A stretch of DNA of 57,837 nt, counting the filler, from Diploschistes diacapsis (lineage: Eukaryota): the NCBI GenBank assembly GCA_023645945.1. It is 5 parts of 5 records of this genome, joined end to end, with 100 filler letters (N's around TTAATTAATTAA, not from the genome) between each part and the next. Parts side by side here need not be neighbours in the genome. Positions count along the whole stretch, not along the records: positions 23,182 to 34,670 come from JALAIB010000829.1; 4 more parts are not named here. The stretch is one strand, 5' to 3'. Position numbers and translations under genes: made by a program. Below are positions 1 to 57,837 of this stretch, in pieces (within the stretch, counting starts at the first letter, position 1; every line of letters starts with the position of its first letter). The notes beneath the pieces are model-generated. The model saw nothing but the letters and a program-made list of their open reading frames with translations. It was not told the DNA's origin and did no database searches.

Positions 1-1384
1 AGGGTGACGAGGGGAGACGGGGGAAGGAGGAGTAGAGGGTTTTGGTCGTTGATGGAGGGTTGGGCACGATGGTTATTGTTGTGGATTTGGATGGGGTTTT
101 AGTGGTGATAGTGGTGGTGGTGGTGGAGACGGGCACGTTGGGTAAACGATACCGCGTGAAGGTCCCCCTGTATCCGTCCTGCCTCTTGAGAAAGTCCACG
201 GCCTGCGGAGACGACGACACGAGGTTGTCGTAGTAGAATCTGTGCAGCACCGACAGGTCCTGATATGCGATGAGATCCGCCACGATATCAACCTTCTTCT
301 CCTCCCCCTCTTCCGTCATTGACGCCTCCTCGTACGCATTGATAGTATGGAAGCAGAAGAAGGCCGGGCTATGGTATGTGGCCAGCAACCCCCTGCGTGC
401 AGGGCTCCGGTCCACGACGTACCAGCGCGCCGGCTCATTTGGGTCGAGCGGCGCGATACTGTCGAGCACGTTTCGATGATAAATAATGGCGGCGCCGCGG
501 TAAGCGAAGTGCGCGTTCCAGACGCAGAGAAGGACGGTGTTTTGCGTGAGGAAGATGGAGTGCAGATATGCGGGCGGTGCCTCGATGGTGGCAAGAACGT
601 CGGTCTTGCCGGTCGCGGCGTGGGCTTGCCAGATGCGGTATGTGCCGCGCCGCCCGGGTTCGAGGTTGTAGTTGAAGACATCGCCGGTTATGGGGTCGGT
701 TTTGGCGTGTGTTCCGGAAATAGGACCCTTTAGCGAGGGGTGCAGCGAAGTCTGGTTGCAAGCACCGATCGGCTCAAGGGTTTCTGGATCGAGGATTTGG
801 TATTTGGCGGCGTCCGTGCGGGCGGTTATGGAGCGGATGGGGGAGGAGCCGTCTGAGGTGGAAGGAGAGCAGATGCCGGGCATGTCCGGAGTAAGGGCGA
901 CGCCGATGTTTTGGGCGTCGGCGTCGAGGTGGGATTCGGGGGAGAAGACGGACATGAGTTTCTTGAAGAAGGATTGGCATGGGTCCCGCTTCTGGGCGAA
1001 GGAGAAGTCTTTGAACTTGCCGGTGCGGCGGATGCGTTCGATGAGCTTATCGGCCGTGCAACGCGAGTTGTAGGTGACTTCCACAGGGCCGCTTTCTCCA
1101 GCTTTAATGTGGAAGCGGTGGACGACCGTGAGACCATCGAACCAATGCTGGGCTTCGAACTGCTGGCCGTCGTCACATTTAACAATGTGTACACCGGGCC
1201 CGGTGCGGTAGAGAGTGCCTGCGGCGTAGGCAGGTATGTCGCCAGTAACTTTTAACTCGATAGGCTCATGCCGGACGAAGCTGGTCTCGAAGGCCAGGTC
1301 ATTGGGCCAATTGTTGAAGTGTGAGGATCCTGAGTGCGATGAGAACGATTGCTTTTGTCCAGCAGGTTTCAATTTCAGATCCAT
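1..1384 (-). CDS. Carotenoid cleavage oxygenase (RPE65 family), resembling fungal torulene dioxygenases CarT/CAO-2; 3' end runs off the window
   Basis: Intron-free frame from ATG 1384 to base 1, missing from the ORF track because it has no stop. Translation includes HFNNWPND...VTGDIPAYAAGTLYRTGPG...HWFDGL..VHRF...FSFAQKRDPC, and three of the four iron-ligand His contexts (SGTHAKTDP, AYLHSIFLT, FFCFHTINA). Confidence 0.9.
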   Translation of the reverse strand, partial: MDLKLKPAGQKQSFSSHSGSSHFNNWPNDLAFETSFVRHEPIELKVTGDIPAYAAGTLYRTGPGVHIVKCDDGQQFEAQHWFDGLTVVHRFHIKAGESGPVEVTYNSRCTADKLIERIRRTGKFKDFSFAQKRDPCQSFFKKLMSVFSPESHLDADAQNIGVALTPDMPGICSPSTSDGSSPIRSITARTDAAKYQILDPETLEPIGACNQTSLHPSLKGPISGTHAKTDPITGDVFNYNLEPGRRGTYRIWQAHAATGKTDVLATIEAPPAYLHSIFLTQNTVLLCVWNAHFAYRGAAIIYHRNVLDSIAPLDPNEPARWYVVDRSPARRGLLATYHSPAFFCFHTINAYEEASMTEEGEEKKVDIVADLIAYQDLSVLHRFYYDNLVSSSPQAVDFLKRQDGYRGTFTRYRLPNVPVSTTTTTITTKTPSKSTTITIVPNPPSTTKTLYSSFPRLPSSP

Positions 1385-3082
1385 GTCTTTGTCTGTCGTT
1401 GCGTCTACCGTAGTAGATGGTGATGGGAGTACAGCTTGAGAAAATAAATGTAGGATACAGCAGTGAAGTCTTTTAATATAGAATTCGGAAGCCTCTCCGG
1501 AATGATGTGACTGCGTACTAGAACAAGACACCAAGAGGAAGGAATCAGCATACCTACGCTCTCTTGTACAATCTATCAAGACACCGCCACAAAATGACAA
1601 ACTCTCGGTCTCTATGGTCACGGACCACGACCAACACCTGCATCTCTTCATACCAAGTAGGCACTAGATTAGACCAACTCATGGTCTCACCAACCTATTT
1701 AGTGCCCGCTACTCAAACCAGGTCTCATTGGCCACGGTTGAGCGAAAGAAACGAGAAGATTACCTTAGAGAGAACTAGGAGCACCAAAAGTAACGCCACA
1801 GGAGCCACCGATCTTAATGAGCCGTGGTCCTGGACCATTGAGGTAATTAACGGATAACGGCCCTTCTTTTGTTCAATATAACTTCACAAGTCTAACTCCA
1901 GGATATGAGATGGCCATGATTGCACGCAGTACTTCAAGCCTCGCAGGCTTCCATGGGCATGATATGCTATAGCCGTATACCAGGCGGTTCTTGACTTTGT
2001 CGAGCAACGGACACGGTTTTCCAGTACCTCTCCTTTCTCTTCCTCGGATATCGTCCCCATCCCCACTATTGCCGAAATAACATAATAACAGATACTCTTA
2101 GAAGGACAGTAATCACCACCTAGCCACACTCCGGCCCCAGCTTCCCATACGTACGTCGTAGAAACTGCAACACCTCCATATCCTGTCCGCTGCGGGCCAG
2201 GGAGGCGGTAGCGAACAGGGCAGCCACTTGCTCCTCCTTTACAGACCGAACGACTGCCGGTTTCGCCCCGTAGCGTCATTAGCGCATCGAATCCAGGAAC
2301 TCTTCGCGAACGTCCAAAAAGAAAGCAAGCACTACTGCCCAAGCTTTATTTCCCAAGGGAGTTAGGATCACGATGGGCCCCGTGCAAAACAGGCAAGGGC
2401 AGGGGATGATCCTATTCAGACCCTAATATCCAATCAGAGCACGTGCCAAGCGAGATCTCTGCAGATTAGCCGAAAACGCGATTTGATTGGTTGGATGAGT
2501 CAGCCCCAGCTTACCCCATGTCTATACAGCCCTACAGGAAGCTTCGCTTCTCTAACATTTTCCACCCCCTTCTGGTGCGATAGAGATCGAACAAAGGTTG
2601 CATGGTTTGATGCCCTAACGTTACCCTCCAGGACGGGGAACCGTTTCTAGAGGATGTACATCGGATGCATCCTGCAGTGGGGAATGCCATGCATGCCGCT
2701 AAGAGCCTTGTCTTGAGGACGGCATGCTGTCTACGAATGATTCTAAAGTAGGACGTAAGTTATTTATTTCATTCAAGCTACTACTCAGCGTATCCTACCA
2801 ACGAGGTCAGCGAGCTAGTACTGCTACAATTATGAAAATTTGAATGAACCTCTGCGAAGGTGGGTCATGGCAACATGTAAAGTGCGTATCGCTTCATGAA
2901 TCATTTGATTGGGCATCTCCTGGCGTTTCTTCATCAAGTCTGCTACCACACAACGAATGCTGTTATCGCTCTCATGGAGATCACCAGCAGTTCTCGGTCA
3001 GATACCGTGAAGAAAGTGGGAGCGGCAGGAGACAATGACTGCGCCAGCCAGCCAAGTCTTGCCCTCCATGGCAAGCCAATAT

Positions 3083-4226
3083 CTAAGAGGGCCGAGTAGA
3101 AGGTCCAGCAACAACAATGCTACTGTCATCGCTCTGCTCCTCCTCTGGCAGCCAGCCCACAACCGCACCCTCCTTCATGTCCACATCCTCGAAGAACTCC
3201 ACCTTTTCCCTCTTCTCTATGAGGTACTTCTCCCAGTCCTTGATCTCGCGGAGGTCTGGATGGTAGAGTGCCTGTGCCAAGCTACCCTGGTCTTTCACGC
3301 GCACCATAGTGTAGGTGTGCTCAAAGATTTCGCCGCCGTTGGGGAGCGGGTGACGCTGCTGACCGTGAGTTGAGACGCTGTACCTGCTCACGCTTATTAG
3401 CAAACACATAGAACGGTGGACAAAGGGGCACCTACAAGCCATCATAGCGAACTCCGGCCCTAGGCGCGCGAGGAGAATTGAGCTTATGGTCGCGCAGGAT
3501 ACGAACGGGCCTGTGGGCGGTCAGGTTCTTTCCCAAGGCACGACGCCATGCGCCTCTCCACAGCCTCAGTTTGAATTCCTCGTCGGTGCCAGTCACCATC
3601 TCATCGTCCCCAGTGATCACCACGGCATAAGCCAGCGTCTTGTTGCCGGAAATGCAGTCCTCGATACTGGAAATGATCCCGTCTCGCATTGCAGCCGCAG
3701 TGTTGATCCACCAGCTGTTCACACCGTCAGCATGTGAATTGTCCTTCCACATGTAAGCTACTCACCTCCCGACGCGGAACCCCAGGTCCCCACTTTTGAG
3801 CGCATCCTCAACCGTCTTCCCCTCCTTCATCTGCACGACCCACCCCTTCTTCCACATCCTATCTCTCACCTCGACGCACCCCTCAAGCTTCCCGTCTTCG
3901 TCCCAAAGCCCCCCGCCAAGTCCCTTGAGCCCGCCAACCTCCTTCTCCAATTTCTCCAGCGCAAGCTCCGCCTTCTTAACATAGCCTTCCGGCCATCCGC
4001 CTCCCGGTTCCGCCATTTCCTTAAAAGCCGTGTGGATCTGCGTTTCCTTAACGAGGGTACGGGTGAAGGGTGTCTGACTGAGATCGGTGAAAAACTGGTT
4101 GAGGTCGTCGCACAGCGTTTTGGTGAAAAGTTTCTGGGTTGCGGTGGGATCGATAAGGAGGGTAGGGCAGAGGTCCGAGATGGTGTCACGCCATGTGTAC
4201 AGGGCGAGAGGGGTGAGAGGTGCCAT
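3083..4226 (-). CDS. Stand-alone SRA/YDG-domain protein (3 exons)
   Basis: Intron 3715-3765 (GTGAGT..GCTGAC..CAG) joins GDLGFRVGS-WWINTAAAMRDG. A second intron (GTAGGT..GCTAAT..CAG, about 3384-3436) completes RPVRILR..SPRAPRAGVRYDGLY, the YDG signature. Stop at 3083. Confidence 0.8.
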
Positions 4227-5783
4227 GATGGTTCGGTGAACACTCTGAAGGAAGTGATCCGGAAAAATAGATGGAGCGAAGGTAGTGGAGGAGGAACGGA
4301 AGAGGGCGGAGAGTGGGCGGAGAGCATTAAGTGGTGTGTGTTAATGGCGCGGCAGGGGTTGCGAAGAGGTTATACTGGTGTCGACGGAATTATCGTTGTG
4401 AGCGGATGGAAGCATGGTTTTTCCTCTGTGTTTTGAAGGACGCTGGACGATGCTGTCTGGATGTTTTCATTGTGGTTAGACTTGTGTCGATGCGTCTTCA
4501 TAATCTCATGGTTCAATTTTCCGTCAATGGTGTTGCTCGTTGCTCAGATGGGGGAGTGCGGCCATAAATGAAAGTCCAGCGGCATCTTTCCATCAACGTT
4601 CCCAACGACAGAAAAATTGGAAGGCACGTCTGTGCTGCTCTTGCCAGATACAGCAAGTCCCAGGATCTCGGCCACACTCACTATGATGCCTCACCTACTG
4701 CACGACGTATCCTCCCCCGTCGCTACCGCCTCTTTCATCCCTCATCGTCATGAGTTCAAGCCGCAAATTCCAGAATCACAAGCCCCAGAACCCGAGCACA
4801 ATCCCCAAAGCCACAGATATCTGAAATGGCATCCCCAGAGCTACAACCTCAGAGTGTCCCAGAACACAGTATAATCCCACGCAGTGCCGTCCTTCGATGT
4901 CCATCTATGATTATGAAAACGCACGGAAATACAGATATATGGTCTGGAGGTAGGAGATATGGAGGGAACGAGGTTCTCTAGGTGAAGAGGTTCGAAGGTA
5001 ATGCCCATGCCATGACATACTCTCCTTGCCCTGATTGCCCTTGGTTGATATTGGCAGTGAAGCATGTATCGGAGTTAAGTAGTAGGTGTTTATATAAAGA
5101 AGGAACGAAATGGAGACTGAATAGGGTGAATAGATTGAATGGGTCGGACGGAATGCTATATAAATGCTGCAACGAAGAATGATTTCGGCAACAGATTAAT
5201 CTCCGAGCTTCGCACATGGGAATGAATGGAAAGAAGAATGGGATGTACCTGGATACTTCTGTCGTACTAACGAAATACCTTCCGCCCAGTACTACCAGTG
5301 CGGAGGACAAGCTCTCGTTACTCTGTACGCGTATACATCTTTGGGTGTACTCTGTACAGCCAACAGGAAAGAATAGAGGCCGATAAACCGGGCACACTGT
5401 GGACGTGCCTTGGGGAATGGGCAGCTGAATGGTAGAGAGAGCATCAGGGACTTCTAATCAATGTCGAACGAGTTCAATTACGCTAACTACCTTGCCTAGG
5501 CGAGCTGTATCCGCTCCCTTACTTTGCAGTAAGTCTCTGGGATCAATATTCTATCCACTCCCAGTCCGCATCGCCAGATAAGAGACAGGTATATACATAT
5601 GCTCATGAAGGTCTTCTTTCCCTGCTTCTCTTCATCTAAGCCCTTTCAAATTCCGGACTCCAGCTATCCATGCCTCGCTATGCTCTCTAAACCTTCCCAT
5701 CAAATTGCACAGTGCACCCACCCAGACCCTTGTATCCTCGGGCAATGACCAACAGTCTCTCATCCACCTTTGAAGTAGCCACA

Positions 5784-8344
5784 TCATTCACTCCAGTCAT
5801 CGTCGTCCTCGCAATCATCGCAATCCTCATCATCCCCGGCAATAGCTCTCGCGAGTAACTCCTCCGCAACTGTACCAACCCAGTCAGCACAATATCCATT
5901 TTCACGGCTACATAGACATATACTCACAGTTCTTGAAATCTGGCGTGGTCTCCGCATACCTCCTCTCCAGCACCGCCACCATCCTCTTCGTAACGTCCAC
6001 AATATCATCCCCCGTATCGTAAGACCCGTCCGTCGCGTCAGGGCTCCCCGCCAATGAAAACGACGCTGACGACGAGGGAAAGGAGGAGGAGGTAGAATCG
6101 TCGTTGTTCGTGGACGCTTTGTCGAGAGCGGCCAACACCTGGCTAAACGCAGCTTCAGGTTCAGCGTCGGCGTAAGGCCGGGCCTTGGCTTCCCGACCTC
6201 GAATCGGGATCTGCTCTTCCACACTCCTCCTTCTTTTCCTCGTCGGGGCAGGAGCTGCACGCCTATGCACTATATCTCCCAGCACTCCCCGTCGTCGAAG
6301 CGCAAAGCGTTTACGCGCCTCCTGCTGGAGTGCGTCCCTGCGCGAGAGCTCGGCGGCACGGCGCACTTTGGCGGGCGAGTTGTACATTGGGTGCGAGGAC
6401 ATGCGGCCGAAAGAGGACGCATCTAACGTTCTTTCCTGCAGATGAAGATCGGAGGAGCCGTAGGCATCGCGAGGATAAAGACCTCGCGTCCAAATGCTTC
6501 CGGAATCAGCGTCCCTCTTATCGTGGGCGTTGTTCTTGTCTTCTTTCTTAGTATCGGTCGAAGAATCCTCGTCCTCGTCGGTCTTGTCCTCTGCGTTCTC
6601 CTCTTCTTTTTCTGCAGGGCGCTTATGGCCGGTTTTTTTCTTGTCTTTGGGCTTTTTGTTGGCGGTCTTGTTGTCTTCCTTCTCGTCATCCTTTTTGTCG
6701 GCCTCGTCTTCTGGCTTGTCGGAGTCGTCCTCGGAGTCCTCATCGGCTTCGGGCTTGTCAGACTTCTCTTCATCTTTGCTCGCCTCTTTCTTTTTCTTCT
6801 TCTTCTCGTCGTTCTTTTTCTGGTTGGCCCGTAGCGACTTATAGAGCTTGTCAAAAGTCTTGCCAAAGATACCTGGAGACGGCTTTGTGGATTGCTGGTT
6901 CTCTTTCGCATCCTTCTTCTTCTCGGGCTTGCCCTGTCCTTCAGAGTCCTTGTCGTCGGCCGATTCGGATTTCTCGTCGTCATCATCATCCTCTCCATTC
7001 TTCTTTGAGACTGGCTTGTCCTTCTTGTCATCCTTTTTCTTCCCAGCCTCATCCTTGTTTTTTGAGGGAGCATCGGAGTCGTCCGCGAGCTTTTCGTCTC
7101 TACTCTTGACTTCTCGTTGTACCTTAACGGACTTCGCTTTGAGTTTTGACTTTTCCTTGTTATCGTTTTCCGGTTCCTGGTTCTCTTTCTTCTCGCTATT
7201 CTTTCCCTCTTCGTCCGCCTTTTTCATTTCGGCTTTTTCTTTCTCCTCTTTCTTGCCCTCGTCATCTTTTCCATCTTCCTTCTCCTTCTTCTGATCCTTG
7301 TCCTCATCCTCATCCTTATTATCGTCCTTATTCTCCTCCTTGTCCTTACTTTCACTGTCTTCTTTCTCGCCCTTATCCTTGTCCTTATCCTTCTTCTCAT
7401 CCATGTCCTTCTTCTCCTCATCCTTCTTCTTATCCTTGTCCTTCTTTCGATCCTTATCCTTCTTGCCGTCCTTGTCCTTTTCCTTATCCTTCTTCTCATC
7501 CTTGCCCTTGTCTTTCTTGCCATTCTTATCCTTATCCTTGTCTTTGTCATCATTGTCACCTTCCTCGTCTTCTTTCGTCAAGTCCTTACCCTGACAGAAG
7601 TTGTCGGCCTGCGCGGTGTCGGAGCCCTTTGGAAACAAGCATACAGCGCGCATAACCTTGGGCTTGCCATCGGTCTGCGCAACGACAGCGCGGACGCCCA
7701 ATGGCTTGCGGTCCAGAATGATGTGTTTGTAGGCATCGAACAGGAGGCCGGCGGCATGTTCTCCAGCCATTTCCTTCTTGTTGGCCTCGGTTAGGCGCGC
7801 GACGATGCCTGCATGGTGGATTTCTGCGGCAAAGACGAGTCCCTTTTGGACAGGGTGTTTCAGGTGGATGACCTTCTCTTTTGAAACCTTGGTCAAGAAC
7901 TCGTCCATATTTTTGAGATTAATGGACTTGAGTTTCTTCGCATCGTGCTTGATATCCTTCCGGAGTTTCCCCGTCGTGGTGTCGGAGACGGTCTCGCACT
8001 TGAACTCCTTCGAGCAGACGCCGCTCGAGGAGAAGTCGTTCTTGGACTTTGGGCCAATCTCTTTGCTGACCTTATCCGAGACCTTTTGCCATTTGTTGAG
8101 GAACTCCATGTGAGCGACATCTTGCAGGAATGCACGCGCCCTGCCCTTGGCTGGTTTCCAGTCAAGATTCTTCACATCTTGGTCCAGCCTCTTCACTTTG
8201 ATGCGAGTCTCATCCTTGGCCTTTTTCTCCTTTGCTTCCGCAAGAATGGTGATTACGAGTATAGTAAATAACAGAAAGAGCTAGACCCGTTAACTTTGCC
8301 TGGGTGGTAATAAATTCGCGGCTCACAGAGTGTCTGGATTTCAT
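5784..8344 (-). CDS. Secreted Lys/Asp/Glu-rich low-complexity protein of unknown function (3 exons)
   Basis: ATG 8344, 18-nt exon, intron 8281-8326, giving signal peptide MKSRHSLFLLFTILVITILAEA. Long middle exon. Last intron (GTGAGT..GCTGAC..CAG, about 5870-5927) gives the C-terminus NFAEELLARAIAGDDEDCDDCEDDDDWSE*. Confidence 0.75.
6520..7580 (-). repeat. Coding low-complexity K/D/E tract (KDKDKD, KKDKDK, DEDSEDD-type repeats)
   Basis: Plus strand dominated by ttc/tcc/tct/gtc triplets; the translation is mostly K, D and E. Confidence 0.85.
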
Positions 8345-9324
8345 GCTGCCGCAAAAGCGCGGCCGTGTTATTACAGTTTAGTCAAATTATATAAGTACAG
8401 CAGCTACTGTCAAAGTAACCGAAGAAGTGGATGCACCCCGTCGTGCCCAGCGAGGGGTACGAATATGACAAGAATCAGATCTCAATTGTAAAGCGCTCAA
8501 ATTTTGCTACAAGACATGAGGAGAAAAGGTCATCAAACACAAGGGTCGTACATACAAGCGAGATGGGAAAAGCGAGAGAACCAGAAACATGGCAATATGG
8601 ATAAGATATACCAACGGCAGCGAAAAGTCATCCTATCATAAATCCACAACGATCCGAAGAACGATGGCTTGCATGTTGGAGCAACACATCCAACGTTTCC
8701 TTCTGTCCAACTATGCTTTCTGATTTGGCACCTCCAAGTTCCAACAGCGTTCTGACAAGTGCGGTGCGGCGCTGCAAGGCTTAGCCGTTCCAGGGCCGGT
8801 TGGTGCTTGGCTTGTCTATGCGCACGCCCACAGTTGAACAACAAAGTAAAAGTGCTTCTGTCCGCACTCAAGCTCAGTCTCCAATGAACACAACGAGAAC
8901 GGAAAGAGCAGAAAATGGATTCCGCCCGAACCTCTGATTGTGTGAAGAAGAAACCTGAAGAGATGTGGGGTTGGCGCGAATACGGAATACCGCGTGGTTT
9001 TGTGCAAAGCGCTACAATAGATCAAGTTTACCAGGGAGATTACAGAGGCTTTCTGCACGCTCAATCATTTTTGAAACCATATTGTGTAAATGTGAGGGAA
9101 AATAGTATCTTGATTGAATGCGCAGATTCATATCTAATCGCTCCCATAAGTCGTCGCCGTCGAATTTCGAGTGTCATCGTAGTGACCTCGGCCGGAGCAG
9201 CGCTTCCTTTGCGGAGTCGAAGGTGAAGGTATGTTGTGGTCCCAGCATGGGGAAATGCTCGGCGCGCTTTGAATTTGAGCGGCATCGATCAGCGCATCCA
9301 GTGCTCTGGTAACTTCTGTAAGGT

Positions 9325-10488
9325 CTAGAACCTCTCGGCGGTAGGTGATGGTCGGTGCGCCCAGGGATCGTTGAACGTCATCGGAGAACCCTCGGCTCGT
9401 GATTTATTGTATGCTCCCGTGTTGATTGGAGGAGGGACAAGAGTCGCCTTCTTGTATCCGGCAACTGGCTCGTCGTCTTCATCCTCGGAAACTTCCTTGA
9501 TGGAAGGAAGCTTGGATCCTTCTTTCTTGTATCCGTGGCGGATGGTAGTGTACTCTTGGGGCATGATTTCCGCCGGGTTAATAAGGCTGAAAATGATCAA
9601 GACAGCTAGGCACAGATTAGAATATGTCGAGCTACTCGGGTGATTGCTACTAACCAACGATCGGCAGAAAGTCAAATAGGTAGAAAGTCCACTCGTAATC
9701 TCGGAGATAGTTGTCGCCGGCATTGATTGTGAAGGACAGGCAGCGATAAAGTGAACGAAGCTGACCAAGTCAGAAGGAGTCACATGTATGGAGCTTAACG
9801 GGGGGCTTACCGTGATGATGAACATGGATCCAGTGTTCACCCATGCGAGCTTCCTCCACTCTGCGCTGCCATTTGGCCAATCATATTTGAAGCTTTTGCT
9901 TGAAAACATGAAGCGGAAACTGGCGACAGTGAAGAGGAAAAACACGGCGATTTGCCAGAAGAAAGCGACCTTGAGGATCTGGTAGGGGATGTCTCGTTTC
10001 TGGGCGTCCGTCAGGCCACTCTTATTTTCGTTCGAAATGAACACGAAAATTCCAACGCAAGAAATGAAAAGCGCGCAACAGTCCAATGATACAAAGGTCG
10101 TCGTTACCCATCGAGCAGGTACCCATGTGTAGCGGACAGTCCTCTTTTCCGCTGGTGAAACCCAGTAGATGATTCGTCCGTATGTCATGTACGCGGTAGT
10201 CGCGATGAAGGATGGGGCGATCGTAATCAGCAAGTATGTCATGGCCACGGCACCGACGTTGTCCGGCTGCTTGATTGCCACGACGCGCGTCCAGTATCCA
10301 GAAACTTGCAAAACAATACCAAACATGAACAGATACAGATAGTAGCCGCGGTAGCGGAAGACTTGGTAGAGATGAACGAGAAAGAGAATCGACATGATGA
10401 CACCTCCGATCCACGCCATTGGCATGGAAGCATTGTAACCGAACATGGACGACGACGTCGTCGCAGCGGGAGCGGTCGTGTTGGACAT
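9325..10488 (-). CDS. RTA1-family (lipid-translocating exporter-like) multi-pass membrane protein
   Basis: ATG 10488 (MSNTTAP). Motifs APSFIATTAYMTYGRII and RWVTTTFVSLD. Removing introns 9761-9810 and 9606-9654 restores LRSLYR...EWTFYLFDFLP, the RTA1 C-terminal signature. Confidence 0.88.
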   Translation of the reverse strand: MSNTTAPAATTSSSMFGYNASMPMAWIGGVIMSILFLVHLYQVFRYRGYYLYLFMFGIVLQVSGYWTRVVAIKQPDNVGAVAMTYLLITIAPSFIATTAYMTYGRIIYWVSPAEKRTVRYTWVPARWVTTTFVSLDCCALFISCVGIFVFISNENKSGLTDAQKRDIPYQILKVAFFWQIAVFFLFTVASFRFMFSSKSFKYDWPNGSAEWRKLAWVNTGSMFIITVSPPLSSIHVTPSDLVSFVHFIAACPSQSMPATTISEITSGLSTYLTFCRSLVSSNHPSSSTYSNLCLAVLIIFSLINPAEIMPQEYTTIRHGYKKEGSKLPSIKEVSEDEDDEPVAGYKKATLVPPPINTGAYNKSRAEGSPMTFNDPWAHRPSPTAERF

Positions 10489-11221
10489 GCTGGGCAAATG
10501 ATCACAGATCTTTTGGCCTGCAAAAGATGCCAAAGCAGAAAGCTCGATGGAAAAAGGATGGAGAATACAATGACTGACCAGCGTAACGAGCAGAAAGGGA
10601 TTGGCGAGAGACGAAATAATAAAGGCTCTAGTGTCGCAGGGCAAACATTGTAGGGCTGGAAAAGGCTGTTGTGAGGGCGACGCCAATCGAGGTTGGTAGT
10701 TGGCCGCAGGGGTTGGTGGATGCTGAGTGAAGCGTTTTATGCCCAAACAACCATAAGGCCAACGATAAGAGGAGGTTATGAAGGAAGAGAGAGGCGAATG
10801 AGACATGCTCATACCTATTTTGAGCGTCGCTGTAAGCAAAATTTCCTGAAGATGACCAGATACAGGTGGTCAATATGAGGCCCAAACAATTTAGACGAAG
10901 TCTGCATGGAGATGCCTCAAAGCGATGACTTCAGAAGGTCTGGTCAAAGGTCTTAACAACACTCTCTAGATCTTGCAACTGTTCGTAATGAGAACAAGTA
11001 ACATACCAGGTAAAAATCGTTATGCCTCTTGAAAATTGAACCTCGGTATCTAGAAAACTGTAAAGCTTGACTTCGTATCGTACAGTAAGCTCCCATCTCC
11101 CAGGCTCCCTCCAAACAAAACCTCATCTACTTTTCGACAAGAATGCCCAATCTCCAATCTATAAGCTAACAATCTCCTTCCACCCACCAGCATCACCAAT
11201 ACCACTATATCCACACCCACA

Positions 11222-11491
11222 ATGGCCCCCGCCGCCGCTGCTGCCGAAGACTCAGGCCTCCGCTCCCGAGCGCCGGCCACCAAAGAAGAAGGCCCCACCA
11301 CATCTGCCTCTTTCTCATCCCCATCCTCCACCCCCAAACGCACCCTGGTCACCCCCCTGGACATCCTCCGCGTCGTCGCCGGCCTCGCCCTCCTCTCCAC
11401 CCTCCTATCCTACTTCGTAACCGGCACCGCGTTCTGGACCCGCGACCGTCCGCTCTGGACGCGGCCGTCGTGGATACGGGCTAGACTGGTA
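11222..11491 (+). CDS. N-terminus of a probable cytochrome b5-like heme/steroid-binding (MAPR-type) membrane protein, truncated by contig end
   Basis: LDILRVVAGLALLSTLLSYFVTG..W...RPLWTRPSWIRARL resembles the TM leader of fungal heme/steroid-binding proteins and ends at a probable GT donor just before the gap. The b5 domain itself is not visible. Confidence 0.6.
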
Positions 11492-11591
11492 NNNNNNNNN
11501 NNNNNNNNNNNNNNNNNNNNNNNNNNNNNNNNNNNTTAATTAATTAANNNNNNNNNNNNNNNNNNNNNNNNNNNNNNNNNNNNNNNNNNNN
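11492..11591. other. Artificial contig spacer (N44-TTAATTAATTAA-N44)
   Basis: 100-bp N run with a central linker giving stops in all six frames. Confidence 0.98.
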
Positions 11592-11870
11592 GAAGACGCA
11601 CAGCAACTCGGTCGGTCAGATGGTGCTTCCCGAAGATGTCGCCGGTGATGACGCGCGCCTGCGTCGTCTTGGCGATGTCGCTGACGCCGGACGGGAGGAT
11701 GGCGTCGCCGAAGTAGGTCTTGCCATCCTTGGCGACGAAGCGGACGAGGCGCTGGAGGTGGCTGTTAGCGCTTCTGGCTCGATGGGGAAGATATTGTAAA
11801 GGGGAAGCGGGAAAGAAAGAAATAAAGAAAGAGGGGGAGCTTTGGGTTCGCATACGCTAAAGGCAGGCAT
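11592..11870 (-). CDS. Fumarylacetoacetate hydrolase (FAH/FAHD) family protein, 5' part only
   Basis: MPAFS, then an intron (GTATGC..GCTAAC..CAG), then RLVRFVAKDGKTYFGDAILPSGVSDIAKTTQARVITGDIFG, a typical fungal FAH-family N-terminus. Cut by the spacer. Confidence 0.8.
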
Positions 11871-12385
11871 GGCGATTGGCGTCCGGATTGATTGCGTGGT
11901 AGTGTGAGTAACAGAGGAGGATCCGCTTATGCTTTCGCAGCCCGAATGGTCTATAAAGAACAATGATCGAAGGTTAAGAGGGGCTGTCAAGGTCCCCTTC
12001 AGCTAGGACGTCATATGATAATAATTTATTGTAGCTCTGTAGAAATCATTCCTAGAGTCCCATTCTTGAGATTATCTGCTACCCTTTAAGAGTATACCCT
12101 TTGAGCCTCTGAAAAGAACCCAGCTAAGTTTCATAAAATATCAATACACAACGAAATAGATTAACCATTGTGCTGTATGTTGAGGAGACGAGGCTCTTCC
12201 CGCTTTATATGTATTTATTAAGCTCATCATGTGACGAGGTGAAACAGAAACCTCGCTAGCAAAGCAATCACGACATGTATGCTTTCCAGTCAGAAACAAT
12301 CTATCTCCTGTTGCTTGATGCAGCACCCCGTCGAAACGCTTCCTACGTCAATACTCTTAGGAGAAGCAACCACCACGGGGCAAGC

Positions 12386-15300
12386 CTATTTCCCGACCCT
12401 GTCGCTCGCAAGCTTCGCCAGCGCCGAAAGCGACGGAGAGTCACCGACTTCCCCAGCTGAGACACCCACGCCGACTTCGCGGTGGAACCAGAACTGACAG
12501 CTTACCGCACTGAGCGAATCGAAGCCGTAGCTCGATATCGCAGCCCCGGGGTCGAGCGACGATCGATCGAAGCCCTGGAGCTTCGCGAGGAAGGTGAGGA
12601 AGCTTTCGAGGATGGTCGACGAGATCGATCCTTTGTCGCTCATGGATGCCAGTCTCTGCCGGAGAGAGAGATCGTTGGCGCCGTCGGTGACCTCGTCGAC
12701 GAGCTGGTGGTCTTGGAGGTGGCCGAGCTGGGATGGCGTCAGAATCGTTCCAGTTCATGTTATAATCATGAGAAAACAGGAGCTTACCTCTGGCCACTCA
12801 GTCCAAATGAGTTGGGTCTGATCCTTACCGACAACCTTGCCGTTGACCCTCTGCAGCATTTCCAGTCCCGTGACAATGACAGGTCTCTCACGTCGAGGAG
12901 ATTCGATGATGGCGGCTTCGAGGATCTTGCCGAGGTCGTATCGTGTGAGAGGAGTCAACGCAGACTTCGAAAGATAGCTCATAAGATCGGCAATGCCCGA
13001 TTCATGCAACACTCCTATCTCAGTCATGGCTCCTAGGGCGATGGACACGGCAGGAAGGTCGATGCTGTGCCTATATTCAGCGAGAGCGTTGAGGAAGCTG
13101 TTGCCGATGTTGTAATTTGCCTGATTGCGGTTTCCGAGGATGCTAGCAATGGAAGAGAAAAGGAGGAAAAGGTCGGGCTTATCATCCAGAGTCTCCTGGT
13201 GCAGAATCCAGCTTGAATCAATCTTTAGGCGGATACCAGTGTCCCATTGAGGCCCGGTCATGATACTGAATGGCACATCAGCTAGGACTAAAACCATGTT
13301 GATCACACCTTTGATTTGACCATGCTTTCGAATTTCGGCAAAAGAAGCGCTCATAGCTTCGCTATTGCTGGCATCTGCTTTAAGTACATGAATCGAAACG
13401 CCCGCAAGGCGAAGTTCGTCAACCGCGTCATGCGCACCCGCCGAGGCCGTTCCGCTTCTCGAAATGACAGCAAGCTTTCGAGCTCCCTGCGATGCCATCC
13501 ATGAGCAGACATACCGCCCTAAGCCACCAAGGCCACCAACAACAACATATACGCCGTTCGTGTCCAGCAAGGATGTCACTCGCTGGTACCCAACAACTTC
13601 GCATTGACCACCTGAGCTTCTAGAAACTGCTTCAGCTATCAAAGGCGGAGCTAGGCCAACCATGGCGGATAGTCGATCGTCTGGGACAATTCGCAAAATG
13701 TTGGGGCTGTTCTTCTTCCAGTCATGTTTGATCTCGTTTTCATCCAAGAATGCGAGGGCCTGCTCCACCCTTTCCATAACTGAGAGGTCGCTTTCATCTT
13801 CTCCACATACAATCCAAGTAACTCTCAGTGACGGCTGCTCGGCCTGCAACGTACGGAGTAGGATACCAGCACCGTGATGGAAGGGATTTGAGCGCCGACT
13901 TCGAGTAACCCAAATGATGCTACTTGCCGACGCCAGCAAATGTTGGAGCCACGGCAAGATGTCCGATCCTTTCCAAGTGGCGATGGCTGATTTCTCAGCC
14001 GTCTCTACCACAACGGCTTGGTATTTCCCAACGTCATCCCTTGTGCAAAATCGGGCGAGCACAGAAGGATCCAACGCAACAACTTCCGAATCAGCCTGTA
14101 ATGCTCCCAGAACCGACAAAGGTCTATCGGTAAAGAAGATTGATGTCGAAGAGTTGCTTGTTGGGGTTTTGGGGCCCAGTCGCCGATACGCTAACCAGTC
14201 CTCGCCAACGGATGATGGAAAATTTGCGAACGCTTGACGTCCATGTCCAAGACTACGGCTAGACGGAGTGCAAATGATTCCTTGGGGTTCTACTTTGCCC
14301 TCCGCATCTGGCGCTCCCGTATCCCCAAGGAGGAGCAAATTGACACCAGATTTCATTTCATCAACGAAACGGACCTTGACGTCGGCGACGTCGAACGGTT
14401 GTGGATGTTCGACAGAAATTGATCGATAAGAGGACCTTCGACGTCTAAATCCTTCAACCAATGTCCGTACGACTTGCTGATCAGAAAATCCGCACACGCC
14501 TATGTCTGCCATAGGCCATTTATGGAGTACCAAATCAATGAGATGTTGAAGAGACTCTATTTGCATATGGCCGTTCTGCGTGATATCTGGCAACATCAAC
14601 GGTAATGAGAACAAGCATTTAAGTGGAGGTTGTGCCACTTCATTGCTGTCGACCTGAATTACAAGACCTGCGACGACGATGACATGGTCTCTGTCAAACA
14701 TGTGTATGGTGCTAATGGATTTCATCATGGCAAAGGTTTCTGTAGATGTGCGAAAGTATCCTGTTGGGGAGACCACCCGTGAGTTATGAGTTGAGATTGA
14801 GCCTATAGATATGATATTGGGTTTTCCAGGAAAGAGACTGTTGGACGTTGAAAAAGGAATAAGACAGACAATTGCATGTAATATTTCGAATGTTAGACAA
14901 GATTCACTGCTTTCATTGCAATCGTAGGTTCCGCTACATCCAAGTGGGCCGACCTTGACGTCCTTAAGAATGGAAGGAAAGGCATCGATGTTGAGCCACT
15001 CGCCTGCTCTTTTGAGATCTTGGTCATCGGATACCGCTGGCAAGTCATCTGGCAAAGAGACACCATGTTCACGGAAACGAATTTTCCCACTGCATTCTCT
15101 GTTAATATTTTGATCTAGAGCAAGGATTTGGAAAAGGTATTCTCTGTTGCCTTCGATATCGAAAGTATTCAGGTGAAGATTGACGTGCTCCTTTTCGCGC
15201 AGGACGGATGAGATCACTGATGTTCCAGAGGGCTGGAGCTGCGAAATCTGCCAGGACTGATGATAATCCGACTGTAACTGGCGTGCGGCTTCTATCGCCA

Positions 15301-18300
15301 TAACGATATACAAAGCGACCCGAAGGTCGAGTGGCGCTCTCTCAGTCTATGATGGTTAGCGGAGAAGAATGCCTTGATCGAAGGAGTCTACCAAGGCTTT
15401 TTCAACAAAAGGAACCTCGTCCAGCCTCAAGTAGTTCCGCCAACAGGGAGAGAATGAAGAATCCTCCAATGCTCGAGCGCCGAGTAGAAGATCGCGACGG
15501 TGCTTTCGGAAACGGAGAGCCCTGCTTACGTCGGTCTCATACCAAAAGGTAGTCGAATGGTCCCAGGGGTATGGTGGGAGATCCGTCAGTACTCGTAGCA
15601 ATGCTGCATCGGCGTTGTCTTTGATATTGTTGACCCTATCAAGATGTACCTTAACCCCGGAGGCTAGCATTTCACCGACACCTTCAAGAAGACTGTCGAA
15701 CGCATCTTTCCCTCGAACACAGGTAGCCACATAATCTGATAACTCACGAGCAACTGAAAGAGCTGTCTCAGTGGAAGGAGATTTCAAGGCTGGGTGAGGT
15801 CCTATTTCTATCAGACAGACTGGCGTGGATGCGAGACTCCATAAGCACTCTGTCAAAGCTGGAGCGAACTGGACCGTTTGCACCATGTTCTTAGCCCAGT
15901 AAGAGGGAACACAGTCCTCAGAGACAATTGCGCCTCCAGTCACAGAAGAGAACATAGGGCATTTTGCCGGTCCGGAGAAAGTGATGCCCCGAGCCATTAA
16001 CGCTTCTTCGTAGTGCCGTGCGGCAGCCACGACATGAGAGGAATGAAAAGCTGCAAAAATTATTCAAGTGACCTTGGACCTTATCGAATACTCACCTGTA
16101 TCTACAAGAAGCTCTCGGCAGAAAATACCCATTTTCTTGACGTCCTCCATGACAGAATGAATAGCATCAACGTCGCCTGACAACGTGCAACTCCCTGGAG
16201 CGTTGATAGCAGCTATTTGAACACGATCATCATAAGTGGAAAGTAGATCCTTAGCCGTCTCTGGGCTGACACTGACGGCGCACATTGAACCTCGAGGTTT
16301 GCCGTTCTGGCAAGCCGAGCTGCCGAGATACAGGCCACGATAATACGAGATTATAATGGCGCTCTTAAGGCTTATCATTCCAGCAGAATAGGCGGCGGCA
16401 ACCTCACCCGACGAGTGGCCCACCACAGCGGAAGCGGTGACTCCCCAGAAGCGTAAAATTTCAACGATCCCAAGCTGCAGAACCGTACAAATGGGCTGCG
16501 AGAAGACAGACGAGTAGATGTTCGAAGCTTCCGCAGGCTTTTTTAACTCGTCGGCGATACGCCAATCTGGACCATCAGGAAGGGCGTCGAGGGCCATTTG
16601 GCATTCCTCGACTATGGAAGTGAACAACAGGGAGCCCCCCAGAAGTTCTTTGGCCATACCTGGCCTATCGACAATGAGCTGGCTTCGAAGAGTCAACTTC
16701 TCCACTTACCATTGAGCACCTTGTCCGGTGAAGATGAGAATAAGAGCTGGAGACGTGCCAACTGGCTTCTCTAGGATTTTCGCCGATTCAGCTTTCAAAG
16801 AAGCAAGTAACTGTTGCTGGTTACGGGCGATGAGGAACGTTGTTTTTGACATGGTTGATCTTCGATTCCCAAGCGTGTAAGCAAGCTGTTGCAGGTCTGG
16901 CTGCTCGCGTTCACAGTACGTGGCGAGATTCTCCTTCATCCGGCCCAGAGCGGTCGTCGTGAGTGCCGATATCTTGAATAGGAACGGTCGATTAGGGTTA
17001 TGGCATCTCGTTGCAGGCGGTAAGGGATGTGATTGCAATACAGCATGACCGTTGCTGCCTCCTGCACCGAACGAATTAACAGCTGCAAGCCGAGCACCGG
17101 TTTCGGATTCCGGCCAGCTCAGCATTTGTCTTGGAATCTTTAGGTTTGAGAAATCAATTTGGGGATGGAGCTGTTTGAGATTCATCTGAGGTGGAATCAT
17201 AGCTCGCTCCATTGCTTCGACAGTCTTGATAACGGCTGCTAAAGCTGAACTCGATTCGAGATGGCCGAGGTTTGGCTTGGTCGATCCCACTATGAGATCT
17301 TCCCTCCGTTCGGATGATTGAAAGACAGCGTTTATAGCAGAGATTTCTCGCGTGTCCCCTGCATTTGTGCCTGTTCCATGAGCCTCGAGATACTGTATGT
17401 CATCTGGTGAGATGCCTAAGCGTTTATAAAGGCAGCTCATGTTATTCTGTTGGGCGATGGCAGAAGGTAGGGTGATGCCTTGAGTGCGGCCATCTTGATT
17501 GAGCCGAGTTCCCTTGATTATGGCTCGGATTGGGTCATTGCAGCGAATAGCGTCTTCCAATGGGCGTAGGAGGAGACCAATAACGCCCTCGCCGCGTCCA
17601 TAACCGTCAGCCGCAGCATCGAACGTTTTGCACCTGCCATCAGGACTAAGATAACCGAGCTCCGTACAAGAGATGAACATTTCTGGGCTCAGTATTATTT
17701 TCGCACCACAAACTAAAGCCGATGTACACTCAGACATCTGCAGGGCTGTTACTGCCTCGTGCAAAGCCGACATGGATGACGAACAAGCGCTATCGACAAC
17801 GACACTAGGACCAGATAGGTCGAAAAAGTAACTCAGTCTATTCGAAGCAAAGCTGCCAGCTGTACCTGTCGCGCAATATCTGGGGGTTGCATCCGCATTT
17901 CGCGCGAGGATAGTGTGATAGTCAGTGCCCTCCATACCTGATCAACAGATCAGAAGGTTAAACACAATCATAAGTGCTCATACCAGAATATACGCCAGTA
18001 TTGCTCCCAGTGAAATCATCAAGTGAGATTCCCGCATTTTCAACGGCTTCATATGCAACTTCAATCAACATACGTTGCTGAGGGTCAATTGCAGCTGCTT
18101 CTTGAGGAGCAATACGAAAAAAGGTGTTGTCGAAACCACGAATAAGATCATCGTTCAGCATGTATGCTCTTTTGACGTCTGTGAGGCCTTTCAACGGTCC
18201 GCCTCTGGGATGATAGAAGCCTCGAACATTAAATCTCGTGATCTCGCTCTGCACGTCTTTCGAAGATGCGAGGAGATCCCAGAGCTCTGTCGGCGAGTTT

Positions 18301-18356
18301 GCTCCCGCAACCCGACAAGACATGCCAATGATGGCTATTTCCCGCCGCGTATCCAT
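12386..18356 (-). CDS. Iterative type I reducing polyketide synthase, KS-AT-DH(inactive)-degenerate MT region-KR-ACP, 6 exons, about 1900 aa
   Basis: KS: IAIIGMSCR, DPQQR, VDSACSSS, EAHGTGT, KPNLGHLE. AT: FTGQGAQW, GHSSGE, AFHS. KR: VVGGLGGLG, VLAD, FSSIASILGNRNQANYNIGN. ACP: YGFDSLSAV. Five GT-AG introns join the ORF-track pieces in frame. Confidence 0.93.
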
Positions 18357-19418
18357 TTTGGCCAAAGTGCGAGAGGATACTTAGGATTAGTTTGATTGTA
18401 CATGTCGCCCAGAGGGAGCCTTTTTAAACTCAAGCAACGACCACAAATATCAGTGCTCGAATTTTACCTGGCGTAAGCTTCAAGGCCAGGCTTATTGTTG
18501 ATGCAACGATGCATGAGACCCATGAAGCATTTGATGTAACCCTTTAGGTTCTCCTACAAGGGTCTGGGCTTTTGCCTCGATTGGCTACACGCGCTACATT
18601 ATCTTCATTGAGGGGTGGATGCGGCGCACACAGGATACCCTCCACTGTAGATTTCTTGAGGAGCAAGCCAATCGTGGAGCTACCCCTGGACAAGCTCTGC
18701 TGCAGATGGTTGCCACAGGTAGGCCCCTAAAGCGCTCCAGTTTGTCACGGTGGACGGGCTCCGTGACCGCTTTGTCATAGCCACAATTTCTTTAAACGAT
18801 TGATGGCTGTATCAAGTGAGAAAGATTGGGCGCTTCGTTATTGTTTTCGACTTTTTTTGGTAGCATTCCAGTCCGAGGATCTTGATTCGATAGGCTCAGG
18901 AGCTCAAGCCGTCCAACCAGCTTCATAACAATGGCCACGAATGAGCTGAGGGAAGCATGTTACGAACGACATTGCGGTAGATATCGAGAAAAAGTGATAG
19001 GGAGAATTCGGGATGGGTGGGTCGAAGAGGAAGCTGAAATCAAAACTCTTGGTCAAGGGACAACTCAGTGAGGGAATCCAAGTCCGAAGGAATCAGCCAA
19101 TCAAAACTTTCCATTCACCTATTTGGTCCATAATAGCTTCGAAGCATCTATGAGAGGATAATGAGGATTACTTACTCGTGGCGTAGATAGGTGTAGAATA
19201 GATTACCGCGAAGGAAAAATCGCTGTGTGGGCATCAGGCCCTCAGCCTTACGCATCCAGCCCTATGCAGAAGCACTCTGCAGGTGCACTGCTTGCAAAAG
19301 TAGTGCAAAAGCTAAACACCGATACTATCTAGTACCGCCTTTGCCATCTCAGTTCTACTAGCCCTTGTGAATCACCCCATAGGCCTTTGCGTCCGCATCA
19401 GCCAGCTGCCCACTGAAG

Positions 19419-19802
19419 ATGGTTGTCCGGCATAGCGGCCTGCAGAGGTCGGTATTGTCACTCTATCGGTCTTGTCTGAGGGAGGCGAGGAGGAAGCCTG
19501 AAGTAAATTCCTACGCTTTTAGGCTTTTCTTGAGTGACAATTTGAAGATGTGGGCTAATGCCGTTTGTTTTAAGGAGAGTCGGGAGAACTTCAGGATATT
19601 TGCACGGTGGGTCAAGATATGCCTTGCGTCATTTATGGGTTTTTGAAGTGATTGTGGCTGAGTTGATGTTTATAGGAACGAGTTCTATCAGAATCTTACG
19701 GTCGATAAGAAAGACTTTGCTGCCGTTGAGTATTTGTTGCGCAAGGGGCAAAGGCAGCTAGAGACTTATGCAGCGCCGGGAATCATCAATATTCGTAGAT
19801 GA
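19419..19802 (+). CDS. SDH6: Succinate dehydrogenase assembly factor 1 (LYR-motif protein)
   Basis: Introns 19503-19574 and 19607-19675 give MVVRHSGLQRSVLSLYRSCLREARRKPEESRENFRIFARNEF...VDKKDFAAVEYLLRKGQRQLETYAAPGIINIRR*. Confidence 0.92.
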
Positions 19803-19988
19803 GGCTGCACAGGTAATCGCACATCCATGAGAGATCTGCGACAACTGGATGCATTAAGATTATAACTAACATAACAGTAAGACTCCCTTTTCCTGCTATA
19901 GCAACGAGATCATATAATTATTTCCAGCTGTATCACCCAGCACCCTCGCTAATTCAACCATCAAGTCGTCAAAGGTAAACCATAACGC

Positions 19989-21145
19989 TCAAAGCCCAGG
20001 CATCTCATCGCCGGTCCGGGGATAGTCGCGCCACTGTGGATCGAAGCACAGTCCCAGCCTCCAGAAATACTGCCGATGCGCAAACAGCAGCTGCCAAATC
20101 TGCCACGAGTCCGGTATCTCCAAACCCCAGTGAGGACGCCCGTTTCGAGCCTGCAATAGTGCATTCTGTGACCCACGATATTCGTTTAACCCGTATTTAT
20201 TATGACTGTCAGCCGGCCCTTCAATACACCTCTCATCTTGGTCTCCTTCGCACCGCTCGAGATCGCCAATGGCAGGAGGCAATCCGTCCTTTGAAATGAA
20301 GACTTCGCCTCCATGCATGTGCCAATCCCAACGCTCAAACGGAAGAAGAGGGACAGGATCTTGGACGTGGGTAACGCGACGATAGGCGATGTCGCTCTCC
20401 GAAACGTTCCAAGGAAAGATTCGATCCATATATTCCGCCATCGCCTGATTCCCCAGCCTCGGTTCTCCGAATGTTGTCACCTCGAGATCCCATCCTCTCG
20501 CCTTGAGCTCTAGTGCAGCCAAGCCGGCGACGGCGCCGCCAAGAGAATGTCCGGCAAGTACGAGTCGGTATTCGGGGTACTCAAGCTTCAGCCTTTCGAG
20601 GGTGGGGAGTATCTGTTCTTTCGTCGCGTTCCAGGACGACATGAATCCGGAGTGGACGGTGCAATCATGGCAATCGGCGTCGTTGGCGGGATAGGGAAGG
20701 TATTCGGCTGGGGACGTCATGAGGTCGTGGACGGCGTCGGCGAAGGAGTGGGTGCCGCGGAAGACGACGAGGATGCGCCGCGGCCACGGCGAGTGGGAAA
20801 GGACTATGTAGCCGCTTGAACTTGATTGGAGAATGCCTGTACTCCACGTCTAGGCATCTTTAGTTAGACATAACCTCAGTCCGTCCTGATGAAAGCGCAT
20901 ACCGCGACGAGCGCAAACCCTCTGAAATCCGAACAGTGGCTCAAGCACTCGAAGGGCTCCTGGATACCTGTGTTTCCGACACAGTATGATATAGCTACTA
21001 GGCGACTCAGCTCCTCGAGCTGGAGGAATAGACCCTTCGAAACATGTCGATCGAAGGTCTGCGTCTGGTATTGTCGTAGAGTCAGAGGCGAGGTTTTGGC
21101 GCTCCCAAAGAGCAGGGCAAGCACGCACGCTAGAAGAACGAGCAT
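19989..21145 (-). CDS. Secreted class-3 lipase (Lipase_3)
   Basis: Signal peptide MLVLLACVLALLFG, one intron (about 20850-20901), VVFRGT, CTVHSGF, nucleophile GHSLGG, TFGEPRLGN, RVTHVQDPVPLLP, AHRQYF. Confidence 0.92.
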
Positions 21146-21415
21146 GTTCAAGTCGGTCGGGAAGCTACATAGCCAAGAACAAGCTTTAATCTAAGATAAA
21201 GCGCCGCCCACCATGACGGCGAAGCTGGTGATGAATTCACATGGTTCGAGAATGAAGGGAAACGGGGAGTGGGAAAAAAGGTGGAGTGAAGGCGATGCGG
21301 TCATTCTGCGGTATCATTGATTCCGCTTGGTACAACATCATCATTCCCTAAAGTATCCGCAACCCCATAACTGAGCCTTCGCTTCTACAGCTTCGAATTT
21401 GATCCCCCTATGCCC

Positions 21416-22562
21416 TCACCAATGTCTTGTTTTACACTTCTCGCATCTCAGATACCTCTCCCCACCATGGAATCTGCATTGAAACTCAGCCTCGCAATGC
21501 CTGCAATGTGAATATGTGCGGAGTATTTTCTCCTTTTCATCCATCTCTTTCTGCACTTCGTCTCTTGACGCGATCGCAGCGATCTCTCGTACTTGCAAAT
21601 CTCTCAACTTTGAGTCTTGTTCGCTGATCTTCACTTGGAGAGCTAATTCTGCCATTGTCGACTTATGATGATGGTGCCGAAGTATGTCGCTGGCGAGCTC
21701 TGCGTCTTCCTCCAACAATTTGATAAAAGTTGTGTCACTCAACAGCTTGCCAAGATGAGCTATGCATTTGGTAATCACAAGATCACGGAGACCTTTGTCG
21801 CTGGCTGGCGTTGAAGTGTAAACTTCATGGGCAACATCGGTGAATTTTCGAGGCAAGTCTTCGCTTTCTACCAACGACTTGAACTTGTTCAATGCAAGTG
21901 CCTTGAGAAGACCAATGTCATACGTCTCTGCCATAGCATATACCAAGACATTGTTGACCAGTTTCTCTGTTACATGGTCACCAAGAGACGCTTCCGATTC
22001 TGGAAGAAACTCTGGGGATTGACCGCCTTCGCTGGATACGGTGCCACTGTCCCTGGTCTGCTCTTCACCTGCTGTTGGAGGGGACAATGACTGAGAGCCA
22101 GATCCAATCTTCATCAGATTCGTGGTTGAAGCAAGGTCGTGTATATCTGGGGAATTTCCGCCCACCTCGCTGTCATCATAGTCGTCAATGTAACAGAATA
22201 GTAGCATACGTTTCACGGTTTCAAGGTCATTCTCTTCAAATGGATACTCCTGAGTGGCGGCCTCCTGCTTCAGTGAGTGACAGGGTTCTGAGAGCAGCTT
22301 CACTGAGGATTTCACTTACAGCATAGTTGTCAGTCAGAGCCTTCCTCAACGGCTCGGATTTCTGGCTTATGAAAGCGCGGTGAGCCCGGATTCTCTTCCC
22401 TTCGCAGATGACTGTGAGATCTGCAAATCCAATCCTCTCTACTTCCTCTTCAAGCTTTGAACCCGCCGTTTTGACCCCTACAACGGGTCTCTGTGCGGGA
22501 TGGTCATTGTCCTCCATCTGTGGGCTTCGGGCTCTAATGTTAAGATTCTGAGATGCCTGCAT
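21416..22562 (-). CDS. BTB/POZ-domain protein with C-terminal coiled coil and CxxC..CxxC motif
   Basis: FADLTVICEGKRIRAHRAFISQKSEPL...[intron]..EAATQEYPFEENDLETVKRMLLFCYIDDY; NVLVYAMAETYDIGLLKALA; C-terminal CRHC...CEKC. Start codon uncertain (22562 or the next Met). Confidence 0.85.
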
Positions 22563-23081
22563 GGCGTAGGATATGGTCCGGAGAAGTATCCTTGAAGGTA
22601 ACTTTGAAAGATTCCTGAAGGATTATTTATACGGATTACTGAAAGAGCTCTTATACAGGCTAACCCAAATACTCTTTCACGTTTCTCTCTCTCTCTTTGT
22701 CCAGACAGCCACTATTGATCACGACGAGAGTTTCTCAAAACATCAATGAATATACGCAAAACACGGTCTTGCAGATGAGACTTTTGGATCACATTCTTTG
22801 CGCTCAGAATTCTTGTTTGCCACCTGTCTCAGAAGATTCTTTGTGACACTCCCGCTCCACGTCACAGTCAACTAGCGAGGCTACCTTTCATTACACAGGA
22901 AGACCAAGGAAAAGGCTTTCATACGGCACACCCTTCTTTGCAACAAGCCCATGCAACCCGGGCCTCTTGCAAGCCAGCCCCGCCTACCAAAGGTCTTCCT
23001 GCCACTAACATTTTCAATCCCGCAATACCTCACCCCCTTCCATGCCTATGCAGTATCTTTCACTCTCCTCTCCTCTCCCCC

Positions 23082-23181
23082 NNNNNNNNNNNNNNNNNNN
23101 NNNNNNNNNNNNNNNNNNNNNNNNNTTAATTAATTAANNNNNNNNNNNNNNNNNNNNNNNNNNNNNNNNNNNNNNNNNNNN
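23082..23181. other. Artificial contig spacer
   Basis: 100-bp N run with TTAATTAATTAA linker. Confidence 0.98.
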
Positions 23182-23990
23182 CTCCCCTCCCTCTCCCACC
23201 TTCTCGCAAGCAATGAAAAGAGCTAGGTCAGCTTCGCCGTTCTTCTATTGCGACATTTCTCCGAGCCAGCCCATATACCGCCCTATAAGCACGCACCTGC
23301 ATGCATCAAAACTTTTGCCACATACGTAGCTCTCTCGTGTGTGGCAGAAGCAGGCAAGTCTGCATGGGACAGGCAGGGCAAAGGCAAGGCAAGGCAAGGC
23401 GAGGTTGTCGGCCGTCTGCTTGTCATCAGGCTCGGTAACGTTATCTCTGACCACCACCACCATCGGTATCCATGAACCCCCCTGGTGTGCCAAACCTCAT
23501 GCTAAACTGCGGCAAGTTGCCATGGACTTCCTGGCCGGGCTCATCTCATAGAGGCTTGTTACTGACCGACTGGCTTGATTTAAAACACGCATTAACCGGT
23601 TCTGGGGGATGGACATGGGCTGGTCCCTATGGGCATTATCATCGGTGTGCATGGAGAAGGTGAGATCGGATGGTTTGCAATACAAACTATGGGATAAATA
23701 AAAGCTTTAACGAGCCTTGATTGGTCTATACCTAGGTAGAGAGGGATACCCATAGCTAGAAAGCGAACTTTCAGCCTGACTGAGTCCACCAGAGGCAGCT
23801 GCAAAAGACAGTATTGGAAAAACCAAAAACCCAAAAATAAACAAAAAATGGTTGGATGCTCAATCCTTTCCAGTATATCCCCTATCGCGGCTTAGAACGT
23901 TGGCTGGCTCGAGGCCGTTCCGCCTGCCATATGGTTAATTCTCTGTGCCTTCACCTATATAGAGCGATGAGGATCCACATACCTGCTACT

Positions 23991-24391
23991 TCATCTGTAG
24001 TCTGGCGTAACTTTGTCCTCACCCCTCCTGTAATCAGGCGTAGCTCCAGTCTCATCATTTTGTCCATCATCAGGAGTTACTCCTTCTTCATAACCTCTCT
24101 TGTAGTCAGGAGTTACTTTCGTGCCGTCGTCGTCCCTCTTGTAGTCTGGCGTAACATCCTTTTCATCACGTTTGTAGTCAGGAGTAACTTCGTCGGTGGT
24201 TTCACGTTTGTAGTCAGGCGTGACGTGCTCATCCTCCTTTCTTGCCAGCTGCTTGATGGAGCCAGTGGTCGATGGATCTATCTACACTTCAATCGATGCT
24301 CATGGGGAGTCTGAAGGGAAACAGTCTTACATAGAGGAGCAGCTGTGGCCGTCAAGCCCAAAGCAAGAACGAGAAGGTTCCTAGCAAGCAT
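23991..24391 (-). CDS. Kex2-processed repeat protein (KEP), putative fungal RiPP precursor with [V/A]TPDY repeats, 115 aa
   Basis: Exon 1 24391-24331, intron 24330-24278 (GTAAGA..TAG), exon 2 24277-23991. Translation: MLARNLLVLALGLTATAAPLYPSTTGSIKQLAR KEDEHVTPDY KR ETTDEVTPDY KR DEKDVTPDY KR DDDGTKVTPDY KR GYEEGVTPDD GQ NDETGATPDY RR GEDKVTPDY R*. Signal peptide plus dibasic-delimited repeats; codons for the conserved TPDY vary synonymously. The branch point is weak, so the acceptor is inferred from frame. Confidence 0.85.
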
Positions 24392-24516
24392 TCTGTTCTT
24401 CCCCCCTAAAGTATTTCTAACCGTGTTCTTGACTTGCCTATTGAAGCGTTCTGAGAACGAAGCTTGAAAAAAACTGATCTGCAGAGCTCAATTACCCAAA
24501 ACTAGGATACCGTCTC

Positions 24517-24524
24517 TTTATATA
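24517..24524 (-). promoter_or_regulatory. TATA-like element upstream of the KEP precursor
   Basis: TATATAAA on the minus strand about 130 bp upstream of ATG 24391. Confidence 0.45.
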
Positions 24525-25214
24525 GATGGGCAAAGGACATCTTACTTGCTAACCTAGGCAGGCACTTGGCGAAGGATCTTCTCGCATCTTAGAAAGGGAA
24601 ATCCCAAGAAAGTGGCAGCGTGGGTTCTCAGCTTGTCTTTTCCAAGGCATGAGCTGTTGAGCTTTACCGGAGAAGCAGGCCCAAGTTGGTGAACTTGACG
24701 AATTCAATGCAACTTTGCCTCTTTGCCACTTTGCCTTCTTCACATGGTGCCTGGAGAAGTGTGCATATGATACTATGATACGGAAAACTTGGCCGAAAAT
24801 CCGACGATCAAGAAAGCGCCACCACCGCCGATCGGTAGAGACCTACATTAGCATGACTCTATCCCATAGTCCGAATAGATGAGGCCATGCTCCGTTCGTT
24901 TTCACCAATGCTCAATCTTTGCACGCCCCATGAGTGCATAGGTATATGAAATTCTTTGCTTGCAGTAGCTGTGACGCCAATCCACCAGCAATATTCGTTG
25001 ACCACCACTTCACACGCAAGAAGTGTTCTCGTAAGCGTCTGTTAACGTGAGCAGTTTTCAAAGCGGGCGAGTGAGGGGGCAAGACAGCACCCCGTTCTTT
25101 CCCATTTTCATTTGATCCCTCATTCTTTCCGGAGTACGAGTCCCAGAGAGCTCGATAGCCGATTGAGAGTCTTTGGGTCGAAAGTTCTTTCATTTTGGTT
25201 TCCAGAGCATTACC

Positions 25215-26472
25215 ATGCCCCGACCTCAACTGCCGGCACTCGCGAGATATCAGCTCATATCCTCGGAAGAAGACCTTGGGTCCATTCAAGACCAATCAGT
25301 CCGAGACTGCAGGGAGCATAAGCCTTCGACAGCGCAGAGACGCTTGTTTTTTGCTTGTTTTACGCTTGGCTTGCTTGCAGTTATTTCCATTTCGTTCAAC
25401 TTCGGCATCTTCACCTTTAGCAGATTGAAACTCGGCACTTTCGACTTTCAGAGCACCGCATGTGATCAACCGGCATTCCGCCGGGAATGGAGAAGCCTGA
25501 GCGTGTCAGAGAGGCTAAACTATATTGATTCGGTGCAATGCTTACGGACTCGACCATCGCGGCTCGGTCTCAATCAATCGCTGTATGATGACTTCCCATA
25601 TGTTCATAATCAGGAAAACGGCAAGAACCCCCCCTACACCTCAAGCGTGGCGACCAATTGATGCTGACTTACTTTCCCAGCACATGGTGCCGCCAAGTTC
25701 GTGGCATGGCATCGATACTTCTTAATAGTATATGAGAAAGCTTTGCAGCAAGAATGTGGTTTGCAAGGCTTTCTACCGTGAGTCTACTGGTGTCCCAGCC
25801 AAGTGTTTGAGAGAATTGACACTGGATCAAGGTATTGGGATTGGACCCTAGACTGGCAAGACGTAACTAAAGCCCCTGTATGGAATTCCGAGATTGGCTT
25901 TGGGGGCAATGGCGATCCTCAGGCAGGTGGGAGTTTGCTCAAGGGTCATTGTGTAGTAGACGGGCCGTTTGCGATGCTTCAGGTTTCGTATGTCAAATCG
26001 GATAGAAGACCGCACTGCCTTTCTAGGGGATTCGCAGCGCTCGAGAGACTACATGAGCTCGGCGAACTGATCAGACCGGATGCTATCGAAAACCTGTTGC
26101 GCGAAGAAAGCTACAATGCTTTCAACCTGGGGCTAGAGTACACGGCTCATAATGCCATACCAAGGAGCATCCAAGGCGATTTCCTCGTACTGACTGCGCC
26201 CTATGGTGAGTAAATCACCGGTGCCTCTTGAGTGGACTGACTCGACGACAGATCCCGTCTTCTTCTTGCATCACGCTCAGCTTGACAGGCTATGGTGGAA
26301 ATGGCAGCAGATGTCTCCGGAAAGGAAATGGAAGTACGATGGAGTAGCGACCGTCGATTCTTCTGAATTAGCATCGACCACTAACTCGTTGGGACTGGGG
26401 GAGCTTGCACCAGGGGTGCAAGTCGCAGACATTATGGATACCAACAATCGGCAGCTATGCTACATGTACTGA
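25215..26472 (+). CDS. Membrane-anchored tyrosinase / type-3 dicopper protein, UstQ/PhomQ-like architecture (4 exons)
   Basis: N-terminal TM anchor (LFFACFTLGLLAVISISF); C..P.FRREWRSLS..ERLNYIDSVQCL; YDDFPYVH..AHGAAKFVAWHRYF; PYWDW; GFGGNG; CVVDGPF; AHNAIP..IQGDF..TAPYDPVFFLHHAQLDRLWWKWQ; LCYMY*. Introns 25621-25680 (GC-AG), 25778-25831, 26206-26251. Confidence 0.9.
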
Positions 26473-26883
26473 ATGTTGCCTTTGCGTTCCTCTGAAAGGA
26501 CCGGCCAAGGCGCAAGTATACGTCGGGGCTTAAAATTTCCCTGTGCAAATGCAATAATTCTGTATACCGTCCATACTTTTACCATTCTACCCCCATCGAT
26601 ACGATAGGGACGCTCTCTTTACCCCCGTCCCAGTACACAGGCCAATGCCAATTTACAAGATGCCTTCCCTACGTCTGGTAAGCCTGCTCATCCTGCTCAT
26701 CCTCTCAAGCGGCTCGCCTCGCTAATCTGGATCATTTCCCAGTTCAGGCTGCAGAGCTCAAGGCTTTCTATGTTAAGAACCTTTTCCGTATATCCGACGT
26801 AATCCCTGTGTTTAATAACGCTCCCTACAATTCTGCTCCCAGAACAGTTTTGTGCCTCATCCTGGGTTCCAATTCAAGTTGTC

Positions 26884-27410
26884 TCACCTTGGCTTGGGGG
26901 TTCGTCCACAAGTTACCATTCCTGGGTTGGCTGTCGGAAATGGAAATGCGTTGTCCATCAACCACTCAAAGTCAATCATCAGGCAGGGGTCGTCGAAGAA
27001 AAAAAGGCAAAGGCCCTGCATCGCCCGAGCGTATGAGCAATTCCAGAAGCTGGACGGATTGCCCGGGGTTCGAGCGCGTTGTCGTTGAATCGGACGACGC
27101 CACACCAGGCACCGCACGGAGCCGCTCCCCAGAGAATATACACCGGTCCGCCTGGTTGCTCGCGTTCGTGGAGCCGATGGAAGCGACTTCGGTCGGCGCA
27201 GGCCCAGAACCTTCCGACAGCGAGCTAGCTGTCCGCATGGGCAAACGGTAAGGTTGGAATCTGCAGTCGCGCAGCCCGCTTTGTGGTAGACGCTGGCGTT
27301 CGAGCCGAAGTGTTGACGGGCATCAGGGAGTATGGATCGGTCGGGGGGCATGGCAGGATTCCGGACACAAGCGCTACGAGGACTGGTATTGTAGTTTTGA
27401 TACTATGCAA
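26884..27410 (-). pseudogene. Possible degenerate small secreted Cys-containing protein gene
   Basis: Signal-like TTIPVLVALVSGIL begins at TTG rather than ATG and is out of frame with the downstream Cys-containing ORF 27351-26884. No family recognised. Confidence 0.25.
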
Positions 27411-28138
27411 AGGGTGTGCTTGTAGTGCCTGTGTGGTTTCGCTATATGTATATATCAGTTTAGTTCAATACTGGCACAAACCAGTATTGTTCGTCTTTTG
27501 GCTATGTGGCCTGGCGGTACTTGAACTGGCGCTTTGCAATATCCACCTGGTGCTCCAATCTGCACGAGATGATTCTGTGGGTTATTAATATGAGACACGT
27601 TGACACTTCGACCAGGATACAGAGTTCGAAGGCACTCATTGGTGGGAGTCAGAATTCTGCTTCCTTTTTTCCCCTACCAAGTTCACCTTTCAGCCCTACA
27701 TGATCGCACTTTGTCCTATTCCCATTCCCTGGATAACTGTTTCTTTGCAAGTTCTTTATATGCAGAATTTCGGGATTGACCAACCATAGTCTACTTCACC
27801 CTTGCTGCCCCCTAGAAAAGAATAACGATCGAGCCAATGAATGGCAGTCTCGACGCCAGGCTATCTGCACGTTCACGTTGTCAGCCTTGCCTCACATCGA
27901 TGCCACCATGGATTCCATTAGAACGACCGGGCTCGGCAGATGTTTATCGATGAAAGCGGCCCGGAAGGGATGGCTCGGAACGTAAAGAGGGTTTTATGGA
28001 CCGGAGATTATCATCGAGCATGGGTTGAATGTCCCTACTTAAAGATGCATCTGATCCAGCTCTTATTCTCCCACCTATTAGTCTCAGAGCTTGTACAAAT
28101 TCGTGAAGTCCAAGTAACCCTACTTTGAATCCCCTAGC

Positions 28139-31100
28139 ATGCCCCAGAGAAGCAACTTCTCTGCCCAGATCTGGGAGGAGCATAAGGCCAAGATAATAGA
28201 CATTTTCCAGCAGAAGAGCCTCAAAGATGTGCAAGCCTACCTCGCAGCTCATGGCTTCAAACCAAGGTAGGTTTGACAATATGCCTATGCGTAAACTCAG
28301 CAATAACTTCGTGAAGCACGGGACAGCTGGTACGTCAGCTCGATACTTGGGGGATCAAGAAGAGCCTGTCAGAAGCACAATGGAAAAGCATCGCCCATTA
28401 CATCAAAGCTCGCTCTCGCCTAAAGAAAAGAACGAATGTTATAGTGAGAGGCCAGCCAATAGACGATCGAAAACTTACCAGGGGGATCTCTCGGCATACT
28501 ACAGCAACCTACACTTTCCTGCCATTAAGTATCCATAATACAACCGACTGCCTGGAAGCCAACTGACACAGTCAGGTCCCTCACCTGAGCCTATGCAGGA
28601 TGTGCAGTTCGTCACGCCACTTGCCAGTCCACTTCTCGATGCAGCCGGCGCAATCACCACACCCATCTCTCAAACACAGCAATTGCACCATCTCCTTCCT
28701 GTAGGCCAATCCTTAGGCGATGGCATTGACAACTATGTACGGATCCACAATCTGCCCTCCGTACTCTTCGCAAAAGGAATGGCAAATTTAGGTTCGTCCA
28801 ATCATGGCCAAACCAGACTGAAAGCTTACTTTAGAAGTCGATAGGATGTCTGAAGGTGGCGCAGAAGACGGTACGGTCCTCGATGGAAGCTCCACTAGTC
28901 AATTGGAAACGATTGCCTCGCCGCTTCATAATATCATGAAGCACTATAGTGCAACGTTGCAAGACAACTATTTGTTCAACCAGCTTGATATTCTGCAGAC
29001 ACGCTTGAACCTATTCTCGATCGATGACTCCACAGACCGAATTGGGGTAGGGTCTGTACCGCTATGTATCCAATCTCATGCTACAGGAGCCCGACAGCTT
29101 CTCGCTTTCCTGGTTCATCTATCCTCCAACGGCATGCTCGAACCTCGACGGGATGAATCATTTAGCTACCTCATCGAGGGCTTGCAGGATGTTGATCCCA
29201 TCAGCGACTTTTTGACTTTCCTCATCGACCATGATCAAAGGTGGATTCTTTCCGTTGTGCTCACCATCAAATCACCAGCAGTGAAAATGTTCGCTGGCAA
29301 AGCCCTTTCGGTCGCCGTGCGACTGCAAGATATACGGATCGTTCGCCTTCTCATTGGGTCGGAAACGCCTCTGAACATGACTCTAAAATCGCGTAAGAAA
29401 GGTGGTGTGGAAGTTCAGGCTACTCCGCTCCACGAGGCCCTCCGACAAAGACACAAGCCTCTGATCAAGATACTGCTGGAAGCTGGAGCAGATGTCAATG
29501 GGTGTTATATGAATAGCTTCGGCATAACAGAGACTCCGCTTACACGATTCCTTCAAATATGCTGTAAAAAAGGACATGCTACTGACATTGATATCGAGAT
29601 AGTCCATATGTTATTGACGTGGGGAGCAGAACTTCATCCTACTGACACTGGTCTACTGACACCTCTCCAACACGCAATTTGTATTAACAACAAGGAACTC
29701 GTCCAGCTCATCCTACGATATGATCATAACATCAACTTGAGCAGAGGCCCTGGTTATCCGTCGAGTATCCAGATAGCGGCTTACGCGAACAACTTTGAGC
29801 TAGTTCGGTTTATGTTCTTAGGAGGAGCAAACATCAATTGCCCTGCCATCGTGACTGGAAATCGCGTAGGCGGCGTGTTTAAACTTGGAAGCCCTTTGCA
29901 ATCAGCAGTAGCCTATCAAAACTTGGAGATGATAAACTTTCTGCTTGAGAATGATGCAGAATTCGAGGGTTCTACGGTGGAAATGATGGCGGGGGAACAT
30001 GGAATCCTCCGCCACGGAATTTGCTGCTATGATTGTTTTACACAACCTGCATTATCTACGCCTCTCTCCGAAGCCATCAAGAGGGAGAACATGGAGATTA
30101 TCTCTCTTCTATTGAGCGCTGGGGCCTCTCTAAATCATGACTGTAAACCAGCACTGCCGTTTGCAGCTCTTACCGGGAACACCACCTTATGCAGAGCGTT
30201 GATCCAAAAGGGCGCTGACCCTAATATCTCGACCAGGGACGAATGGCTCGAGACTTTGACTGGGTCCTGGGAGTTCATAGAAGCGGAGCACCGTCCTATG
30301 ACATCCCTCCAAGCGGCGGCAGCGTCTGGCTCCGTCGAGCTGGTCAGAATACTTCTCGAAGCCAAGGCGGATGTCAATGCTCCAGCAACCGAGCCCAGTG
30401 GTTATACTGCACTCCAAATGGCTGTGAGACATGAGCATGACGAAATCACATCCCTGTTGCTTCGTCACAGCGCCAACGTCAATGCAGATGCCAGCAACTT
30501 TGGTGATAGTGCACTCACGCTTGCTATAAAGAAGTCAAATACCCGGCTCACCAAGATATTTCTCGAAATGGGAGCTGATCCGGACTACATGCCTACGCGT
30601 TACGGGTCCCTGACGCCGTTACAACACGCAGTGCGGAGCCAACAGCTTGATATAGTCCAGTCTTTAGTCAATGCCGGAGCCTGCCTGAATATAATCAGCG
30701 ACACTTTGCCTGTTCTGAGCCAGTATTATCTTACTGGCGCAGCGTTGCCCTTGACTATACTGTACGGTCTTCTGGAGATACAAGACTATCTTTTACGATC
30801 AGGCGCCCGTTTCATGCTAGCAGACCTTTTAACGGCTGTTCATACAAACGACATCTCCATGGTGCGGTTGGTCCTAGACAAGCGCAAAGAGCAGTCATCG
30901 CCTTTCAGCAGTAATGAGCTGGGGCTCGTGCTTGGACATGCCATCAGTGGGGTTGATTGTAAGCTAGAGATAGTTAACCTGTTATTGTTGGATGGAGCAG
31001 ATATCCACCGTGGTTCTTCGTCGTGCAAAAGTCCACTCGCTATGGCAATAATGAAGGGGTTTGAGGATGCCATCGATCTGTTGTTGACCCAGGAGCCCAA

Positions 31101-31614
31101 TCTTGCTTGGACATTTAAGGGACAGGAGCCACTTGTCGCACTCGCAGCTAAAAAGAATGATATAGGTCTTGTCAGACGACTCGTTAGCTTAGGGGCCGAT
31201 GTTAACGCATGCTCTATGGGTGAGTTTCCCGCGGAAACACCGCTTTACCATGCCTGCTGGAATGACAACATTGAGCTGGTGGAGCTTCTAATCGAGCATG
31301 GCGCGTTCATTGACGGCATACCAGGCGAGTCATCGCCACTCCAAGGAGCAGCAGCCAGCAGGCACCCGTCAGGCCTCGCAATTGCAGCTTTGCTGATTGG
31401 AAAAGGAGCGAAGGTCCATTCTCAACACGACGTGTGTGGATTCACTGCACTGGTTAGTGCTGCCAGAAAGGAAAAACTAGATATGGTGCAGCTGCTGCTC
31501 GATAACAGCACCGATGCCGAGGAGCGTAGAGAGGATTGCCAGCTGGCATTGAAAAAGGCCAGGACGGAACACAATAACATGGTGATCTTTGAGATGCTGG
31601 AACAGCACATCTGA
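28139..31614 (+). CDS. Clr5-domain plus ankyrin-repeat protein (4 exons)
   Basis: ATG 28139 gives WEEHKAKIIDIFQQKSLKDVQAYLAAHGFKPS..QLVRQLDTWGIKK (Clr5-like). Three GT-AG introns join it to the 922-aa ORF with many ankyrin repeats (TPLHEAL..LLEAGADVN, TALQMAV, TPLYHAC). Confidence 0.85.
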
Positions 31615-32597
31615 ACTTCGCTACTAACGGCAGTCAATTACCGCAAGGCGCAAAAGTTGACGATGTTGTCAGAGAAAGCAAGGGCTTCGATGTATCGGCC
31701 GTAAACAATCACTGACCACGTTTCTAAGAGCTTAAATGAAGAGCATTTGGACTTTGGTCTTTTAGTTGCTGACGGAGATGAGTTTCTATGGAAAGCGGAT
31801 TGATCTAGGATGCACCGAAATGCAATGCGAGTAACAACCCAGCTATATATTTTCGTACTGCAGATAGTCTTGATGAACGATGCTTCTTGCAGATGTCCTA
31901 CCCCAGTCACGAAAGATTCCCGTCATACTTTGCTCCCTGCATTGCATTCTGGTAATTTGATATTCCGATCTAAATTGTGCTTGTGGAGCCCGCCTGGTTC
32001 GCAGCGGCTATTTCCTACCGTGGAATAGTACCTGTTTGTTACTTCAAGCTTTGAATGTCAGATATAGCCCATCCATATTTGAGCTTCTTTGTTGGAGGGC
32101 TTTGCAGGTTTGGATCAGGACTGCGCAGTAAAGGCAAGTACCTAACTATCAGGACGGTGTTGCATAATAATACCGCTCAGGATTTTCGCAAACATTAAAG
32201 AATATATAAGGTATAGTGGTCGGCATTCCCATGGAAATTTCTTCTTTGAGTCACGATAATATTGGTCCAGTCTATATTGGCATCCCAGGTGACAGACAAT
32301 ATTCAAATTCGGCACTGGCCCCGTCCGAATTCAAGTCCGTGTCCTGTCAGAACCATATATGAAATTCCCTACGACTGTTCTTCTACCAATACTCTGGCGC
32401 GCATTCATGGTTTCTTGTACCAGGGTAGCTGAGCCGGACGCAGAGAGACCACGTCAATGCGCCCTTGACTCACCCCCTATATATACTTTGCTTTTTTCCA
32501 GTCCTATCCTGTTTCCTTTCTCTTTCTCCTTCTCTTTAGCTTTCTCTTGTCTGAACCTGCTTCGTACGGCCCCCCCGTTGCGTAGCTACTTTCGTTC

Positions 32598-32818
32598 CCA
32601 ACCTTGCTTGACACTCCTGTCGCTGCAGAGCTTCGTCGTTACCAACCTTGCTTCGTACAGCCTTCGCTGCAGAGCTTCTTCGCCTCCAACGTTACTTCGT
32701 ACAGCCTCTGCTACAAAGCTTCTTCGCTTCCAACGCTACTTCGTACAGCCTCTGTTGCAGGGCTTCGTTGCATCCAACCTTGCTTCACACTCCTGTCGCT
32801 GTCCGAACTTCTTCGTCT
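32598..32818 (+). repeat. 44-bp tandem minisatellite, 5 copies plus a degenerate upstream copy
   Basis: Units start at 32598, 32642, 32686, 32730 and 32774, consensus about CCAACcTTgCTTCGTACAGCCTcyGCTGCAGAGCTTCtTCGcyt. Confidence 0.9.
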
Positions 32819-32836
32819 CGAACCGAAGCATTAGCC

Positions 32837-33655
32837 ATGTCTTACCCTCTACTAGCAGGCTTGGAACATTCCATGCACGCCCCCAAGATGGATGTGCAGC
32901 AGACTCGTCCCGCCTCTCGCCCTCTACGAGCAGGCTTACAAAAGTCCACGCACCCCTCCAGCAGAGACATACTCCAAGCGCCGGAAAAACCCTCGCCCGT
33001 CCCATCCGCGACCAAGCCCAATGAGGCCGAAAAACCGTCTCTCATCTCCTCCACACCTCAACCCAAAGAACCCGAAAGACCCGACCATCCCCCCTGCGCC
33101 ATCTGCCAAGAAGACTTCCGCCCCACCTCCACCATCGCTCAGCCCTCCTGCCACCCAACCCACATCTACCACCACGACTGCTTCATGGAGTGGCTGAACA
33201 CGTCCCTGGACATGCACACGAGCTGCCCCTCTTGCCGCAAGGAAATCAAGCTCGCCTACATCGGCCACTTCGACGCCAGGACGGGGCTGATGCGCCAGGG
33301 CGTGCGCGAGGTGCGGTGCTACGACGTCAGCATCGAGACGCTGGAGCTGTTCACCGACGACGAGGCCATGCAGACGCTAAGGGTCGTCCCGGAGGAGATG
33401 GGCCTCAAGGGCGGCGACAGGATGCGGGACATGGCGGGCGAGTGGGACGGCATTCTGGGCGACGGGCCCTACTACATGTACGCGGAGCCGGGCGATAGGA
33501 GCCCGGAGGTGGGGGACGAGTGGGAGGGGAGGCAGATCGTCGTGGTGGAGGAGGTGGGCGTGGAGATTCGGAGGGAGAGGAGGTGGACGGAGACGCTGGT
33601 TTCGAGGAAGCCGGTGCGGAGGAGCGGACCGGCTGGGAAGAGGGGGAGGGTTTGA
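32837..33655 (+). CDS. RING-H2 finger protein (putative E3 ubiquitin ligase)
   Basis: CAICQEDF...PSCHPTHIYHHDCFMEWL......SCPSCR. First ATG after the minisatellite is at 32837. Confidence 0.8.
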   Translation: MSYPLLAGLEHSMHAPKMDVQQTRPASRPLRAGLQKSTHPSSRDILQAPEKPSPVPSATKPNEAEKPSLISSTPQPKEPERPDHPPCAICQEDFRPTSTIAQPSCHPTHIYHHDCFMEWLNTSLDMHTSCPSCRKEIKLAYIGHFDARTGLMRQGVREVRCYDVSIETLELFTDDEAMQTLRVVPEEMGLKGGDRMRDMAGEWDGILGDGPYYMYAEPGDRSPEVGDEWEGRQIVVVEEVGVEIRRERRWTETLVSRKPVRRSGPAGKRGRV

Positions 33656-34318
33656 GAGAGGAAATCGATCGATCGAGGGAGAAAGCCCTCATTGGGAAGT
33701 CGGGGGGTGGTGGTGTGGACATCTTGGCTCTGTTCTCGCGCGCTTCTTGGCAAGGCCGTCGCTCGGGTTCTTGCTTTTTGCCAATCGGAACCTTGCTCGA
33801 TCAAGCGAACCCGGGAGAACTTTCTCACCTCGTAGCGATAGTCCGCCCGGGTGGGGGGGCCGGGGCTTGTATGAGGATATCGGGTCTCGGTGTTGGCAGC
33901 CGTGGTATATGAGATCATGGGATAAACTCGACTTTCCGACTTTTTCGAACTTGCGGCTTTTACGACTCGGCGACTCTGCGACTTACGGGGGCTTGTTTCG
34001 CTTCACACCCTGCCCTTTTTGCGCGGCTTCCCATGATCAACCTGGGCTTGATTTTTTTGTTTATTTTTTTTTGGGAATTCTGGCGGGCGCCGAGCCATGC
34101 GCTTCTAACTTGGAGGTATTTACTTGGGATTGTATAGCGTTGTTTCGGATAAATTGGGTGGTGGAGAAGTGCCCAGCGCTATTGTTTTACATGGGAAGGT
34201 TTACTCGAAGCAAAAATGTCGGCGGCGGTTTTTTTGGTTGGGGGCAGTTACTGTGTATAATCGGCTCAATTCGTCCCCGTGCATTAAAGCAACGGGCTTG
34301 GTTGAGAGAAGCCAGCAG

Positions 34319-34345
34319 CACACATACACACTCACACACACACAC
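34319..34345. repeat. Imperfect (CA)n microsatellite
   Basis: cacacatacacactcacacacacacac. Confidence 0.7.
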
Positions 34346-34670
34346 CTACAACACATAATCGGAATAGAACTTTGGATCATTAAAATTTTAAAAAAAAGAA
34401 GACCTCTTCCTCATGTTCTAGCTCTATATTTCCCACAATCTTTCCGGCAGACAGAACATGCGCAAGCAAACGGAAAAACAGCGAGTAGAGTAGTAGCAGT
34501 AGCCGTTACAAGAAGACCTCCAACGCAGCTCAACGCAGCCCCAGCCCCATCCCAATTAAGTATTGCAACCGGGCACAAAGCACTAAGATCGCTCCCCCCC
34601 ACAATTGGTATCTCTCTATCCATCATCTAAAAAACCAACCCTGTCTTCCGTCCCACATAATGAATTCCCC

Positions 34671-34770
34671 NNNNNNNNNNNNNNNNNNNNNNNNNNNNNN
34701 NNNNNNNNNNNNNNTTAATTAATTAANNNNNNNNNNNNNNNNNNNNNNNNNNNNNNNNNNNNNNNNNNNN
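34671..34770. other. Artificial contig spacer
   Basis: 100-bp N run with TTAATTAATTAA linker. Confidence 0.98.
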
Positions 34771-35142
34771 ACCCACCTCTGCCCCCACCGCTTCCCCCGC
34801 ACCGCCGAGCCCTTCGTCTTCCTCCGCTCCTCGCCCTCCTCCTGTCCAGCCTGCGACCGCACGGAAACCCAGATGCGCATCGGCGCGGTGCAGAAGAACC
34901 TCGACAGGCTCTTCGTCAAGAAAATGAACGAGGTCGAGCGGCTCAATGCGGAGCTGATGCTACTCCGGGCCAAGCGGTCGGAAAAGGAGTCGGAGCAGAA
35001 GCTGGTGCGGGAGAGGTTGGTGGCGCTCGAAGCGAGGAGGGGGAATCTGCTGGCAGAGATGAACGTGGTGATGATAGATAGAGAGAGGGTGGAGGGAAAG
35101 GAGAAGAAGAATTTTGCGGGGAGGTGGGAGGTTGGGCTTTAG
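34771..35142 (+). CDS. 3' end of a hypothetical protein (Cys motif followed by coiled coil)
   Basis: Open from the contig start: THLCPHRF...SCPACDRTETQMRIG... then a heptad-like E/K/R-rich segment. GC3-rich codons. Confidence 0.55.
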   Translation, partial: THLCPHRFPRTAEPFVFLRSSPSSCPACDRTETQMRIGAVQKNLDRLFVKKMNEVERLNAELMLLRAKRSEKESEQKLVRERLVALEARRGNLLAEMNVVMIDRERVEGKEKKNFAGRWEVGL

Positions 35143-36296
35143 GCTTTAGGAGTGGATGGGTGGGAAGGTGAGTGAGAGGGTTGTCTCGGCTGTGGTAGGA
35201 GCTAGGCAGGAAATATGTATCTTGAACCATTGGTCTGTTTCAAGCATCGTCTTTCGTTTGCTGTCATTGTTTATTTCCGTGCTTGTAATTGAGGTGCTCC
35301 TCGATAGCTTGTCTCAACACGTGTTTGCTTTCTTCGTGGGTCTTTGAGTGCCCTGAATGAACGAAGGTCTGGGGAGCCAAAGCTCGAGGCGCTTATTAAG
35401 TAGTATAATTTTTCAATTGTGTTCAAAGCTCTTGGCCTAGATATAGCCCAAGTCATACCACAAAATATCTACTACTTACTTAAATTAGCATCATATCGAG
35501 CTTACTCATACAGGAACCGAGCCTGCCGAGCAAGCTGATTGCTTGGCTCCGAAGGGCTTTAACGCCTTCATATTCATTTTTACAGTTTTTATTCATTTAC
35601 AGTTTTGAAACCATACGTGTCGTGGAAACTCCTCTATACTATTTGGCGTCCCCATAATCGCACTGTCTCAGAACCTGCAGGAGCATTTTTCATTTTGCAG
35701 TCAACCTCCAGTTGGGAGATCATAAGATGGGATAACCAAAAGTATTATGGGGTCAGCGACGCGTAACTGGTGCCTCTAGTCGATGTGACTTTCCTCCATT
35801 TGGCGTTGCGAACTCTGACCGCCGCCCGGGCGCTAAGACGCAAACGGGGGCAGGCGGCCCCCATCCCCCTTCAAGTTCGAGTTCCCCCGTTGACCATTTC
35901 CGCCAACGCTCGTATGAGGTGTGCCAATCCCTTGCCAAAGCAAGTTTTGGTTGCCCCCTGTCTGCGCCCAGGAGACTCTGTCCAACAACATCATCATCTC
36001 TTTCACCGTTGCTGTCTATCGACTCTCAAAACGCACCAATTCTGTGCATCGTCCTCATCTGTGTACAGCAGCTGTTACGCATCCTTTGACACCAGCACTC
36101 CCTTTTGCATTCGATATTTTGACAATAAAGTCATCAGTGACAAGCAGGCTATACGAGACAAAGGACTCCGCATCCCGACATCCATGGCAGCGAACCTATC
36201 GTGCGACTTCCTTCATCGACTCTAGATCTATAGGTCGTCCGTGCGACCATAGCGATATTGTTTGGCTTTCGGTTTCCAGCAATACGCTCAGCAAAA

Positions 36297-37912
36297 ATGC
36301 ATTTGCGGTCGTTGAAGTTGTTGGCGGTCGTGGGAGGACTTGCTTCTCAGGGATGGGCGCAAGGAATAACCCTCGATCCTACTTCACCAGGTATGTTGGC
36401 CTGTCCATCGAACGCAAGAATGACCTTGGTCCTGTATCGAAATCGGCTGAAATCGATCGCATACTGATTGCGGTTTACCTGCAGATTCATATAAAGCTGC
36501 TGCCAGTAAATGCGCTTATAATATGATGACATACTACACCGGAAACCAAACAGGACAGGTGCCAGGTCTACTGCCCCAACCTTACTACTGGTGGGAAGCT
36601 GGTGCGATGTTTGGGCAGTTGATCCATTACTGGAACTTGACGGGGGATACGACGTATAACGATGTTGTGAAGCAAGCGCTGCTGTTTCAGACCGGCTCGG
36701 AAAACAACTACATGCCTCAAAACCAATCCAAAGATCTTGTGAGAAAGGCGCCATCTGCATGGATGGATCGTTTGCTAACTGTGTTGCAAGGGTAACGATG
36801 ATCAATCCTTTTGGTCGTTCTCCGCCATGGACGCTGCCGAATTAGGCTTCTCGAACCCGGACGGTACTTATCCATCATGGGTAGCGTTGGCTCAGGCAGT
36901 GTGGAACACGCAGGTTCCCCGTTGGGAAACGACGACGTGTGGAGGAGGTCTTCGTTGGCAAATCTTCCCCTTCAATGCAGGCTACCAGTACAAGAACACC
37001 GTGGCAACCGGAGGCTTGTTCCAGCTGTCGGCACGTCTTGCACGGTACACCGGGAATCAGACATACGCCGACTGGGCCGAGAAGACATTCGACTGGCTCT
37101 ACAATTCGCCCATTATGGCCCAGTCTCTCACGAAAGTCTGGGATGGTACCTCGATGGTAAACAACTGTAGTGACGCCACCCAAACGTACTGGACCTACAA
37201 CGTCGGCACGGTTATAATGGGCTCAGCATACATGTACAACTACGTGAGTCAACCTTTCCTGTAGCCATGGAAACCAAAGATCTGATCTTCGCAGACAAAC
37301 AACCAGACTTGGTTCGACCGTGTTAATGGCCTCATGGCCGCCACCGACGTGTTCTTCGTGAAAACTGCCGGTCCCAACAGCCCTCCAGCAATCCCGGGCC
37401 CTGGCGGAGACATCATGTGCGAAGTAGCCTGCGAGACGCCGACACCGCAGACCTGCAACTATGACCAGCCCTCCTTCAAGGCCTACCTTTCCCGCTGGCT
37501 CGCCGTCACCGCCCAGCTCGTGCCGCAGCTATCCGCTCAGATCATGCTCCGCCTGCAAGCCTCCGCCGCGGCTGCCGCCGTCCAATGCTCGGGCCAGAAC
37601 AAGAACATGTGTGGCCGCCGCTGGTACCAGAATGTCTGGGACGGCGAGTTCGGCGTCGGCGAGCAGATGTCGGCCATGTCCGTCTTTCAAAATAACCTCA
37701 TCGGGAGCGCCGCGGCGCCGCTCACCCTCAACAAGGGAGGCACCAGTCAGAGCGATCCCAGCGCCGGAGCCGGCAGCGGCAGCAGCTCGGGGGAGACCAA
37801 CGACCCGGCGGCAACGAACTTGATCACCACGGGCGATAAGGCTGGGGCTGGTGTTCTGACCTTTTTCTCTTTGATGCTTGTCATCGGAGGCACGTCGTGG
37901 ATGGTGATATAA
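36297..37912 (+). CDS. GH76 mannan endo-1,6-alpha-mannosidase, Dcw1/Dfg5 family, GPI-anchored
   Basis: Signal peptide; [12 protein letters not shown]; catalytic LGNDDQSFW across an intron; [49 protein letters not shown]-terminal [13 protein letters not shown] plus hydrophobic tail. Confidence 0.95.
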
Positions 37913-39669
37913 CGAGGTCGGTGGTTGCTGTACATATGTATACCGGGCAAGTGCTTGTGTTTTGGAGCGGTGCTGTACCTATACCGGGGTCTTACGTAAC
38001 CCCCCCCCAACCCCCCCCCGGTACTATACTGGGGGGAGAAAGAGGTGGGATCATGTTTGAGATACTCCTTACCTACCTGAAGTACCGAGCCTTTTTTTCT
38101 TTTTCCTTCTTTTTTTTTTTCTCTTTTTGATTGGCATTTCGGGGCGTATTGATGGTTGGGAACTTGTAGTTAACCTTTAATGCACTGTCTGGTTTCGTGA
38201 TGTTATCGGATATACGTTAGTCTATCAGGAGTTCCCATCCCAGATCATGTATTGGGGTGGGACACGCATGATATCCCCACCCCCCTGGTCTCACGTTAAA
38301 GACCGAACCCCATGTTCCTCAAGATGGCGTCTTGTTCGTTGCAGAACTTCGCGTCGACACTTTCAGAGTTGCTGACGAGCCTTGATCATCCAAACGCCCA
38401 ACTCCTCTTATTCAGGTTTTGGGGCGGAGGCACCCTCATATTTTATTTTGCATGTGCATATAAAGCTCTTCCAAATACTTGGTAGATGTTTGTGTAGGGA
38501 AAGGGTTGTAGCCCGATCCTCCTTACCGAGGTAGGGGAACGTTCGGTCGTCAATTACTTGCTGACGAGGAAGAATGTTCAATGCACTGCCTTCTTCGCTG
38601 TAGTACAAATACGGCCTCCAGGCTCTGCCGCCGCAGATGGGAAGCTCGCAAAGAGGCAAAGCTGAAACGGATGTGGATACGACTTGCCTCTTCACGTGGT
38701 GCAGGGGGCAACTCTGATCATCCTTTTGCCCACAGCTGTAGGATGGTTGGATTTTTCTGGGGTGCACAAAGTATAATACGTGTTGCTGGAGGCCCGCAGC
38801 TTCGAGGGACGAGGTTCTTCTTGCTCACGTGTCGTGTCATATCATGCGCATGCCATGGAATTTTGTTTATGGAATTTTGTTTATGGCCTAAAAGGCACGG
38901 AGTCTCGGAAGGCCGGAATGAGGGGAGGGGGCCGTTGGAGTGGCAGGGATCTAACTAACTAACGTGCAAAAATAGATGGGTTTCGGAAGGGGATACGATA
39001 GGGCTCTTTTATAGAATTACATAACACAGCATGCATGTCGGCAAAGCAACATTGGAGTCAGCAGCCGGGCATGGGGAAACAAAGTCTGCCTTTCTTTGAC
39101 GCTCGCCACAGCTGCTTATCCCCATGATATATATTAATTATATTAATTATATTAATATAATTAATTATACATACATGCCCTTGTCTCAGCTTGAGTGTAT
39201 AATTAACGAAGAGGATGTGGCACGACCCTGTAAGGTTACGGTTACGGTTACGGCGAGACCAGCCCCTGTGAGTAAGTAGTATATGAGTAAGTAGTATAGT
39301 GCGCGTTCCATCTCGCTTCTGTCTGAGATTGCAGTAATTCATGCGATGGCTTCAATTATTAATTATTCCCCAAATCTCGACCCGTGTGGCCCAAGGATTC
39401 GAGCTGAGCGGCGCAGCTACATGGCCAACCTACTACTTTGTCTTTATTCTTCTTCGAGCTTAATTAGCTTACTACCATGTGCTGTTGGTCTTTTACCGCC
39501 CCTGCTTTGATTATTCGCACTGCCTCCCTTCTTCTCGCTTCTGCTGCTTCTTATTCCTTTCGTTTTATATTCAATCCAGTCACTCCCTTACGCTCGTTAG
39601 TACCTGCTCGCTTTTTGCTCCTCCTCCTCTTTCGTCCTTGCAGGTAAGCTCTAAGCGGTGCTCGCCGTT

Positions 39670-40668
39670 ATGTATTCTTCACTTCTCTTCTTCACTCTCT
39701 TTGGCGCATCAGCCTGGGCCCAGAGCACTGCCAGCTCCACTGGGCCTGTCGCTTGGGGATACGGCCAGAGCGCTGCCAGCTCCACTGGATCGGCTGCTTC
39801 AGGATCGGGCACGACTTCGACCGTCACCAGCACCGTCCCTGCTGTTGGGCAAAATACCGATGGCCCAGAAGAGATTGCCTTGAGCTACTGTTTCCCCGGC
39901 AGCTGGTCGGGCCCGGCTACCGATACTCCCTGCTATTCCATGGAGGTCTTGAACCAAGCGTGCTATTACGGCCCAAGCGTCTATCAGACGGCCACGGCCA
40001 CTCCTTCTGCATCAGCGTCTCCCCAGGACCAGCAGTCCTGCTACTGCAACGAGCAAAGCGGTGCGGGATACATGTACTGGGAATATATGGGAGGGTAAGC
40101 GATGCGTGTTTGAACAACAATCAAAGCCAGCACTGACGGCGGGTCTTTTGGATAGATGCTCCACTTGTTTCAGAGATCATGGTTCGCTTGGTGGGCCTGG
40201 TGCATATAGCCCGGACTTCATCAACTCGCTGTCGTCCGCCTACTGCGGTCAGGCAACACCAACCCTCGCTTTCGGCAAATTCCTTACCGCCTTCGGTGGA
40301 TCCACCGTTGTTGCGACCAAAGATGCCGCTACCTCTACTCTTCTTGGAACCCAGACCGACGTCTCTCTTGTATGTTTGACATTGTTCTCTCGACCAGGTA
40401 TCCTAGCTAACTCTCCTAGTACTTCACTACTGTCCCCACCGGTGGCGTCGCGAACATGACCGCCAACAGCACCGCTACCATCGGCAGCTCCAATTCCACC
40501 TCTCTTACGTCCACCGTCCTTGGCACAACGACGGGTGCGAGCACTTCGCACGGTGGCAGCAGCTCCACTTCTGGTGCACCAACCACCTCCTCGAGCAGTG
40601 GCGCCAACGCTGTTCAGCTTTCCGGCTTCTTCGGAGCTGCCATCGTGGGTCTCGCAGCTATGCTGTAG
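39670..40668 (+). CDS. GPI-anchored Ser/Thr-rich cell-wall protein with a Cys-rich domain
   Basis: Signal peptide MYSSLLFFTLFGASAWA; Cys domain (QQSCYCN..YWEYMGG|CSTCFRDHG..AYC); two introns; S/T tail; omega/hydrophobic end SSSSGANAVQLSGFFGAAIVGLAAML. Confidence 0.85.
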
Positions 40669-41776
40669 GTTCAATGTGCATCACATGGCGTTGGCTGGGC
40701 TCCAGAAAGATTTATATATACTTTGCATTTAATAAATGGATTCCTCCTACTCTTCAATTTTTACCCGTGGAACGTTGCTCGACCCCGAGATTGGGGCTCT
40801 ATTCTAACATTTCAGTATCGGTAGATGATAAAAAATAATAGTTGAAACCCTTTTTCCAAAAGCCTTCTCATCTTGCATCGCAGTCCCGAACATCCCACTT
40901 GTTGTTTCCAAAATAACATGGCGACTAAGGATTGACCTCTGGAAAGCTCCCAAGATGTTGTTTTGGCCTTGAAAAGATGCTCCTTCTCGCATGGCATTTA
41001 TCTACACCTTACCGCGCCTCACAAGTACCCAGTATTCTAGTTTTTAGACCAACAGTAATCAACCAGTTCAAGTATTATCATCCGAGACCATTTTATGCTG
41101 TGCGTACACTGGTTACTAAAAGGAGCTATTTTGTCATTGTGCGGCCAAGAAGCAGCACAAAGAGCGGTGATGTTATTGCAGCCCCGTTATCCATGACCAG
41201 GGGAACGACAGAAACATAAAACTTACGATATATAGCATCCAGGAAATGACTTGGTTCATCATGGCATGTCTTTGCGTCGGACACTCGTTGCACGGCAGCT
41301 CCATCAGACTATGACATGATTGTTTAGACTCAGCTACAAAATTTACTAAGTCTGCACCTTGCCTCATCCATATCGGCCTTGCACTTGATCCATGACTTCC
41401 CGTCAAATCAATCTTTACGATTACAATCATCGTCACGTTGTATTTCAGTTAGCTCCTCACACGTAGTCTTGCGTTAAGCGTTAGCCTGACAGCTCGCTCA
41501 CTTTCCGTTTTCCAGATCTCGTTACATTGTCCCAGATCATCCTGCGAGCCAGTCTACCCCGAATTGGCCAGCAGCTACCGCACTCCTGCCTGTGCGGTCT
41601 CCTGCCTATGCGGTCTCCAAATTAGAAGCTTCGTACTTGGGAAGAGGGGGAAGAAATCGCCCACCACGGCGGTCTCTGACAATACCAGGCTCGGTGGAGC
41701 AAGCCGTTCGGTGTTGGGGCATTTGAACACGGGCGACAGTCGCTCAGCATCTCCAGCTAAGAGATCAAGGTCGGAA

Positions 41777-44700
41777 ATGGAAGTGTCAAACAAGGCGGAA
41801 GGGGAAATGGAAGATGTACCTATGCCGTCCTCCGCCACCTCAGAATCCCCGCCCGAGGAAGCGGAGCAGCCGGCGAACAAGCGGGTTACGAGGCTGTCAC
41901 AGAGGCACACGCGAGAAACTTCCGTCGACATGCTATCCGAGGAAAATGGATCGAATCAGTCGCAGGGTGCCTATCGCACCCCGCAGAGCGGCATATCTTC
42001 CTCGAGCTCAACGTCTTCGTCCACAGCCCGAATCTCAACTGCGCAGGGCACGAAAGAAGAGACTCCGCCTCTGGACGAACAGATTGCTACAGTTCTTCGG
42101 CTAGCTCAGACACCTCAAACGGATGGTATGAAGGGATATGTAATGTCGGCTTCGTGGCTCAAGGATGCACAAGATCGAGGGACAGCTGCAACAAAGTCCA
42201 GCAAGCAGGCCAAAGAAGAGCTCCTTCCGATGGTCGACAATCGAGATCTCATGCTCAAGATTGACGGACGCGTCCCTGACCTGACGGACGAGAAGGGTGA
42301 GAAGTTCTATCCACTGAGGCCAGGGCAAGAGCTAGGACAAGATATTGAGGTCCTGCCAGAGGAAGCTTGGGAGAGAATAGTCAAGTGGCATGGCATGGAG
42401 AATGGATCACCAGAGCTTATCCGTTACTGTCACAACACAACCACAGGTCCAGGCTGCGAGAACATCCAGTACGAACTCTACCCTCCTGTCTTTACAATCA
42501 TGAAGTTACCCTGCTTCAGCGACAATACGAGCACAGAAGCAGCAAACGACAAAAACTTAGGTCCAGTCCGCATGGTCGCAAGTCGAAGCGAGCGCTTTCA
42601 AGACTTTTTAAGGAGAGCAAAAAGAGCTGCAGGGATCAAGCCGGAAACTCGCGTGAGGCTATGGAGGATCCTGGGGAACGTGAAACCCATAGCATCGCAG
42701 AGTGGAATGCTTACTCCAGCTCAGTCAAGGAGCAATTCTCCCGCCCCAGGAGCCCAGCCTGCTATTGACCTCGGGAACAAATTGATCTTGGACATGAGCC
42801 TGTTCCTCGATCTCGACAAAGATTCGCAGCGGGAGTCAATCGCTATGAAGGACGAGACGAGCAATTCCAATTACAACGGCCATGCCAATCTCGATATCGT
42901 TGGACTGGGTCAAGAGGGTGTAATAGTCCTGGAGGAGCAATTCGGTGGCCCCGCGGGCGGTGAGTTTGTTTCGGACAACGTTAGAGCGACCAATGGCAAA
43001 CAAGGGTCGGCGAAGAACGCGACTGCTACTTCGTCGAATTCCTTGAAGATCAAGTCCACCACTGCGAGCGGAAGGGCGAGCCCTGCTCTGACCGGAATGA
43101 CGATGACAAGGGGAAGAGCTCAGAAGAGCGGCAGAACCAGAGGTGTAGTCGGACTGGGCAACCTCGGAAACACCTGCTACATGAACTCGGCCCTGCAGTG
43201 CGTTCGCAGTGTCAAGGAGCTCGCCTACTATTTTCTAGGTATTTCTTTCAGCCTACTTTTTATTTTGGTGGACCGCTAATGTTCTCACAGAGGGCAAGCA
43301 CAAAGAAGAGCTGAACCCTAGGAATCCGCTGTCTCACAACGGCGATGTTGCCAAAGTGTACGCCTCTCTCCTCCGAGAATTCTACAACATGAGCACGACC
43401 TCGATATCGCCCCGACAGTTCAAGCAGACAATAGGCAAATACGGCCCATCCTTTTCGGGCTACGGCCAGCAAGACTCGCAGGAGTTTCTGCTTTTCCTCC
43501 TCGATGGGCTACAGGAGGATCTCAACAGGATTCACCAAAAGCCTTATATCGAGAAACCCGACTCCACCGATGAAATGGTCCATGATCACGAAGCCCTGCA
43601 GAAAATGGCTGACAGGTGCTGGGAAATCTACAAGGCTCGAAATGATTCCGTCATCACCGACCTCTTTGCCGGTATGTACAAGTCGACTCTGCATTGTCCC
43701 GTCTGCGACAAAACAAGCATCATCTTCGACCCTTTCAACAACCTCACTTTGCAGCTTCCGATTGGAAACATCTGGTCCCGAAGGATCGTTTTCTTTCCAC
43801 TGCGATCGCGACCCATCAACATAGACGTTGATCTGGACAAAAATGGCACTTGGTTCCAACTGAAGGAGCACGTCGCAGCGAAAATGGGGACGGATCCCAA
43901 GAGGCTAGTCACGTCGGAGATGTACAAGAATCGGTTCTTCAGGATGTTTGACGACAACTCTACGCTTGGAGAGGAACGGCTGGCCGATACAGACCTTGTA
44001 TCGATATTCGAGGTCGATCAGGTACCGACGAATTATCCAGCACCCAAGAAGCAGCCAAAAGTCCGATCGCTCGTGCATGCTGGTAACTATGATGACAACG
44101 AAAAGACATCAGAGGAATCGCCTCTTTCGGAACGGCTTCTTGTGCCAGTCTTCAACCGGATCCCGAGGGAAAATGCGTCCAGATATCCGGCCAAGGTACT
44201 CTGTGGCGTTCCTTCATATATCTCTCTTACGCGCGAGGAGGCCTGTGACGAGGACGAGATTCTTCGCAAAGTCCTCGGCAAGGTAGCTACGTTCACAACT
44301 CGAGAGATACTGAGGGAAGACGGCGAGGAGAGCGACGATGGGAACGAAGATGATGATATGGTGGTAATGAATACCGAGGACACCGATTCATCGTCCGATT
44401 CCAAGGTCAATGCCAACTCGGTCCAGAGCGAAGATGGCATGGTTGACGTGTCAATGGACACCACAGAAGGGAACGGTCCTACAGTATCCTTCCCCCCGAT
44501 GCCGAAAGTATCCAAACACGCTCCCCGCGTCCTTCGGCATGGCGCTTTCATTTACCCTCAACTGCGTTCCCTTTTCGATATCTGCGTGATGCACACGGGC
44601 GAAGACGTAGTACCTACAGGGTGGTCTTCCCTGCAGGACGAAAGCAAGAGATATGCCACCCTATCCTCTCGCGTAGCCGGTCTGACCAAAAAGAAGCACA

Positions 44701-46258
44701 AGAAGCGGGAAAAGAAACCGGGCGCACAGTTAAGAGACCGCATCAAAAATGGTGGCAGCTCGAGTTCCAGCGACGAAGATCTTGATATCGCTCTACCGAC
44801 AGTTCGAGCCGCCCTCAATCGTCAAGGGTCAGAAGCAAACTCGTCAGACGACGAACTGCAGCGCAATGGGTCAACAGGTGCTCTCGACAATGGATTCAGC
44901 AGGTTCAACAAAAACAGTTCCCGCAACGGTAGCGGAACGCTAATTACATACTCACGCAAAGATCGTCGACGCAGGTCCCTTGGGGGTTACGACGGTGCCG
45001 CGTCCGAGGAAGAGGCGCCGAAACCAAAGAAGCCTCTCTTGCAACTGCGTGAGGCGATCGTGCTGGACTGGAGCCTTGACGGCTTCAATGCTCTCTTTGG
45101 CGGCAATGAATCCGCGCCTGACGCAGAATTTTCGAACGGCGCGCCGACGTGGGAAAACAATCCACTGCTCCCAGATCCGGAGCTCGTTCGGAATCGCGCG
45201 AGACGCAACGCGAAGAGAAAGAATGGGGTTACGTTGGATGACTGCCTCAACGAGTTTGGGAAGGAAGAGATCCTGTCGGAGAACGATGCTTGGTACTGCC
45301 CACGCTGCAAAGAGCACAGACGCGCGAGCAAGAAGTTCGAGCTTTGGAGCGTGCCCGACATCCTCGTCGTCCACCTGAAGCGGTTCTCCAGCGAAGGCAG
45401 GTTCCGGGACAAGGTGGACGCTCACGTTGATTTCCCAGTGACCGACCTCGACATCAACGACCGGGTGGTGGTCCACGAAAAAGGCAAAGACCTCGTTTAC
45501 GACCTCTTTGCCGTCGACAACCACTACGGTGGCCTGGGTGGTGGGCACTACACTGCGTTTGCGCAAAATTTTGACAACGGAGAGTGGTACGAATACAACG
45601 GTATGTCCTCCCGCTCGAGGAGGCTTTCAACAAACCCCCCGCAACCTTGCTGATGGCTTCATAGACTCGATAGTGAGCAAATGCAACGACACCCGGCGCG
45701 TTGTAACCTCCGCAGCTTACATCCTCTTCTACCGCCGGCGCTCCTCCACCGCGCTTGGGGGTCCATTCTTCGAAGAAATCGTGCGCGGAAGGGAAGAACC
45801 CGAAGAGAACGCCCAGGCCGGCTCGCAGACGCCATCACGCAACGGGTCGCCTTCCACCGGTGCCGCGGCGGGGGAAGGCCAGCGCCTCGAGGACTCATCC
45901 CGCGGCTTCTCGAGCGCGTCGTCTCTCGGAGCAGGAGCAGCTCGCCGAGCGGGAAATGGTGGGGCGGTGGCGGCGGGAGCGGGAGCGGGAGCGGAAGTAG
46001 CAGCGGGCTTGGGGCCGCTCGCGACGAGGGCGCGCGCGAGTAACGGCGAGAGCGAAGAAGAAGACAGCGAGTTGCCGGACTACAGCCAGGACGACCCGAA
46101 TCCGGCGCAGAGCATGGAACTGGACGATGGCGTCGACGACATGAGGCCCGGGCTGCCGTTCGGCGAGACGGGGTGGAACTTCGAGAGCTTGAACAGGGGC
46201 GGCGGCGGGGGCATGATGATGAGTTCGTTGGAGGACGAGGACGGAGACGGGGGCGGGG
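41777..46258 (+). CDS. UBP12: Ubiquitin C-terminal hydrolase, USP4/11/15-like with DUSP domain; 3' end truncated, start uncertain
   Basis: DUSP-like GYVMSASWL..LPEEAWERIVKWHG; Cys box GLGNLGNTCYMNSALQC; QQDSQEFLLFLLDGLQEDLNRI; WYCPRCKEHRRASK; HLKRF; His box AVDNHYGGLGGGHYTA..WYEYN|D; AAYILFYRRR. The frame is open upstream to about 41516, so the true start may be earlier. Confidence 0.9.
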
Positions 46259-46358
46259 NNNNNNNNNNNNNNNNNNNNNNNNNNNNNNNNNNNNNNNNNN
46301 NNTTAATTAATTAANNNNNNNNNNNNNNNNNNNNNNNNNNNNNNNNNNNNNNNNNNNN
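46259..46358. other. Artificial contig spacer
   Basis: 100-bp N run with TTAATTAATTAA linker. Confidence 0.98.
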
Positions 46359-47264
46359 CTGTTATCCTACTAAAGGCCTGTCCTGGCCTGTCCTGTTAGG
46401 AAGGAAAGTAAAAATAAACAATAAAAGATAAAAAATAAGTAGAGTTCAGAGGCATCATGCCCTTGAAGCGTGGGATAGGTAGAGATGATAGTCGCTGGAA
46501 AGGGGGAAAAGAGAGTCGACAGGGTAGGAAAGTAGCGGGAAAACTAGCATAGTACAAAGCAACGCGTGGTTTGTAATTGCACATGAATCATGTATGCAGA
46601 TGCGTATAGGGACCAAAGTTGCATGTTCGATTGATTGATTGGGTAAGTGCTCCATCCGTCTGGCTTGTGGTAGCAAGCACAATGAAGTACCTGGCTGCCT
46701 CCGCCTCTCTTCAAATAAAGTTGTATCCTTAATCGGTCTGGCTTCTCGCTTCAGTCCTCATGGAGTACATGAATCGCCTTGCACCTGATATCCGATCCGT
46801 CCCTTCCAATTCCTGGCTTGCGCCCGTTGCTTTTCCTCCTCGTCAAATCATGGTGACCGTTATCGTAAGCGTCCATCCATCATATCCCGGTCCCATCCGC
46901 CGCTAGGCCCAATGCAATTATCCCGAGTCCTTGCACCAAAGGAGACTTGGAGAGAAGCAGCGACCACAACGGTTGCCTGTGCTCGCCCATTGAAGACCAA
47001 AGTTGTTGCACCAAAAGGAGTACGCCGTGACCGGTTTGATACGCAAAACGCCAGGTCGAAAATTGAAAGTAAAGATCCGAAAAGAAAGTTTCCAGGCTGC
47101 TCCACCTTTTCGCTGACGGCATTTCGTCGAACAGAACGCGAGGGTCGCAGTGTAGAATGGCTCGACGGAAAAGCACCCGGTCCGACCGAAGACAAATACG
47201 GAATGCAGCCGACGCAAACCCACAGCCAATCTCGTTTGCGTCTCTTAGCTCTGCGCCAAGGCAA

Positions 47265-50200
47265 TCAATCCAGATTCGACGTATCCGTAAGCGCTTCGTC
47301 GCTGTCATACTCTCCAGAAAGAGCATCGTCCGGACTCGCGACCGCAAGTGCAACCAGCATGTCCTTGAGTTCTAAACAGAGGGCATCGCGTTAGTCAACG
47401 CTCTCTTCAATACTCTCTTGAACAGTCTCGTGCTCGCTCAAAGCAGGGAAACTGCGCTCAGTCAAAGCAAAGGAGGACATACTTCGAATCTGATCGTTCA
47501 AGCTCTCCCACTCGTCCGAGTCCCGAGGACAGTACTGCTCGAAGCAGTAATTGAGGATGTTGATAAGATCGCTGACTCTCGCTGGGTCCAGGCTTTTTCG
47601 TTGCAGGATGGCGTCGCTGCCCACTTTCATGAGGCCCTCAAGAAGTTGCGCTCCCGCGTGCTCGATATTGTCCGCCAGAAACTCGTCGTCTTCGACGTCA
47701 CGCTCGAAGAGAAGGCGCTTCAGGAATTCGACCGTGTCCATTCTGACTTCGCGCTCCGGATAGAAGAGTAAATATGGTGCAAAGTGGGGTACCACCCGCA
47801 GTATTTCGTTCTGGAAGAACTTGCGCGAATGATGGCTGACCAGGGGATTGTAAAGTTGAGCCACTCTTACGAAAAAGTCCAGATGCTCCGGGCCTCCGGA
47901 GTCGTTGATAGACGCCACTTCCTTTGCAAACTTGGTGATCATTATTCTGACATAGTTTGGTTCGCTGCAAGTCTCACAATAAGCAAGACCGGCTTGCAGG
48001 TAGGGCCCGGCAAGGGCGGCCGGTTCTACCGAGGCACCCGTCAGGATTGTGGAACTGACGTGTTTGACGAAGGGTTCGTTGAAGCGCTCATCTTGCACCA
48101 AAGTGCGGACAAGATCTTTCAGAACATTGACGTCAATGCCATCAGCCGCGAGCGCTGCTTGCAAGATGGGAACGATCTTCGTGCCTCTTTCCTCATCCAC
48201 CACGGTGCTCTTGATCAGCCTGAACTCGTCCGGCACCAGGCTATAAGACCAAGAATCGTTGAAGCCAGGTTCGTCACCATCGTAACCTCTGGGGGGGTCA
48301 CTTGCTCCCTTCAGTAGTAAATTTACCAGAGACACAAGGTTTTTGAAGGAAATTCGGCGCCTGTTCCGTGCTCTGAGGTACGACTCGACAAGTGGCCAAC
48401 CCAGGCCTATTTCCGTTCTGGACTCCCCGTAAAGATACTGCAGCGCGGTTTGTAAGAATCCCGATTCGTGCACGATCCATCTTTCGTAGCGTCCCATCGA
48501 AGCCATTCTCAGCATCAATCCGTAGTATTCGTCCCAAACTCTGGTGTGGAAATGCATGTAGTGAAGAAGCTCCCTGAGAACAAGTACGGTTTCTTGGAAT
48601 AGTCCGCGCGAGCTTTGTACGAGCGTGCTCTGGGTCGAAGAGGAATCGGAGTCGGAATACTCCATCTCGGGCGCGTAAAGCCGCAGATCACGGTCTTTCA
48701 GGAGCTTCAACGAACCGAATATGAAAGACTGCAGTCTTCTCCTGAAGGATTCGTCGGGACACCTGAGGATCAAGGCACGTAGAGGCCGCTCGTCTTTGGT
48801 TATCTCCCTCAAGAAGATTTCGCAGCACCTGGTGCAGCGTTCCAGCATCTTCCATAGACAGTCTATCATGGTGTCACGTTCGAGTTGACAATCTTTCGCT
48901 CTGGCGAAGACTGTCTCGGTTTGGTGCAGGATCAGTTGAATGAGATCTCGCTCAATGGAATGATCTTCGCTGCACTGGTCTTCTCTGATCTTTCGATAGT
49001 GCTCGACAACTCGTCGCGTGAAAGCCGCATGTTCGTGACCGAAGAGACAGTATTTACGAACCCAGTTCTCGTTCTCCGAGCTGATACGGTTTGCGAGTTG
49101 GAGTGGAATCATGGCTCGGACAGGCGACGAGGGGTCTGCGGGAGCAAAGTTCTTCTCCTCTACCTCCATGGCGGAAAAACGCCGGTAGAACAACATGTAT
49201 GCGTTCCAACTTTTGGGGTACTGCATGTTGGAGTACGGTTGCTCAGTCCAGCCTCCAAAGCATTGATCTTGGATACATGCCGGATCGAAGGCAGTAACGT
49301 CCGCATCGTTCATCTCGACCCATGTGCTCTTGATTCCGGGCCTCTCGCGGATATAAGAATAGTAATGACCGGCCTCGGCGTTACCACTGTGGACCAGAAC
49401 ACCTACCAAAAGGAAGTTGTCCGGCGTGGCGGGCTGCTGGGTATCCTTGAGGTACTCGACGTTGTAGGGTGTCATGTCGATCTCCTGTGGGAACTCGAAG
49501 TAGTCATTGACTTTGCTCCGCATCCCGCTCATCAGGTCGTAATCGAATCGTTTTAGATGAAAGATGAGATTATCGGGAATGTCCTTCAAGCAAGCCCTGC
49601 ATACAATCAGCAAACTGACCGAAGAGGAGAACGTCGACAGACCTTTTGATTGCATTGACGTAGGCATCGCAGGAACCACATTTGTACTTATTATCTAGAT
49701 CAAGCTTAGCAATAGTCATGGTGTGTGGGACGCGCCAAGACGAACCACCTTGCATCATTTCGCCCTCGATAAAAGCACTCAGGCTCTCCGTGAGCGTAGT
49801 CTTGCCTTGAATGTCGCACTGTATGACAGAAAACGGCTCGACCCTCTCCGAGATGTGGGGGCAGTCCTGAGATTTGATCTGCTGGACGAGTTCGCCCCCA
49901 TAGAACCTGCGGAACGTCTTCTTGTCGTCTTCCAAGAGTATCTGACTCTCCCAGCGGTCGAACAGAAGGTTATAAAACTCGTCGACATCCATCTGAACGG
50001 TCACATCGATGGCCTGGTTGTCGAACGTCGCTATGCAACCGACAACGTTGTCCGGATCTACAGCCTTCAGCCATGTCTCTTGCAAATAAGCAAAGAGCTT
50101 TTGCGATTCTTGAAGGAGCTTTTGGGGTCCCTTTGCGTCAGTGAGCTTCATGTTCAGGACGAAATCACGGAAGTTGATGTTCATGAATAGTTGCATTAGA

Positions 50201-53200
50201 AGCGAATTCAAATAGCACGTGTTTGATAAGTTCTTCAGTCCAGCGTACCCACTCGACGAACGGATGGCCCTATTCCGATCAAAATTCCAAGTGGCCTCGT
50301 AGCTGTAGTCCTTGGAGATCTGCGCCAGCCCATGAGACCAAGCGGCTGTTCGCTCCGGCACCGGCGGGACGAGCTGTTTCAGAAGCTTAAGTAGGCCGTG
50401 ATAGCTTGCAGAGTCAGCAACGAGTGAGAAAAGGAAAGAGTATAGCGAGATGCGCGTCTTCGGGTTCAAAACCGGTACGCGCGCCGCCACTCGCTCGGTA
50501 TCATCCCGCAGCTGGGTAATAGGAAAGATGTGACTGGTGAAAAGTCTGTACATCAAGTTCTCTGGGAGGGCAATGGGCGACTTCTTGGCTTTGAGGAGCT
50601 GCAAACACCAGTCCAATAGCGCAGCGAGTCCGTTGACGACAGTATCGACAGAAGGCTGTCCAACAAACTCTTCATGCTTGTGTTTCAAAAGACACTCGGC
50701 CCAATCGTTAAGGTAAGTGGGCAACGGGAGAGCCTGTGCCTCCGTATCGTCAAATTTTCGGAACAACTCAATGGCGATGTGAAAGAACTGTTCGGCTTGA
50801 TTTCTGAACCGAGTCGCGTCGGGTATCATATCCACGATTTTGGCCCAAAAGTAGGAGACGAAATCCTGGGCTTTCATTCGGTGGTCGTCTGGAAGTGTTG
50901 TGCAGATTGCTCTGACTGCGTGGGTCGTTGCATTCCGCACAACAGTCTCGGGGCATTCCAGCCACACATTCCGGAGCACTAAAGCCGACGAGTTTCCTTC
51001 TCTGAAATACTCCCACATGGGCGGGCAGTGCAGACAAGCTTCGAGTGAGGCCGCGAAACAGGTGTGCACCAGACTTATCTTTTCGGGACAGCTCAGGCCA
51101 TTCTGTGCCGCCGATATTAGCTCCCGTAGACGATCGAGGAGGATGACAGGATGCTTAAAGTATGAATCCGATGTTGCTTCCGGAACCGGTTCTTTGAGGA
51201 ATCTAAGCAAGCAATCGACGAGGGCCCCAACCAGCTTCATTTGCATTAAGCCAAGACCACTCTCCAAGTTCAGGTCCAGGCCTGTCAGTCCATCTGCTAT
51301 CTTCTGGACACCGTTTCGTAGCAAATCATCGCATGGAGCTCCCTCTTGTAGTCTTTGGGCCAATGAGCCCTTCAAAGCGTAGATAGAATAGAGCGCCTTA
51401 TAAGGACATTGCATTGGGAAGACGTCGGAAGACTCGCAGCCTGCACTTGAAGCCATTGTGACTGTGCCCTCATGTGGGGGGAACGTGATCAAGAATTCGA
51501 AGACTTCGCAGCCAAAGTCTTGATTCGGGCACAAAAGATCGTAAAGCTCGCTGAAATGAGCCATGACTTGCTTCTCGAGCGGCAGCAGCGAGGAGACGAC
51601 CCCATTTCCCTTGTTTGATTTGGAACCCGGTATTTTCAGGATAAGGACCAATCCTCTGAACAATTCCCTCAGGTCCCGTACAGGAACGTCGGCTTTCGCA
51701 ACTTGGTCGATCCTTTGCCCTGCTGCGATGAGTTGAAATTCCGAAAACCCCGTTTTGTGTGAGAGCTGGGCTGCCAAATCCTTCAAAGGGGTTAAATCTC
51801 CAATCTTTAGTGAATGCATCCCACTCGATTTTCCAGAAACGTGTGGTTGGTACCGAATGGTAACTTCGTCCCCAAGTAGGCTCTGCTGGCTTGGCAGGGA
51901 GTTGGCTACCGATGCCGGGGAGGCAGGATGCTTGCCTCTGACCTGCAAGAGGAAATCCTTCAGAATGGATAGAGAGCGGACGAACCGAAGCTTGACCGCC
52001 CTCAGATCCTTTTCCGACGGAACTATGACCATGGAGTCTTCGTCCGAGCTGGTGCTTCCGCTAGCCAGCCGCTTGAACTGAGAAGCAGCACCTGTCAGGC
52101 ATTGGATACATCGCTCCACTAGCCTGGTCTGCTTTTCGGAAGCGACGTCCCCGGGCAAAAGGCTGAGACCGGCCGTGTTGCGTTCAACGAACATGGCAAT
52201 TGCGCGATGTCCGGTATCTTTGCTGGTTGCGCTCAGTGCGATATGCCAAAATATGTCTCCAGGCAGGGAATCCTCGCCTACGTAAGGCCGGACATTGTTC
52301 TTTGCTAGCTGATCTTCGTACCTTGTGAGCTGGCTGGCAAATTCAAGTACGGCCGGTGTCAAGAACTCAGACTCCAGGCTGGGCAAAAGCTCGGCAATAC
52401 ACTTTTCGAAGAAACCATTACGCTGGGCACGCGACGACTGAGCTGCTCTCGTCAGCATCGCCCATGCTCCGTCTCGGCACTCGTTGTTCAGTGCGTCACC
52501 CCCAACGAGATTCTTCCACAGGACTGTCATCAACTCGGAGCTCAAGGAATTGGGGCAGACGGTAATGAGTTTCTGCAGCAGTTCCAGGCGATGTTGAAGC
52601 AACGGGAAGAAATCCTTTACGTTGGTTGCCAGCAACTTCTCCGTCTCGCGCAGCCGTCCAAAGTCCTGTACGATCAGTGTCGCGAATCTCTCGGGGGAGC
52701 CCGCTTCGTTCACGACATCCTCTGTGCCGGTCCTGGGTTCCCAGACCATGTTTAGCGCGACTACGCTCCCAGTCGAGGCGACGGTACATTCCGATATGTC
52801 GTTGAATATTTGGGCAAGGATTTGCTTCTTGTCTTCAAGGGCCAGACCGCAAAGGCCCAACGTCCGCAAATATGGGACGGCAAACTCGTACACGGCGATC
52901 TTGCTGGTGTTGGAGAGCGACGAAGATGCGGGACATTCGCGGAGAAGACGGATGAGCAGGCTGAATATTAGAGGGTCGAGGGGCTCCGACGGTCCCCATT
53001 TGTGCACACGCAATTCGATCACTGCACCAAGGAACATTGTCATTCGACTGTCGAAAGCCTCGATGGGCAGCTCCATAAGCTTTTCGACAAAGTAAGCAAG
53101 CACTGGTGGTTCCGCAAAGTCCGTGAGCGATTTCAAAACATTGAGAATTGCTTCGGCTGTCCTGGGGTCTTGGCTCGAGAGCATCGAGTTCCATATCATG

Positions 53201-55121
53201 TCCGTCTCTTTCTTGCCGTACTTTTGACTCACGACAAGAAAGCAGACAATGTTCTTGGATTCCGAAAGCAGCCGTGGGTGCGATTCGACACCCACGAGAT
53301 AATCCACGAGCTTTTTCTCCAACAGGAAATGGGCAGCGTAATTAGCAACGGCGCTATCTGTCGGGGCAGCTTGGTTTCTGATATGTGCGTGAAAGATGCC
53401 GACCATGGTCGTCTGCATCTCTTCCACCCCCGTGATCCTCGAATCCATCCTTCCGTTGATAATGCACTTTAGCAAGAGATCGAACTTCCAAGCAAGTTCG
53501 CAGAGAGCGGCACGCTCCGCAGGTGAACGCTGGGCGTAGTCGATGTTGGTCGGAAAATTTTCAAAGTCTTCCGGCAGCATTGCGTCAAGAGTGGCTTCAT
53601 CAACGGCCAGTATTGCCCTCAAGAAGTACGAGAGTGTGGTGATGGATTGTTTGAGAACGTCATGGGTCAAACATGACACCTGTTTCGAGATCATGGATCG
53701 AAGTTTTGTATCACATGTCTTGAACAGTTCCAGCAACTGTGCAGCAAGCCGGCGCCCACGCCGTTCGCCCAGATGACTTCCCGGGCCTGCGTGCGCTGCG
53801 AGCTTCGCAGCGCAACCAAGGAACTTGTCAAGGGTATCCGAATCGAACGGGCTCCGTTCCAAGAGCAGATCAACGCAAGCCGAGAGCGTTTCCACACCCT
53901 TGTTGGTGGGGGACAAGAATTCATGAACGAGACCGGAAGTGATCTCCTGCAGAGACCATTTTCCACGCACGAGGATTCTATAGAGCATGTTTGGACCGCC
54001 CTCCGTCATTAAGTCCCCAAGGTTGCTCACCATGGCACGTGAACCAAGGTCCGGGTCGACTCCGGGATCTTCCAAAGTCTCGATCAAGGTTTGCCGGTCC
54101 ATTTGCAAGAAGCGAGCGCATATGCCGGCGTAGGCAGTCAAGAAGAGGTTGACGGGATTGTCGCTGAAATCCTCATCGCCACGTTTGTCAAAAAAGATGG
54201 GCTGATCGACGCTGTGACTAGAAGTGGCATCAGCATGTGGAAAAGATGGTGCTACGCCGGAGCATCCACTCACGATCGTTTCATCAAACCTCCAGCGAGA
54301 TGATGGAACTCGCTCCAGAACTCGGTTTCGGTGGTGCGTATATCGAACAAATGAGACGGATGCCTGTCGGCGAGGAGCAACCACTGCCTGAGCCATCCGG
54401 CTACAGTCCTCAGATATTCGCCATCCCCTAGCTCACCACGTTGGAAGATGTCGTGCAGTCTCTGGATGCTGACGGCCGTGCTCGAAGTTGCTCGAATGAA
54501 AGGAAAGTTGACCATCAGCCTCTGCAGCTGTTGTTCGTATTTTTCGATCGGCATGCCTGGTTTGTGCCAAACCGTGGGGCCGACGGGACCGCCCATGTCT
54601 TCTGGCTCTGCAACCTCGATCTCTGGACTGCCCACGGGAGATGGAGATGAGGGTGCGGCATCTTGGTTTATTAGCATTGGCTCTCCGTCGGCACTGCCAG
54701 AGTCCGACTTGGCTCCTTGTTGGAAAGTTTGTGGCTCTTTTGACGGCATGTGTTCCAACATGGGTTCCTTCGTCGATGGTTGGTATGGAGAGTGAGGTTC
54801 TCGAACGTTTATCGTCACTTTGCTGGGTGTTCCACCGGGTGTTTGGGTGGAAGCATTTGTGAGCTGCACAATAGGATCGTAGTCTTGTGCTGGGTCGTCC
54901 GAGGATGCAGGCAGTTGGCCGAGCTCGGAGCTGGCAGGGACCGTCGACGATGGCTCGGCGGACATGCTTCGATAAGCTGTTTCTCCACTATCGAGACGTG
55001 GGCGTTTTCGTTTCACAGACGAGTCTGCATCTTCCATAGAATTCCTCGGAGGCGGCGTCGGACCTTCAGAGGCGGCACGAGGAGGGGGAGTGCGCGGTGA
55101 ATTCAGCGATGAAGGTTCCAT
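47265..55121 (-). CDS. Large ubiquitin C-terminal hydrolase, USP34/USP24-like (5 exons)
   Basis: ATG 55121; long helical N-terminus; Cys box GLKNLSNTCYLNSLLMQLF; QMDVDEFYNLLFDRWE; GDNKYKC; KRACLKDIPDNLIFHLKRF; His box LVGVLVHSGNAEAGHYYSYIRER..WVEMND; NAYMLFY. Last exon KLKDMLVAL...SNLD* ends at 47265. Confidence 0.92.
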
Positions 55122-56208
55122 GACATTTCTCCTTCGGGCTCCTGCTCGGATTAGATTAAACACTGAAAGGATGATTCAGTGGTCAAGGTCGGGTGAAAGA
55201 AGGAAGGAGCCATCAAGACAGATACAAGGTTGGGGTTGATTGAAACTGACAGTAGATGAGAAAACTCTGTGCTGGTCTAAACATGGATTGTAGCTGCAGA
55301 ACGAACTTGGCAGCTGCATCTGCAGCGAATTTGAACAATCAACAGTGGGATGTTCAGCCCCCTGGATGGCGGGGTTTAGTTCTGAGAGGGCTCCAAGGTC
55401 AGAGAATAGTCAGGGCGATTAGTGAGAATTGAAAGTGAGAGAGGTATGAGAGGTATGAGAGGGGGTGGAAAGTGAAGGTTGAGCTTCTGTATGCTCCTGA
55501 GTCAGGCAAATGCTGTGTAGAGTGTATAGTGTATAGTGTTATAGTTGTATAATAGGCAGCTACGAACACTAGCTTCTACTCAAGGTACAAAAAAGCTTCA
55601 AAGAGCTGCTCTCAGTGGCCTAACCGCTCTAGGCCTAGTATGTATGGTATGTATATATTATAGATGGATGGCGGGGCTCTTGAGCTTTAAATTACAGATT
55701 ACGTGATTATAAATTACAGCGATACACGTGAATTCGCCCGTGTTCAGGCAGCCATGACATAACTATTGATGTTGAAGCAACTAATCTAAAAACTGGGTAG
55801 GTTAGAGGGGATTGCACCCCCCACACTACTGCTTTTATTTTTTTTCCCCCCCTCTCTTTTTCAGCGGTGACTGCACCCCCACGCCCTGCACCTATAGCCA
55901 ATCAGCAATTCTACTCAAGCACTTTCGGAGTTAAGTTGTTATCCATTTTTGGTGAACTCAATGACACCACTACATTATCTTATCGATAAGAAACACCTAA
56001 ACCCCGTCTCGACGCGTCAATGACGTAAGCCACTAAACGCAAACTTGAACATCCACCAATATCCAAAGATAAAGGTTTTCAGTACATACTGGTGGTTAAG
56101 GTAACTGAAAAACCCCATATGACCAGCAGAACGAGTATGTCTTGAAATTCCATCGAGGGAGCAGGAGTCTCCCTTCCTGTTTCTATCGTCAGAGTTGAGC
56201 GATACAAA

Positions 56209-57144
56209 ATGGCTCCTGCAAACGCTGCATCACAACAAAAATATGCCAGCAAAACCACGTATAGCCTTGCCTCTCCCTTTCCAGATCCATCATGGTGAGT
56301 AAGGGTTGGGGGATTATCATGTAGTAGCTTTGGGCTAAATCCCAAGAAGGCCGGAAGTTGACTCGCGGGACCAGGAGACGATCCGAGAGCTCCTCTGCCA
56401 GTCCGTGTTCCCCCCCCCCAAAACCCTAGATACCGTTTGGTGACCTCCTTAGCCAGACTTATGATGCCCATAGGCGATCATCGTCGCAAGCACTTGGGAC
56501 CTTCGCGTGGGAAACGGGACCGGAAGAGCAAGCGAGCCAAGGCCAAGATAGCGGCCGTGGAGCAATCTGCTGCTTTGCCGGAATCGAAGCCATCTCCACC
56601 GCCGGAGATCCTGGAGGGTATCACTGTAGGTTACAACAGTACCCATCGAGCACTTGAAGCTCTGGTTCAGCCTGTAGGGGGCATAATGCAATCGAATGAA
56701 CGGACTTCCGGCCCAGTGGAAGCCGCAACTATCGAGAGGACGTCTAGAAAGCTTGCGGCCGTCTTCATCGACAGGTCGGCTCAGCCCAAGATCATGTACC
56801 ACCACCTTCCGCTTCTCGTCTCAGCAGCTTCGAGTAGATCCGAAGAGGAAGCGGCCATCCACCTTGTACCGCTGCCCAATGGCTCCGAAGGAAAGCTAGC
56901 GAATGCTCTGAATATTCCACGAGTTGGATTGGTTGGCATCTATGAAGAGGCATACGGTGCGAAACCGCTACTTGCAGCTGTTAGAGAAAGGGTGTCGGTT
57001 GTTGGTCCTTCGTGGCTGCAGATACCTCGAGAAGGGACGTATCTCCCACTGAAGATCGATACAACAACAAGAAAGGTGCCAGTGCTGCCGGCGAAAGCGG
57101 TAAGAAGACAGGAAGCTCAACAAGGTGACGAAGCTGTAGATTGA
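56209..57144 (+). CDS. POP3: RNase P/MRP subunit Pop3 (L7Ae-like), 3 exons
   Basis: ATG 56209 ..KTTYSLASPFPDPSW|PEVDSRDQETIRELLCQ|LMMPIGDHRRKH; PPPEILEGITVGYNSTHRALE; HLPLLV; LVPLPNGSEGKLANALNIPRVGLVGI. Confidence 0.8.
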
Positions 57145-57366
57145 AGCGAAAGGACATAGCTAGACCACAAAGTTGCATGATGAGTTGATACCCATTGGAA
57201 TATGTAAAAGAGCCTAGCTTTCGCCATCAGCATATTATTTTACCACAAATATACCATACAGGAAGGTAATCAGCCTACCAAAGCATCCTCAGTTGTCAAT
57301 GACTTCCATGGAGTAAGCGTGCCACAGCGGCAGCGAGTCCGAAGTGAAGCACGATGCCTGTGACCC

Positions 57367-57837
57367 TCATAGCATAACCCCCTGCAGCGAGAAACTCGAC
57401 AGAATCAAAAACACGGCATTTATCACCGCCCACACGAACGGAATCCACGTCGACATCCTGAAGCCGCCCGCATGGTAAATGGTGCCCAAGCTGCCCTCCC
57501 AAACACTGCCGTCAGCGTCCATGCACGCTAGAACCAGCCCAAGTAACCCAATCAAAGAGGCCAGATGCAGAGAGTACCAGAGAACAGCGAACGGGGGAAG
57601 AGAGGAGAACAAGGGCAAAAGTAAAATAGAAAGAGTTCACGCACATGGCCCCCACCACGCTGCCCGCAACAACGGCCTCGATCCCCGCGACAAGCACATA
57701 GATCGCCGCCGCCCCAGCCTTGGCCTTCCAATCCGCCGTCCAGTCCCGTCCTCTCGGGGTCCTCGCCGCGCCCTCAACGCCCGCCGGAGACGGCCTCCGC
57801 TTCGGCCACTCTCCGTCTCCGTCTCCCAGCCCGTGTC
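57367..57837 (-). CDS. 3' part of a conserved fungal integral membrane protein (probably TMEM170-like)
   Basis: AIYVLVAGIEAVVAGSVVGAI, then an intron (GTGCGT..GCTGAC..CAG), then LGTIYHAGGFRMSTWIPFVWAVINAVFLILSSFSLQGVML*. 5' end outside the window. Confidence 0.6.

What the first reader, a model, noticed from the sequence alone, without database searches (positions are those of the whole stretch)
23991..26472. Candidate fungal RiPP system: VTPDY-repeat Kex2 precursor divergently paired with a membrane-anchored tyrosinase
Seen: a hidden two-exon gene encodes a signal peptide followed by seven repeats with variable acidic leaders and a conserved [V/A]TPD[Y/D] end, six ending in Tyr before KR/RR/R. 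It lies head-to-head (about 820 bp apart) with a tyrosinase carrying an N-terminal TM anchor, which would place the catalytic domain in the secretory lumen where the precursor travels. Established: dikaritin RiPPs (ustiloxin, phomopsin) come from Kex2-cleaved repeat precursors, and their clusters include tyrosinases (UstQ, PhomQ) acting on Tyr and DUF3328/UstY oxidases. Inference: this is a minimal precursor-plus-tyrosinase module. VTPDY does not match the cores I know for ustiloxin (YAIG/YVIG), phomopsin (YVIPID) or asperipin-2a (FYYTGY). I found no DUF3328 HxxHC gene on this contig, so the product may be a DOPA-containing or Tyr-crosslinked peptide made without UstY. The contig ends about 800 bp past the precursor, so more genes could lie beyond it.
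Basis: partly seen in the sequence, partly recalled or inferred. Interest (0 to 1): 0.9.

Follow-up and report, generated by a model that had tools for sequence, protein, structure and literature searches.

The report
Lichen-fungus RiPP precursor beside tyrosinase
A small secreted repeat protein that would be cut into six near-identical peptides ending in tyrosine sits head-to-head with a membrane-anchored tyrosinase-like oxidase in a lichen-associated fungus; it is most likely the visible edge of a ustiloxin-type cyclic-peptide gene cluster with a new peptide core.

Summary
A two-exon minus-strand gene (24391..23991) encodes a signal peptide and seven [V/A]TPD[Y/D] copies. Six end in Tyr, followed by KR, RR or R-stop. 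Between copies, codon changes are 43 synonymous to 12 non-synonymous in this frame, against 0 to 55 in the longer antisense ORF. A 365-aa PF00264 tyrosinase-like gene with an N-terminal hydrophobic anchor starts 823 bp away on the other strand.

The pairing recurs. Homologous "x-x-x-D-Y-dibasic" precursors lie next to related tyrosinases in three further lineages: L002/L007, L006 and L005. The "UstY-free minimal module" idea is not supported. In L002, the only close relative with full context, a UstYa/DUF3328 gene lies about 475 bp beyond the precursor. In the window's tyrosinase clade, 25 of 38 loci carry UstY, and all 13 without it are contigs of 6.3 kb or less. The window's contig ends 809 bp past the precursor.

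Verdict: a new member, with a new core family, of dikaritin-type fungal RiPP clusters, seen truncated. No RNA data were available. Interest is moderate. It supplies repeat precursors that a 2025 lichen RiPP survey did not find.

The parts
24331..24391 (-). Precursor exon 1. It encodes the signal-peptide-like N-terminus (MLARNLLVLALGLTATAAPL plus the first base of a Tyr codon).
   Evidence: The hydrophobic maximum is at residue 6 (mean Kyte-Doolittle over 11 residues 2.27). The same exon design occurs in L002, L005 and L006. No SignalP-type tool was available.
24278..24330 (-). Precursor intron: 53 nt, GTAAGA...ATAG, phase 1.
   Evidence: A phase-1 intron lies at the same place, right after 'AP[T/L]', in L002 and L005. 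No RNA evidence.
23991..24277 (-). Precursor exon 2. It holds seven acidic-linker plus [V/A]TPD[Y/D] units. Five internal dibasic sites follow a core Tyr (KR x4, RR x1), and the last unit ends R-stop.
   Evidence: Codon changes between copies are 43 synonymous to 12 non-synonymous, against 0 to 55 on the antisense ORF.
23997..24224 (-). Span of the seven 15-nt core copies (24210-24224, 24174-24188, 24141-24155, 24102-24116, 24066-24080, 24030-24044, 23997-24011).
24392..25214 (.). Divergent intergenic region of 823 bp between the two start codons. It is the presumed shared promoter.
   Evidence: Coordinates. The equivalent spacers are 556 bp in L002 and about 1645 bp in L006 (my reading). Promoter function is inferred, not tested.
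25215..25620 (+). Tyrosinase-like gene, exon 1. It covers the cytosolic N-terminus, the hydrophobic anchor (19-mer maximum at residue 44; nt 25344-25400 is my conversion) and the first CuA histidine region.
25681..25777 (+). Tyrosinase-like gene, exon 2 (HGAAKFVAWHRYF, the CuA region). It is preceded by a 60-nt GC-AG intron.
25832..26205 (+). Tyrosinase-like gene, exon 3 (central domain, first CuB histidine).
   Evidence: PF00264, 21.1 bits; 114 homologues, best 62% identity.
26252..26472 (+). Tyrosinase-like gene, exon 4 (DPVFFLHH motif, C-terminus ...LCYMY, stop).
   Evidence: PF00264, 38.9 bits.
23182..23990 (.). The 809 bp between the precursor stop and the end of the contig. No recognisable gene was found here.
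   Evidence: an independent contig also ends at 23182; no tblastx or blastn match to any of the 80 related loci; no UstY-like ORF.

Best explanation
This is the visible end of a dikaritin-type (ustiloxin/phomopsin-like) fungal RiPP gene cluster from a lichen-associated ascomycete. It carries a precursor family with a new core.

Shown by the sequence:
- The precursor has a signal-peptide-like N-terminus and repeated units of acidic linker plus V-T-P-D-Y, bounded by KR/RR.
- The neighbour is a tyrosinase-like protein of the UstQ/PhomQ family with an N-terminal hydrophobic anchor.
- The pair is conserved in several lineages.

Inferred mechanism:
1. The precursor enters the ER.
2. In the secretory lumen, the anchored tyrosinase-like oxidase acts on the Tyr of each core. 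It works together with one or more UstYa/DUF3328 oxidases encoded just beyond the contig end. By analogy with UstQ+UstYa+UstYb, they oxidise the Tyr and cross-link it to another side chain. The best candidate is the conserved beta-branched Val/Ile four residues upstream.
3. Kex2 cuts after KR/RR, and exopeptidases trim the basic pair and the acidic linker.
4. Up to six copies of a small modified peptide are secreted.
For: Gene reality and strand. Between the core copies, codon changes are 43 synonymous to 12 non-synonymous in the precursor frame, against 0 to 55 antisense. The intron is canonical and the exon-1 design is shared with relatives.

Precursor family. These all carry [V/I]-x-[P/A]-D-Y-[K/R]-R repeats: P0001 ([V/I][S/T]PDY[K/R]R), P0125, P0129 ([I/V]EADYKRD), L002/L007 (IKADY-RR) and L006 (..GDY-RR).

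Conserved pairing. Of the four lineages whose precursor context is visible, all four have the tyrosinase as direct neighbour. These are the window, L002/L007, L006 and L005. The scan behind this was 80 tyrosinase loci (scripts).

UstY link. L002 reads GMC oxidoreductase, UstYa (PF11807, 41.3 and 23.3 bits on its two exons), precursor, tyrosinase. L033 has three UstYa genes plus a repeat precursor plus a tyrosinase. A UstY-like ORF at E<1e-5 occurs in 35 of 80 loci and in 30 of the 38 loci of 8 kb or more. In the 98%-supported clade that holds the window it occurs in 25 of 38 loci, and the 13 without it are all 6.3 kb or shorter.

Family membership of the oxidase. It is 40% identical to PhomQ1' over 341 columns.

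Literature, passages read. ustQ, ustYa and ustYb together are essential and sufficient for the first cyclic ustiloxin intermediate, and PhomQ is essential for phomopsin (PMC6514808). Tyrosinase genes gather near KEP genes only when DUF3328 genes are present (PMC7329392).
Against: - No UstY/DUF3328 gene is visible in the 11.5-kb contig. This includes 8.2 kb downstream of the tyrosinase and the 809 bp beyond the precursor.
- In L002 the UstYa start lies only about 475 bp past the precursor stop. At identical spacing, roughly the first 330 bp of a UstYa gene should fall inside the window, and nothing recognisable is there. That N-terminal part is poorly conserved, however: L002:7694-8053 itself gets no Pfam hit.
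- L005 shows 3.8 kb beyond its precursor without UstY.
- There is no expression or splicing evidence, and no product is known.
- Many of the 80 loci are near-identical copies, so the counts overstate independent events.
- The tree rests on 127 columns and a quick search.
- The tyrosinase-like protein lacks the second CuB histidine (Pro instead), as do all its compared relatives including PhomQ1'. Its chemistry may therefore differ from that of canonical tyrosinases.
Confidence: 0.62

Rival explanations
1. A genuinely minimal, UstY-independent module. The lumenal tyrosinase-like oxidase alone converts the C-terminal Tyr of each VTPDY unit to DOPA or a quinone, or cross-links it, and no DUF3328 oxidase takes part.
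For: No UstY-like ORF lies anywhere in the contig or in the other four pieces of the window. The precursor-tyrosinase pair is the invariant part in all four lineages. L005 has 3.8 kb beyond the precursor without UstY. Nothing UstY-like lies in the 809 bp where L002's spacing would put the start of the gene.
Against: L002, the only close relative with complete flanks, has UstYa next to the precursor. Every locus over 6.4 kb in the clade has UstY. The window, L005 and L006 are all cut on the side where UstY could lie. Across 7878 KEPs, no tyrosinase enrichment was seen without DUF3328 (PMC7329392, passage).
Confidence: 0.17
2. The precursor yields unmodified secreted peptides (a signalling or other Kex2-processed peptide family), and its position beside the tyrosinase has no biosynthetic meaning.
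For: Most KEPs described have no nearby tailoring enzyme: 6120 of 7878 lack a DUF3328 neighbour (PMC7329392). There is no direct evidence of modification. P0126 from Amanita inopinata (YSPDWKRD repeats) shows that similar repeat designs exist in a distant fungus of unknown context.
Against: The adjacency recurs in four lineages whose tyrosinases are only 52-55% identical to the window's over exon 3, and in two different orientations. Within up to 10 kb of flank, the repeat precursors found were all within about 3.5 kb of the tyrosinase. The invariant Asp-Tyr fits a Tyr-directed enzyme.
Confidence: 0.1
3. The coding gene is the longer plus-strand ORF (23856-24314, 152 aa), or the region is a non-coding DNA repeat, and the 'precursor' is a reading artefact.
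For: The plus-strand ORF is longer than either precursor exon. There is no transcript evidence.
Against: In the plus frame, codon differences between repeat copies are 0 synonymous to 55 non-synonymous, against 43 to 12 in the minus frame. Relatives conserve the minus-frame peptide, signal peptide and intron. My ORF list for L002 (100 aa or more) shows no antisense ORF over its precursor. Tandem Repeats Finder reports no DNA-level tandem repeat.
Confidence: 0.03

Closest known systems
Ustiloxin cluster of Aspergillus flavus / Ustilaginoidea virens (UstA precursor, UstQ tyrosinase, UstYa/UstYb DUF3328 oxidases)
   Same: It has a signal peptide plus a KR-delimited repeat precursor with one Tyr per core, and a tyrosinase homologue in the cluster. 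The close relative L002 has a UstYa homologue (PMC6514808 passages).
   Different: The core here is [V/I]-x-[P/A]-D-Y, with Tyr at the C-terminal end directly before KR. Ustiloxin has YAIG/YVIG with Tyr first (cores as quoted in PMC7329392). The tyrosinase is the immediate divergent neighbour, whereas it lies 7 genes away in ustiloxin. No UstY, methyltransferase, P450, FMO or peptidase is visible in the window. L002 shows one UstYa, not two.
Phomopsin cluster of Diaporthe leptostromiformis (PhomA, PhomQ, PhomM, PhomY proteins)
   Same: The window's oxidase is 40% identical to PhomQ1' over 341 columns. It shares the N-terminal anchor layout and the Pro in place of the second CuB histidine. The precursor has repeats flanked by KR.
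   Different: PhomQ1' falls outside the window's 98%-supported tyrosinase clade. The core differs (YVIP... against VTPDY). No methyltransferase or S41 peptidase was seen.
Asperipin-2a cluster (AprA, AprY, AprR, AprT)
   Same: It is a compact cluster, and its core FYYTGY ends in Tyr, which forms ether links to beta-carbons (PMC6514808 passage). L002's compact UstYa-precursor-tyrosinase layout is similarly small.
   Different: Asperipin needs no tyrosinase. Here the tyrosinase is the conserved partner.
Lichen RiPP 'Clan R1' of Pasinato & Singh 2025 (two UstY homologues, tyrosinase, O-methyltransferase, FGE-sulfatase)
   Same: It comes from lichen-forming fungi and has a UstQ-like tyrosinase beside UstY genes. 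Locus L004 (O-methyltransferase, two UstYa, tyrosinase) and L001 (my by-eye reading of an O-methyltransferase upstream of the tyrosinase; that ORF had no Pfam hit) look like that clan.
   Different: That study found no repeated precursor in its clans (passages). The window, L002, L005 and L006 do have one. The window shows no O-methyltransferase or sulfatase among the 11 ORFs of its contig that I scanned.
Kex2-processed repeat proteins (KEPs) in general (Umemura 2020)
   Same: It has a signal peptide and at least 3 repeats separated by dibasic sites.
   Different: None of the motifs PDYKR, ADYRR, PDWKR, DVYRR, TPDY, SPDY, KADY or SPDW occurs in the three supplementary files of that paper held as text. 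Long files may have been cut when stored.

Membership tests
Kex2-processed repeat protein (KEP) | N-terminal secretion signal | tested here: met
   Exon 1 reads M-L-A-R followed by a hydrophobic stretch and ...TAAP (mean Kyte-Doolittle over 11 residues 2.27 at residue 6). I judged this by eye and by hydropathy only, because no signal-peptide predictor was available.
Kex2-processed repeat protein (KEP) | Three or more repeats separated by dibasic (KR/RR) sites | tested here: met
   There are seven core copies and five internal dibasic sites that follow a core Tyr (KR x4, RR x1).
Dikaritin / ustiloxin-type RiPP cluster | DUF3328 (UstYa, PF11807) oxidase gene in the cluster. This is the class-defining enzyme according to the passages in PMC12048977. 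| tested here: inconclusive
   None was found in the 11.5-kb contig or in the other four pieces. The contig ends 809 bp past the precursor. It is present next to the homologous precursor in L002.
Dikaritin / ustiloxin-type RiPP cluster | Repeat precursor whose core contains Tyr | tested here: met
   Six of the seven cores end in Tyr.
Dikaritin / ustiloxin-type RiPP cluster | UstQ/PhomQ-type tyrosinase (present in ustiloxin and phomopsin clusters, not in asperipin) | tested here: met
   PF00264 matches. The protein is 40% identical to PhomQ1' over 341 columns.
Dikaritin / ustiloxin-type RiPP cluster | Tyr side-chain ether macrocycle in the product | not testable with these tools
   This needs isolation or heterologous production and MS/NMR.
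Type-3 copper tyrosinase (PF00264) | Match to the Pfam domain above the curated cut-off | tested here: met
   Exon 4 scores 38.9 bits against a cut-off of 22.6. Exon 3 scores 21.1 bits. The exons were scanned separately. Relatives carry PF00264.
Type-3 copper tyrosinase (PF00264) | Six copper-binding histidines (three CuA, three CuB). The canonical H-x3-H of CuB is recalled knowledge. | tested here: not met
   Histidines lie at residues 131, 137 and 146 (CuA region) and at 274 and 299/300 (CuB region). The position four residues after His274 is Pro. In the relatives aligned (P0007, P0009, P0011, P0092, P0103/PhomQ1') the same position is also Pro. This is therefore a feature of the subfamily, not a defect of this gene.
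Lichen RiPP Clan R1 (PMC12048977) | Two UstY genes plus tyrosinase plus O-methyltransferase plus FGE-sulfatase | tested here: not met
   Only the tyrosinase was seen. The 11 ORFs of the contig scanned with Pfam gave tyrosinase, ankyrin and RING hits only. Not every ORF was scanned, and the left side is missing.

The most novel reading that the evidence does not exclude
The conserved unit is only the precursor plus the anchored tyrosinase-like oxidase (which has an atypical CuB site with five histidines). In this reading it makes a Tyr-modified peptide without any DUF3328 oxidase, for example a C-terminal DOPA/quinone or a Tyr-to-Val(-4) cross-link. That would be a new class of fungal RiPP chemistry in lichen-associated fungi.
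Probability: 0.15. Interest if true: 0.8.

Novelty: new member of a known kind. Interest (0 to 1): 0.55.

Why it matters
Fungal RiPPs of the ustiloxin/phomopsin kind are potent tubulin binders, and only a handful of cores are known. [quoted passage not shown]

This study finds a family of small, intron-containing precursor genes with [V/I]-x-[P/A]-D-Y-dibasic repeats directly beside UstQ-like tyrosinases. One case has full context and also carries a UstYa gene. The sources are a lichen metagenome and other metagenome contigs.

This gives concrete substrates for heterologous reconstitution. It also offers a compact three-gene test system, L002-type UstYa plus precursor plus tyrosinase. With it one can ask what each oxidase does, which is still unclear for dikaritins.

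Tried and rejected
- RNA evidence. The look-up of sequencing runs listed no RNA holder, so splicing and co-expression could not be tested.
- Laid DNA contigs. Only DNA contigs of three runs were laid. One 228-nt, low-depth contig of a rock-metagenome run skips 72 nt (24021-24092). That would remove exactly GYEEGVTPDDGQNDETGATPDYRR in frame. It is a single contig inside a repeat, laid at a likeness threshold of 85, so I treat it as a weak hint only.
- Precursor search in metagenome contigs. The precursor profile matched 116 pattern stretches, and none was confirmed.
- Exhaustive profile search with the precursor. It gave 14 hits at E of 0.001 or better. Of the 8 I read, 5 are unrelated repeat proteins and 3 are KEP-like (P0125, P0126, P0128). 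The other five hits, 796-3687 aa long (P0116, P0119, P0123, P0124, P0127), were not read.
- Tandem Repeats Finder found no DNA repeat in the precursor.
- Pfam on the precursor gave only sub-threshold chance hits.
- The left flank 23182-23990 had no tblastx or blastn match to any related locus.
- No whole genome is held for this window, so the contig could not be extended and the rest of the genome could not be searched for UstY.
- The protein Atlas was unavailable.
- Earlier findings of this scan: none.
- Literature. 'VTPDY' occurs in 5 papers (4 listed, all unrelated to fungal peptides). I found no paper describing a tyrosinase-only KEP pathway in searches.
- Alpha-factor-like pheromone precursor. 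I considered this and set it aside. The units are strongly acidic and lack the Trp/Cys/Gly-Gln pattern that I recall for Pezizomycotina pheromones. This rests on recall and was not tested.
- No structure or complex prediction was run. An enzyme-substrate pair is a poor case for the complex test.
Full report
**What the window is**

The 57,837-base window is five pieces of about 11.49 kb joined by N44-TTAATTAATTAA-N44 linkers: 1-11491, 11592-23081, 23182-34670, 34771-46258 and 46359-57837. The pieces share no nucleotide similarity with each other. The finding lies in piece 3.

A public run labelled lichen metagenome holds the stretch completely (share of words 1.00) and may be its source. A rock-metagenome run and a third run hold diverged parts (shares 0.33 and 0.23). 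An independent contig of the first run covers 23182-27478 and ends exactly at 23182. The left boundary is therefore probably a true assembly break. Bases 27431-27500 are a high-copy repeat.

**The observation**

*Precursor.* On the minus strand, an ATG at 24391 opens a 61-nt exon that encodes a signal-peptide-like start. A 53-nt GTAAGA...ATAG intron (24330-24278) follows. A 287-nt second exon ends with the stop at 23993-23991. The spliced product is 115 aa.

Exon 2 carries seven copies of [V/A]TPD[Y/D] behind short acidic linkers:

| Reading | Copies |
|---|---|
| VTPDY-KR | 4 |
| VTPDD-GQ (degenerate) | 1 |
| ATPDY-RR | 1 |
| VTPDY-R-stop | 1 |

*Which strand codes.* The copies differ mostly at synonymous sites. 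Over the 21 pairs of copies there are 43 synonymous and 12 non-synonymous codon differences. The same bases read in the frame of the longer antisense ORF (23856-24314) give 0 synonymous and 55 non-synonymous differences. This settles which strand is under selection. It also explains why Tandem Repeats Finder reports no DNA repeat here.

*Tyrosinase-like gene.* Its start codon lies 823 bp from the precursor's start, on the plus strand. The exons are 25215-25620, 25681-25777, 25832-26205 and 26252-26472, with introns of 60 nt (GC-AG), 54 nt and 46 nt. The product is 365 aa. It matches PF00264. It aligns over residues 6-365 with the whole 366-aa protein named from Bogoriella megaspora, at 49% identity. 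It has a strong hydrophobic segment from residue 44, preceded by a cluster of basic residues. A type II orientation, with the catalytic domain in the lumen, is an inference from the positive-inside rule.

**Relatives of the precursor**

- A word-indexed search of 5.8 billion proteins found one relative among 689 candidates. This is P0001, 132 aa, with [V/I][S/T]PDY[K/R]R repeats.
- An exhaustive profile search of 1.84 billion representatives added P0125 (ITPDYKR/VTPDYKR), P0126 (YSPDWKRD, seven copies) and P0128 (QP[S/T]PYYKR).
- A second profile search added P0129 ([I/V]EADYKRD). It also named P0126 as coming from Amanita inopinata.
- The common pattern is a beta-branched residue at -4, Asp at -1, Tyr at 0, then a dibasic site, usually followed by an acidic residue.
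- The motif was not found in the literature, nor in the supplementary KEP tables of Umemura 2020 that are held as text.

**Relatives of the tyrosinase and their neighbours**

Exon 3 finds 114 homologues, the best at 62% identity. The named ones nearest to it are from lichen-forming fungi: Lasallia, Bogoriella and Bathelium. PhomQ1' and proteins named 'UstQ' appear further down the list.

The precursor profile found nothing in the metagenome contig collection. I therefore fetched 80 loci around tyrosinase relatives, with up to 10 kb of flank on each side. I scanned them with my own scripts for repeat precursors and UstY genes.

Repeat precursors of the same design lie next to the tyrosinase in these loci:

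| Locus | Precursor | Arrangement |
|---|---|---|
| L002 | IKADY-RR, four copies | Head-to-head, 556 bp between start codons |
| L007 | Same lineage as L002 | Cut inside the precursor |
| L006 | ...ADYSR/GDYRR | Head-to-head, cut inside the precursor |
| L005 | AVVDDDGGDVY-RR, eight copies | Downstream of the tyrosinase, same strand |

L033 carries a different repeat precursor (MTMYYKGD...KR) 3.5 kb from a more distant tyrosinase.

The window, L002 and L005 share the same first-exon design: about 20 residues ending AP[T/L], then a phase-1 GTAAG intron. This argues for common descent of these genes.

**UstY**

Pfam confirms UstYa (PF11807) in three loci:
- L002 has two exons at 7032-7821, directly beyond the precursor. 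The UstYa start lies about 475 bp from the precursor stop.
- L033 has three UstYa genes.
- L004 has two, together with an O-methyltransferase. This resembles the published lichen Clan R1.

A jackhmmer scan seeded with those ORFs gave these counts:
- 35 of 80 loci have a UstY-like ORF at E<1e-5.
- 30 of the 38 loci of 8 kb or more have one.
- None was found in any of the five window pieces.

In a tree of the exon-3 segment, the window falls in a clade of 44 rows with 98% SH-aLRT support (85 rows, 127 columns, quick search). That clade also holds L002, L005, L006 and most UstY-bearing loci. Of its 38 loci, 25 show UstY, and the 13 that do not are all contigs of 6.3 kb or less.

Caveats: many loci are near-identical, so these are not 25 independent events. 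The tree is also short.

**Interpretation**

The pair of precursor and tyrosinase-like oxidase is a conserved functional unit.

The further claim, that the system works without a DUF3328 oxidase, is not supported. The one close relative with intact flanks has UstYa next to the precursor. The window's contig stops 809 bp past the precursor, on exactly that side. The 8.2 kb on the other side holds a non-coding or repeat stretch, a Clr5-ankyrin gene and a RING-H2 gene. These do not look like cluster genes.

I therefore read the locus as the truncated edge of a dikaritin-type cluster. By analogy with ustiloxin, the tyrosinase-like oxidase and UstYa would oxidise and cross-link the Tyr of each core in the secretory lumen. 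In ustiloxin, ustQ, ustYa and ustYb are jointly essential and sufficient for the first cyclic intermediate (PMC6514808, passages). Kex2 and exopeptidases would then release the peptides.

The conserved Val/Ile at -4 is a candidate cross-link partner. This is inference only.

Some points count against a simple copy of L002:
- At L002's spacing, the first roughly 330 bp of a UstYa gene should lie within the window, and nothing recognisable is there. That region is poorly conserved, however.
- L005 has 3.8 kb beyond its precursor without UstY.

I give the UstY-free reading about 0.15-0.17.

**Comparison with published work**

- Umemura 2020 (passages read) found that tyrosinase genes are not enriched near KEP genes unless DUF3328 genes are present. 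When they are, tyrosinase counts peak about two genes from the precursor gene. This matches what is seen here.
- Pasinato and Singh 2025 (abstract and passages read) found UstY/tyrosinase clusters in lichen fungi but no repeat precursors. The small intron-bearing genes described here are candidates for that missing class. I have not shown that their Clan R1 loci contain one, and L004 and L001 do not within the sequence held.

**Side observations**

- In the window and all compared relatives, including PhomQ1', the tyrosinase-like subfamily has Pro where canonical type-3 copper proteins have the second CuB histidine.
- Several tyrosinase loci (L026/L028, L008/L009, L062, L064, L065) carry up to four copies of a protein with no Pfam match and two HxxHC motifs. 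A profile-profile comparison aligns these with the UstYa double motif at 54.7% probability, E 1.2e-4.

**Limits**

- There is no RNA data.
- No genome is held for the window.
- The contexts of P0001, P0125 and P0129 are unknown.
- The signal peptide and membrane topology were judged by hydropathy only.

Noticed in passing
window 1-57837: The window is not one contig. It is five pieces of about 11.49 kb joined by N44-TTAATTAATTAA-N44 linkers at 11492-11591, 23082-23181, 34671-34770 and 46259-46358. The pieces share no nucleotide similarity.
   Followed up: yes
window 25621-25680: The first intron of the tyrosinase-like gene uses a GC-AG splice pair (GCAAGA...CCCAG). No GT donor in the right phase exists there, and the spliced reading fits the homologues.
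   Followed up: partly
window 26032-26046 (codons for His274 to Pro278); alignment A3: The second CuB histidine of canonical tyrosinases is Pro in this protein and in all compared relatives, including PhomQ1' and a protein named UstQ. The UstQ/PhomQ subfamily may have an atypical copper site.
   Followed up: partly
L026:5201-5983, 7626-8402, 872-1732, 11189-12184; L008:2557-3273 and 2-784; L062:3075-4253; L064:2345-3115; L065:2436-3158: A protein family with no Pfam match and two HxxHC motifs occurs in up to four copies beside UstQ-like tyrosinases. A profile comparison with UstYa aligns both motifs at 54.7% probability, E 1.2e-4. It may be a divergent UstY-like oxidase family that DUF3328-based mining misses.
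   Followed up: partly
window 24021-24092: One low-depth contig of a rock-metagenome run skips these 72 bases. That would delete the degenerate VTPDD unit and the ATPDY-RR unit in frame, leaving five perfect VTPDY units. It is a single contig inside a repeat, so it may be an assembly artefact.
   Followed up: partly
window 27431-27500: A short high-copy element. Summed contig depth jumps from about 90 to about 4000 in the probable source run. Many contigs of three runs begin or end here.
   Followed up: no
window 28139-31611 and 32612-33652: A Clr5 domain (PF14420) is followed by a 930-codon ankyrin-repeat ORF, and a RING-H2 finger ORF lies downstream. Neither looks like a cluster gene.
   Followed up: partly
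window 12758-18380 and 19992-20849 (piece 2): Minus-strand ORFs carry the KS, AT and KR domains of a reducing polyketide synthase. A class-3 lipase gene lies beside them.
   Followed up: no
window 2-1663, 9328-10869, 36779-37909, 41453-45650, 47394-54432: Other genes in the unrelated pieces are an RPE65-type carotenoid oxygenase, an RTA1-like protein, a GH76 glycosidase, a DUSP-UCH ubiquitin hydrolase, and a very large UCH/DUF3517 protein.
   Followed up: no
L002:5429-6687: A GMC oxidoreductase gene lies directly beside the UstYa gene of the compact L002 cluster. It may be a further tailoring enzyme.
   Followed up: no
P0126, P0128: Two repeat precursors have a related design but other aromatic ends. 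P0126 has YSPDW-KR-D repeats and is named from Amanita inopinata. P0128 has QP[S/T]PYY-KR repeats. Their genomic context is unknown.
   Followed up: no
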